The position numbers and the translations under genes are program-made. Below are positions 1 through 45,569 of a stretch of DNA of 45,569 nucleotides, piece after piece. The notes under the pieces were generated by a model. It saw only the letters and a program-made list of their open reading frames with translations. It was not told where the DNA came from and searched no databases. The stretch spans positions 1 through 45,569 of the IMG/VR virus record IMGVR_UViG_3300027640_000003; one strand, written 5' to 3'. Numbering within the stretch: the stretch's first letter is position 1; every line of letters starts with the position of its first letter. Origin of the DNA: a virus. Its lineage: Duplodnaviria > Caudoviricetes.

Positions 1-141
1 AGGCAATTGTCGACCGCCGTCGTAACACCTGGTTCCGCGATCGGGAGCCCCGCATTCCCGACGGCCGAATCAACCGCTTCGATCACCGTGAACGGATCCG
101 CTCCACGGAGGATGAAGAGGTTGTATAGGACCGCATCGGCC
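1..141. repeat. Terminal direct repeat, left copy (circular overlap)
   Basis: Identical to 45429-45569 except position 15 (C) vs 45443 (G), a synonymous Ala codon change. Confidence 0.97.
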
Positions 142-404
142 TCGGCGAAGGAAACGTCGTAGGTGGCCGGCTCACTGTTGGTCGCGAACTTATACCAAGC
201 CCGGGCGTTGATCTGCCCTTGGCTCAGCTCGCCAAGGATGGCCGTGAATCCTTCAGGGACCGTCATATCTGACGCAAGGATCTCCGAGGCAACAACCAGC
301 ACGACCAGGTCCCCGACGCGGAGCGCCGCAGGCCTGGTAATCTGGATGTCGCCCGCTGCAGCACCGGAGGTCCCGGCGACAACGGTCGGAGTTCGGTACG
401 TCAT
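1..404 (-). CDS. 5' part of a junction-spanning ~403-aa virion protein (continues at 45428 down to 44621)
   Basis: ATG at 404 overlaps the stop of 401..796 (ATGA). Reads MTYRTPTVVAGTSG...ADPFTVIEAVDS, in frame with ORF 44621..45514 across the circular junction. Confidence 0.85.
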   Translation of the reverse strand, partial: MTYRTPTVVAGTSGAAAGDIQITRPAALRVGDLVVLVVASEILASDMTVPEGFTAILGELSQGQINARAWYKFATNSEPATYDVSFAEADAVLYNLFILRGADPFTVIEAVDSAVGNAGLPIAEPGVTTAVDNC

Positions 405-796
405 ATTGGCCGCCTATACTGTTCGCGAGAAACCTCCGCGAAATCGACTCTCTTCGTCTGCAGGACCGCCATCCCGGCGCGACTCGTTTCAATTCCTTCG
501 ATCGCGTACTTGATTCCGCCGGCGGTCGCAAACCCACGAAGATTCAGGATGTCGGGTCGTCCGTCTTCGTGCCGCCCAGCCGGATCGATCGGAATCGTGA
601 TCTCGCGCGTGATGACGATCTCGGTTCCGAGTTCGCTTGGCCGTTGCTCAGTTCGTTCATCGCCGACGATCGCCTCAGGGAACGGCCAGACTCGGCCATT
701 CGGATCCTCGACGGTTACCCCTTCGCCGAAGCTGTGGAATAACCGTTCGAACCCTCTGGTTCGCTGGTCGAATCGACTTTGTTCCGGTGCCGTCAT
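401..796 (-). CDS. Putative head closure / head-tail joining protein
   Basis: 131 aa, beta-rich, directly before the neck/tail genes once the genome is circularised. Function inferred from size and synteny. Confidence 0.55.
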   Translation of the reverse strand: MTAPEQSRFDQRTRGFERLFHSFGEGVTVEDPNGRVWPFPEAIVGDERTEQRPSELGTEIVITREITIPIDPAGRHEDGRPDILNLRGFATAGGIKYAIEGIETSRAGMAVLQTKRVDFAEVSREQYRRPI

Positions 797-858
797 GTTG
801 TCTTAGTCTATCGGGTGCATGGGTTCGGTTCGCGTAGCGTGTTCACGGCGCTGGCCTT

Positions 859-1770
859 TCACTTACGCGGCTCGGCCTGAATCTCGCCAGTTACGTCGTC
901 TAGGTAAATCGGAATGTTCGTAATCTGTGACCAACGATTGTTCTGCACGAAACAGTCCCTAACACGTCGCAGATAGATCACGTGGACCGACCGCGTGACG
1001 TGGTTGCTTGTGATCGCGACGTTGGTAAACCACTGTTTGCGAGTCGCATCTGCAACGAGAATTGCCGCTTGCCCGCATCCGTCGATGTTGTTGTTGCCAA
1101 TGGACAACAGTTCGCCCATGTCTGCCCCACTACCGATTTGGAACTTGATCCCGCAGTAGGCGATGTCCCGCAGGACGTTCCCGGTGACAGATATCTGCCC
1201 GCCCGGTTGCCCATAAATGCCGTGTTGACCGGGGATATCGTGGATCGAGTTATTGAAGATGCGCATCCCACGACCCGTGGGCACGAAGATCCCGAACGCG
1301 TGCCCGGCAATGTCGTTGTCCGCGATCAGGAGGTCATTGGTCACAGCCGTGCCACCACCGTGACCGATCGCCGCATCCGATCCATTATTGCCGGGAGAGA
1401 TGACACGACGGCCCATGCCACGGATGCGGTTGCGGACGATTTGGAGGCTGGGAATCTCTCCTCGAAATCGGATGCAACCGCCTGCGAAGTTGCTCATGTC
1501 GCAGTCAATGATTGATACGCTGGCACTGTCGAGAATCCGTACCGCAGCCACACCGTTGCCGCTGTTCTGGTGCCATGGTGACTCTGAGCCTTTGCCGATG
1601 AACCGCCAATTGCGAACGGTGATTCGGTGACAGTTCTTGATCTCGATCGTGGCCCGCTTTTCAAGCAACTGGCGTAGGGTGTCCCCGTGTCCGTCGAGGA
1701 CGATATCGTTCAGTCCATCGAGAACGATGGTGCCGTTGCGGATTGGAAAGTCTTGGATGGAGTGGAACAT
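859..1770 (-). CDS. Right-handed parallel beta-helix (pectate-lyase-like) protein, possible depolymerase or fibre
   Basis: Repeated I-x-x-N-x-I / G-I-x-V units (IVRNRI, IADNDI, IFNNSI, VTGNVL, IGNNNI, ITSNHV). Confidence 0.75.
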   Translation of the reverse strand: MFHSIQDFPIRNGTIVLDGLNDIVLDGHGDTLRQLLEKRATIEIKNCHRITVRNWRFIGKGSESPWHQNSGNGVAAVRILDSASVSIIDCDMSNFAGGCIRFRGEIPSLQIVRNRIRGMGRRVISPGNNGSDAAIGHGGGTAVTNDLLIADNDIAGHAFGIFVPTGRGMRIFNNSIHDIPGQHGIYGQPGGQISVTGNVLRDIAYCGIKFQIGSGADMGELLSIGNNNIDGCGQAAILVADATRKQWFTNVAITSNHVTRSVHVIYLRRVRDCFVQNNRWSQITNIPIYLDDVTGEIQAEPRK

Positions 1771-1781
1771 GGTTCACCAGC

Positions 1782-3608
1782 TCAATAAATGAATCGCTTG
1801 GCCCAGGAGGGTCGCAGGAATACTTGTGACATGTCGACCCCGTTGAATTTCCAGGCCCGACCCACGCCCGACAAGGGGCCACCCACAAGAAACATGCTCA
1901 GCGGGAACGCACAGTTGCCAACAAATGCCCGCTGGCTGCTGCAAACGGCGGACGAGTGACCTGCTGTGATCTGTGTGTCGACACCCAAATCTTCCAAGCG
2001 AAGACAGACAGTCCCCGTCTTGTCGGCAAGGTAGAGGCTTGATCGTTGGCCAGCATTCTCGCACCACTGGTAGATGAGCACAAAGCCGGTCGGAAGGGTT
2101 ACGCAGCACCAGCCAGGAGAACCATGCTCATCGCCACCCGATTGACCGACGAAGTGCCACGAATTGTCCCACCCGGATCGCGTCAATTGTGTTTGGATGT
2201 CCGACAGATCCTTTCGCCATGCGGTGCAGAGGGCCCCGCAGACGCCATCGATCCCCATCATGATTCGCTGGGCCGTTTCGGTCTGGCCGATTAATTGCGA
2301 TCCGGGGGCGTGATCTACCTCATCCAGTAGCCACGTCCACGTGGTCCCGTTGTCATCGCTGTACCCGACGTTGTCCGTCACGTCGCCCCGTGCACACCAT
2401 AGGCGACCACTCTCCGCGTAGCGGACACTGTGGATATGGCTAGTCGCGGCCGCATCGCACGTGTACAGAACATCCCATGTGTCCCCAAAGTCTATCGACC
2501 GCAGAATCCTTGAGCCGCCCGCCAACGTCTTGTATTCGCCGATCACCAGGTAGGTCGTCGCGCCAACAACCTTGTGCGTGTAACCCCAACCTGGGACTTG
2601 ATAGTTGGCTGCCGTCATCGCCAACACTTCGGTCCACGCTGGTACGGCAATCGGGGAACGGTACAGCTTTCCCGGAACACTGGCGTACACATAAGCACCG
2701 ACGGCAAAGACCGATTGCATGGTCCCCGGAGAAGCTGCCGCAAATTCCGTCCAGCCAGTTGCGCCAGTTTCGTCGTCCGTGTAGTAGACCTTGCCGGAAT
2801 CATGACCCCAAAGGCGACCGTCGTTGACGGCTTCGACCGGATAAGACACAACTGCCCGACTGTAGTTGATCGCCGCATAAGGCTCGCGGTAGATCGTGGC
2901 GTCAGTGATAGCAGCGGGGTCGAACCCTTCCTCGTGGATGCGCAGCAGGGCGTAGTCTTGAAGCCGCTCGCCGTCGATGACCCACACGTCGCGCATAATG
3001 CAGCCGCAGTCGTTAGCGAGAGCCCCCTCCTTGGCACCGATGTAGATTTGGTTGATACCCGCCTTGGGAAACTCGTTGCCAGGCCGATTCTCGGAGAAGA
3101 TGCAGTATCCGTTGACGTACGCCCGGAAGATCCGCTTGGCCCCAGCCGGTTCATCGGGGTCGGGCATGACGACACACGCCAGACTCAGCTCGGCCCCGAC
3201 GGCGACGGGGAAAGTTGCGACAGCCAAGGTTCGGGCAGCCCCCCCACCTGACCCGGTATTGGTGGTCATAAAGGACAGACCGTCTGTCGTCGAGTTAAAC
3301 TCGACGTAGTAGCGGGTCGTCGTCAGCTCCGTGCTCATCGCAATCGTCAGGAGTCGCTGGCCAGCCGCTGCCGCGTCGAACGCGACCGTCTTTTTGATCT
3401 TGCAGCCAAACGCAAGATAATCCTGGTTCACCAGGGTCAGTGGGTACCAGATCCGTCGCACGTCGGCCGCGTCGAATCCCAACCCCTTGCGGCCATCCGC
3501 GAATGGCAGGTAGTCGTCAGGGTCGATCACCCCTGTTGCTGTGCCGTTCGCAAGTGAGACTCGATCTTGCGTGTTTTCGTTGAAGTCGCAGAAAAAACGA
3601 ACGGCCAT
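1782..3608 (-). CDS. LamG/concanavalin-A-like domain plus Asp-box (BNR) beta-propeller protein
   Basis: N-half has FRAYVNG, IYIGA and MRDVWV (LamG-like). C-half has Asp-boxes RSIDFGDTW and YSDDNGTTW. Confidence 0.7.
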   Translation of the reverse strand: MAVRFFCDFNENTQDRVSLANGTATGVIDPDDYLPFADGRKGLGFDAADVRRIWYPLTLVNQDYLAFGCKIKKTVAFDAAAAGQRLLTIAMSTELTTTRYYVEFNSTTDGLSFMTTNTGSGGGAARTLAVATFPVAVGAELSLACVVMPDPDEPAGAKRIFRAYVNGYCIFSENRPGNEFPKAGINQIYIGAKEGALANDCGCIMRDVWVIDGERLQDYALLRIHEEGFDPAAITDATIYREPYAAINYSRAVVSYPVEAVNDGRLWGHDSGKVYYTDDETGATGWTEFAAASPGTMQSVFAVGAYVYASVPGKLYRSPIAVPAWTEVLAMTAANYQVPGWGYTHKVVGATTYLVIGEYKTLAGGSRILRSIDFGDTWDVLYTCDAAATSHIHSVRYAESGRLWCARGDVTDNVGYSDDNGTTWTWLLDEVDHAPGSQLIGQTETAQRIMMGIDGVCGALCTAWRKDLSDIQTQLTRSGWDNSWHFVGQSGGDEHGSPGWCCVTLPTGFVLIYQWCENAGQRSSLYLADKTGTVCLRLEDLGVDTQITAGHSSAVCSSQRAFVGNCAFPLSMFLVGGPLSGVGRAWKFNGVDMSQVFLRPSWAKRFIY

Positions 3609-3691
3609 ATCTCACCTTTCAGCATCGGTGACAGTCACCAGCCTGTCACCGCCTGGACAACCCACGCCTCACTGGCACGTTAACTGTGCCG

Positions 3692-4018
3692 TTACCGGAA
3701 GATATTCAACTTGACGTCTGAATCATTTGCCCCGTCTTGCAGTTTAAAAACGAGAATAGCAATTCCGCTGAGGCATGTTGGAAACTCCATGCTCTCACCA
3801 ACACCTAAGGTGATCGTTTTCCCGTAGCCATCCTGATCCTTGTACAATTGCGGTGTGTCGCCCGCTTCCGTCATCTCGTATGCGGTCGCGACGATAACGT
3901 TCGCGCTGACGTTGCGAATCGTTCCAATTGCGATCCCGTTCTTGTGGATTCGCGCACTGGTCGCAATATTGGCGGTCAGCGTTTTCGTCTCTACGTAAGG
4001 AACACCCAAGGCTGTCAT
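3692..4018 (-). CDS. Hypothetical beta-rich protein, possibly virion-associated
   Basis: 108-aa ORF with an AAGGA RBS, co-oriented with the operon. Confidence 0.65.
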   Translation of the reverse strand: MTALGVPYVETKTLTANIATSARIHKNGIAIGTIRNVSANVIVATAYEMTEAGDTPQLYKDQDGYGKTITLGVGESMEFPTCLSGIAILVFKLQDGANDSDVKLNIFR

Positions 4019-4045
4019 GCTGTTTTCCTTGTGCGTTGACTGCTC

Positions 4046-4433
4046 AAACGGTCTGCTGCAGCTTGCGGACGATGTCTTTGTCGTATTTCAGATCAGCTTC
4101 AGCCGCGACATCAGATCCGCGCCGAACGTGATCTTCATGCGCCCAATTGGAGTGGCGACTTCACGGACAACCGTATCCCATAGTTGCCGGTCCCAGTTGG
4201 CGTGATTGTCCTGCTTCATCTGGTCGGCATAGCCTTGGTAAATCTCACGCATCATCTTGTTCGGCTCGTGGCCACCCATGACGACTTCCAACGCGATGTC
4301 GCAGAACTCCTGCGCGTCGGCGTCATCCTCGATGGTCACGCCAACGAAATCCCGCTGGGGATCGAACTGGACTTTCATCTCTCATCCCTTTCTGTTTCGG
4401 TTAAACGGTCTGCTGCAGCTTGCGGACGATGTC
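4046..4433. repeat. 31-bp direct repeat (4046-4076 and 4403-4433) flanking the 96-aa gene
   Basis: AAACGGTCTGCTGCAGCTTGCGGACGATGTC at both positions; on the minus strand it encodes DIVRKLQQTV-stop. Confidence 0.93.
4088..4378 (-). CDS. Hypothetical protein (inserted gene)
   Basis: 96-aa ORF with a purine-rich RBS, bracketed by the 31-bp repeat. Confidence 0.65.
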   Translation of the reverse strand: MKVQFDPQRDFVGVTIEDDADAQEFCDIALEVVMGGHEPNKMMREIYQGYADQMKQDNHANWDRQLWDTVVREVATPIGRMKITFGADLMSRLKLI

Positions 4434-4913
4434 CTCGCAGTGCTGACTGACGTCGGCCGCCCAGTCCTGTCCTTGCTTGCTGGCGATCTGTCGGCCGAGA
4501 TGGGCGGTCGCTAGTGCAACCTCACGCAATCGCTTTATGTCGTCGATGGCCTTCGCCGTCGAATTCGGTAGATTGGGGTCAGTGTGCAGCTTGACCAGGT
4601 GATCCAGGGTTTCCGATCGTTTCATGCCGAACTCATCGTGAACGGTCAGAACTTTACAGATGCTTTCGAGGCTGCTGGATTGTCGCTCGATGTGCTCCTG
4701 GATCGTATCCGTAAACTCTTTTTGATTAACGGTCTTCTGGTGTTCGTTCTCAAAGAACTTGTCCAAGTAGCCGGGAACAGGCGGAGCCGCATCTGGATTG
4801 CCCAGCAGCTTGCGGAGGGTGAGCTTTCCCACGCTCCGCAACGATAACCCAATTGCCACAAGGACCATTACCGCCACACCAGTTGTCTGGCCAAGCTGAA
4901 TCCATTCACTCAT
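4401..4913 (-). CDS. Membrane protein, holin-like candidate
   Basis: N-terminal hydrophobic helix GVAVMVLVAIGLSL followed by a helical soluble domain; near the peptidase gene. Confidence 0.5.
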   Translation of the reverse strand: MSEWIQLGQTTGVAVMVLVAIGLSLRSVGKLTLRKLLGNPDAAPPVPGYLDKFFENEHQKTVNQKEFTDTIQEHIERQSSSLESICKVLTVHDEFGMKRSETLDHLVKLHTDPNLPNSTAKAIDDIKRLREVALATAHLGRQIASKQGQDWAADVSQHCEDIVRKLQQTV

Positions 4914-4956
4914 GTGCCGATTCTCCGGCTACTGGACCGCGGAAACCCGACCGAGA

Positions 4957-5271
4957 TCAAAGCCCAAATAACATGATGATCAGCGGCATCATCTGCATGA
5001 TCAGGTCAAATAACTTTTGCCAGTCGAAAGATGCATTGGCATAGGTTTTCGGGTCATCCTCCATCAGCTTGGCGGCGATCGCCGCCTTGATCTCTTCCAG
5101 GTCCATGCCCTTGGTGAGCAGGCCATCCCTCTTCAGTTCGCCAACCGCCCGGAGGATGCCAATCCTCTGCCGGAGCTGAAACGGACCCGTTGCGTCAACT
5201 GCTGCATCAACTGCTACCGTCATACCCAACAGAACGCAACACAACATCACCATCAATAGAAACGACGTCAT
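4957..5271 (-). CDS. Small membrane protein (N-terminal signal/TM, hydrophobic amphipathic C-terminus)
   Basis: Starts MTSFLLMVMLCCVLLGMTVAVDA and ends FDWQKLFDLIMQMMPLIIMLFGL; ATGA-coupled to the peptidase. Confidence 0.65.
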   Translation of the reverse strand: MTSFLLMVMLCCVLLGMTVAVDAAVDATGPFQLRQRIGILRAVGELKRDGLLTKGMDLEEIKAAIAAKLMEDDPKTYANASFDWQKLFDLIMQMMPLIIMLFGL

Positions 5272-6113
5272 GACACACCTCTGATTGATTGGAGCAACGC
5301 ATCGGTGATCCGAACGCTGCGGATCAGTGCCGCACCGTAGGACGCGATTGCGTTGCGAAGGAATGATTCACTGTCAAATCCCCACATTTTCAGGCCGTTC
5401 TCTCCAACGGCACCCCACTTGCCCCAGGAGTTGCCGTACTTCACGTAATACGTGCTTTTATCCTTGATGGGCGTCACGCCGAAGATGCTGTGGCCGGCAC
5501 GCCCATACTGCAGAGTGAAGTCGTCAAGCAATCCGCACACGCAGCCCTCGAACGTCTTGGCTTCGTAGGCCTCCTCAATCACGAAGTGGGCCGCAGTCTC
5601 CTCCCAGTTGGCCGGGAACTTCTGGTAGTAGCCGGTATGCTGGAGGACATGATTCTCATTGAGTCCCATGGCCTTCAGCCGCGCACGGTTCTCGGGCGTG
5701 TCGACCGGCAGCGCTCCAACCTTCTGCATCTGACGCACGTTCGCCAAAACGTTGCTGCCGCTATTCGGGCCCGATGCGATCCAGCGATAAACGGCGATCG
5801 GGCTGAGCATGATGCCGTTCTCGGGCCCGACTGTCATGTTCAAGGTTGTCTCGTGACACCCGCAAATGGCATTGCTCGCGCACGTGCCTTCCGGGTTCTG
5901 GTCGTGAGTCCAACGAACGAGCGTTTCGAGAGACTTGTTCTCCTTCAGCAAGTCGTCCCAGTCGCTCCGGGGGTAGTCTTTCATCCGCGCGGAAAAGCAG
6001 TCCTCGTACGCCGGCAATTTCGTCTTGCCATCGTTGGGATTGCACCCTCGGGCCGGATGGCCATTGGGAGCCAACACAACGTCCACGAATCGTTTGTCGA
6101 TCGTTTGAATCAC
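5268..6113 (-). CDS. Papain-like (C1 family) cysteine peptidase
   Basis: DQNPEGTCASNA (oxyanion Gln and catalytic Cys), GHSIFGV (His) and GNSWGKWG (Asn). Confidence 0.85.
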   Translation of the reverse strand: MIQTIDKRFVDVVLAPNGHPARGCNPNDGKTKLPAYEDCFSARMKDYPRSDWDDLLKENKSLETLVRWTHDQNPEGTCASNAICGCHETTLNMTVGPENGIMLSPIAVYRWIASGPNSGSNVLANVRQMQKVGALPVDTPENRARLKAMGLNENHVLQHTGYYQKFPANWEETAAHFVIEEAYEAKTFEGCVCGLLDDFTLQYGRAGHSIFGVTPIKDKSTYYVKYGNSWGKWGAVGENGLKMWGFDSESFLRNAIASYGAALIRSVRITDALLQSIRGVS

Positions 6114-6907
6114 CTGGCCATCTCCTTAACGAACGCGTCTTCGGATGATGGACACGGGACGCTGCGGATTACTCGGTCCGTTCCATCCTGCTGTCGGACA
6201 AGTACCATCAGGACAGGCAGGGTCAAATCCGGCAGGCGTTGGCTTTCCAGTGCTTTGAGGCTTGGCGGCAGGTCGCTTACGTCCTGGATCTGCAGTTGTG
6301 CGTTTGGGAACTTCTTTCGCAGGCTTAGGAACAGGTTTCCCTGCTGCGGGGTGCGTTCCTCCCTTTCCTCCCAGATCACCGCCCACCGCGCTCCTGGCGG
6401 GGGCGGAGGCGGAGGGGGGTCCGGGCCGTCGTCACCTCCCGAGACGGTAATTTCGCGTTCGTATTCGTACTGGCCGAAATCGATAAAGATGGGAACGATT
6501 TTCCCATTGATCTCCATGTCTTCCGTGAGGACCCACGACCCGCGAGCCCTGATAATGTGCTTTCCAGACCCTGCCCAGACGTGGAACGTGTTGCTTTCGA
6601 TTGCCTGTTCAATTTCCGCAATCGCGCTGTTGATGTCTGGTTGTTGTTCTGGTCGAACGTTGCTGACCAGGTCGCGGAGCTTGTTGGCAGCTTCCTTCAG
6701 CTGGGGACCGTTCTTGACGGTCACTGTATCCCATGTGGCATCCGTAACACTGAAGCTTCCCCGCAATTTCGCGTTTGCTGGGATGTTCGTTGCATTCACC
6801 GATACGATGATCGGCTCGTTTGTTTCGTAGGTCTCCTTGCACTCGATATCCGCCGCGGCGGTCGCGGCGAATGCGAGGCAGAGCAGGATTGCGATCAACG
6901 GTCGCAT
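6110..6907 (-). CDS. Exported protein with signal peptide and poly-Pro linker
   Basis: Signal peptide MRPLIAILLCLAFAATAAA; a DPPPPPPPPG linker separates two domains; ATGA-coupled to the peptidase. Confidence 0.75.
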   Translation of the reverse strand: MRPLIAILLCLAFAATAAADIECKETYETNEPIIVSVNATNIPANAKLRGSFSVTDATWDTVTVKNGPQLKEAANKLRDLVSNVRPEQQPDINSAIAEIEQAIESNTFHVWAGSGKHIIRARGSWVLTEDMEINGKIVPIFIDFGQYEYEREITVSGGDDGPDPPPPPPPPGARWAVIWEEREERTPQQGNLFLSLRKKFPNAQLQIQDVSDLPPSLKALESQRLPDLTLPVLMVLVRQQDGTDRVIRSVPCPSSEDAFVKEMAR

Positions 6908-6956
6908 TGAAAAAACCCTTTGAGTTTGTTTTTCGTCGATGGACAGCCGTCAGTCG

Positions 6957-7202
6957 TCACGATTCGCGAGGCTTGAATCTCAGCTTGACCGGGACCAGTT
7001 GCCCCATGATCTCGAGCTCGAGCTCGATGCCGTTCTCCGCCCACTTCTCGACGTCATCGATCAGATCCACGACGTCGGACGCGACGCTCTTCAGGACAAC
7101 CAAGCTCTGCCCGACCGCAGAATCGGCGTTGTCGACAGCCTGGTTCACGTTCTCGAGCGTGAAGTCCGCCTTGTTTCGAAGTTGCTTCATTCGTCTGAAC
7201 AT
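6957..7202 (-). CDS. Hypothetical protein
   Basis: 81-aa ORF with an AGGA RBS, first gene after the capsid terminator. Confidence 0.6.
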   Translation of the reverse strand: MFRRMKQLRNKADFTLENVNQAVDNADSAVGQSLVVLKSVASDVVDLIDDVEKWAENGIELELEIMGQLVPVKLRFKPRES

Positions 7203-7247
7203 TTGAGAATCCTAATCTTCGAACCCCGCAATGGATCGCATGTGTAT

Positions 7248-7287
7248 GGAAGAAGCGGTGGGCCGCCGGTCACAAACGGCCCACCGC
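7248..7287 (-). terminator. Probable intrinsic terminator after the major capsid gene
   Basis: 11-bp perfect stem GCGGTGGGCCG/CGGCCCACCGC followed by TTCTTCC on the minus strand. Confidence 0.65.
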
Positions 7288-7306
7288 GGTCGTGGAGAGG
7301 AGTCGC

Positions 7307-8317
7307 TTATGCCGTCACTGCCGTGATCAGGTGCCCTGCTTCCGCGTGGAGGATTTTGACCATTCGCTTGTTGCGAGCTCGGATGATGCCACCGCGACGA
7401 TTCTCTTCGCGGTACTCTTCCATGATCAGGCTTTCCTCGCCGTCGCCGGCTCCCGGGATCGAGGCGTTGCCTTCGCTCGCGAAGATCGTGCGACCAATGC
7501 ACGGCTCCATCGACTCAAGGTCGCCTTCCATGCCGTCATCACGCACATGGCAAACCATGGCCATCGTCTGGGTCCAGAAGCGACTGAAGGAGGCACTCTG
7601 GCCCTCATCAGCCGTGTTCTTCACACCCCTTCCGACAAGGACCTTCTCGAGGTCGAACATCGTCTTGAGGCCGTCGATCACACCCAAGTTCTTCGGGTCG
7701 TCCTTGCCCGAGTACTTCAAGAGGTCCTGGACCTGTGCGGTCCGCTTGAGCTTCTGCAGAGCGTAGTCACTCAGGACCAGGGCGTTCGGCTTCATGCCGC
7801 TGGAAACCTTGACCTTCTCGATCGCATTGTCGATGTCCGTGATCGGGACCGCAGTTGCCGGAGTCGTCCAGGCCACGGAAGCAGCTGTCGTCAGCGTTGC
7901 CCCGGTCCAGGTCGACGTATTGAACACGGCAGCGGCGATCGCATTCTCGAGTGCCTGTAGGACGCGATGAATCGCTCGCTGCGTGGCGATCGCCTCCGAG
8001 CGAAGGATGTCTCCATATCGCTCGATCAACAGGTCGTCGACCACTTCCTCGACGCCGTGCTCCTTGGCGTCATAGGAATCGGTCGCCCACTGGAACGTGT
8101 CCCGCTTGTACGTCGCTCGCGGCTCGCGCTCGGTGTCCTCGATCTTCCGCAGGAGGTCCTCGACGCTGATCTTCGCGAAGCTGCCAGAATCCTTCGCCAC
8201 TCCGATCGGAGGCAGGACCTGCAGGCCAATGTAGCCCAGCCGACTCGCCATCAGCGAGAACTCGCTGTAACTGAGCGACAGGTCGAAACGCGCGATTGCA
8301 ACACTCGGTGAAGCCAT
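7307..8317 (-). CDS. Major capsid protein (lambda gpE-like, HK97 fold)
   Basis: 336 aa, follows portal-protease-decoration. Contains the PITDIDNA...GMKPNALVLS motif typical of this capsid family and has a GGGAG RBS. Confidence 0.88.
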   Translation of the reverse strand: MASPSVAIARFDLSLSYSEFSLMASRLGYIGLQVLPPIGVAKDSGSFAKISVEDLLRKIEDTEREPRATYKRDTFQWATDSYDAKEHGVEEVVDDLLIERYGDILRSEAIATQRAIHRVLQALENAIAAAVFNTSTWTGATLTTAASVAWTTPATAVPITDIDNAIEKVKVSSGMKPNALVLSDYALQKLKRTAQVQDLLKYSGKDDPKNLGVIDGLKTMFDLEKVLVGRGVKNTADEGQSASFSRFWTQTMAMVCHVRDDGMEGDLESMEPCIGRTIFASEGNASIPGAGDGEESLIMEEYREENRRGGIIRARNKRMVKILHAEAGHLITAVTA

Positions 8318-8348
8318 AGCTAAATGCTCCCATTGTTAGTGGGGCGTT

Positions 8349-8357
8349 TGCTATAAT
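8349..8357 (+). promoter_or_regulatory. Extended -10 promoter candidate, antisense to the late operon
   Basis: TG-C-TATAAT is a perfect TGnTATAAT. Confidence 0.45.
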
Positions 8358-8405
8358 GCCGAGTGCCAACTCGCAGCATTGGGCAAAGCCCCGATGTTTG
8401 TGAGG

Positions 8406-8444
8406 CCGCCGGCAGGATTGCCGTCCTGCCAGGCGGTTTTTTTT
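8406..8444 (+). terminator. Intrinsic terminator on the plus strand
   Basis: CCGCC-GGCAGGA / loop TTGCCG / TCCTGCC-A-GGCGG, followed by T8. Confidence 0.75.
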
Positions 8445-8479
8445 ACTGCTTGAATGTGAGAAAGAACTTTTCGGACGAA

Positions 8480-8854
8480 TTACGCAGGGACGGCCAGCGT
8501 GGGAACGTGCATCACTTCGACGATCGAGCCGTCACCGCTGGCGGCCTCCAGCGCGATCCCGATCGGGACCTCGCCGCCGCCCGTCACGTCGTCCACCTTG
8601 CCGCCGGCCGCTCCGTAGATGTTCGCGCCGATCGCGAACGCTCCGGCCGCGACGTATTTCCGCGATCCGCCGATTGATCGGGGAATCACGGCCACTTTCG
8701 TCGCATCGGAAAGGACGGTGTCGGCCAAGGTGCCCACTTCGACTTCGGTCGCCGCTGCAGCGGTCAATGCCGTCCCGCTCCACAAGACGCGGAGGAATTT
8801 CGCCAGCGCGCCACCCGTGTGAGCCAGGGTCACAGTGCCCGTATGCGTTTGCAT
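8480..8854 (-). CDS. Head decoration / capsid cement protein (DUF2190-like)
   Basis: Start reassigned to ATG 8854 (GAGGA RBS). Ala/Gly-rich with AAGAFAIGANIY and IGIALEAASGDGSIVEV; lies between scaffold and capsid genes. Confidence 0.8.
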   Translation of the reverse strand: MQTHTGTVTLAHTGGALAKFLRVLWSGTALTAAAATEVEVGTLADTVLSDATKVAVIPRSIGGSRKYVAAGAFAIGANIYGAAGGKVDDVTGGGEVPIGIALEAASGDGSIVEVMHVPTLAVPA

Positions 8855-8943
8855 TTTTTGATCCTCATGGTTTCGATGACTGTTTTCGTTCGAACGGGCG
8901 GCCTGGAGTTGACCTGGCCGCAATGGCTATGCAAATCGGCCAG

Positions 8944-9087
8944 GTCAGGCCGTCATTTCGTTCCCGCTCGCACCCGCTTCGTAGGCCGTCTCTTCAGCTG
9001 ACGTCCAAGCCGGCACGAACCTGGCCGTGTTGGTCCGCCGCGAACCGCGGACGATGATCCGGTCGTACTGTCAGGCCGTCATTTCGT
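8944..9087. repeat. 18-bp direct repeat (8944-8961 and 9070-9087)
   Basis: GTCAGGCCGTCATTTCGT twice; this is the 3' end (EMTA-stop) of the protease/scaffold gene. Confidence 0.85.
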
Positions 9088-9568
9088 CATACTTCTCCTG
9101 CAGCAATCGGCCGGCCTTGCGGCTCGGATTCGTCGCCAGCAGGTAGGCCTGATGCAGCGCCGGGTTGCGACGTGCCACGCCCATCACGCACCGCTGTCGG
9201 CCGAACTGCGGGTGAAGCTGCATTTCGTTCCGGACCGCCGCATCGAAATCGGCCACCGGATCCCCGGTCGCCCCGACGTATCCGTCCTCGCTTCCGGCCT
9301 GGTGGGACTTCTCGGCCCCCAGCGGCTCGACGCCGATCACCTTCAATTGCTGCTTGGCGTCCTCGAGTTCCTGCTTGTGCTTGACCTCGGCCTCGGCCAG
9401 TTGCTTCTTCAAGGCCTCGTTGTCGGCCTGGATTTTCGCGTTGTGGTCGCGCAACGCCTGGTCGACCGATGCGCCCTTCTCGAGCTGGGCGAGGAGGAAA
9501 TCCGCTCCAGCGTCCGGCATCGCCTGCTTCAGCTCTTGCAGTGTTGCAGAGTTTTCGTTCGTCGTCAT
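9071..9568 (-). CDS. Nested in-frame scaffolding protein (lambda Nu3-like)
   Basis: Internal ATG at 9568 (MTTNENSATL) preceded by AGGAG; the product is helical. Confidence 0.65.
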   Translation of the reverse strand: MTTNENSATLQELKQAMPDAGADFLLAQLEKGASVDQALRDHNAKIQADNEALKKQLAEAEVKHKQELEDAKQQLKVIGVEPLGAEKSHQAGSEDGYVGATGDPVADFDAAVRNEMQLHPQFGRQRCVMGVARRNPALHQAYLLATNPSRKAGRLLQEKYDEMTA

Positions 9569-10552
9569 GCTGTACGTTCTCCTACGTTTACGGGTTTGAT
9601 TTGACAGGTCGGCGAGCGTCTTATCGAACGATTGCACGTCGTCGACCAGGCCTTTTCCGATCGCTTCTGCCGCCGGATGGACCCGGCCGTCAGCAATGTC
9701 AACAACCTTTTCTAGCGAAAGGTTCCGACCCTTCGCCACACCGTCCAGGAACTGATCATTCAACGAATCAACGATTCGCTGGATATTTGCAATCTGCTCC
9801 TCGGTGATCTCCGTACCGGGTACCCCAGCCCCTTTGTGATCGCCCGCCTTGATGACGTGGACCTTGATGCCGAGCTGCTCCGCCGCCTTGCTGTAGTCAT
9901 GCAAAACCGCATAGGTCCCAATCGATCCAATCAAAGCGGTCGGATTGTTCGCGTAGACCTTGCTCGCTTGGCTGGCCACCCAATACGCCGCGCTCGCCGT
10001 CAGGTCATCCACAAACGCGTGGACTGGCTTCTTGGTCACGGCCTTTGCGACTTCACCCGCCAGGTCCATCGTGCCAGCGACTGTTCCCCCGGGCGAATCA
10101 AGCACCAGTAGGATTGCACCCACCTGGTCATCATCCACGGCCTGGCGAAGCTGCCGACGAGCAAACACTGTCGACGCGCCGTCGCTCATGCTCGACACGT
10201 ACTTCATCATCGGGCCGCGAAGCCGAATCAACGCCACGCCCTCGCCGGCGATTGTGTACAACCGACTGTCACCGGCGGAGGCCTCGACGCCGTCCTTGAG
10301 GTTACCGCCCAATCCGCCGACGCGCGACGGACTGAAGTTTGCCGCAAACGGATCCGGAACCAAGTGGTTGATGTTCCCGCGATTGGCCTCGATGTGCGCA
10401 ACCAGGTTGATGCCCTGGTACCGCTCGACTGCCTGGCGGAATCGGGTTTCCTCGATCGCCCAAATCCCAAAGAAATCATCGATCACCGCGGATGGAACGT
10501 CCGGCAGGTCAGTCAGGTGATGCGGTGTCGTGAACTTACTTTTTTTCGTCAC
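9071..10552 (-). CDS. S49 (SppA-like) prohead protease with C-terminal scaffold, lambda gpC-like
   Basis: Motifs DSPGG, ASAAYWVAS, IGSIG and AGDHKGAG; coiled-coil C-terminus. Confidence 0.92.
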   Translation of the reverse strand: MTKKSKFTTPHHLTDLPDVPSAVIDDFFGIWAIEETRFRQAVERYQGINLVAHIEANRGNINHLVPDPFAANFSPSRVGGLGGNLKDGVEASAGDSRLYTIAGEGVALIRLRGPMMKYVSSMSDGASTVFARRQLRQAVDDDQVGAILLVLDSPGGTVAGTMDLAGEVAKAVTKKPVHAFVDDLTASAAYWVASQASKVYANNPTALIGSIGTYAVLHDYSKAAEQLGIKVHVIKAGDHKGAGVPGTEITEEQIANIQRIVDSLNDQFLDGVAKGRNLSLEKVVDIADGRVHPAAEAIGKGLVDDVQSFDKTLADLSNQTRKRRRTYSMTTNENSATLQELKQAMPDAGADFLLAQLEKGASVDQALRDHNAKIQADNEALKKQLAEAEVKHKQELEDAKQQLKVIGVEPLGAEKSHQAGSEDGYVGATGDPVADFDAAVRNEMQLHPQFGRQRCVMGVARRNPALHQAYLLATNPSRKAGRLLQEKYDEMTA

Positions 10553-12230
10553 CGTTTGACCCCTTGTTCTCGTTGGTGGCTTCCTGGGGATCGTCCAGCG
10601 TACCGGTGAGCGAGACCTTCACTGATGTCTGGTCGTAAGCCAGATCACGCCAGGTGCCGTTCCACTCCGGATATTGCTTTTTGATTTCATCCGCGGTGCT
10701 GAGCGCCTTCAGGATCAATGTCGCGCGGTCCTCCACGATCTCGGTCGTCAAGTCGTCGAAATCGATCCCGCGTTCCTGTGCTCGCCGGCGGCCGCTGATC
10801 AGGTTCTTGCAGAGCCGCAGATCGTCCGCAGCGGCATCCTGCACCGGCTGGATGTAAGGCCACCCGCGCGGCGTCCAGCGGTGCCCGAGGATCCTGATGC
10901 CAGACCTGGCTGCAGCTCGGCGGACGACTGGATCCTGTTGGGCCCACTGCCGCACCTTCCACTCGTACACCGGCTTGTGGAACTGCGTGATCAGATCGCC
11001 CTGGATCTGCACAAACCGCATGCGCGCCTGATCAATCACACCGCGGTAGCCGTTGAAATTGGTCGCCGACGCGTCCAGGTTGAAGACCATCAGCGGCAAT
11101 TCAAGGTTGATCGAAAGGATCCCCATGAGCATCGCGGAGTGTTCGAAGAACGACTGCGGCGGGATGTTCGGCGACCAACCACTAACCTTTTCACCAGGCA
11201 CGCCGCGCAGCGTCTGGCCAGGCCCGCCGCCTTCCTCGGTCCGCGTGGTGCCGTCGTCTCGCGTGACTTCGGTCCGCGTGCCGCCCTGCCGATCTTTACC
11301 AGGGAGCTTCGGATCGGTGTCCACGTCGAACTCGCGGATGATCGCCCAGAAGCTGCTCCGCTTCGCGTTCACCAGCGCGGCAAACTGCAGATCGTCGTGA
11401 TACCGCGTCGGGAACACGATCGGAGCGAACGCCGTCACTCCGCGCCGCTGCGAGAACCGACGTGGGTCGTATACCTGAAGGACCTGGCGATTGCCCTTGT
11501 CGTCTCGCGCGGGAATCCGCCGCATCCTGGTCCGACGACTGACCTGAGCGGTCGGCGACAAATCGTCCGGCGTCAGCCAGAACGCAACTCGCTTCCCGCC
11601 CTGGATCTCCACGCCGTGGATCACGCCGGTTCCGTCGGCCACACTGGAGCGCCGGCCAAGCGGATTCCGGCAGCGATGATTCTCCACGATCTGCAGGCTG
11701 CCAGCAGTCGTTGGAAGACCAAGTACATCACCGTCAACGGTCCGGTTGCGGAGCATTCCACGGCTGATCTGGTCAAAATCACGCTCGCCGTCCCAGTCGC
11801 ACAGCTCGGGGGAGCTTGACCATTCCTGCCATTTCGCCATCAGGTCCATGTCGAGCGAGTCATCGCCAGTCTGGATCTGCAACGTGAAACCATTCTGCAC
11901 GACATTGGCACAGAAGCGATTTACACCCTGTCCGACCACCATGTTGTCGCGATCGTCGAACCGGGCGCGCTCGACCATCAGGAAGTAGGCCTGCTCACTC
12001 TGGTAGTGATAATCGGCCCCAGATCCCATTGCCTCGATCCCTGGCGGGCGAGGCAGATACCGCGTCGTCTGGCCGGCGAAGTAGCTGGAGTGGATCTCCT
12101 GCATCTGCTGCGAAAACGCCTGGTCAACGGAATCGCCGGCAGCCGCCATCGCATAGAATCCCGCGATCGCCAGGTTATTCCGCCTGGCGATGGCGAGTCG
12201 ATCCTGTCCGTTGGCATGTCCGTTGATCAT
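10536..12230 (-). CDS. Portal protein, lambda family
   Basis: 564 aa between terminase and protease; motifs QRRGVTAFAP, NFNGYRG and WTPRGWPYIQP. Confidence 0.92.
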   Translation of the reverse strand: MINGHANGQDRLAIARRNNLAIAGFYAMAAAGDSVDQAFSQQMQEIHSSYFAGQTTRYLPRPPGIEAMGSGADYHYQSEQAYFLMVERARFDDRDNMVVGQGVNRFCANVVQNGFTLQIQTGDDSLDMDLMAKWQEWSSSPELCDWDGERDFDQISRGMLRNRTVDGDVLGLPTTAGSLQIVENHRCRNPLGRRSSVADGTGVIHGVEIQGGKRVAFWLTPDDLSPTAQVSRRTRMRRIPARDDKGNRQVLQVYDPRRFSQRRGVTAFAPIVFPTRYHDDLQFAALVNAKRSSFWAIIREFDVDTDPKLPGKDRQGGTRTEVTRDDGTTRTEEGGGPGQTLRGVPGEKVSGWSPNIPPQSFFEHSAMLMGILSINLELPLMVFNLDASATNFNGYRGVIDQARMRFVQIQGDLITQFHKPVYEWKVRQWAQQDPVVRRAAARSGIRILGHRWTPRGWPYIQPVQDAAADDLRLCKNLISGRRRAQERGIDFDDLTTEIVEDRATLILKALSTADEIKKQYPEWNGTWRDLAYDQTSVKVSLTGTLDDPQEATNENKGSNGDEKK

Positions 12231-12535
12231 GTGCGCGTGTCAAACTCTGAGAAATCCACATCCAACACCGCCGGCGACGTGTCGTCCGTCCGTTTCGCCG
12301 CGACGTACTTGCGAGCTTCTGTTAATTCATCACCTAACACCTCCAGGTTGAACTCGTGTTCTGCGCCACCGGCACCGCCTTTGCGTTCACGCTGCGCATA
12401 GCGAATCATTATGAGGACCGCAGTGATGAACGTTCGCGCCTTTGCAACGCTTTCATCCTCCTCGTATGACGCATTGTCGTCATACGCAGCGAGTACTTCG
12501 GCGAGCGTGCTACTGGAGCTGAGCGTTGACATCAC
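12227..12535 (-). CDS. Small head protein at the lambda gpW position
   Basis: 102 aa, ATGA-coupled to the portal; function by synteny only. Confidence 0.55.
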   Translation of the reverse strand: MMSTLSSSSTLAEVLAAYDDNASYEEDESVAKARTFITAVLIMIRYAQRERKGGAGGAEHEFNLEVLGDELTEARKYVAAKRTDDTSPAVLDVDFSEFDTRT

Positions 12536-12662
12536 TGGGTCCTTGTAAGGCTCAAGAGGAAGTGTATCGGCGCGCCAGAGTCAACCCCAAACCGGAAAAA
12601 ATAAAAGGCCCCGATCACTCGAGGCCTAAAAAACTTTTTTTCTTTTTTCGTTCGCGAGAAAT

Positions 12663-13136
12663 TTATTTTTTTCCCGCGAGCTCGATCGCGTTCGATACGT
12701 ACTCGAGCAGCCGACAAATCGCTTCCTCTTTCGACTCAATCGGAACCTTCTTCGTCTCGCCGTTTGCGGATAGGAAGTAGCGTTCGCTGGCGTCCAAGCA
12801 CTCGCCGCGCTCGAGCATGCCAAGCCGAATCATGGCGAGCGCCTGGCCTTGGCTGGCGGTCAATCGCCGTTGGCGCATCTCGCGCGGCCAGCCGCGACGC
12901 GAGATCTGGTAGGCTTCGCCATCGTCCAGCAGCTCACCGATCGGAATCCGGACCACCACACACCGCCCCTTCGGCTTCTTCTGCTCCGGTTCCCGGCTCT
13001 CATCGGGTGGTGATGGAGGTGGTGATGGAGTGAGTCCCACCGCCGATCCGCGTTCTTCCAGGGTTGGTGGTTCCGTCCGTGGTTTCTTCGGTTTTGTCTT
13101 CGCTGGTACTGCTTGTGCTTTTTGCTGTTCGTCCAC
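12663..13136 (-). CDS. Hypothetical protein (Pro/Lys-rich N-terminus)
   Basis: 157 aa, start overlaps the terL stop. Confidence 0.6.
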   Translation of the reverse strand: MDEQQKAQAVPAKTKPKKPRTEPPTLEERGSAVGLTPSPPPSPPDESREPEQKKPKGRCVVVRIPIGELLDDGEAYQISRRGWPREMRQRRLTASQGQALAMIRLGMLERGECLDASERYFLSANGETKKVPIESKEEAICRLLEYVSNAIELAGKK

Positions 13137-15202
13137 TAGTAAGGTCCTCCATCGTAATAGAACGGCCGTCCGTCCGGCGTCGTAAAGTCGTCGCCTGGAT
13201 CCGTGCCAGAATCGTCCGGGCCCGGTACGTCACCGGGATCGGCGGGTTGTACGCTGATCAACTCAATACCGCAGAAGTTCGCGGCGGCCGACGCGATGTA
13301 CGTCGCATCGAGCCAGTGATTCGTCCGCGAGACTGTCTTCCAGACCTTCACTTCGCCCTGGTCGGGAATGAACACCGTCGTCTCGCGCTCGGCCGCCAGG
13401 TGCCGACAGAACTGGGAGTGATCGGCTTCCGGGACGAAGAGAGTCATTGCCCCCGGCTGATACTCACCGTCTTCGTCGATGATGTCCTGCATCATGCGGG
13501 ATTGGACAAAGGACTTCCAGCTGTCCGCATTGATCACGACCAGCTGAACGCCGAACTTCCGTTGCCGCGCGAAAAAGTAATCCTCGCCGATGTAAGTGAC
13601 GTTCTTGTCGGTCTTGTGCTTCTCCGTCCACTTGTACTTGTACTGAGTGCCGGCGCCACGGCCGACAGCTGGTCGAACGCGGTCCCTCCAGGTATCCATC
13701 CCCTCACATTCCCGGACGAACTTGTATATCACCTTGTTTCGCCAGCCGGCATCAATCCACCACTGGAGCGGAGGAATCGCTTCCGAGGATCCTTCCACCT
13801 GGAAGCCATCAGCCAGGATCTTGTCACGGAGATAACGCAGCGCCGCACGGATCGCCTTGTCCGCCCCGAGCGTTCGACTGTAGACCTTCACGGTCCCGTA
13901 GTTGATCACCTGGCTACGACAATCGTCACTCGACCAGGAGACCGCTGACCAATGGATTCGCTTGTCTCCGATGTCTGTCCCGACCGAAACGACGTCGTGG
14001 TCGTATGGGACGATGTTGCGTTTGGTCGTGCCGATCCGCTTCATCGCCGCGTAGGGATCGAGGAACTCATCGTCCGCGCCTTCGGGTTCCACGGGAATCG
14101 CGTACTGGAACTGATTCATCGCCCGCTGTGCGGCTTCCTGGTCGACCTCCCGCGCCTTCGACCATTCCAACGATCCGAGATACCTCGAGGACCGGAACGA
14201 GTTATCCACGGCCGACCAGCGGAATCCGAGGGTGCGAGTCTTCGGCATGGGACCGATGATCTCGCCCGTCTTGTTGATCACCTGGCCACGATGGACCACC
14301 TTGCTCCGCTGGTTCGCCGCAAACCGCTCTTCGTCCGTCCAGCGTTGGCCGCACCCCGGACAATGGAATCCAGCGAGCTCGCCGGCGTCAATCTCATTGT
14401 CCGCCGACTGCCAGCCACGGAAGTGCTTCCGCTCCGGGGTGACCCATTCGCTGCATCTCGGGCACTGTCGAACAATTCGCGATTCCGTCCCCGCCTTGTA
14501 CCGCGTCCACGTCTGGCCCAACGTGGTCGAGACCGTGCACTCCATGACGATGAACGCGGACAGGTCAGAAGCCATCGTTCGAGCAATCAACTGCTCGATC
14601 GGGGACGCCTCGTCCGAGGCCTCCGTCATCTCACCGCCGCCGTCGGTCTCGGTGATGATCAGGTTTGGCGCCGTCTCACCGGCTCGGCTCTTGTCGCCGC
14701 CAGCAAACGACATGAAGGTCAAGCTCGTGTTGTTCCTGAACCGGATCTGCTTGATCTTGCTGGCGCCTTTGCTGCCGGATCCGGATGTGGGAAGTAGATC
14801 CGCGTACTGCGTTTCGCGGATGACCGGCAGGATATCCTTGCTCCATTTGCTCGCGGCCATGTCGAGATCCGGCAGACCGACGATCACGTCTTCGCCCTTC
14901 TCGAAGAGGCAATAGCAAATCGGGATCACGAAGCAGGATAGGGTTTTCCCCGACTGGGATGGTCCGGTGGCGACGTGTATCAGCCACTGCATCAGAGCGA
15001 TTAAGTCAAACCACAGACCGGCCGCAGGGATGCGGGAGGACCGGAATTTCTGACCACGGTAAGGGCCGTTGGGGAGGATAATCTCGTCCTCCGCCCACGT
15101 GCGCATGGTGCGCGGAGGTTTCTCCAGGACACGATCGAGCAAGTAAAGCCCGTCGCTTGCAATCGGAATCGGAAGGTGCGTTGCTTCAAGGGTTGTCGTC
15201 AT
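13136..15202 (-). CDS. Terminase large subunit, lambda gpA family
   Basis: Walker A GPSQSGKT, Walker B LIITETDG, CPRC/CPGC zinc motif, nuclease motifs GTDIG, IDAG and NHWLDA. Confidence 0.93.
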   Translation of the reverse strand: MTTTLEATHLPIPIASDGLYLLDRVLEKPPRTMRTWAEDEIILPNGPYRGQKFRSSRIPAAGLWFDLIALMQWLIHVATGPSQSGKTLSCFVIPICYCLFEKGEDVIVGLPDLDMAASKWSKDILPVIRETQYADLLPTSGSGSKGASKIKQIRFRNNTSLTFMSFAGGDKSRAGETAPNLIITETDGGGEMTEASDEASPIEQLIARTMASDLSAFIVMECTVSTTLGQTWTRYKAGTESRIVRQCPRCSEWVTPERKHFRGWQSADNEIDAGELAGFHCPGCGQRWTDEERFAANQRSKVVHRGQVINKTGEIIGPMPKTRTLGFRWSAVDNSFRSSRYLGSLEWSKAREVDQEAAQRAMNQFQYAIPVEPEGADDEFLDPYAAMKRIGTTKRNIVPYDHDVVSVGTDIGDKRIHWSAVSWSSDDCRSQVINYGTVKVYSRTLGADKAIRAALRYLRDKILADGFQVEGSSEAIPPLQWWIDAGWRNKVIYKFVRECEGMDTWRDRVRPAVGRGAGTQYKYKWTEKHKTDKNVTYIGEDYFFARQRKFGVQLVVINADSWKSFVQSRMMQDIIDEDGEYQPGAMTLFVPEADHSQFCRHLAAERETTVFIPDQGEVKVWKTVSRTNHWLDATYIASAAANFCGIELISVQPADPGDVPGPDDSGTDPGDDFTTPDGRPFYYDGGPY

Positions 15203-15641
15203 TCGTCTCCATACAGCCGTCGGCCATCAACTCACGCATTGCCAATTCCGGCACGTTCCATAATCCCTGGCTCCCGCGACACCACACGCCGTTGGGTATG
15301 CTGCGGATATTCCGCAACACCCAGCACCATGGACCCTCAGTATGCTCATGCTTGAGCACGTCATCGACTGTAACGCCGCGCGCAAGCACCGTGCAGCGGT
15401 CCCAGCGGCGCGCACGTGTGATGTTGATGCAAGCGACGATGTCTGCCACGGCGAGAATCAGTCCCGTTGGATATTCCGCTGCGTGCTCCCGCAACTGCTC
15501 TCGGTCCATGTACTGCGTGCCCTTGCCCGCGTGAATCGCCAATGGTCCTCGGTAGTCTGTGCCCCACGTCCGGTTCTCTACCCACTTCTCGCCATTGGCG
15601 ATTAGTGAAGCGAACGGTTGGCTAATCGTTAATGCCTTCAT
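15186..15641 (-). CDS. ASCH domain protein
   Basis: MKALTISQPFASLIANGEKWVENRTW...YRGPLAIHAG...GSQGLW signature. Confidence 0.9.
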   Translation of the reverse strand: MKALTISQPFASLIANGEKWVENRTWGTDYRGPLAIHAGKGTQYMDREQLREHAAEYPTGLILAVADIVACINITRARRWDRCTVLARGVTVDDVLKHEHTEGPWCWVLRNIRSIPNGVWCRGSQGLWNVPELAMRELMADGCMETNDDNP

Positions 15642-15677
15642 GCCCCGTCCTCCCGCGGCTCAGCCGCTGTGCTGGTT

Positions 15678-16685
15678 CTATCGTGTTCGCTCGGTTCGTC
15701 TCCGTGCGAGTACTCTGCCGCTGAAACCCGCGTGCGGGGCCCCAGTCGATGAATCCTGCGTCGAGGACCTGGCCGCTGAATCCGGCGACCTGGTACCGCC
15801 TGCGGATCCAACGTCGCTGGATCCGGATTCGCCGCCGGCCAAGTCGCAATACACCGCGGCACAGGCCTCCCAGACGGCCTGCCTCTCAGCGGGCGTCATT
15901 GACTTCAATCCGTCTGACCAATTGCGCACGCGGCGCCGGATCCGCTCCCGCTCGCGGCGGTTGACGCCCACAAATCGCACGTCGTGGTACCGGAGCGGCG
16001 GCTCGAAATTCAACCAGAGCCACTCAGTTACCCGCCGACCTGCCCGATTGACGGTCGGAATCTGGATCGATCGACAGCCTCGCAATTCCGCGGCGTATAG
16101 ATCGGATGCGTACCCACTGATGGCGGCCGGGCAGGGCAACGCGCGAAACATGCAACACAAGTCGCGATGCTGATCCTCGCTCAGCTCGTGGTGGTAGTAG
16201 CCAGAGCACCCGAGGTAGGGCGGATCGAGGTAGACGAAATGCCGCTCCCAAGCAATGCCGCCGAATGTTGCGACTCCCGCGGCCGCCGCGAGATAGTGTG
16301 TCGGTCGACCGACGCGGGATCCGCCGGCTGGTGATGGGCAGAGCCGAAAGTAATCTTTGAGCCATTGAACGCCATCGGCCAGGAACATCGTCGCGTGGCC
16401 ATCACCGTCAGATATGGCGGCAGGATCCAGGTCGATCCCGATCGTGATGGCTGCCGGCCGCTTAGCCTTGGCGATGGTGCCCCGTCCCCAGAACGGTTCA
16501 ATGAACACGTCGTGCTCTGGCATCTCGCTGATAATGCGTTGCCAAACGCCGCTCCCGCCCTTGGTCCCGGTCAGCTTCGAGCTGCTCACGGTTCTCGATC
16601 GAGCGTCGCCGGATCCGCTGACGCCGGCAGCCGCGTCATCGGCCGAGGTCGCGTCTTTCGGAATGCCGTGGTTGTTTTGTATCAA
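15678..16685 (-). CDS. DNA adenine methyltransferase (D12/Dam-like class)
   Basis: Motif I FIEPFWGRG, motif IV YLDPPY, AISGY and VTEWLWLNF. No adjacent cognate restriction endonuclease. Confidence 0.85.
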   Translation of the reverse strand: MIQNNHGIPKDATSADDAAAGVSGSGDARSRTVSSSKLTGTKGGSGVWQRIISEMPEHDVFIEPFWGRGTIAKAKRPAAITIGIDLDPAAISDGDGHATMFLADGVQWLKDYFRLCPSPAGGSRVGRPTHYLAAAAGVATFGGIAWERHFVYLDPPYLGCSGYYHHELSEDQHRDLCCMFRALPCPAAISGYASDLYAAELRGCRSIQIPTVNRAGRRVTEWLWLNFEPPLRYHDVRFVGVNRRERERIRRRVRNWSDGLKSMTPAERQAVWEACAAVYCDLAGGESGSSDVGSAGGTRSPDSAARSSTQDSSTGAPHAGFSGRVLARRRTERTR

Positions 16686-16694
16686 GCAAACACC

Positions 16695-17354
16695 CTATCC
16701 AATCGCTTCGGTTTTTTCCGCGTCACGGTTTCCGCCTTCGAATTTTTCGATGACCTTTCGGGCTTCATTCACGGCTTCCTCGAGGATCTGGTGGGCCCGG
16801 TCACCGAATTCCTTCCGCAGCTCGGCCGAAGCCTTCCGAAACGTCTGGGCCACGAAGTCAAACGTTCGCCGAACGTCGTCCAGGTGGCGGAGCTCCCGTC
16901 GCTTTTTGGCATACTCCATCTCCGCCAGGTCGGCTTGCACCCGCTTCAGCCGCCTGGCCTCCTCGTCCTTCGAAGCGAGGTCCTCAGTCGAAGCCAGAGC
17001 CCGTTTGTTCTCGGCCAGGAAGTCATGGAACGCGGGGAGGAATTCCGTCAGGTCGATCACGGCGCCACCCATCGGGAGCCCGTAGCGCTCGGCCTGTTCG
17101 CCGATGATCTGGTTGGCGCGCCCGGACATTTCCCGCCAGTGCTTCTTCGGGATCGTGCGGTAGTACCGCCACCGCCTGGCCTCCTCGTCCGCCTTTTCGA
17201 ACCGGCGCAGCGCTGCGCGCTCGTCGCGCGACGGAGTCTCTCCTCGCCGTTGCTTCTCCCGGGCCCGCGACGCCATTTCCCGGTCGATTTCCTCGGTCGT
17301 CGTGGTTGCATCGGTTTTTTTCCCGATCGTTTTCGTGCTCGCCTGCTTCGCCAT
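16695..17354 (-). CDS. Terminase small subunit (putative)
   Basis: Immediately downstream of the cos-like site; coiled-coil RRLKRVQADLAEMEYAKKRREL resembles Nu1-type small subunits. Confidence 0.7.
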   Translation of the reverse strand: MAKQASTKTIGKKTDATTTTEEIDREMASRAREKQRRGETPSRDERAALRRFEKADEEARRWRYYRTIPKKHWREMSGRANQIIGEQAERYGLPMGGAVIDLTEFLPAFHDFLAENKRALASTEDLASKDEEARRLKRVQADLAEMEYAKKRRELRHLDDVRRTFDFVAQTFRKASAELRKEFGDRAHQILEEAVNEARKVIEKFEGGNRDAEKTEAIG

Positions 17355-17389
17355 CGCGTCTCCGTAGTTCCCTGGTGGGGGTCAATCAG

Positions 17390-17590
17390 CTAGTTTTCAG
17401 GTGTTATCTCCATATCTGCGGCTCGCTCGACAGGCGGTAGCTCGCGGCCCGGGTACCCCCCCGGAAAGGACCCGGCCCGGTAGGGGGGTGGGGGTGGGGG
17501 TGCGGGGCGTCCTGGTGTCGGCTTGCGTGCGGCCAGGAGCCACGCTGCAGCCATCACCGCCGGACCGCCGATCACGTCCACGATCGTCAT
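17390..17590 (-). CDS. Possible small ORF overlapping the cos-like site
   Basis: ATG at 17590 overlaps the upstream stop (ATGA). Its poly-Pro stretch is simply the G-tract read on the other strand, so it may be spurious. Confidence 0.3.
   Translation of the reverse strand: MTIVDVIGGPAVMAAAWLLAARKPTPGRPAPPPPPPYRAGSFPGGYPGRELPPVERAADMEITPEN
17439..17474 (-). promoter_or_regulatory. Lambda-like cos site (cosQ-like plus cosN-like)
   Basis: Minus strand reads CGGGTCCTTTCCGG-GGGGGTACCC-GGGCCGCGAGCT. The lambda right end has CGGGTCCTTTCCGG and the cohesive end GGGCGGCGACCT (10/12 match). About 85 bp upstream of terS. Confidence 0.65.
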
Positions 17591-18018
17591 GATCGTCCTC
17601 CAGTCGCCTCGAGCGCCCACCATGCGCCATCCCCGTCCTCGGTCTCGTGCAACGTCCAACCGGGTAACTCGTCGGATGCAATGGCAGGCCGCGGCCTGGC
17701 CGTAGCGTGCTCGCCGCGCCGTAGGCATGGGATCCACTCGAGCGATCCGTCAGGGTGCGTGTAGATCGTCCAGCGTGAGCCAACCAGTGCGCGCGATGGC
17801 CATGGGTCACAGACAGCACATCGCAGCTGCGTGTCGTACACCGTGCGCCAGAACGTTGGGGACCAGCATTCCAAACATGGACATGGAGGTTCAGCCGGCA
17901 GATCAAAAAAACTTGCATCGGTTTTTTTCTCAACTGGATTTATTTCTTGGCCGGCCTCGTATTTGTTTTTCTCGCCGGCTTCTTCCAGATTTTTTTTAAT
18001 TGCGGTTAGCACACCCAT
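17587..18018 (-). CDS. Hypothetical Cys-containing protein (start uncertain)
   Basis: CPCLEC...CAVC zinc-ribbon-like motifs. The ORF-track start at 18066 lies inside the iterons. Confidence 0.5.
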   Translation of the reverse strand: MGVLTAIKKNLEEAGEKNKYEAGQEINPVEKKTDASFFDLPAEPPCPCLECWSPTFWRTVYDTQLRCAVCDPWPSRALVGSRWTIYTHPDGSLEWIPCLRRGEHATARPRPAIASDELPGWTLHETEDGDGAWWALEATGGRS

Positions 18019-18030
18019 CGTTGACCCCGT

Positions 18031-18257
18031 TACACCCATTACACCCTTTACACCCTTTACACCCATGACTCACTCACCCTCCACGTACGCGTGCGCGTAC
18101 GCGCGTACGCGTGCGAGCAGACGCGCCTTTTTATGTACTTCCTTTCCTTTTTTGTTTACCTAGTGAAGTAAGGGTGTAAAGGGTGTAAAGGGTGAAATCC
18201 TTTTGACTGAAACAACTTGCGACTCAGAACATTACACCCTTTACACCCTTTACACCC
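18031..18257. repeat. Iteron array, probable replication origin
   Basis: 9-bp-periodic TACACCC(TT) at 18031, 18040, 18049, 18058; inverted GGGTGTAAA at 18172 and 18181 (partial at 18190); TACACCC at 18233, 18242, 18251. T-rich tract at 18128-18158; located at the 3' end of the primase gene. Confidence 0.75.
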
Positions 18258-20779
18258 TTTTCTTGCGACGTTTCGTAGGACGATCGTGCATCACCTTGCG
18301 CGTCGCCGGCCATGTCGACATACTCACCGCCTTGGTAGTAATAGGACCGAACACCGCTGACCATGTGATTGACCTTCGTCAAAAAGGGTGTAAATCGGTG
18401 TAGCTCGCGACCGAACCCGCGACTCGACAGTGGTCGAAAACCGTTGTCAGAACACCACCGCTTGTACCGATCGAACAGCTCTGCGACCTGAATAAACCCG
18501 GTTTTTTCTTCCTGAATATGTTCGCGAATAAATTGCAGGGCGGGATTATTTTCTAGCCGATAGTCGTCGATGGCTTTTTCTGACTGCTTAGAATTGGAAA
18601 ATCTTCCTTGTTCGCGAAGTCGCGCGAGCCCTTGAATGGCCCACAACAGAATCCCTGGGAGCTCTCCAGACTGCTCCCACCACCAACACTTGTCCATGTT
18701 CGGAATTCGCTTCTGCTCCGGCACCTGGATCGTCAGGGGAACCAGAATCATGCGGCGCCAGATCCCGTCTGACTTGTCGCTGAACCGCGGCCGGTTGTTG
18801 CAGCCGATCATCAACCTGGCCGTCGGGTAGGCCTCGATGGCATCAATGCCCTTCCGGTCGAACATCATCCGCTCACCGGCCGTGAAGGACTTCAGATTGC
18901 CTTCTGATTGCTTCTCGATCTCGCCGGCGTCTGGGGCGATGTTGGCGAGCTTCCCGAGGGTTTGTGTCTTGGAGAATCGATCACCGAAGACTTCCAGGGG
19001 AACGTGGGCCACGTTATCGACCCCGAGCATGGCCTCGAGCGCCGCGAAGTAGACCGATTTTCCGTTAGCGCCCTCGCCCTCGAGGACCAAAAAACGTTGC
19101 TGGCCAGTATCTGGGAGCAGGCAGTACCCCGCCCACTCCTGGAGGATGGCTATCCGCTCCGGATCCCCTTCCAGGTTGTATTGCAGGAAGGCGTTCCACT
19201 TGGGGCATTTCGCAAGCGGATCGAAGCGATAGGGGAGACGGATTGTCGAGAACCAGGCCGGCGAATGCGGAATCATCACGTCGTCCGAATCGGCCAGAAG
19301 GGAATCGACGTCGAGAATCCCGTTCTCCATGGCAACGTAGTTGCGCCGCTCTCGGATTCCGGCCTGGTCATCCAGCCACGTGCCCAGCTCGATATGGGAG
19401 GGAACGACGGTCATTCCCTTGGTTGCGTCCAGGACGTTGGAAACGATCGTCTTGGTCACCTTGCGCGCCGTTTTGACGTCCTTCTTTGAATTCGCCTGTT
19501 CGTCGATGTTCAGGCGGTCGAATTCTGTCTTGATCGCCATATTGAGCTTTGCGATCAGCTCACCCTTGGGGATCTTCCTGTACCGGTTACCCTTCCAGAT
19601 GTACCACTCGTCCCGCCAGAACTTAATCGTCGCTCCATTATTGGCGGCCGCATATCGAGCTAGATTCATGCGGGCGAGCTTGTGAGGATCATCGTCGGCC
19701 TCGATCGCCGTCGCGTTTGAACCGGCTTCCTGGCTGACGACAACCGGCTCCACCTGGTCAGCCAGCTGCTCAAGGTCCTCAAACGTGTGTCCCTCGTTGA
19801 GCCAGTCCCTAACGTCCTTTCCATGGTCCGGGACAATTGGGTAGGGAAGCAGGACATTGCGTGATTCTTCGGCCGTCGATGCCAAACACGGCGCCCATCC
19901 AGGACGCTGGCGGCCGTCCTCCTCGCCAACGAACATGGCTCCGTCCTGCCCTGGGCGATCGGCGTCGTGGATCACTCGGGCGTGCTTTCCGGTTGCCAGA
20001 TCGACAATCCACTTCTTCGGCCGCTCCTTGGCGCCGTTGCTGTTGGTCACCGCAACATGGCCGTCCGGCAGGATGCCATGGACTGCCAGTGCATCGGTCG
20101 GCCCCTCGAGCTTCCAGAGCGTCTCTGCCGCTGCGATCTGCTCGATGGGCCCGACCAGCCCGGATTCCGAGCCGAATGTCACTTTGACCTTGACCCACTC
20201 AACCTTTTTTCCCTTGTCCGCATACTTCGGCAGCGTGCGGCCGTTGAGTGGGTACAGGATCCAGCCGACTGGATCCGCCTGATTGAGCAACTCGGCCCAG
20301 ATTGGGATGGCGATCACCTGCCATTGATCGCGGTAGGTCGCGAGTCGCCCCCCGAATTGCCTCACGGCCTCCGGAATGATCGGTGGCTTGTTCATGCACC
20401 ACAGGGCAATCAGAGCCTCATTCCATTCGTGAAACTTCAGGTGTTCGGCAGGATCCGTCTTTTTCTTTTTCCCACGCCCATCTTTCTCCGGTTTGATTCC
20501 GAGGTATTCGGCGACTCGCTTCAGCACCTGGCCGAAGTCCTCGCCGGTCATCCACTGGAGGACTGCGAATCCGTCGCCGTTCTTCGCGGTGAAGCACTGG
20601 TTACAAATCGCGCCGCCGGATCCATCATCGAACGCGCGGAAGCGATCGGTGCCACCACACTTCGGGCAGGGATGGTGCTTACCGTCCACGATTGCTGGAT
20701 CAACTCCGGCCAGCGTGGCGATGATCTCGCGCCACCTGGTTGCCGCGGCGTCGCGAACTGTCTGGATGTCGTATCCCAT
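18224..20779 (-). CDS. P4-family primase-helicase (Zn-binding domain, TOPRIM, D5-like SF3 helicase)
   Basis: HHPCPKCGGTDRF...CNQC, LEGPTD, HDADRPG, GKDVRDW, Walker A GEGANGKS and DGIWRR. Confidence 0.93.
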   Translation of the reverse strand: MGYDIQTVRDAAATRWREIIATLAGVDPAIVDGKHHPCPKCGGTDRFRAFDDGSGGAICNQCFTAKNGDGFAVLQWMTGEDFGQVLKRVAEYLGIKPEKDGRGKKKKTDPAEHLKFHEWNEALIALWCMNKPPIIPEAVRQFGGRLATYRDQWQVIAIPIWAELLNQADPVGWILYPLNGRTLPKYADKGKKVEWVKVKVTFGSESGLVGPIEQIAAAETLWKLEGPTDALAVHGILPDGHVAVTNSNGAKERPKKWIVDLATGKHARVIHDADRPGQDGAMFVGEEDGRQRPGWAPCLASTAEESRNVLLPYPIVPDHGKDVRDWLNEGHTFEDLEQLADQVEPVVVSQEAGSNATAIEADDDPHKLARMNLARYAAANNGATIKFWRDEWYIWKGNRYRKIPKGELIAKLNMAIKTEFDRLNIDEQANSKKDVKTARKVTKTIVSNVLDATKGMTVVPSHIELGTWLDDQAGIRERRNYVAMENGILDVDSLLADSDDVMIPHSPAWFSTIRLPYRFDPLAKCPKWNAFLQYNLEGDPERIAILQEWAGYCLLPDTGQQRFLVLEGEGANGKSVYFAALEAMLGVDNVAHVPLEVFGDRFSKTQTLGKLANIAPDAGEIEKQSEGNLKSFTAGERMMFDRKGIDAIEAYPTARLMIGCNNRPRFSDKSDGIWRRMILVPLTIQVPEQKRIPNMDKCWWWEQSGELPGILLWAIQGLARLREQGRFSNSKQSEKAIDDYRLENNPALQFIREHIQEEKTGFIQVAELFDRYKRWCSDNGFRPLSSRGFGRELHRFTPFLTKVNHMVSGVRSYYYQGGEYVDMAGDAQGDARSSYETSQEKGVKGVKGVMF

Positions 20780-20828
20780 CCTTGCCAGAGTCCTTTCCGA
20801 GATTCCTGTAGTGCGTTACTGGATTTTG

Positions 20829-21497
20829 CTACGGGACGACCGGCATGATCATGCCTTCGATTCCAATGTCGCTGCGGTACAGGATCGGATTGCTTTTTCC
20901 ATGGCCACCCGAACACCATAGGACGCCGGGAATCGCTCGCAGTCGATCATCGAACTTGGCGGCGATCAGCTTGTCTCCATAGACTTGGAGTGATCTGTAG
21001 TTGCCATAAGGCACACCCCGGCAGACCGGGCAGGCGCCGTTGCTTAACGTGCCAATGTCATTGCAGTGGTCGCAGTAGATTCCCTCACCATCACATTTGG
21101 GGCATGTGATGAGCGACCCATCAGATGAACACTTGGGACATGATGAACATTTGTCTGGATGCTCGACTCGATTGATAATTGGCAGCCTGTGCCAACCACC
21201 ATGTTCGTGCCACAGCGAATCAAATGTGCCGATAACGTCCGGCAGCCGCCTCTTGGCGTCCAGGTTCGTGTCGTCCTCGCTGGTGTGGATGCGAGCGATC
21301 GCTCGCGAGTCAGTTCCGTACGCCTGGCCCTCCACGACAAACGGGAGATCAAGCTGATAACGCACCGAGTCATAGTGATCACCTACCCACTGCCCGACCA
21401 TGTGGTGCAGGTCGTACCCTGGCCGCAGTCGCAGCGTCGGAACCATCACGCCAGCTGCCAGCGCTGACATGCCTCTCAGAAACGTTCGTCGGTCCAT
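20829..21497 (-). CDS. Zinc-finger protein with a twin-arginine-like N-terminus
   Basis: Start reassigned to ATG 21497 (GGGAGG RBS). Begins MDRRTFLRGMSALAAG and carries CPKC, CPKCDGEG, CDHC and CPVCRG. Confidence 0.7.
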   Translation of the reverse strand: MDRRTFLRGMSALAAGVMVPTLRLRPGYDLHHMVGQWVGDHYDSVRYQLDLPFVVEGQAYGTDSRAIARIHTSEDDTNLDAKRRLPDVIGTFDSLWHEHGGWHRLPIINRVEHPDKCSSCPKCSSDGSLITCPKCDGEGIYCDHCNDIGTLSNGACPVCRGVPYGNYRSLQVYGDKLIAAKFDDRLRAIPGVLWCSGGHGKSNPILYRSDIGIEGMIMPVVP

Positions 21498-21588
21498 GTC
21501 GATCCTCCCAGTCACAATTGCCGCCGGCGAATGGCTCCATCCGAACAGGCCGCTCCCCGGCTTGAATGCGGCCTTTAGGTCCCAGATG

Positions 21589-21813
21589 TCACTCGCCATG
21601 CAGTAGCTCCGAGATCCGCATCCGATACGGTTGCGGGATGTTCAACAGTACTGCCGGATCGTCCAAGTACTCGGCGATTGCCTGCAGCCGCTCGAGTTTT
21701 GTCTGCAACTCGCGCATCAGTTCCGGGCCGTTACTCAGCCGAGGGTGGTCGATCCAGTGCCGCATTCTGGCCAGTAGGTCGGCGGATTCCGAGGTTCTGA
21801 TGACGTCTGTCAT
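21589..21813 (-). CDS. Hypothetical protein
   Basis: 74 aa with a GGAG RBS. Confidence 0.55.
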   Translation of the reverse strand: MTDVIRTSESADLLARMRHWIDHPRLSNGPELMRELQTKLERLQAIAEYLDDPAVLLNIPQPYRMRISELLHGE

Positions 21814-21843
21814 TGTCTAGCTCCAATTCAACTGGCATGACAG

Positions 21844-22641
21844 TCACAGCTCAGCCAGGATTGCTTCTGCTTCCTTTTCCTTCTTGCCGTGCTTCCTCCA
21901 AAACCGCTCTAGGAAGCGGAACGTCGAAATCTCGGCTTCCCGGCGCGATCCCGCGAAATACCAAGGGACATGATGATCTTGCATGAGTGCGAGAATCGAG
22001 CGGTGCAGCTGTTTCGCGACCAGGCGATGTTCCCGCTTACGGCGGTCATTTTGCTTCGCCAGGACCTGGGGAATCGTCCCTTCGACAACGATCATCGCCG
22101 AATCAACAGCCGCCAGGTTGGCGAGCTCCTGTTCGAACCGCTCGCGGCCGCCAGTTTGGAAGTCGAGCAACGTGCCCTGGCAATCGTCGATCGACTTGCG
22201 TTCGACGTGGCAGCGGCCAAGGAAACCATCGATCGAATAATCACCCAGCTGGTTAGGGTGCCTGCCGAGCGATCGCCATTCAGTGCGGACGATGATCGGC
22301 CTGTATTGCTGGTCTGCGTCCGACTTGATCCCCACGAACGAGAACGGTTGTTGCTCGTTGGAATCGATCAGGACCGTGAACGGGCACACAACCGCTTCGT
22401 CTTCTTCCTCCGTGATCTGCTGGACGATCCGGGCCCGCTTGGCATGCTCCATCCAGAAGTCAGGAGTCCGATCGTTGCGCAGCGTGACGCCGTGGCCCGC
22501 CAGGTACAGCCGGATATGGTCAAGCGTCACACGACCGACCCCCGGCAGCTTCAGCACCTGGTCGGGCTCGAGCTGCGACCAGTCGTCGAATGTCCAGATC
22601 CCGTAATAGTCGCGGATCCGTTGGATCTTCGAATCGAGCAT
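21844..22641 (-). CDS. ERCC4 (XPF/Hef-type) nuclease with an N-terminal HhH/alphaCTD-like domain; probable resolvase
   Basis: LIDSNEQ, GDYSI, VERKSIDD and IVVEG (ERCC4 motifs); N-terminal LKLPGVGRVTLDHI. Confidence 0.85.
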   Translation of the reverse strand: MLDSKIQRIRDYYGIWTFDDWSQLEPDQVLKLPGVGRVTLDHIRLYLAGHGVTLRNDRTPDFWMEHAKRARIVQQITEEEDEAVVCPFTVLIDSNEQQPFSFVGIKSDADQQYRPIIVRTEWRSLGRHPNQLGDYSIDGFLGRCHVERKSIDDCQGTLLDFQTGGRERFEQELANLAAVDSAMIVVEGTIPQVLAKQNDRRKREHRLVAKQLHRSILALMQDHHVPWYFAGSRREAEISTFRFLERFWRKHGKKEKEAEAILAEL

Positions 22642-22649
22642 TTTCTTTT

Positions 22650-22931
22650 TTAGGCCTTGGGTGGCGTCAGGATTTCGAATTCACATGGGACAACGGTCAG
22701 GGAGAATCGCACATTCCCGTGATCGTCACATTCGTGAACGGTGTAGATGCTCTCATCGAATACGACAGACTTTCCGATTCCAAAACAGTTTTTTAGCTGC
22801 CGCCCCAACTCGCCGTCAGCATTTATGAAATTCGCCTCTGCTACCCCCAGCGATTTACGAGCCGTCTCGAGCTGCAGTAATCGTTCGCGACGGCTTTGGA
22901 TCGCGTTAATGACCTTCTGTCTGTTGTCCAT
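22650..22931 (-). CDS. Hypothetical protein
   Basis: 93 aa with a GGAG RBS. Confidence 0.6.
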   Translation of the reverse strand: MDNRQKVINAIQSRRERLLQLETARKSLGVAEANFINADGELGRQLKNCFGIGKSVVFDESIYTVHECDDHGNVRFSLTVVPCEFEILTPPKA

Positions 22932-23030
22932 GACTCACTCCGTTTGACAATTGGAAACGCCCTGATGGCCTACCAGGGGATCTCGGCCAGCAGGATCGAC
23001 GGAAACTGAGCCCCTGATCCGTTCTGGTGT

Positions 23031-23714
23031 CTACATGTCGTCCAGCAGCTCGTCTGCTTCGTCTTCGTCCTGGTCCTCTTCCTCCTCGTCTTCGTCCTCG
23101 GAAACCACGCCCAGTGCTTCATCGTCGGACTCTTCCGTCTCGTCAGACTCGCCGTTCGTCTCGTCCACAACCTCGCCGAACTTATCCCGATTGTTCTGCA
23201 GCCAATCCAGGATCTGGTCCTCTATTTTCGTGACGGCCTTTTCCCCAAACCCCTTGATTGACTGGAGGCCCTTCTCGGCGCGAAAGTCCTCGAGCTGTCC
23301 CATCGTCAAAATGCCTTCGCCTTCGAGCTTGTCGAGTTGCGTGGCTGTCAGCCCGAGTGCGTCGACAACCTTGACCTCACGCCAGGCATTCGACTCCGCT
23401 TCCACCTGGTTGCTCTCGGCCACCTGGTCGGCCGGAGCCGATTGTTTGCCGTCCAGGTCGAGCTTGAGCTGATAATCCGGACCGCTGGCAATCAGGTTGC
23501 TCAGTCGCTTGCCGAGTTCGTCGCAGTACTTCTTCGCGCCGGACGTCTGGTCCTTCAGGATCTCCCATCGCTGATGAGCAGCGACGAACGACTTGTTGAG
23601 CTCTTTGATTTCCGAGTAGTGTTCCTCCTCTCGCTTCCTTACCGAGTTCTCAGCCTGGTTTAATTCCTGATCCTGGTCTTGCTCTTCCAGCACTGCTGTC
23701 TGTTCTTCCGTCAT
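23031..23714 (-). CDS. Coiled-coil plus HhH/alphaCTD-like domain with a long acidic tail
   Basis: Start reassigned to ATG 23714 (GAGG RBS). Contains LGLTATQLDKLEGEGILTMGQL...IKGFGEKAVTKI and a D/E-rich last ~45 aa. Confidence 0.7.
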   Translation of the reverse strand: MTEEQTAVLEEQDQDQELNQAENSVRKREEEHYSEIKELNKSFVAAHQRWEILKDQTSGAKKYCDELGKRLSNLIASGPDYQLKLDLDGKQSAPADQVAESNQVEAESNAWREVKVVDALGLTATQLDKLEGEGILTMGQLEDFRAEKGLQSIKGFGEKAVTKIEDQILDWLQNNRDKFGEVVDETNGESDETEESDDEALGVVSEDEDEEEEDQDEDEADELLDDM

Positions 23715-23724
23715 TCCGTTACCC

Positions 23725-26067
23725 TCACAGTTCAGCCAAAAGTCTGGCCGCTCGTTCGCGGGCGACCTGTTCAACCAAAAACGTTTTCCGTTCGTCCAAT
23801 TGCTGCCGCCGGCACGATTGGTACGCAACGTCCAGCTCACCAATCAGGTGACATTCGGTCCGTGCTCGTGAGATCGCTGTGTAAATCCATTCCCGGCTCA
23901 TGACCATCCGCGCGCCCGGGTATTTGTCGAGCACGACCGCCACGATCGGCCACTCCGATCCCTGCGACTTGTGGACGCTCAGCGCATAGCCCAAGTCCCA
24001 AGTGCAGCCAGTCGCCGGCGTCGATCCATCCCCATCCTTCTCGCCGGCGTCCTGGCTGCTGCTACGCGGTATCCGAATGATTCTGTCCGGGCTGGTGAGC
24101 TTGGCAGTTGTGTACGATGGACTGGCGTCGACCACTTCGGCGAGCTCGCCGTTGGCGACGTAGACGTCGCCCCGATCGTTCTGCTGGAGGTCCTCGTCAT
24201 CGTCGCCGAGCTCGACGGCCGGGAAAAACCCGTTGGCCGTGTTGACGATCTTGTCGCCCACCCGGAACGGTGAACCAGCAACGCCAGGTCGATGATTCAG
24301 GTTTTCCTGGAGTACCTTATTCAACGCACGTCTGGACACGGGCGATTTCGCGTTGACCGGCACGACGATCTGCGCGTCCCAAATAGGATTGAGCCCCAGT
24401 TTCCTCGCGTGAATGCACACCTCGAGGCATTGGCGAATCTGCAACTCCGGGCTACCACCTTCGCGGTGCACCAGGTTCCCGGCGCACTGGAACCGCTTCC
24501 CGGCCCGGATGTCCGCACACGCCTGGACGATGCCGCCATCGTTCCGCTTGATCTCGCTGAGCTCGCCATACGGCAGGCCGGCACGGATCAAGTCTCGGAG
24601 CGGTGCACCGTGGCCAACCGGCGGCAGTTGGCACACGTCGCCCACGAAAAGGATGTGGGTCCCCTGACCTCGAGCCGCCAGGAGCGATGACATCAGGTCG
24701 GTGTCGATCATGGACGACTCGTCCACGACCAGGTACCGGCATTTCAGCGGGTTGGCTTGGTTGTGCCGGAACGACCATCCGTTCTCGGAGGTCTCGACTC
24801 CCAGCGTGGAATGGATGGTTCTGGCTCGCTTGTTGATTTCATATCCGGCCATCGCCTCGCTGATCCGGACCGCCGCCTTGCCGGTCGGCGCCGCGATCGC
24901 GACCAGGTCGGTGTCGGCATCCTGGCAGATCGATTTGATCAGGGCCGCGGCGGTGAATGTCTTCCCGCAGCCAGGCCCACCACCGAACACCGCAATTGAC
25001 CCACGCAGTGCATGACCCAGCCGCTCCCGCTGGTGGTCGGAGATCTCGGCCAGGCTGTCGACGTCCGGCCAGGTGACCGGTTCCTCCTCAGCGTCTACGA
25101 CCTGGCGAGCGACGAACCGCTCATTCCGCGCGGCCTTCGCTTCAGCCAGAAACACACGATCGCCGTTCTCAACGATTCGCCCACTGCGGTCTGTGCTAAT
25201 TTGTTCGAGCATGCCGGCCCGAATTGCCAAGCGGACCGCGTCAGCATTTCGGACCACGCAAGTCCGGCCGATCATCGATTCTTGAATCCCCTGGTACGCG
25301 ACCGGGCGAGGGTACCAGGTGTGACCAATCGTGTCCGAGGCGATCGCGTACCAGGCACAGAGTGCCTGCCGCTTGAGTCGGTCCGGCGGGAGACCAAGCT
25401 CCAGGTACATCTTGTCGGTACCCTTGAAACCGCAGCCGCGAAACCGCATCAATGCATAAGGATTGCGTTCGATGATGTCCGCTGCCTGGTTCCCCCACAG
25501 TGCCATCGCCCGCCGGGCCGTCGACTTCGGGAAGCCACGTCGCTCAAGTAATCCCATGAGCTCGATTGAGCAGTGCTCAATCTGTGCTCGATCAGCCAGA
25601 ATGGATGCGACCACCTTGGCCGACTCGAGGGACAAACGCGGGACCGCAGCTGCCACGACCTCGGGCTTCTCGCGCAGCAGTTTGACCGCATCGGAGCCAA
25701 ACCGTTCCCAGATCGCCTTCGCGCTGGCCGGCCCGAGTCCGTTCCCCTTGCCGGCCTCCTTCAGATACGCGATAACGCCGGCACGACTGGCCGGCTCCGC
25801 TTCGACATAGGTGTCGAAGTGGAACTGCTGCTCGGTCTCACCGGTCCGCCGGTTCGTATAGCTCGACCAACGGCCGTAGAATCGATAGGTGCGGTGCAGG
25901 GCCAAGGGGCGAGATTCGTCGTCCGTGCCCTTAACGGCATACATCTTGAGCGGCTTGGGCTGCTGGCCGTCGACGTGCTCCACGTCGCCGATAACCACGT
26001 CTCCGTTGCCGTTGGCGAATCGGAACCGCTCGTTGTAGTACGTGGCCGTGATTTCGACGGTGGCCAT
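23725..26067 (-). CDS. RecD2-like SF1B helicase
   Basis: GGPGCGKT, APTGKAA, VVDESSM, GDVCQLPPV, HKSQGSE and YTAISRA motifs; N-terminal HhH region. Confidence 0.92.
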   Translation of the reverse strand: MATVEITATYYNERFRFANGNGDVVIGDVEHVDGQQPKPLKMYAVKGTDDESRPLALHRTYRFYGRWSSYTNRRTGETEQQFHFDTYVEAEPASRAGVIAYLKEAGKGNGLGPASAKAIWERFGSDAVKLLREKPEVVAAAVPRLSLESAKVVASILADRAQIEHCSIELMGLLERRGFPKSTARRAMALWGNQAADIIERNPYALMRFRGCGFKGTDKMYLELGLPPDRLKRQALCAWYAIASDTIGHTWYPRPVAYQGIQESMIGRTCVVRNADAVRLAIRAGMLEQISTDRSGRIVENGDRVFLAEAKAARNERFVARQVVDAEEEPVTWPDVDSLAEISDHQRERLGHALRGSIAVFGGGPGCGKTFTAAALIKSICQDADTDLVAIAAPTGKAAVRISEAMAGYEINKRARTIHSTLGVETSENGWSFRHNQANPLKCRYLVVDESSMIDTDLMSSLLAARGQGTHILFVGDVCQLPPVGHGAPLRDLIRAGLPYGELSEIKRNDGGIVQACADIRAGKRFQCAGNLVHREGGSPELQIRQCLEVCIHARKLGLNPIWDAQIVVPVNAKSPVSRRALNKVLQENLNHRPGVAGSPFRVGDKIVNTANGFFPAVELGDDDEDLQQNDRGDVYVANGELAEVVDASPSYTTAKLTSPDRIIRIPRSSSQDAGEKDGDGSTPATGCTWDLGYALSVHKSQGSEWPIVAVVLDKYPGARMVMSREWIYTAISRARTECHLIGELDVAYQSCRRQQLDERKTFLVEQVARERAARLLAEL

Positions 26068-26084
26068 TGATCAGATCCCCCCAG

Positions 26085-26128
26085 AAAAACCCGCCTGCCG
26101 CCCAGCAATACGAGGCACGGCAGACGGG
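26085..26128 (-). terminator. Probable intrinsic terminator between the SSB-like and RecD-like genes
   Basis: CCCGTCTGCCG...CGGCAGGCGGG stem followed by TTTTTCT on the minus strand. Confidence 0.6.
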
Positions 26129-26159
26129 CCGAAGAAAGGCCACAAGCCTTTCGCATTGC

Positions 26160-26792
26160 TTACAGGTCGTCCATGTCAACGCCGTTCGAGCCGTTTTCCT
26201 TCGGGGGGTCCTTGGCTTTTGTCGTGGCGTCATCCTCGCCGATCTTGAACGACTTCGGGTCTCGGCGATGGGCCGACGGGATCAAGGTGATTGCCTTTTC
26301 GTTACGCGGGAAGCCTGCGGCGCGAGGGTCGTCAATGTGGAATATGTCACCGTAGGCGAGCCGGATGTATTTCTTACCATCAGTGCCGGTCTGTTCTTCC
26401 AGTGTCGCGATAACCTGGCGCCCGCGCGCATCGGCGAGCTTTATCTCGATCCCAGATTTTCCGAGTTGCTCCTCCGTCATTAACCCGGAAGCGACGAAGA
26501 AGGCCGCCTGTTTTTGTCGGGCAAACATTCCCTCGTTTTTGTCAGTCAGCTTCGGGTTGTAAAACGTCAAGCTAATCGTCTTGTCTTTCTCAGTGAACTT
26601 TCCTTCACTGTCGCGAACGGTTCCTTCCATCGCCTGGAAATCGACGGTGAATCCGTCGACCAGCTTCTTGTCCTTCTTGCTGATCGGCTCCTCTTCGGTC
26701 GCCGTGATCGTCAGATGGTACGTACCTGGCTTGTCAATCCAGTTTCCACCGCCAGCTGGGAGCGAGTCTGGTGCATCAAATTTGATTGCCAT
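26160..26792 (-). CDS. Putative single-stranded DNA-binding protein (DUF669-like)
   Basis: Start ATG 26792. Contains KPGTYHLTI and an acidic end (DMDDL); directly follows the recombinase. Confidence 0.55.
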   Translation of the reverse strand: MAIKFDAPDSLPAGGGNWIDKPGTYHLTITATEEEPISKKDKKLVDGFTVDFQAMEGTVRDSEGKFTEKDKTISLTFYNPKLTDKNEGMFARQKQAAFFVASGLMTEEQLGKSGIEIKLADARGRQVIATLEEQTGTDGKKYIRLAYGDIFHIDDPRAAGFPRNEKAITLIPSAHRRDPKSFKIGEDDATTKAKDPPKENGSNGVDMDDL

Positions 26793-26962
26793 CGATAGAC
26801 CTTTCTTCGAGTGCCGTCGCGATTCGAATTGCATTGTCGACGCCGATCGACCAGGACGGCGGATAGCCGAGGACGTCGATTCCAGTGTGCCAAACTTCTG
26901 CCGCGCCGTAGCGGTCAACCAGGTTCACCAGGTGGACCGAGTCGGACAGCATGAGACCGTAA

Positions 26963-28153
26963 TCAAAAGGGCCCCTTCTGCAGGGACCTCGCAAAAAAGA
27001 GCTCGAGGTTCTTCGACTTGATCGACTCAAGCAGTGCGGTTCCATCCGCATGTGACAGATCCGCAAACTTGCCCTTGCCATGTGCCTGCAGATGAGCCTT
27101 TACGCGTTTGACGAGCTCGTAGTCACCAGTCATGAGCGTCTTGATCTGGTCGACCATGGCCTCCGTGATGGGCCCCGTCACGTCTGAGGACGTTACATCC
27201 TTCGGCAGGCGGGATTCTCCGGCTGTTTCCTCTGCCGCCGCCGCGACCTTCGCCTCGAGGATTCCGATCAATTCCGCGGTCTGGTCGCTCGAGAGTTGCC
27301 GGAACGATTTCGCACCGCGTTTCTGTAATGCCTTTTTGACCTGGTCTTCGGTCGCGCCCAGCGAATCGAACAATTGCCGGAGTCGGGACCGTTGTTCCGC
27401 TGTCGACCCTCCCACCAGGTCGGCCTCAGCCTCGGGACCCGCCTCCGACTTAACTTCCGCCGACGGTTCATCCTTTTCCGGCGGATCGGGCACAACAACG
27501 AACTCCGCGTCGATCGGCTCCGATTCCGTTTCGTTGACCTGGCGGGCCTGCTCTCCTGCCGCCTTCGCCGCCGTGTCGCGAATCAATTGTTCAACGTCGA
27601 CGGGTTCTTTCGCCTTATCCTCCACCTGGTCGAAATCGACAACTTCCTCAGGTGTGTAAAACCCCGCGACGATTTCGGGCGCGATTGTATGCACTCCCTC
27701 GGAAACGACTCGCGCCCAGAGCATTTGACGGCGAGCCCGTGGAGTCGCCCAGTTGACCTTCAATCCCTTGCCGTCCTTCCGGTGCGGCCATGGCTCTCCC
27801 TTCGCCTCTTCCCAGCTGAGGGACTCGATTAGAACTTCGCCCTCATACTCGATTTGGATTTCCGCGCGTTCCGCAGTCCGTGCGATCACTTTGTGCTTTC
27901 CGCCCCGGTTCCTTAAATTCGCGAGCATCGCATCCGCCCTCATGGACAGATTGCCGTCGAAAATGTGGTACGTCCGCTTGATGGCAATGGGATTCTGCTT
28001 TTCCGCAAGGCACGCCATCGCGAGAACCTGGCCTTGTGCCTCGTTCTCGCAGCCGAACATTCTCGATTTCGCGATCATCGTTCCGAATCGCTCGACGAAT
28101 GCGATCGGATCTTGAACGTTGTCGTACACCGTTAACGCGTTTGCTGTTGTCAT
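26963..28153 (-). CDS. RecT-like single-strand annealing protein
   Basis: YHIFDGNLSMRADAM...RQMLWARVVSEG...APEIVAGFYTPEE pattern, acidic linker, replication-module context. Confidence 0.7.
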   Translation of the reverse strand: MTTANALTVYDNVQDPIAFVERFGTMIAKSRMFGCENEAQGQVLAMACLAEKQNPIAIKRTYHIFDGNLSMRADAMLANLRNRGGKHKVIARTAERAEIQIEYEGEVLIESLSWEEAKGEPWPHRKDGKGLKVNWATPRARRQMLWARVVSEGVHTIAPEIVAGFYTPEEVVDFDQVEDKAKEPVDVEQLIRDTAAKAAGEQARQVNETESEPIDAEFVVVPDPPEKDEPSAEVKSEAGPEAEADLVGGSTAEQRSRLRQLFDSLGATEDQVKKALQKRGAKSFRQLSSDQTAELIGILEAKVAAAAEETAGESRLPKDVTSSDVTGPITEAMVDQIKTLMTGDYELVKRVKAHLQAHGKGKFADLSHADGTALLESIKSKNLELFFARSLQKGPF

Positions 28154-28341
28154 AAGTCCCTCAGTAAGTCATTGGCCTTTCTTCGTTGATCGCGACGAAA
28201 CTGGATCGCCGCAAACATTTCCAAGTTCGTGATTGTGCGGCCTTGCCGTTCGAACCCGTCCAGCATCGGATCCGTTTCGACCTGGCGGCCGAGCTCGAGC
28301 AGCTCGAGTTCGCTGAGTGGTTCGGTGTTCTCGTGAATCAT
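28150..28341 (-). CDS. Hypothetical protein
   Basis: 63 aa, coupled to both neighbours by overlapping start/stop codons. Confidence 0.6.
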   Translation of the reverse strand: MIHENTEPLSELELLELGRQVETDPMLDGFERQGRTITNLEMFAAIQFRRDQRRKANDLLRDL

Positions 28342-28505
28342 TGCTCGTTGTCCGCGCGCTTGAGCAGCGCCTCAATGACTGATTTGTCCGCGTGCCTGGC
28401 GATGGTATTCCCTTCGTCGCCGAACTCGATAACCCACTCATTTGTTTCGACGTCCAGGTAGAGACGACGCTGCCCATTGCGGACTTCTACAGTCGGCTGG
28501 AGCAT
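28338..28505 (-). CDS. Hypothetical protein
   Basis: MLQPTVEVRNGQRRLYLD... with a GGAGG RBS; subset of ORF 28338..28559. Confidence 0.55.
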   Translation of the reverse strand: MLQPTVEVRNGQRRLYLDVETNEWVIEFGDEGNTIARHADKSVIEALLKRADNEQ

Positions 28506-28507
28506 TC

Positions 28508-28696
28508 TTATTCCCTCCCTGCTCTGACGTGCTGGGTCAAAACGGCCGCGTCGTACCAAGTGAGCGACAGCTCTTGGTTAGCGGCCATGCGGCTAATGGC
28601 GCAGATCGTCTGCGAACGATGCTGTTCGTCGTAGAGAAAGACGTATTTCTCGCCGCCCTTGATCAATGCTGTCACGAGCCTGTCACCGTGCATCAT
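28508..28696 (-). CDS. Small protein resembling a conserved planctomycete hypothetical family
   Basis: ALIKGGEKYVFLYDEQ...LSLTWYDAAVLTQ, recognised from memory; ATGA-coupled to csrA. Confidence 0.6.
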   Translation of the reverse strand: MMHGDRLVTALIKGGEKYVFLYDEQHRSQTICAISRMAANQELSLTWYDAAVLTQHVRAGRE

Positions 28697-28866
28697 GCCG
28701 CGCCCTTTTCCCGCTGTTCCCTCTCGATCAGCTCGCCGCGGACCACGTGGACTTCCCGACCGGCTTCGATCCCCACAGACACTCGCCCGCTCGACGCATG
28801 GAGGATGAACACCTTCGCGTCGCCAACCTGAATCCAGTCGCCTTCCTTGCGCCCGAGAACCAACAT
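28693..28866 (-). CDS. csrA: Carbon storage regulator CsrA/RsmA homologue (57 aa, missed by the ORF track)
   Basis: Manual translation: MLVLGRKEGDWIQVGDAKVFILHASSGRVSVGIEAGREVHVVRGELIEREQREKGAA; AAGGA RBS. Confidence 0.88.
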   Translation of the reverse strand: MLVLGRKEGDWIQVGDAKVFILHASSGRVSVGIEAGREVHVVRGELIEREQREKGAA

Positions 28867-29171
28867 CGTGTCGTTCCTTGTGAAATGTGGCCGCCGCTGA
28901 CGTCATGCCGGTGACGGCCGAGTCCTACTGGACCGCGACCCTGCAGTCCGATTTCCTGGGAACAGATAGAGTGGGTTTCCCTACCAGCCTTCCATGCGGC
29001 TCCGTTGGGTTGGGATACGACCAAGCTCACAGCGAGCCTTGGTCAACTGCGGCACGTCGCGATGGCCAAGAGCGGCCAAAGAGGCGTGAATCGTTCACTC
29101 GTGCGGCCGACGATATATGTCGACCGGTGCGTTTGTGTTCAGAGTTCCAACAAGTGTTTCAAATGACACGA

Positions 29172-29369
29172 CTAGCGTTCAGCCGCTGCGGCCTCAGCAC
29201 GCGTGTGGTCGATCCAGTCCAACAGCTCTTCGATCGATGCGAGCTCGGTTCTGTCCGACAGCAACAGCCCCGGGCCGCTGGGTGGAGCGGCGCAGGGCAA
29301 CCATAAATCGGGTTGTCCTGTCACTGGATCGAGGACGACGAGTCCGGTCATGGCTTTGACTCCGTTCAC
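29172..29369 (-). CDS. Hypothetical protein
   Basis: 65-aa ORF directly after the Xis-like gene; start may be the internal ATG. Confidence 0.45.
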   Translation of the reverse strand: MNGVKAMTGLVVLDPVTGQPDLWLPCAAPPSGPGLLLSDRTELASIEELLDWIDHTRAEAAAAER

Positions 29370-29372
29370 GAA

Positions 29373-29606
29373 TCATTTGCTGCCATTCGCGTGGCTCTCG
29401 ATCCACGCGATCAATTCGCTCGTGCGGTAATACATTCGCTGGCTGACGACGATCGGCTTGACCATGCCGCTTTGGCGGGCCTCAGCCAGGGCGATGCGGC
29501 CCAGTCCACAGCGCCGCATACAGCCTTCCTTGGTGAGCAGGCCACCCGGGTACACGTCGCCAATCACGCGGGTCGTCTTTCGGGTCTTTGTTGATTGCTT
29601 AGCCAT
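29373..29606 (-). CDS. Excisionase/AlpA-like winged-HTH protein
   Basis: LLTKEGCMRRCGLGRIAL...RMYYRTSELIAWIES pattern; basic; second gene of the early operon. Confidence 0.7.
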   Translation of the reverse strand: MAKQSTKTRKTTRVIGDVYPGGLLTKEGCMRRCGLGRIALAEARQSGMVKPIVVSQRMYYRTSELIAWIESHANGSK

Positions 29607-29617
29607 GGTGGCACCTA

Positions 29618-29875
29618 TCACAGATCCGCGAACGGATCGTCAGTCTTGATTTCTCGCATCTTTCCAACGGCCAGGATCTTGCCCTCGCGGATACAGGCTG
29701 TTTCAAACTCAGCCTTGTCTTGCCGTTCAGCGAACCGTCGCAGGAATGTCTGGTAGTGGTTCATACAGAGGCCGCGGCGTGTTGCCGCGTCTTCGCATAG
29801 CAGGCACTTCCCGGATCGAACCCGTTCGGTGACATGCCCGACCAACGTCCGTTTGACCCCCAGGTCACTACTCAT
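29618..29875 (-). CDS. Zinc-finger protein A (Cro position)
   Basis: ATG 29875 (GAGG RBS); CLLC-x7-GLCMNHY; paralogue of 30156..30716. Confidence 0.75.
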   Translation of the reverse strand: MSSDLGVKRTLVGHVTERVRSGKCLLCEDAATRRGLCMNHYQTFLRRFAERQDKAEFETACIREGKILAVGKMREIKTDDPFADL

Positions 29876-30022
29876 TGCCAAAAACCTCGAGATTTGTGCA
29901 AAAGACACCAGACGTGCCTCCGATGGAGTGCTCCTGCATTCCGTCTCACGTCCAGCGCAGGATTCCGTTGGGCGGCTGCGTCCTGCTCGCATCCGATGAC
30001 CACCGCCTTAGTACATCGGCCG

Positions 30023-30050
30023 ATTCTACTACGCGTCTACGACGTGTCAA
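30023..30050 (-). promoter_or_regulatory. Leftward sigma70-type promoter of the early lytic operon
   Basis: TTGACA-16-TAGAAT on the minus strand, overlapped by CTACG motifs. Confidence 0.75.
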
Positions 30051-30146
30051 CTACGAATTGCGCATTTGTTTACGTGTTAGAGACGTAGCTACGCCGCAAC
30101 TTATTAGTAGGCCAGTAGTTATTGCGGTGGAAAATTTTTCTCGTAG
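30026..30146. promoter_or_regulatory. Candidate operator array CTAC(G/T) / (C/A)GTAG
   Basis: Motifs at 30026, 30029, 30037, 30051, 30084/30089 (palindrome CGTAGCTACG), 30106, 30114 and 30142. Confidence 0.6.
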
Positions 30147-30149
30147 CCT
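30122..30149 (+). promoter_or_regulatory. Rightward promoter candidate, probably leaderless transcript
   Basis: TTGCGG-16-TAGCCT, ending 6 nt before ATG 30156; no properly spaced RBS. Confidence 0.45.
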
Positions 30150-30155
30150 GAGGGC

Positions 30156-30716
30156 ATGAATGCGAAAGAAATCGCCTATGAACGCGACGCGCGCGGAGTC
30201 TGCATTATTTGCGAGGCGATCGACTCCAATCGTCGTCTCGGCCTATGCGTGAAGCACTACACGCGTTTCAGGACGACGCTGCGAAAAATCCCCGCGGAAA
30301 GCCGCGAGGGGTTTGAGTCGCATCTCGTGGAATTAGGCCTCTTAATGCCCAGGCGACAGGGTCCCCGTGTGGATCCGCGGGAGGACGTGTTCGCCGAAGA
30401 GGCGAAGAAGTACTTCGAGGGAATTCCAATCAAGCCAGTGATTCGCAGGATCAGCGAGGCCGACCCCCAGCAGCTCGCCGAGCACATGGTCAACCACGCA
30501 TCGGAGGAACCGCCGATCGAGAAGGCCCCGAAGAAGGGCAGGGCGGGGGGGAAGAAAAAGGCTCAGCGGCGGAAGCAATCCGAGAAGTTGGCCGAACGTG
30601 CTGATGACGTGGCGTCTGACGATGGAATGCCTAATGCACCCTCGGGCGAGGTTGGTCCCGGCTCGTCACCGGACGAATCGAAGGGTAGGGCGGGGGGGAA
30701 GAAGAGCAGATCGTAA
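30156..30716 (+). CDS. Zinc-finger protein B (CI position), putative repressor
   Basis: CIIC-x9-GLCVKHY; paralogue of protein A with a ~100-aa low-complexity C-terminal extension; first gene of the integrase-strand island. Confidence 0.75.
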   Translation: MNAKEIAYERDARGVCIICEAIDSNRRLGLCVKHYTRFRTTLRKIPAESREGFESHLVELGLLMPRRQGPRVDPREDVFAEEAKKYFEGIPIKPVIRRISEADPQQLAEHMVNHASEEPPIEKAPKKGRAGGKKKAQRRKQSEKLAERADDVASDDGMPNAPSGEVGPGSSPDESKGRAGGKKSRS

Positions 30717-30742
30717 ACGCACCAACAAATCAGGGGAGACAA

Positions 30743-31597
30743 ATGGCCGCGAAAATCCCAAGCAAAGTGCTGGAGAGGTTTGGTTCTTGTATCGCGATGT
30801 TCCAGAAAGTTCTGCAGAACGCCCATGATCGCGATGTGAACGAATCCGACACGGTGACAATCGTTAAGGACATCCTGGCCGGGGTCATGGGGTTCGACAA
30901 GTACGAGGAGATCACGAGCGAATATTCAATCCGCGGCACGTACTGCGACCTGGCCACCAAGCTGGACGGCTCGGTCCGGTACCTCATCGAGGTGAAGGCA
31001 ATTGGGCTAGCCCTGAAGGAGAACCACCTCCGGCAGGTCGTCTCCTACGGTTCCTCCCAGGGTGTCCCTTGGGTGGTTCTGACCAACGGTGTCATCTGGG
31101 AGGTCTACCGGATCAAGTTCGAGCAGCCGGTGTCGCACGAGTTTGTGTTTGGAATCAACTTCCTGGAACTGAACATCAAAAAATCAGAGGATATCGAAAA
31201 GCTGTTTCTGCTTTGCCGTGAGGGTGTCCAGAAGTCTGCCATCGACGACTTCCATGCATTCACCCAGATCGTCAACCGGTTCACCATCGCGGCCATCGTC
31301 ACGTCCGATCCGGTCCTTAGCGTGATCCGCCGCGAGCTACAACGCCTCGAGCCCAATTCACGCGTGACGGCTGAGGACATCAGTGCCATTATGCCGGACG
31401 TGCTGAAACGAGACGTCACCGAAGGGGACGAAGCCTGCGCGGCCCAAAAGCGGGTTCTAAAGGCAACCAGGATCCAGCTGCGAAAGCGAGCCGAGAAGTG
31501 TACGGAATGCTCGGACGACCTGGCATCTGATGACGGAATGCCTGATGCATCGCCGGTTGCCATTGAGGTCGAGCTACTACCGGGCGAGGAAAACTGA
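30743..31597 (+). CDS. Stand-alone HsdR N-terminal-like PD-(D/E)xK nuclease
   Basis: NESDT, YCD, LIEVKA, RQVVSY and VLTNGVIW motifs; no hsdM/hsdS and no helicase domain; GGGGAG RBS. Confidence 0.8.
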   Translation: MAAKIPSKVLERFGSCIAMFQKVLQNAHDRDVNESDTVTIVKDILAGVMGFDKYEEITSEYSIRGTYCDLATKLDGSVRYLIEVKAIGLALKENHLRQVVSYGSSQGVPWVVLTNGVIWEVYRIKFEQPVSHEFVFGINFLELNIKKSEDIEKLFLLCREGVQKSAIDDFHAFTQIVNRFTIAAIVTSDPVLSVIRRELQRLEPNSRVTAEDISAIMPDVLKRDVTEGDEACAAQKRVLKATRIQLRKRAEKCTECSDDLASDDGMPDASPVAIEVELLPGEEN

Positions 31598-31830
31598 AGG
31601 GCAGGGCAGATGGCCGGAAGAAGTAGACGTGTCGTCGCCTGCGGCGCGGAATGCCGGTCGCGTCGGGTGGCGCTGATACCGAGCTGCTGCTCTGCGAAGA
31701 GAACTGAAGGGGCACGTCGGGGGGGGTAGTAAGACGGCAAAAGGAAGGCCGGTCGATAACATTCCTGGGAAATAGATCGCTTGCGGCTTCTACTGATGTG
31801 ATACTATTCTATGGATTCTATATATAACAA

Positions 31831-32226
31831 ATGACTCGTTGGCGACTACAAATAGAAGCCCAGAATCCCCACCAGGCGCCGGGAGTAACCTGGTCCGTTG
31901 GTGTTCACGAGTCAAAAATCAAATTGATGCAGAGCAGTGGCGACTTGATACGACTGGCCAGGCTTGCATGCGCAAAAGAGGTACTTGTCAATCCTGGGCG
32001 GATTGGCGAGGGGTGGTGTCGGCCAGGGACAGACGACTGCTATGTGTACGTGGGAAATCCTAAGGCTGACTATCGAAGTGGTTCTATCGAATGCCCACCG
32101 CCGCCTGGGAAGGTTTTTCTGGTTTTCGTGTTGGCTGACGGCACAATCGATTCATGGTGCTGGAGGAACCGTGATCCGGAAACTAAATTACCAGAAGACA
32201 TTACGGAGAACATGATATGGCCATAG
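31831..32226 (+). CDS. Hypothetical protein, possible RelE/BECR-fold toxin
   Basis: KEVLVNPGRIGEG and VFLVFV patterns; overlaps the downstream DUF2283-like gene; AT-rich promoter region upstream. Confidence 0.45.
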   Translation: MTRWRLQIEAQNPHQAPGVTWSVGVHESKIKLMQSSGDLIRLARLACAKEVLVNPGRIGEGWCRPGTDDCYVYVGNPKADYRSGSIECPPPPGKVFLVFVLADGTIDSWCWRNRDPETKLPEDITENMIWP

Positions 32227-32600
32227 ATACAGAACTTCAGAGCATCTTGGACGGCTGCAACGGCGAGTTTAAGCCATACCACGAAATTAGCCAAGAATCC
32301 GACTCGCTGACGGTTTATCTCGAGCCGGACGCGGACTACACCATTCGCCTCTGCGACCATGTGACGCTCTATCTGTCACTCGAGGATGATGACATCGTGG
32401 GCTGCCGAATCAAGGGGATTTCCGGAATCCTTAACGATCTTCCTAATTACGTTCACGTGGAACACGGACGAATCAGTTTGTCCATGATCTTCTGGTCGTT
32501 TCGGAGCGGACTGCCGGACGATAAGGCGCGAGACGCCATGAGCAAACTGGCGAGGGCAGCCAAGGGTCAAGAGATGACTTTCGAGCCAGCGGGATTGTGA
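32217..32600 (+). CDS. DUF2283-like acidic protein, possible antitoxin
   Basis: ESDSLTVYL...VTLYLSLEDDDIVGCRIKG resembles the DUF2283 pattern. Confidence 0.5.
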   Translation: MAIDTELQSILDGCNGEFKPYHEISQESDSLTVYLEPDADYTIRLCDHVTLYLSLEDDDIVGCRIKGISGILNDLPNYVHVEHGRISLSMIFWSFRSGLPDDKARDAMSKLARAAKGQEMTFEPAGL

Positions 32601-32611
32601 TTGATACCTGC

Positions 32612-32672
32612 TTGACGCAGTGGTGTACGTACGTATATTATCCATCGCATCACCGACGTATCACCGTGATAC
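32612..32672 (+). promoter_or_regulatory. Promoter plus palindromic operator for the WYL-integrase operon
   Basis: TTGACG-16-TATATT with TACGTACGTA overlapping the spacer and -10; GTATCAC-C-GTGATAC at 32658-32672. Confidence 0.6.
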
Positions 32673-32732
32673 CGCACCCGGCCAGCCGGCCCCGTTAGTG
32701 CCGGCCGCTCACTTTTCCCCAAGGTGAGTGCC

Positions 32733-33221
32733 ATGCGTTCGGATCCGTTAAGAGCAGGGCGAGGACAACTGCTCGAGTTTGAATATCCCGAACGGAATCT
32801 GATTGGCGTACCGACGGTCTGGAAGCGCCGCACGATCCTCGTCGAGTCGATTCACGATATGGCCGTCACTGCGATCGATCCCCGCGCCGTCGAGCTGCGG
32901 CCACTGATTCGACGGGGTCGCCACCTGGTCGTGGGCTACGACCTCGACGCCGGACGCACACGAATGTTCTACCGGGAGGCCATGCGACACGTTCGCAAGT
33001 CGAGCTGGCTGCAGCTGGCCTTGTTCGATCCCTGTGAGGAGAGACGGCGGCTTCACTGGCCACATGGGCCGTTCGCACCAACCGCGCGCGATCGGCTGTT
33101 CCTGGCCGACGTGATACAACACTTCAACCAGATGACTGCCAGGCGTGATGACATCTGGCTGAATCTGGGCGTTTTCCCCTGGGAGGCTGGCGATGAGCAT
33201 CCGCGTTCTCCTACGGCTTAA
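32733..33221 (+). CDS. WYL-like domain protein
   Basis: LEFEY...RRTILVE...HLVVGYDLDAGRTRMFYREAM matches the WYL pattern; no HTH; overlaps the integrase start. Confidence 0.55.
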   Translation: MRSDPLRAGRGQLLEFEYPERNLIGVPTVWKRRTILVESIHDMAVTAIDPRAVELRPLIRRGRHLVVGYDLDAGRTRMFYREAMRHVRKSSWLQLALFDPCEERRRLHWPHGPFAPTARDRLFLADVIQHFNQMTARRDDIWLNLGVFPWEAGDEHPRSPTA

Positions 33222-34341
33222 GCCCGACCGCGACAACTACCAGATGTATTACGTCGATCCGTTGACCGGTCAGGATGTGACCCGGTCGGCCCGCACCACC
33301 AGTGTTCGAGAGGCGGAGCGTGCGGCCGCGAAGTGGGAGGCAGAACTGGAAGAGCAGGGGACCGTGAGCCGGGTCATGGCCTGGGAAGAGTTCCGCATCC
33401 ACTACGAGAGCACACACTTGGCCGGGAAGGCACAGCGGACAAGAGAGTCGGCCGCGTCCGCAATGAACTGGTTGGAAAGGACACTAGGGAATGTGCGGCA
33501 GATCGGCATGATCGATTCGATGACGATTGCCAAGATGGTCGGTCAATGGCGCCGAGACGGGATGAGGGACTCCACGATCGGCGCGCACCTCGGCCACTTG
33601 CGGACGGCGTTCGGCTGGGCGTACAAGATGCAGCTGATTCAGAAGCGGCCCATCTTCCCGGTTCCGAAACTGACGGGCCGCCTGATGAAGGGCAGGCCGA
33701 TCAGCGGGAAGGAATGCCGGAAGCTGTTACGTACGGCCCGGGCAGAGCGACCCAGCGACTGGCGTCAGTGGGTTCGGTTCATCCACGGGCTATGGCTGTC
33801 GGGACTCCGGCTCGAGGAAGCAATCAACCTGTCCTGGGACGAACCACCGCTGCTGGTGGATCTGACCGGTGGCAAGTATCCCCGGTTGGTGATCCGAGCC
33901 CCAGGGCAAAAATCACGACGCGACGAGCTGGTCCCCCTCGCCCCGGACTTCGCGACCTGGTTGCGGAGGACTCCCGCAGCTGAGCGTCACGGGCGAGTGC
34001 TGCCGATCTTCTCGACCTGGGGAAAGGATCGCCCTGTGAACGCTGCAAGCCGCATCGGGCGCGTGTTGTCAGAGATCGGCGCGGCGTCGGAGATCATTGT
34101 GAACGACGAGGGCAAACACGTCAGCGCACACGACCTGCGACGTTCGTTTGGAACACGTTGGGCCGCGCGCGTGAAGCCACTCGCACTGAAGCGCCTCATG
34201 CGCCATGTGGCCATCGAAACCACCCTGCGATATTACGTTGATCAAGACGCAGATGACGTTGCCGAAGAATTATGGGCGGGAGACTTGTACCCCTCCTCGT
34301 ACCCTCGGAACGGCATTCACAACGACATTGATCGCAAATGA
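33193..34341 (+). CDS. int: Tyrosine integrase
   Basis: Catalytic residues in SGLRLEE (R), QKS (K), HDLRR (HxxR), MRH and TTLRYY (Y); GGGAGG RBS. Confidence 0.95.
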   Translation: MSIRVLLRLKPDRDNYQMYYVDPLTGQDVTRSARTTSVREAERAAAKWEAELEEQGTVSRVMAWEEFRIHYESTHLAGKAQRTRESAASAMNWLERTLGNVRQIGMIDSMTIAKMVGQWRRDGMRDSTIGAHLGHLRTAFGWAYKMQLIQKRPIFPVPKLTGRLMKGRPISGKECRKLLRTARAERPSDWRQWVRFIHGLWLSGLRLEEAINLSWDEPPLLVDLTGGKYPRLVIRAPGQKSRRDELVPLAPDFATWLRRTPAAERHGRVLPIFSTWGKDRPVNAASRIGRVLSEIGAASEIIVNDEGKHVSAHDLRRSFGTRWAARVKPLALKRLMRHVAIETTLRYYVDQDADDVAEELWAGDLYPSSYPRNGIHNDIDRK

Positions 34342-34510
34342 CCCGCGAAAACCCCGAGAAAAACGGGGTTAGTTTGCCGTAACGCGTGCCTGTTGGCTTT
34401 TCCAATGAGGCCGCTAGCCATTCGCTTACCCTCCGAACTCGTTCGGCACTAGCGGTTTACGTCGATTGGTTGCGGTGTTTTTTTGCTCGTGTACCCTCTT
34501 GTGTACCCCA
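34286..34510. mobile_element. Candidate attP
   Basis: Tandem GTACCC arm-type repeats at 34286-34306 and 34489-34510 flank a tRNA fragment, immediately downstream of int. Confidence 0.65.
34399..34434 (-). tRNA. 5' half of a tRNA-Ser(GGA)-like gene (attP core); not a complete tRNA
   Basis: GGAGGGTAAGCGAATGGCTAGCGGCCTCA-TTGGAAA gives a Ser-type acceptor start, a D-loop GG and an anticodon loop TT-GGA-AA. The 3' strand of the anticodon stem is absent. Confidence 0.55.
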
Positions 34511-34612
34511 GCCTAACCGCCGCCAATCCGTGCACACAATATATACTAGCCCACCCACGGCAACTCAAGTAGCGCTGGCCTGATATATTGGCGACCGGAA
34601 AAGGGGGACGCC

Positions 34613-34701
34613 ATGCCGAAAACAATCGCCATTCTCTTGTGCGTGGGTTACTTATGGCGATCCTGGTGGCGATTACCGTCAAGCGAGATCAGCCTCCATA
34701 A
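34613..34701 (+). pseudogene. Small hydrophobic peptide gene with an apparent 1-nt frameshift
   Basis: GGGGGA RBS. MPKTIAILLCV continues as GLLMAILVAITVKRDQPP-stop if one G is added to GTGGGTTA. Confidence 0.35.
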
Positions 34702-34715
34702 ACTTGCCTCCTCGT

Positions 34716-35669
34716 TCATCGTTTGGGCGGCTTGACGGAACCGGCAGGTTTACGCGGTTCGCCGCTGGCGCCCTTGTCCTTTTCAAATTCCCGCCGTTTG
34801 CGTTCCAGTTCGGCGGCTTTCACCTCCTCTTGGAGTTTCCGGTTAGCCTCCCGCAGGGCCGCTTCTTGTTCGCCCATGCCGCTTTCCTCGGAGCCCTCGA
34901 CGGCCTTCTTCTCCCGTTCGAGTCGGATGCGCTGCACCTCCAGTTCGAGTTTGCGGTTGGTGTCCAGCAACTCTGCCAGTTTGGCGTCCCGATCGCGACG
35001 TGCCTTCGCAGCCTTCTCCCGCAGGGCCTGTTCGTACTCCGCTTCCTCGGCAGCGTTTTGGTAGTTCTTCGCCGTGCACTGCGGGCAGGCGATCTGTCCG
35101 CGACCCGCGCACGCTCTACAGACGGAGGTAGGGGCAAGCCGCGAATGCACATGCACTACCGGTCCCAGGGGCGTGTCCATGTACGTGGGGACATCCACCT
35201 TGGTGAACAGCTTGCCACCCCGGCAGTTCTTCACCGGGCAGTCGACAATCTCCGTGTCTCGGCATCGCACGCAGGCGTACTTGGATGGCCGGGAAGTTCG
35301 CTTGAGCTTGACTTGCTCGCGGACCCACTGCATGTCCACGTCTTCGAGATCCGTCGGCTTGACGCGGATAATCTTGTCGTCGGGTTGCCTCTTGATCACC
35401 ACCCGGCCGTCTTTGAACTCGACGTACTCGCCCACGATACTGGACTTGCCGTCCTTGGATCGCCAGCGGCGAAGTGCCGGGCTCTCCTCCTCTTCCTCTC
35501 CCAATTCGTCAATGCCAGCGTCGGCATCTTCCTCGGTATCAGGGTCGGCGTCGGCCGCGTGCGGATCGGTGTCCCCCGCGATACCGGCGGGCATCCCTGC
35601 GGCGCCTTCGCCGGAAGGGTCAGCTTGGAACGCGAGCAGGGCGGTCAGTAGCACAAATGTGGTCGTCAT
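34716..35669 (-). CDS. Exported SHD1-domain protein with DnaJ-like zinc finger and coiled coil
   Basis: Signal peptide; RRWRSKDGKSSIVGEYV...DLEDVDMQWV (SHD1); CVRC, CPVKNCRGG, CRACAGRGQIACPQC. Confidence 0.75.
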   Translation of the reverse strand: MTTTFVLLTALLAFQADPSGEGAAGMPAGIAGDTDPHAADADPDTEEDADAGIDELGEEEEESPALRRWRSKDGKSSIVGEYVEFKDGRVVIKRQPDDKIIRVKPTDLEDVDMQWVREQVKLKRTSRPSKYACVRCRDTEIVDCPVKNCRGGKLFTKVDVPTYMDTPLGPVVHVHSRLAPTSVCRACAGRGQIACPQCTAKNYQNAAEEAEYEQALREKAAKARRDRDAKLAELLDTNRKLELEVQRIRLEREKKAVEGSEESGMGEQEAALREANRKLQEEVKAAELERKRREFEKDKGASGEPRKPAGSVKPPKR

Positions 35670-35989
35670 GAGCGACTATCCTTTCAGAAACAAGGTGCGT
35701 AAGGGTCTAGTCTCCCTTCTTGTACCCCCACTTGCAACGGTAGCAGGTCCCCAAGATACGTACTTTTTTTGACCGCTGGGGAACAGGACGGTCAGCTTTC
35801 GCGGTCCTTTCGATATTCAGTCCAGGTCCAGTTCGATGGCGACGGTGTAGCAGTCGTCGCCGCGGAAGTGCGGACCGCTGAAATAGTGGTGCTCAGGTCC
35901 ACTGCCCAGACGCACTCCAGGCGTGCGTTTCAGGGAAGGAGGAAACGCTGCGTCCGCCCAGGCTACTTGGCTTCCATCCGCGCGAGGCT

Positions 35990-36286
35990 TTAGTTCGCCC
36001 CCCCCAACCGCCCCCACCAGCGGCTGGCGGCCCGTCCGAAGTCGTTGAGCCTCCGCTGTCGACTGCGACATCTGCAGCGAGGCGGCAGTCCGAGCCAGGC
36101 CTTGAGCCGCTTGTACCGCTTAGGCGTGATCCCCACCGTGTGAAGCACTGCGGCAACCCAGTCGCCCAGGCCGAACTCCGGCACCAGCTGCACGAACCCG
36201 CAGCGGCAATGCACGGGGAATCGATCGGCACGGACCTCCGCCGCGGCGCGGCAAATCGGGCACATCCATACAACGCTGAAAGCCAT
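35990..36286 (-). CDS. Small Cys-rich phage protein (GLGD...CxC..R...LN family)
   Basis: GLGDWVAAVLHTVGI...CRCRSRQRRLN; last gene of the tail operon. Confidence 0.7.
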   Translation of the reverse strand: MAFSVVWMCPICRAAAEVRADRFPVHCRCGFVQLVPEFGLGDWVAAVLHTVGITPKRYKRLKAWLGLPPRCRCRSRQRRLNDFGRAASRWWGRLGGAN

Positions 36287-36849
36287 TAATAGACACACGC
36301 AATTGTTGAAACTTCGGCGATCGCCGACGAGTTAAAGCACGACACGCCCGAGTCGGGAATGCCGATTGTTCGCGACAGATAGGCCACTGAGTAATCCTCA
36401 AGATCGAGGCAATTCATGCTCCCGACGGAGGCGTTTTCCCAGATATACCGGTTAACGTTGAATCCTTTTTTCTGCGTCAGGATGACGCGGAAGTAATCCG
36501 CAGAAAAATTGATCCCATAGTGCACCGCCACGTACAGAGTGTCGACGGAGCATGCTGTCGGCGATGAGTCCGTGAACAGCCACTCGCAGTATCCGAGCCC
36601 GGTTAATGTCGGCACCCCAGTGATGTAGGTTCCGTCGTAACTCTCACAGTCCGTGCAGCTGTCGTCGGCCATGCCAGAGATGTAAATCGAAAAGCACGCG
36701 GCATTTTTTCCGCTGCCTGAGCAGATTCCATAACACTCCTCGGTCGGAGTGATTCCGCCTTCGCCTCCGCAGCACGGAAACCACAACACTGCGAGCAGTC
36801 CAATCCACAGCCAGAACAACATGACAGTGGCTCCTACGGGGTTGGACAT
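36286..36849 (-). CDS. Cys-rich protein with hydrophobic N-terminus, tail-tip region
   Basis: MLFWLWIGLLAVLWFPCCGG plus about 12 Cys; start may be 36822. Confidence 0.65.
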   Translation of the reverse strand: MSNPVGATVMLFWLWIGLLAVLWFPCCGGEGGITPTEECYGICSGSGKNAACFSIYISGMADDSCTDCESYDGTYITGVPTLTGLGYCEWLFTDSSPTACSVDTLYVAVHYGINFSADYFRVILTQKKGFNVNRYIWENASVGSMNCLDLEDYSVAYLSRTIGIPDSGVSCFNSSAIAEVSTIACVY

Positions 36850-37193
36850 TTGGATTGCATGGGCACGAATCGCCGGGTCCCGTCGACGTCGATCTGTTCG
36901 AAGACGTAGAGCCCTTCTGTGCCGACCAGGACGCTGAACACGTCGAGCGGATCAAAGAGCGACACGTCGACGCCCATGTCCGTCCCACTGATCGATAGCA
37001 GATCGGCCGAGGCCACGTGGGCGGTCGTGGCCCCGAATGCTTCATTGAGCGTGGCCCGCCACAACCTGGCAGTGAGCGGTAGCACGCTGCGCACGCCGGT
37101 CATCCGCCGGATTGTCGCCTCGAGCTGCTCCACCTGGCGTTCCAGGAGAGCAACCCGGCGCCATAACAGCTTGTCAGGAACCGCTAAGCTCAT
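36834..37193 (-). CDS. Hypothetical tail-tip protein
   Basis: Start reassigned to ATG 37193 (ATGA overlap); N-terminal coiled coil RVALLERQVEQLE. Confidence 0.65.
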   Translation of the reverse strand: MSLAVPDKLLWRRVALLERQVEQLEATIRRMTGVRSVLPLTARLWRATLNEAFGATTAHVASADLLSISGTDMGVDVSLFDPLDVFSVLVGTEGLYVFEQIDVDGTRRFVPMQSKCPTP

Positions 37194-39436
37194 CGCCGGA
37201 CCCTCGCTTTCGAGCGGCTGAACATTTTCGGGCTTGGCGGGGCGAGCGTCATCGGATCCAGCTCGCCGGCCCCGGTGGTAAATTGCAGCATCGGCGCCCC
37301 TCGCTGATTCTCCTCCAGCAACGGCCACGCAATCCGTAGCTCACTCACCACGGTGTTGATCGTCTCGTAGCCGTAGATTGGATTGCCGAGTGTGGTGATC
37401 AGATAGCCTGGCTGAATGGCCGACGTGAGCTGCGACGTCGCCATCGTCAATACAATGCGATCCTGAGACCACCACGCGTGCGTGATGCGAGCCAGCGCCC
37501 GCAACAGGTCGGTATCGTCCCGCGCGTAGCCTCCGTTGCTGGTGATCAACGTGCCATCGGCCGCGACGTCCAGCACGGTCGTGGGCACCACATAGTCCTG
37601 CCGAAACGAATCGCCCGCAAATACCACGAAGCCGAACTTGGCGTCGATCAGGCTCGAATCGCCCCAGCTGGAGTCCTCCGGATACTTGCCCTCGGCATAA
37701 CGGTTGTCGCGCAGCGTGGCGGTAATCAACATCTTCTTCGACTTATAGTCGAAATCGCCGAGGTCGCGATCGACGCCTGCCAGTTTCGTGAAGTCCGTAG
37801 CGGCGATTACATGTTGCTGCTCGCCCGACACGCACACTTCGAGCGTACGAGTGTCCGGCTGCGTGCGAATCGAGGCAGACCAGCGGAAGTTCTTGCCGTC
37901 GCCGGCCGCGTCGCCGGTCGCTTCCGCCAAGGTAGCCACGGCGTTACCCGGTACCCATCGGCTGTCCGTCGGGATCTTAAACACCACCAGCGGCTGGCGG
38001 TAGACAGAGACGGGCGGATCAGCCACCGTCCCGTCCTCGATCTTCGAACCGCTGTAATCGGTGTGCTCGTAGAGCGGCAGATACGATTCAAAAACTACGT
38101 CGTGGATGTACTGCCGGACAGGGTAATAGGGAGTCTCGCCGGGGAACACGACATGCACCGCGACGTCCTCGGGGGCGGTCGTGGTGCCCGCCCAGGTGTC
38201 TGGCAGCTTGAACCACGAGAACACAGCTGAGAGCGATTCAGCGCTGCGCACCTCGGCGTTGCGTTGTTGCTGCTTGAGCTTGTCCCAGGTGCCGTATCCG
38301 GCCACCCCGCTCGCTGCCGCTTCATAGGCGCTTTGCTCGATCCCCGTCCAGGCGGCGGCGAGATAGGGGGTCGCCACGTGGAATGTCGCCGTGCTCGTCC
38401 TCCTGGCGCCTCGCACGACAACCTGGTCGTACTTGCTCACACGGGACTGTCGCAGGATTGCCGTGGTGCTTTGATTGTCTTCGTAGATGATGCTGATCGG
38501 GCGTTCGTTCGGGAGTAACGCGTCCACCATCTCGATGCCCGTCTCGATCGTCGCACCGTTCCAGGCCACGACACGCAGCTCCACCTCGTTGGGTTCATTC
38601 AGTTCGTCCACTCCCAGGTAGAACCCTCGCAGACGCCTTCGGTCGATCAATCGATTGAGGATCGACAGGACCGTTTGCCCCTCCTGTTCGACCACGGGTT
38701 GGTCAAGTACCGGCAGGAATTTAGCGTCAGCGGTTCTTAACTTGAACGGGACCCGCACCGTGCGGGTCGCGAAGCTCTCCTTGGGGACCGCCCACGACAG
38801 CAGATAATCGACGATGTGGTACGTGCTCCACCACTCGGCCGCCAGGGGATAGCTCGGGTCGTGCGTATCGCGGCCTTCGAAGACGTAGGAGTTGTTGGGA
38901 TCCATCACCAGGTCGCTGCGATTCGCCCGGCCGCCACGATTGAAGACAATCGGCAACTGCACCACGGCCGGCATCGTCTCACCCACGTTCACCCACGATT
39001 CCGACAGGTACTCCGTGTCGAGCAGTTTTTCAAGTCCGTAGCAGTGGAACGTTTGCGTTCCGGTCGCAAGCGGCCCCGCGCCGTATCGAACAACTCCCAC
39101 CGGCTCGTCTTCGACATGGCCGATAATGCCGTACCACGTGTTTGTGTCCCACGTGGCTACGCTGGCCACCCATTCCGTTTGCATCACGACCTTTACGTAC
39201 CAGCCGATCGGATTCACCTTGGGCCACGCGGCGTAGTGGGCAGATCCAGGCTGTTTGATGTAGCCGTAATCCCGCCTGAGTGCGGCCGTGGGCATCGTGG
39301 GAGAGAGACACCACGTTGCTTCGGTGCAGTGGATTTCCGCGTACAGCGTCCAGTCGTTCTGCCACTTCTGCTTGAGATAGACGAACTGTTTGCCGGTCGC
39401 GCGCAGCTGCTTGGTGCCGAAATTGACGATCGTCAT
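37190..39436 (-). CDS. Large tail tip / baseplate hub protein
   Basis: 748 aa, beta-rich, downstream of the tape measure gene; function by synteny. Confidence 0.6.
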   Translation of the reverse strand: MTIVNFGTKQLRATGKQFVYLKQKWQNDWTLYAEIHCTEATWCLSPTMPTAALRRDYGYIKQPGSAHYAAWPKVNPIGWYVKVVMQTEWVASVATWDTNTWYGIIGHVEDEPVGVVRYGAGPLATGTQTFHCYGLEKLLDTEYLSESWVNVGETMPAVVQLPIVFNRGGRANRSDLVMDPNNSYVFEGRDTHDPSYPLAAEWWSTYHIVDYLLSWAVPKESFATRTVRVPFKLRTADAKFLPVLDQPVVEQEGQTVLSILNRLIDRRRLRGFYLGVDELNEPNEVELRVVAWNGATIETGIEMVDALLPNERPISIIYEDNQSTTAILRQSRVSKYDQVVVRGARRTSTATFHVATPYLAAAWTGIEQSAYEAAASGVAGYGTWDKLKQQQRNAEVRSAESLSAVFSWFKLPDTWAGTTTAPEDVAVHVVFPGETPYYPVRQYIHDVVFESYLPLYEHTDYSGSKIEDGTVADPPVSVYRQPLVVFKIPTDSRWVPGNAVATLAEATGDAAGDGKNFRWSASIRTQPDTRTLEVCVSGEQQHVIAATDFTKLAGVDRDLGDFDYKSKKMLITATLRDNRYAEGKYPEDSSWGDSSLIDAKFGFVVFAGDSFRQDYVVPTTVLDVAADGTLITSNGGYARDDTDLLRALARITHAWWSQDRIVLTMATSQLTSAIQPGYLITTLGNPIYGYETINTVVSELRIAWPLLEENQRGAPMLQFTTGAGELDPMTLAPPSPKMFSRSKARVRR

Positions 39437-39849
39437 GGCTTCTCGACGCCGGAATTATTGATGAGAAGTTGCAGGTTGTCCGTTGCACTGGCCACACCCA
39501 GGACCGAGCAGAACGAGGAGCTCGCCAGGTCGGCAGCCGGGCATATCTTCCCGGCATTGACGGACAGGATGTAAATACCCGCCACGGTGAGCGCTGCCCC
39601 CACGTCCAGGTCGCCAAGGGTGCAGATCGAACACGGCTGGCCCGCCGCAGCTCCATTGAGTGCGATGCCCTTGACGGTGGCCTCCAGCAAGGTCCCGCCG
39701 GCGTGAGCCAGTTTCAGGACGTTATCGTTGGCGGTATCGACATAGACGGCATCTCCCGCCGCGATCGCGACCCCGGCGACATACTCAGATTTCGCGAAGG
39801 AACCCGCCACGCCCAGCACATTGGCCGCAGTAATTGCAAGATCAGCCAT
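39433..39849 (-). CDS. Virion structural protein with a capsid-cement-like fold
   Basis: AGVAIAAGDAVY...GIALNGAAAGQ resembles 8480..8854. Confidence 0.6.
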   Translation of the reverse strand: MADLAITAANVLGVAGSFAKSEYVAGVAIAAGDAVYVDTANDNVLKLAHAGGTLLEATVKGIALNGAAAGQPCSICTLGDLDVGAALTVAGIYILSVNAGKICPAADLASSSFCSVLGVASATDNLQLLINNSGVEKP

Positions 39850-39850
39850 G

Positions 39851-40258
39851 TCAGACTTCCTGTGGTGTAAGTGTAAATCGCGTCTTCAGCTCCGCGCCGC
39901 CGACGTAATCGTAATTAGGGCCAATAAGCCGCGGCATCACCTTGAGGGACACCTGCTCGATCGCCTCGACGTTGTACATCACGCCCCAACTGCCCGACCA
40001 GTTCGTGTCTCCCCAGTCGATGTACATCGGCCCCATGCCGATCAGCCCCCTGATCGCCCGCAATCGGTCAACCGCCATCTCCAGCGACTCGTGATGCGAG
40101 GTCAGCACCACGTCGAACGTATCCCCCCAGACTCCCAGGATCTGATGAGCAACACCGTTGACGCCCGGGCGGTGCGTCACTGCGACCTTGCGAGTTGGGA
40201 AGCCTGGCGGTGGACCGTGCCAGAATTCGAACGTGAACGTGTTGATGTTGACAGACAT
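39851..40258 (-). CDS. Putative distal tail protein
   Basis: 135 aa directly after the tape measure gene; RPGVNG motif. Confidence 0.5.
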   Translation of the reverse strand: MSVNINTFTFEFWHGPPPGFPTRKVAVTHRPGVNGVAHQILGVWGDTFDVVLTSHHESLEMAVDRLRAIRGLIGMGPMYIDWGDTNWSGSWGVMYNVEAIEQVSLKVMPRLIGPNYDYVGGAELKTRFTLTPQEV

Positions 40259-40261
40259 GGC

Positions 40262-41848
40262 TTATTCCGGCATGACAGCGGCGGCGGACCGCTGGCGGTT
40301 ATTGTCCGATGAATCTCTCAGTAGTTGGGCGGATTCCTTCAGCAAGGCTGCAGCGTCACGAATGTCTTGTTGCGTTTCCTCGGAGGCGCGAAATTTGTAA
40401 TCCTCAACAAACTCCTTGTCTCCCTTAAACCAGCGAGCCAAGCCAACAGCCCAGTCCTCTATGGCGGCCCCGCTTCGATCGTCTTTTTTCATCATGCGCG
40501 TCACGGCGTCGTTCTGGACGCTTTGTGCCAGATTACTCCACACGCCAGCCTCGCCGCCGGCAAGGTCTCGCCCGGCTTTGGATCGCTGAAAGGTTCGGGC
40601 CGCAATCATTTGAGGATCGGCGCGGTACGCGGACGTCACGGCACCGAAAGCGTTGCCCTCGTCCGCAACACGAATTTCCTCCATGCTCGTGTGGTAAGCG
40701 CCCATTCCCCGTTTCAGCTGGCGATACCCGCTATAGGCCCGAATGTCGTTTCCTACGATGTCGTAGTCCTTCATTCCTTTTGCTTCGAGTGCGGCGATGT
40801 CAGCCATGTACTGTTCAAGGTTTCGCCCCGGCTGTAGCAGCTTCTTCTTGATTCCCTCGTCGATGCCTTTGAATAAGTTCTTGGCATAGACCCCGCCCTC
40901 TGTCGGACTGCCGAGGGCTTTGGCCTGGACGGCCGTCGCAGCGAGGATCTCTTGCGGAGTCATCCCGACCGAGACGCCCGTAACGGCCGCCTCTGCCCCT
41001 CCGAGGGCGATTCCCGGAATCTCACCAGGAGACTTGCCGGCAGCCCCCAACAGCATGGAGGTGATTCGCGGGAATCCACCCGTCTTCTCCTTGCCGACAT
41101 TCGTCTCGAACGCGGCCGCTCCGACAAGGAGCCCAACAGGGTCCGGTACAGCCCCGGATGCCTTCAGTTCGGCAATTTCTTTGCGGTATTGGTCGTAGCT
41201 GGCGGAAGCGATTTCAAACTGCAGCTTGGCTGCTTCGCCTTCCGTTGCGCCAGCACCTGCCCCGTACGTTGCACGTGCAGCAGCCAGCAGCTCCCGCATC
41301 TTGGTCTTGTCGCCCATCGCGAGCTGGGCAAGCGGGCCGGTCTCGGGCATGCTAGACCGCTGAAGAGTCGCGAACTCTTCCCCCTTCGTCTTGATGTCAC
41401 TAAGAACGCGTGAGGCGCCCGACAGTAGCCCTGTGATACTGACGATGCCGGCTGCATAACTCGAGAGCGCCCCGAGTGCCACTGCCCCAAACGCCTTCTG
41501 GGACGACTGGCCTGCCGTGTCGAACTCTGTCTTTGCTTTACCGACGGCCCGATTGAAGGTTTCCTGGCTGATTTTGCCGGCCTTGAGGGCCTGGTCGAGT
41601 CGCCGCATTTGATCGGCGTATTTTTCGAGCGGCGTGCGGTTGATAGCAGACGTGGCTTTCGCGAATCGATCCAGTTCCTTGGCAGCGGCGGCGGCAGCCT
41701 TTTCCGCATCCTTGCCGCCCTTCTTCGCCTCAGTCGCAAGCTTCTTGTACTTCTCGATCATCTCCTCTTGTTGTTTGATGAGCTTAGCTTGACTCTTGTA
41801 AAGGTCGTTCTCCTTTGAGGTGAACGTAATGTCGACGTTACCACTCAT
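40262..41848 (-). CDS. Tail tape measure protein
   Basis: Ala/Gly-rich and helical; RTPLEKY...GKISQETFNRA motif; follows the frameshifting chaperone. Confidence 0.85.
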   Translation of the reverse strand: MSGNVDITFTSKENDLYKSQAKLIKQQEEMIEKYKKLATEAKKGGKDAEKAAAAAAKELDRFAKATSAINRTPLEKYADQMRRLDQALKAGKISQETFNRAVGKAKTEFDTAGQSSQKAFGAVALGALSSYAAGIVSITGLLSGASRVLSDIKTKGEEFATLQRSSMPETGPLAQLAMGDKTKMRELLAAARATYGAGAGATEGEAAKLQFEIASASYDQYRKEIAELKASGAVPDPVGLLVGAAAFETNVGKEKTGGFPRITSMLLGAAGKSPGEIPGIALGGAEAAVTGVSVGMTPQEILAATAVQAKALGSPTEGGVYAKNLFKGIDEGIKKKLLQPGRNLEQYMADIAALEAKGMKDYDIVGNDIRAYSGYRQLKRGMGAYHTSMEEIRVADEGNAFGAVTSAYRADPQMIAARTFQRSKAGRDLAGGEAGVWSNLAQSVQNDAVTRMMKKDDRSGAAIEDWAVGLARWFKGDKEFVEDYKFRASEETQQDIRDAAALLKESAQLLRDSSDNNRQRSAAAVMPE

Positions 41849-42023
41849 CGCGTCACCTTGATTGGGTACTGATTAATCACGACGGGAGCTGCCAAGTGGG
41901 CCCCGCTGGCAAACGCCTCTAGGTCGGCGACGGTTGGCCTGTAATGTCCATAGCCGCGTCCGGCAGCGACTCGGCTGGCCCATCGATGGAACTGCCAGTA
42001 GCGAGGATGGCTAGTTTTTTTTT
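41845..42023 (-). other. -1 programmed frameshift site and gpGT-like extension
   Basis: GTC AAA AAA AAA CTA (T9 at 42015-42023). The -1 frame stays open to 41845 and ends in an ATGA overlap with the tape measure start. Confidence 0.8.
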
Positions 42024-42728
42024 GACCAGGACCTCCCAGCTGTCCAGGTCGGTGACGATCTGGAGCACGCGGTCCCGGACGGTGTTGTCGTAAACCCCCA
42101 GTAGATCCAACTCGATCGCTGAGACCTTGTAATTGCACTTGAACGCTTCGATCACCAGGTTGTCGACCTCCGAGAAGCGGATTCGCACCATGCCGTTCTC
42201 GTCTGGGATCGCATTAACTTGTGCTTCGATGTACGCCGTGGTGAGCCGCCACAGTTCGCGGTACTTCTTTTTAACTTCGCCGCCGAACCACTGACCGGAC
42301 TCGCCGCGTGTTAGCCTGGCTGGCAGCCCGGGACGATAGAGAATGTCGCCGTCGAGCTCTTCGTAGTGTCGGGCCTTGGGGATCATCCACGCGTGCCCGT
42401 CGTCCAACCGCAGCATGGTGCCGTCAATGATGTTTTCCCGCTGAAGGGTTTCGGGTGTCGGCCGCTTGTCTGGCCACATCCCCACCCAGTAGTCGCAATC
42501 GATCTCCTGCTTCCAGGTTTGGGCCTGCTGGTAGTAGCCGACAAACTGGTCGCAAGGCGAAACAACGACGCCGTTCTGCCCGCCTGGTCCGTTGTAAACC
42601 GGGCAAGGAGTGAACGTCGCTTGCGGGGTTGCGGCCGACTCGGGTTCAAAAACGTACCCGAGGCCGGCCTGTAGCAGATCGTCGAGTTTCACGGTTCGAC
42701 GACCTGGAAAGAAATAGTTGAAGTACAT
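41919..42728 (-). CDS. Tail assembly chaperone (gpG-like)
   Basis: Start ATG 42728 (MYFNYFFPG); contains an A9 slippery run near its 3' end. Confidence 0.7.
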   Translation of the reverse strand: MYFNYFFPGRRTVKLDDLLQAGLGYVFEPESAATPQATFTPCPVYNGPGGQNGVVVSPCDQFVGYYQQAQTWKQEIDCDYWVGMWPDKRPTPETLQRENIIDGTMLRLDDGHAWMIPKARHYEELDGDILYRPGLPARLTRGESGQWFGGEVKKKYRELWRLTTAYIEAQVNAIPDENGMVRIRFSEVDNLVIEAFKCNYKVSAIELDLLGVYDNTVRDRVLQIVTDLDSWEVLVKKKLAILATGSSIDGPAESLPDAAMDITGQPSPT

Positions 42729-42729
42729 G

Positions 42730-43134
42730 TCAGTCCGTTGCCTTTTCCTCTTCGGCAGTGGTGTCCGCCACTTCCTCGACCTGGTCAACCGGGCCGGCCT
42801 GGTCGTCCACTGGTTCGACTGCATCCACCTGCTCATCAGGTTCAGCTATGACAGGAACATCCGCCTGCAGCGCCTCACGCTCTTCCTGGCGTTTGAGGAT
42901 CTGGTCCATGACCACTCCGAGCGTTGCCCGGAACCGATCGCCGACCTCGCGTGTACAGTCCAGCGGAGCGTCACAGGCTGCGAGCGCGTGAATCTCCGCA
43001 TGGGTGCATCGGCCCAGAAAACGCCGGGCGTTGATCCGGCCATGCCCTTCCATTCGCACCAGCACATTCGTTGCGATCTCAAGCGTCGAAGACGCCTCAG
43101 TCTCGAGTTCGATTGCTTCATGTTCGTCTGCCAT
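42730..43134 (-). CDS. Hypothetical acidic protein
   Basis: 134 aa with a GGAGG RBS, between tail tube and chaperone. Confidence 0.7.
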   Translation of the reverse strand: MADEHEAIELETEASSTLEIATNVLVRMEGHGRINARRFLGRCTHAEIHALAACDAPLDCTREVGDRFRATLGVVMDQILKRQEEREALQADVPVIAEPDEQVDAVEPVDDQAGPVDQVEEVADTTAEEEKATD

Positions 43135-43181
43135 CGATTATTGCCTCCGTGAAGATTTCGGTGCGAGCAATCTCGCTAGTC

Positions 43182-44105
43182 TTACGCGATCGCCGACGTC
43201 GTGGTGAAGACGACCGGCATGTTTGTACCGTCAAACTTGGCGGCCATTTTCAAGGAGCACTCGGCAGGATTATCGCTGCCGCCGGTAAACGCGTCCTCGA
43301 TCCAGGCCAGACCGGCCATGGTCCCTTTAATGTGCTCGGCCGTTGCGTTGCCGAGGAACCCGGCTGCAGACTGCGATCGTTTCCGCAAGTAGAACGACGT
43401 ATTCGCATGGGTCGCAGGCTTCCCAGCTCGAGGGATACCTGTCGCGGCGAGCCACTCAAGCTTTACGCCTCGCAGCGTCAGCATGACGAGAACCTCGACA
43501 ACAGAAGAGTGCGTGTCGAACACATCGGAGTCCGCGCCTTCGGTTTTCGCGTTCATTCCGAAGTTAAGCTCGATCGACCGAACTTCATCGATCGCGATCG
43601 CTCCGATCGTGACCGGTCCGATGGAAAATCGCTCATCGTCACTCGGTGCCGTCGGAACAGCCACCGCATCGCTTTCGATGATCGGGTCGTTCGTGCCGTC
43701 CCACGTTGGAAGAACATCATACGCAATCTGCGCGTCGCCCCGATGTTCGCATGTGATCCGGCGGGGAACGACCAAACCCTGCTTAATGTTGAATTTGCGA
43801 TGGTTCGCGCCTGTCGCCCGGCCTCCGCCATCGGCGTGCTTGTAGCCGTAGAGATTCAGTCCGTTGGCCAAATCGGCGATCGAGAGACCGGCGAGCCCAA
43901 CGTTGTTAAGGCAATCGGCGATTGCAAACGATGAGTAGTCGGCGACCGGCTTTTGCGAGACGATCGCGACATGGGTTGGATAGATCGCCCCGCTGGTCGT
44001 GTCCGCGCGATGCTCGCTGCCCATGCGGACGTTGACGGACTCGATCGCCCCAAGGACAACCGGGACCGTATCGGCGAGTTCGACCCCGTATAGATTGTGA
44101 CGCAT
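43182..44105 (-). CDS. Major tail tube protein (putative)
   Basis: Start reassigned to ATG 44105 (GAGG RBS); 307 aa, beta-rich; position before chaperone and tape measure genes. Confidence 0.7.
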   Translation of the reverse strand: MRHNLYGVELADTVPVVLGAIESVNVRMGSEHRADTTSGAIYPTHVAIVSQKPVADYSSFAIADCLNNVGLAGLSIADLANGLNLYGYKHADGGGRATGANHRKFNIKQGLVVPRRITCEHRGDAQIAYDVLPTWDGTNDPIIESDAVAVPTAPSDDERFSIGPVTIGAIAIDEVRSIELNFGMNAKTEGADSDVFDTHSSVVEVLVMLTLRGVKLEWLAATGIPRAGKPATHANTSFYLRKRSQSAAGFLGNATAEHIKGTMAGLAWIEDAFTGGSDNPAECSLKMAAKFDGTNMPVVFTTTSAIA

Positions 44106-44115
44106 GGCTGAACCC

Positions 44116-44616
44116 TCAAATCTTGGTTGTAATGGTTGTGTGAATGTCCCGGTATTTTGCCCGCATGGTCTCGCCGGCAAATAAAACAGCCGAACGTGCC
44201 TCCGGTTGGCTGATAGTCCGGATTTCCTCGTTCATCCGGATCTCGGAATTCGGATGACGGCGATTCAACCCGCGAGCATGTTGGACGAGACGGGCTTTGT
44301 TGCGACTTGCGCGCACGTCGCGGATCTTGGCCAATGTCTCGGAAACACCCGACCAGACCATTGGCCGTTGGTGTCCCTTCTGTTTTTTCTTCTTTCCGGT
44401 GTATGACTTCCAAAAGTCTTTGCCCGACAGCCCTTCCCCTTTGCGTGGCTTGTAACCGTACTCACGACCGCCGGCGATTGTGAAATGCTTCGCCATGTAA
44501 AGGGCATGATGGCGCGCCGCGACCGCCGCCAAGGTTTCGGTGGTGATCCGGTTTCGCTCCCGTCGCATGATGCGGGGGGTCGGCCCGGTTTCACGGATGA
44601 TCAAATGTCCCATCAT
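44116..44616 (-). CDS. Basic neck / tail-completion (virion morphogenesis) protein
   Basis: Start 44616/44613; very Arg/Lys-rich; RPMVWSG motif; synteny. Confidence 0.6.
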   Translation of the reverse strand: MMGHLIIRETGPTPRIMRRERNRITTETLAAVAARHHALYMAKHFTIAGGREYGYKPRKGEGLSGKDFWKSYTGKKKKQKGHQRPMVWSGVSETLAKIRDVRASRNKARLVQHARGLNRRHPNSEIRMNEEIRTISQPEARSAVLFAGETMRAKYRDIHTTITTKI

Positions 44617-44620
44617 GCGA

Positions 44621-45569
44621 TCACCCCCGTTGTCCATAGAGGACTTCCAGCCAGGCGTACAGGTAATCGCCTTGACCTGGTTCGTCACGTGCGTTGGATC
44701 GTCGATACCCACGGAATGCGACCGTGTCGGCCGCCAAGTAGGAATATCCACCGGCCTCGTTGGTTCGGCCGGCCAGGTCCGCCAGGCCGAAGAAGGTGGA
44801 AGAGGATTCGTCGGCTGGCCGTTTCTGGATCCTGCCAATGGTCTGCTTCACGAGTTGATCGAGCAAAACCGGTGAATTCTTCAGAGTCTCGGGAGTATCA
44901 ATCTCGAAAACGATCCGCAGTGATCCGCGATCCGCCCAGGCCCCTGGCAAGCTCGCCTGGCGTGTCGCCATGGCACCGTCGAGGTCGTTGGTGAAGATCA
45001 ACGCAAACGGCCGGTACGCCTGCAATTCGGCCAGAGTGTAGCTTTCCCGTCCGCCGGCGGGTCGTGGAAGGGATTCATGCCAGATCCGGGCCAGTGCCGA
45101 CGCGTGATCCGGCGCCCCGACCAGGTTACGGAACTCGGAACAATCGGCCAAGGTTTTGGCGAGCAGCTGCTGGGGTTCGTAGAGGATCGAGTTCGAAAGG
45201 CTCATCACGCCTGGCCGGACCGCGAACGTGATGGCCGCGTAGTCTGCGGCCATCGAGTCCGTGGCTGTCCAGTTTCCGCCCCCGGATCCGCCGGCCGACG
45301 TGAGTCCCTTCGTCGCAATCGCCATCGATAGCGTGCCGGCGGATCCGTCCCTCGATTCCAATAAGGTCCATCCCGTCGGCTGGACCAACACCCTCGGGGC
45401 CCCGTCGACAGCCAGGACCGCGACGGCCAGGCAATTGTCGACGGCCGTCGTAACACCTGGTTCCGCGATCGGGAGCCCCGCATTCCCGACGGCCGAATCA
45501 ACCGCTTCGATCACCGTGAACGGATCCGCTCCACGGAGGATGAAGAGGTTGTATAGGACCGCATCGGCC
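44621..45569 (-). CDS. 3' part of the junction-spanning protein; C-terminal domain may be the tail terminator
   Basis: Frame is open to the window end and continues into 404..1. Confidence 0.8.
   Translation of the reverse strand, partial: ADAVLYNLFILRGADPFTVIEAVDSAVGNAGLPIAEPGVTTAVDNCLAVAVLAVDGAPRVLVQPTGWTLLESRDGSAGTLSMAIATKGLTSAGGSGGGNWTATDSMAADYAAITFAVRPGVMSLSNSILYEPQQLLAKTLADCSEFRNLVGAPDHASALARIWHESLPRPAGGRESYTLAELQAYRPFALIFTNDLDGAMATRQASLPGAWADRGSLRIVFEIDTPETLKNSPVLLDQLVKQTIGRIQKRPADESSSTFFGLADLAGRTNEAGGYSYLAADTVAFRGYRRSNARDEPGQGDYLYAWLEVLYGQRG
45429..45569. repeat. Terminal direct repeat, right copy
   Basis: Matches 1-141 with one mismatch. Confidence 0.97.

Follow-up and report, generated by a model that had tools for sequence, protein, structure and literature searches.

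Which proteins decide between lysis and lysogeny in a temperate phage that carries two divergent zinc-ribbon genes at the position of the switch and no recognisable conventional repressor? The question was raised by a stretch of 45,569 nt, hereafter the window, which is the IMG/VR virus record IMGVR_UViG_3300027640_000003 (Duplodnaviria; Caudoviricetes). To our knowledge, nearly all described bacterial lysis-lysogeny switches operate with helix-turn-helix (HTH) or ribbon-helix-helix repressors, which are also a mainstay of the models for prophage prediction and induction. The seven runs of the window were all DNA and originated from subsurface or rock-porewater metagenomes. A preliminary description had called the sequence an apparently complete genome, which was not confirmed: the contig is classed as linear in IMG/VR and has a CheckV completeness of 77 %, but its two ends fuse into a single 453-aa open frame. 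The planctomycete host proposed in the same description was without support from any search run. A scan of genome contigs presented a 22-residue match in a Fibrobacteraceae MAG as sole match, which was judged spurious.

Profile searches in the six frames of the record revealed no HTH_3, HTH_19 or HTH_31 domain (PF01381, PF12844, PF13560), with matches in all control genomes, and no S24 peptidase (PF00717), HTH_17 or RHH_1 domain. HTH_3 was also absent from the record of L004, a related locus. The reported lack of an Xre-HTH or S24 repressor was thus reproduced, in a record that CheckV rates as 77 % complete. A literature search conducted mostly at abstract level brought up no bacterial phage whose switch has a zinc-finger protein as master repressor, in agreement with the preliminary description, whose author knew of no described switch of this type.

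The genes around the divergence point are the following.

28693..28866, minus strand: phage CsrA homologue in the operon of gene A (PF02599, E 3.4e-12; phrog_9500, E 2e-7)
29373..29621, minus strand: Xis/AlpA-type winged-HTH gene, second in the A operon and overlapping the stop of A (phrog_4745 'DNA binding protein', E 0.003)
29618..29908, minus strand: gene A, short predicted CCCH zinc-ribbon protein, 96 aa with the GTG start at 29908, 85 aa with the ATG start at 29875
30156..30716, plus strand: gene B, the long paralogue of 186 aa; residues 1-90 form a predicted zinc-ribbon/helical domain
30743..31597, plus strand: cargo gene (phrog_17239, E 1.1e-79; HSDR_N_2-like, PF13588, E 5.2e-6), PD-(D/E)xK nuclease-like
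32724..33221, plus strand: conserved protein of 136-165 aa (165 aa in the window) between B and int, with a weak WYL-like motif RRGRhLV.G.DL....R.FY
33193..34341, plus strand: tyrosine integrase gene, at the end of the B operon (PF00589, E 1.1e-7; phrog_1, E 3.9e-29)

The sequence contains the open reading frames and peptides as first quoted, gene A at 29618-29875 on the minus strand and gene B at 30156-30716 on the plus strand. The early operon, on the lytic side, begins with gene A. The start of A is probably GTG 29908, giving 96 aa, rather than ATG 29875: the peptide MSFAQISRFLAM matches relatives with an ATG at the same place (P0031 and the L008 ORF), and the N-terminal extension is kept in relatives. 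A Shine-Dalgarno sequence, GGAGG, lies 8 nt 5' of this GTG (29917..29921, minus strand). The letters GGAGGCAC at this site are the same in the window, L004 and L008, and A genes have GGAGG or GGGAG-type sites across loci.

The paralogy of A and B was borne out. BLASTP aligned both with 14/30 identities (E 1e-6), and hhalign, with 23 sequences for the A family and 5 for the B family, gave a probability of 97.2 % and an E-value of 3e-11 over 71 columns. Both contain a helical domain and a zinc motif of the form C-x2-C...C-x2-H; the ligands are spaced C-x2-C-x9-C-x2-H in A, with x11 in B. When 28 sequences of both families were aligned jointly, the invariant positions were C24, C27, G35, C37, H40 and G65 (A numbering). 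The 25 relatives of A are 50-98 aa long, and C24, C27, C37 and H40 are invariant in the A family. Among 48 B-like sequences C19 and C31 were invariant and C16 nearly so, while the fourth ligand, a histidine in A, is replaced by D or C in some B relatives. Both are predicted zinc proteins. The AF2 model of A (pLDDT 82.5) consists of a helix, the zinc knuckle and three helices. For B the pLDDT was 94-98 for residues 1-60 and 81-87 for residues 61-90, then about 55-64, where a low-confidence acidic linker is followed by a basic tail KKGRAGGKKK. No recognisable oligomerisation domain was found in B, the model being of low confidence past residue 90. Relatives of B end at about 128-136 aa. Judged from the sequence, the last ~50 aa of the window's B represent an insert (residues ~137-176) that is specific to this lineage and was copied from the gene that follows, at its 3' end: the insert is flanked by a 24-nt direct repeat (30533-30556 and 30680-30703), and 30564-30645 is 74 % identical to 31475-31556.

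The family comprises 310 cluster representatives at E<=1e-10, yet is not covered by the model collections. Pfam and NCBIfam held no model matching it: the NCBIfam matches, to an archaeal topoisomerase zinc finger, had E-values of at least 0.0065, and neither A (96 aa) nor B had a Pfam family, with no match to Ogr_Delta or DksA/TraR at E<=1. By tblastn, neither protein had a match among 50,697 GenBank phage records, and the family profiles matched PDB entries only at E of at least 0.27. Foldseek with the A model gave no PDB match at E<=1e-3, nor did the B model match BFVD at that threshold. VIA-wide structure searches reached a best Z of 3.5 for A, to chorismate mutase, and of 3.6 for B, to the T5 SciA HNH endonuclease with DNA; in the ESM Atlas no score reached 0.9, and the matches there are no more than leads.

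The zinc motif itself has other homes. The 27-aa motif was found in 112 IMG/VR stretches, and a nuclease domain scored above the Pfam cut-off in 19 of 30 hand-picked long viral ORFs that bear it (HNH_3, HNH, Endonuclease_7, GIY-YIG, LAGLIDADG_3), with the motif at the ends of the nucleases. PHROG 5351, 'HNH endonuclease', matched A with E 0.009. The nuclease matches span only positions ~30-56 of the profile, and no HNH, EndoVII or GIY-YIG domain was found in A or B. Such nuclease fusions are the setting of accessory DNA-binding modules. According to a study on a phage HNH nickase, deletion of the N-terminal zinc-ribbon domain weakened the activity and relaxed the site recognition (PMC3592412). 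The position of the motif at the ends of phage nucleases suggests nucleic-acid binding by A and B, which may bind DNA.

A different role has to be considered at this point. A and B may be zinc proteins that bind RNA or RNA polymerase, as TraR/DksA or Ogr/Delta act on polymerase, and would then modulate the expression of host or phage genes in the infected cell. We regard this as decidedly unlikely, although the fold of A and B matched no known DNA-binding domain in the searches run, and small polymerase-binding zinc proteins of phages are known, e.g., TraR/Orf73 (PMC9239242). The Ogr_Delta and DksA/TraR zinc fingers were among the Pfam families without a match at E<=1. Moreover, the ligand spacing C-x2-C-x9-C-x2-H differs from that of Ogr/Delta and DksA/TraR, and the other homes of the motif are DNA nucleases.

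All seven loci whose flanks were long enough (window, L004, L008, L009, L044, L061 and L066) contain the divergent A|B pair, and L099 carries a partial pair. The conserved gene order is int <- 136-165-aa protein <- (cargo) <- B | A -> Xis-like gene. Two paralogous, predicted zinc proteins are encoded where the early operon (xis, recombination, replication) diverges from the integrase operon. The cargo is variable: the phrog_17239 gene follows B in L004 and is absent from L044 and L061, and another cargo gene is found in L066 and L008. In L044 and L061 the B operon consists only of B, a 145-aa protein and int, which leaves B as the sole candidate there with a nucleic-acid-type motif. The CsrA homologue of the A operon, with 46.6 bits to PF02599 (cut-off 27) over profile positions 1-52 of 53, occurs also in L004. 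Possible components of an alternative switch adjoin the pair, an Xis-type HTH gene after A and a WYL-like protein after B.

These neighbours may be the real switch, formed by a winged-HTH protein of the Xis/AlpA type, like P2 Cox or 186 Apl, and a WYL-like sensor or regulator; A and B would then be accessory, e.g., by shaping the DNA as architectural binding proteins or by assisting excision and integration as cofactors. The Xis-like gene lies directly 3' of A in all loci with flank, and its orthologues match HTH_17 (E 1.5e-6 in L009, E 1.9e-4 in L004); the window gene is assigned to the winged-HTH proteins by this orthology, the window itself having no HTH_17 match in six frames. An Xis-like protein alone, expressed from the early operon, cannot maintain lysogeny, however. 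The 136-165-aa protein, with 17 relatives and present in L004, L044, L061 and L066, lies invariably between B and int. Its profile weakly matched the WYL region of the PafBC chains 9fnd/7p5x in the PDB (E 0.036), and Pfam WYL_2 (E 0.036) and WYL (E 0.093) matched one of 15 family members. WYL regulators are reported to sense single-stranded DNA after DNA damage (PMC11662680, PMC12041258). Against a regulator role of this protein speak the lack of a detectable DNA-binding domain, with 0 Pfam families at E<=1, and the lack of a WYL profile match in the window. Furthermore, A and B are promoter-proximal on both sides, the usual place of autoregulated switch genes. The neighbours as the actual switch are therefore considered unlikely.

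The intergenic region contains the following features.

29905..29958, minus strand: 12-bp stem-loop in the A leader; the loop holds three GGA and the Shine-Dalgarno sequence, the 3' arm the GTG start
30023..30050, minus strand: promoter P_A, TTGACA (30050-30045), 16 nt, TAGAAT (30028-30023)
30029-30033, 30037-30041 and 30051-30055: three CGTAG copies inside or abutting P_A, candidate operator half-sites
30084..30093: perfect palindrome CGTAGCTACG, read from the sequence
30094..30127: inverted repeat CCGCAA-N22-TTGCGG, its right arm being the putative -35 of P_B
30122..30149, plus strand: putative weak promoter P_B, TTGCGG, 16 nt, TAGCCT, its -10 ending 6 nt 5' of the B ATG

Both promoters are sigma-70-like. 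P_A agrees with the consensus in 11 of 12 positions and was the sole site in the scan of 29300-30900, for which shuffled sequences had a mean of 0.5. In four aligned loci its GTTGAC and -10 were invariant, and L004, L008 and L009 have a promoter with 11/12 or 10/12 consensus positions at the same place. P_B was assigned by eye in a listing anchored on the ATG; a formal promoter scan was passed in only two of the seven loci. Six of the seven present TTGC(A/G)(A/G) or GTTACA, a spacer of 16-20 nt and a -10-like hexamer that ends 4-7 nt before the B ATG, and a purine-rich Shine-Dalgarno sequence before B is absent in five of these six. The short distance from -10 to ATG and the usual lack of a ribosome-binding site suggest that the B mRNA is probably leaderless, like that of lambda cI.

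Candidate operators were sought on both sides. CGTAG or its complement occurs six times in the 136 nt from the B start to the P_A -10, a number reached by 0.8 % of dinucleotide shuffles. A comparable k-mer excess was not found in L004, L008 and L009; CGTAG as a family-wide operator was dropped, the element not occurring in the other loci examined. A GCAA...TTGC core recurs, in the same position with respect to the start of B, as GCAACA-N18-TGTTGC in L004, GCAAGT-N15-ACTTGC in L044 and GCAAGTCC-N11-GGACTTGC in L061. Perfect arms were thus present in four of seven loci; chance alone would yield about one 6-bp inverted repeat in each region.

On the A side the leader may be a second level of control. 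RNAalifold predicted 12 pairs for the stem in four loci, three of them with compensatory changes, and the 140-nt leader contains seven GGA motifs, compared with an expectation of 3.2 (p about 0.016). As a single sequence the leader did not fold more stably than shuffles (z 0.98). The hairpin was rejected as intrinsic terminator, since the T-run is not conserved and the fold no better than shuffles. A conserved hairpin, an excess of GGA and a CsrA gene in the same operon argue for post-transcriptional control at the locus, and are the points at this site in favour of A and B as RNA- or polymerase-binding proteins.

The two sides of the locus evolved at different rates. Between the window and L004 the identity was 29 % for B and 74 % for A, between the window and L008 36 % and 67 %, and between L044 and L061 60 % and 82 %. 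Among close relatives the A promoter and leader DNA were 82 % identical, the B-adjacent DNA 51 %. Immunity repressors commonly diverge fast, as B does compared to A. Whereas A, P_A and the leader are kept, B and the DNA beside it change. The two proteins therefore probably recognise different sites, which speaks against the initial proposal of a competition for shared operators. The same pattern bears on a model in which A is an anti-repressor by mimicry, a tail-less paralogue of the B N-domain that forms mixed A-B oligomers unable to repress, with no operator competition. The conservation of A beside a diverging B and diverging DNA sites fits a protein-protein surface better than a shared DNA specificity, and the alignment of A spans the entire folded N-domain of B, linker and basic tail being absent from A. 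On the other hand, nothing indicates an oligomerisation of B through this domain, and A retains the basic residues R33/R34 and R46/R47 after the zinc knuckle, as expected of a nucleic-acid binder. We consider the mimicry model unlikely.

The reading we favour, with a probability of about 0.45, is that B acts as the repressor that maintains lysogeny and A as its counter-regulator on the lytic side, in the roles of CI and Cro (or P2 C and Cox) with a fold other than HTH. B would be made from the weak P_B as a leaderless mRNA together with int. Its zinc-ribbon/helical N-domain and basic tail would bind around P_A, at the CGTAG repeats, and turn off the early operon. A, as first early product, would bind at or near GCAA-N22-TTGC over the -35 of P_B and lower the expression of the lysogeny operon. 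For a RecA-independent induction, the WYL-like protein of the B operon (E 0.036) may be a weak lead. A far-reaching extension, which we hold to be very improbable, is an HTH-free lysogeny module: leaderless B and a stand-alone WYL-like sensor of single-stranded DNA would be co-transcribed with int and opposed by the truncated paralogue A, whose translation would be gated by the start-codon hairpin and the phage CsrA; DNA damage would induce via single-stranded DNA without RecA-stimulated autocleavage.

If A and B are the switch, a widespread, unannotated regulator family would mark the immunity region in a group of temperate phages from the environment. They would also represent a compact new zinc-based module for DNA recognition, and a natural example of a duplication that gave rise to a repressor together with its antagonist. 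The sigma-70-like promoters make reporter tests in E. coli feasible.

Known systems share single traits with this locus. Regulators of the wHTH-WYL-WCX type (CapW, DriD, PafBC) are reported to answer DNA damage without RecA. The protein between B and int resembles them in its WYL-like core (E 0.036), but stands alone, without HTH, and is far below the family thresholds. With phage HNH and homing nucleases, A and B have the short C-x2-C...RGLC-x2-HY motif in common; they differ by the absence of a nuclease domain, by a conserved helical domain of ~70 aa that is not in the nucleases, and by their Xis-like and cargo neighbours, and the similarity outside the motif is insignificant. Like lambda cI and cro, the regulators lie back-to-back across a short intergenic region, with a strong lytic promoter and a weak, probably leaderless lysogeny promoter; in lambda the lytic promoter is likewise strong, the lysogeny promoter weak and the cI mRNA leaderless. 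Lambda CI and Cro are only very remote paralogues. In contrast to lambda, A and B lack HTH and S24 domains and are paralogous to each other, the B transcript includes int, a triple operator array was not detected, and A and B probably have no common sites. Of the lambda cro/cI architecture assigned to the locus in the preliminary description, the divergent regulators remain, whereas the co-transcription of int with B and the early Xis-like HTH gene bring it closer to P2 and 186. As for P2 C/Cox and 186 CI/Apl, the repressor candidate lies 5' of int on the same strand and an excisionase-type HTH is encoded in the early operon, an agreement that is confined to the layout and does not extend to a sequence relationship with P2 C or Cox. 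In the A operon the Xis-like gene comes second, behind A, instead of first, and by any search A and B do not have the fold of P2 C or 186 CI. A and B are probably a new regulator family within a known switch architecture.

The gene content of the record (45,569 bases, classed as linear) is that of a temperate tailed phage.

Genes of the phage record (coordinates, strand, assignment)
9071-10552, minus, S49 protease
10536-12230, minus, lambda-type portal
13136-15202, minus, terminase large subunit
18224-20779, minus, D5-type primase-helicase
23725-26067, minus, RecD-like helicase
26963-28153, minus, RecT-like protein
28693-28866, minus, CsrA homologue, same operon as A
29618-29875, minus, A, short zinc-ribbon gene as first read
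30156-30716, plus, B, longer paralogue
30743-31597, plus, HSDR_N_2-like / phrog_17239 gene (nuclease-like; restriction-enzyme N-terminal)
32724-33221, plus, conserved protein of 136-165 aa
33193-34341, plus, tyrosine integrase

Every gene from 29908 to 1 lies on the minus strand and the genes from 30156 to 34341 on the plus strand, thus A and B stand at the one divergence point beside the integrase island. Two minus-strand ORFs (1-404 and 44621-45569) run off the ends in the same frame and form, when joined, one ORF of 453 aa. The preliminary description had called the genome apparently complete; the joined frame fits a circular or permuted molecule, so that the record, although CheckV puts its completeness at 77 %, may represent all of a circularly permuted genome. 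The DNA was present in subsurface and rock-porewater metagenomes. A planctomycete host had been assumed; no particular host was supported by any result. Phage_cement_2 matches were obtained for two ORFs of the structural region that lie far apart (8480-8923, minus, E 4.6e-7; 39433-39849, minus, E 1.1e-4).

The peptides of A and B were as first read, and their paralogy was upheld by BLASTP (47 % identity over 30 residues, E 1e-6) and by hhalign of the two families (probability 97.2 %, E 3e-11, 71 columns). In a joint alignment of 28 sequences C24, C27, G35, C37, H40 and G65 were invariant and R18, Y41, R74 and F82 nearly so; together with the hhalign columns, this extends the likeness beyond the cysteines, to all of A and to residues 1 to ~80 of B. 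AlphaFold models of both proteins concur in a helix, a zinc knuckle and two to three further helices, with a pLDDT of 82.5 for A and, for B, of 94-98 (residues 1-60), 81-87 (residues 61-90) and about 55-64 past residue 90. The start of A is most likely GTG 29908, yielding 96 aa. GGAGG is located 8 nt upstream, the extra N-terminal peptide MSFAQISRFLAM matches the relative P0031 (MSFAQLSRFLAM) and many other representatives, which start there with ATG, and the related metagenome contig L008 has an ATG at the aligned position. Not every relative has the extension, since a second contig, L009, lacks a canonical start at this place. Relatives of B end after KKGRAGxKK at 128-136 aa, and the B of the window has an extra ~50 residues. 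On either side of this insert stands one copy of a 24-nt repeat in direct orientation, at 30533-30556 and at 30680-30703 (96 % identical), both in the 3' end of B. Between the copies, 30564-30645 shares 74 % identity with positions 31475-31556, where the next gene has its 3' end. The repeat is a G-rich element, GAAGGGCAGGGCGGGGGGGAAGAA, with a third copy just past the next gene (31596-31619). Taken with the similarity of the 82 nt behind its first copy, the element has the appearance of a site, or a scar, of an exchange of cargo cassettes behind B; which cargo stands there varies among loci.

Word-indexed searches revealed 25 relatives for A and three for B. The joint A and B profile, searched against 1.84 billion cluster representatives, had 949 hits at E ≤ 1e-3, 310 at E ≤ 1e-10 and two at E ≤ 1e-30, falling into length classes of about 85-105 and about 120-180 aa. 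None of 30 family representatives scanned had a Pfam family above cut-off, and nothing was obtained for the family in NCBIfam, the PDB sequence profiles or the GenBank phage collection. Divergent pairs recurred: a B-like gene stood back to back with the A-like gene in all seven loci in which the latter was full-length and the flank long enough. These were the window, a 30.7-kb IMG/VR contig (L004), the metagenome contigs L008 and L009, the latter with a B-like ORF of 62 aa only, and three IMG/VR contigs found with the motif pattern (L044, L061, L066). Another locus (L099) contained a partial pair, and the flank of L101 was too short for a call. For P0006, a relative of A, and P0029, a relative of B, the longest contig has the same length (2,786 bases), and the two may lie on one contig. 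Gene order was kept, B being followed by optional cargo, the 136-165-aa protein and the integrase, and A by a Xis-like gene; the B operons of L044 and L061 comprise B, the 136-165-aa protein and the integrase, nothing else. The HSDR_N_2-like gene directly after B, which L004 shares, may be a defence cargo expressed in the lysogen; L008 has a different 344-aa gene at this place. These results confirm the observation and the conservation of the module.

The pattern C-x2-C-x6-RGLC-x2-HY matched 112 IMG/VR stretches, among them 84 loci with an ORF matching the A or B profile. Six of these had full-length family members (one, L064, is the L004 contig), and in the remaining 78 the match was limited to profile positions ~30-56. 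Thirty longer motif-only ORFs were hand-picked for a Pfam scan, a choice biased to long proteins, and 19 of them had a nuclease domain above cut-off (HNH_3, HNH, Endonuclease_7, GIY-YIG or LAGLIDADG_3), thus the motif is a module at the ends of phage homing-type nucleases. One picked ORF had a sub-threshold HNH, one a sub-threshold HTH_31 and nine no Pfam match. In P0134 (612 aa) and P0108 (249 aa), both otherwise unannotated, the motif occurs in 10 and four tandem copies, respectively. Zinc-ribbon domains of this type flank phage HNH nickases, and removing one is reported to cause weaker activity and relaxed site recognition (PMC3592412). The strongest indication at hand that A and B would bind nucleic acid is this motif shared with nucleases, an argument by association. 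Binding of A and B to RNA or polymerase is the most improbable of the alternatives considered. Structure searches with both models, as had been proposed, returned nothing significant for A or B; the top-ranked match for B, T5 SciA endonuclease with DNA (Z 3.6, 51 residues, 24 % identity), is below significance and suggestive only.

The most likely reading, to which we give a probability of about 0.45, is that lysogeny is maintained by B and opposed by A, by a zinc-ribbon/helical domain that would bind DNA in place of an HTH; DNA binding, the choice of sites and the induction route are steps that we infer. In line with the initial observation of no Xre-HTH or S24 peptidase repressor, six-frame scans of the record gave no match to HTH_3, S24, HTH_17, HTH_31, HTH_19, RHH_1 or WYL, and the L004 record gave none to HTH_3. 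That neighbouring genes are the true switch is unlikely. By orthology, the gene after A is a Xis/AlpA-type winged HTH that could act like P2 Cox. The 136-165-aa protein, without family assignment, always overlaps the integrase start and has a weakly WYL-like core, RRGRhLV.G.DL....R.FY. Its profile reached E 0.036 against the WYL region of PafBC chains, and Pfam WYL_2 was touched by one of 15 family members (E 0.036), a weak lead. It is the only hint on induction, because WYL regulators are described as sensors of single-stranded DNA following damage (PMC11662680, PMC12041258).

Among close relatives, A was far better conserved than B: 74 % versus 29 % identity between the window and L004, 67 % versus 36 % between the window and L008, and 82 % versus 60 % between L044 and L061. 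In the DNA of window and L004, the stretch from the -35 of P_A, the promoter of A, to A was 82 % identical versus 51 % in the B-proximal half of the spacer. Thus B and its adjacent DNA change together while the A region stays fixed, as an immunity determinant would on the side of B. A and B, which had been proposed to compete for shared operators, probably do not share them in the lambda sense. A as a mimic anti-repressor appears rather improbable, somewhat more so than a switch in the neighbouring genes.

P_A, TTGACA-16-TAGAAT (30050-30023, minus), agrees with the consensus in 11 of 12 positions and was the sole hit in 1.6 kb. Its hexamers were invariant across four aligned loci, and a scripted scan located a 10/12 or 11/12 promoter at this position in L004, L008 and L009. 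The leader of ~107 nt up to GTG 29908 (82 % identical between window and L004) contains a 12-bp stem, 29958-29947 pairing with 29916-29905, with compensatory changes in three of the 12 pairs, the Shine-Dalgarno sequence in the loop and the start codon in the 3' arm; the fold was no more stable than shuffles. GGA occurs seven times in 140 nt of leader (29905-30016 region, minus) versus 3.2 expected (p about 0.016), three of the motifs in the conserved hairpin loop beside the Shine-Dalgarno sequence. L004 has both CsrA and a GGA-rich leader; a CsrA gene and the long leader are both missing from L044, L061 and L066. This suggests a possible CsrA feedback on the translation of A.

Six of seven loci had a site of the type of P_B, the putative promoter of B: TTGC(A/G)(A/G) or GTTACA, 16-20 nt and a -10-like hexamer ending 4-7 nt before the ATG. 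These sites were assigned by eye from an ATG-anchored listing with no chance level computed, and passed a formal threshold in two of seven loci only. As a candidate operator, a GCAA...TTGC inverted repeat has its right arm on the putative P_B -35; its arms were perfect in four of seven loci, with 22 nt between the halves of the core in the window and L004 and 19 nt in L044 and L061. Further candidates are three CGTAG copies within P_A and the palindrome CGTAGCTACG at 30084-30093. CGTAG occurs six times in 136 nt of the window, a count attained by 0.8 % of shuffles; three other loci tested showed no such excess. A purine-rich Shine-Dalgarno sequence was absent in five of the six loci with a P_B-type site, and B would be translated off a leaderless mRNA from a weak promoter, if the reading of P_B is right.

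A literature search, largely at the level of abstracts, yielded no bacterial-phage switch based on zinc-finger paralogues; the preliminary description had known of none either. We rate the regulator family as new and unannotated and the architecture as known. The cI gene of lambda is expressed from P_RM, a weak promoter, on a leaderless mRNA, and the putative expression of B resembles it in both respects.
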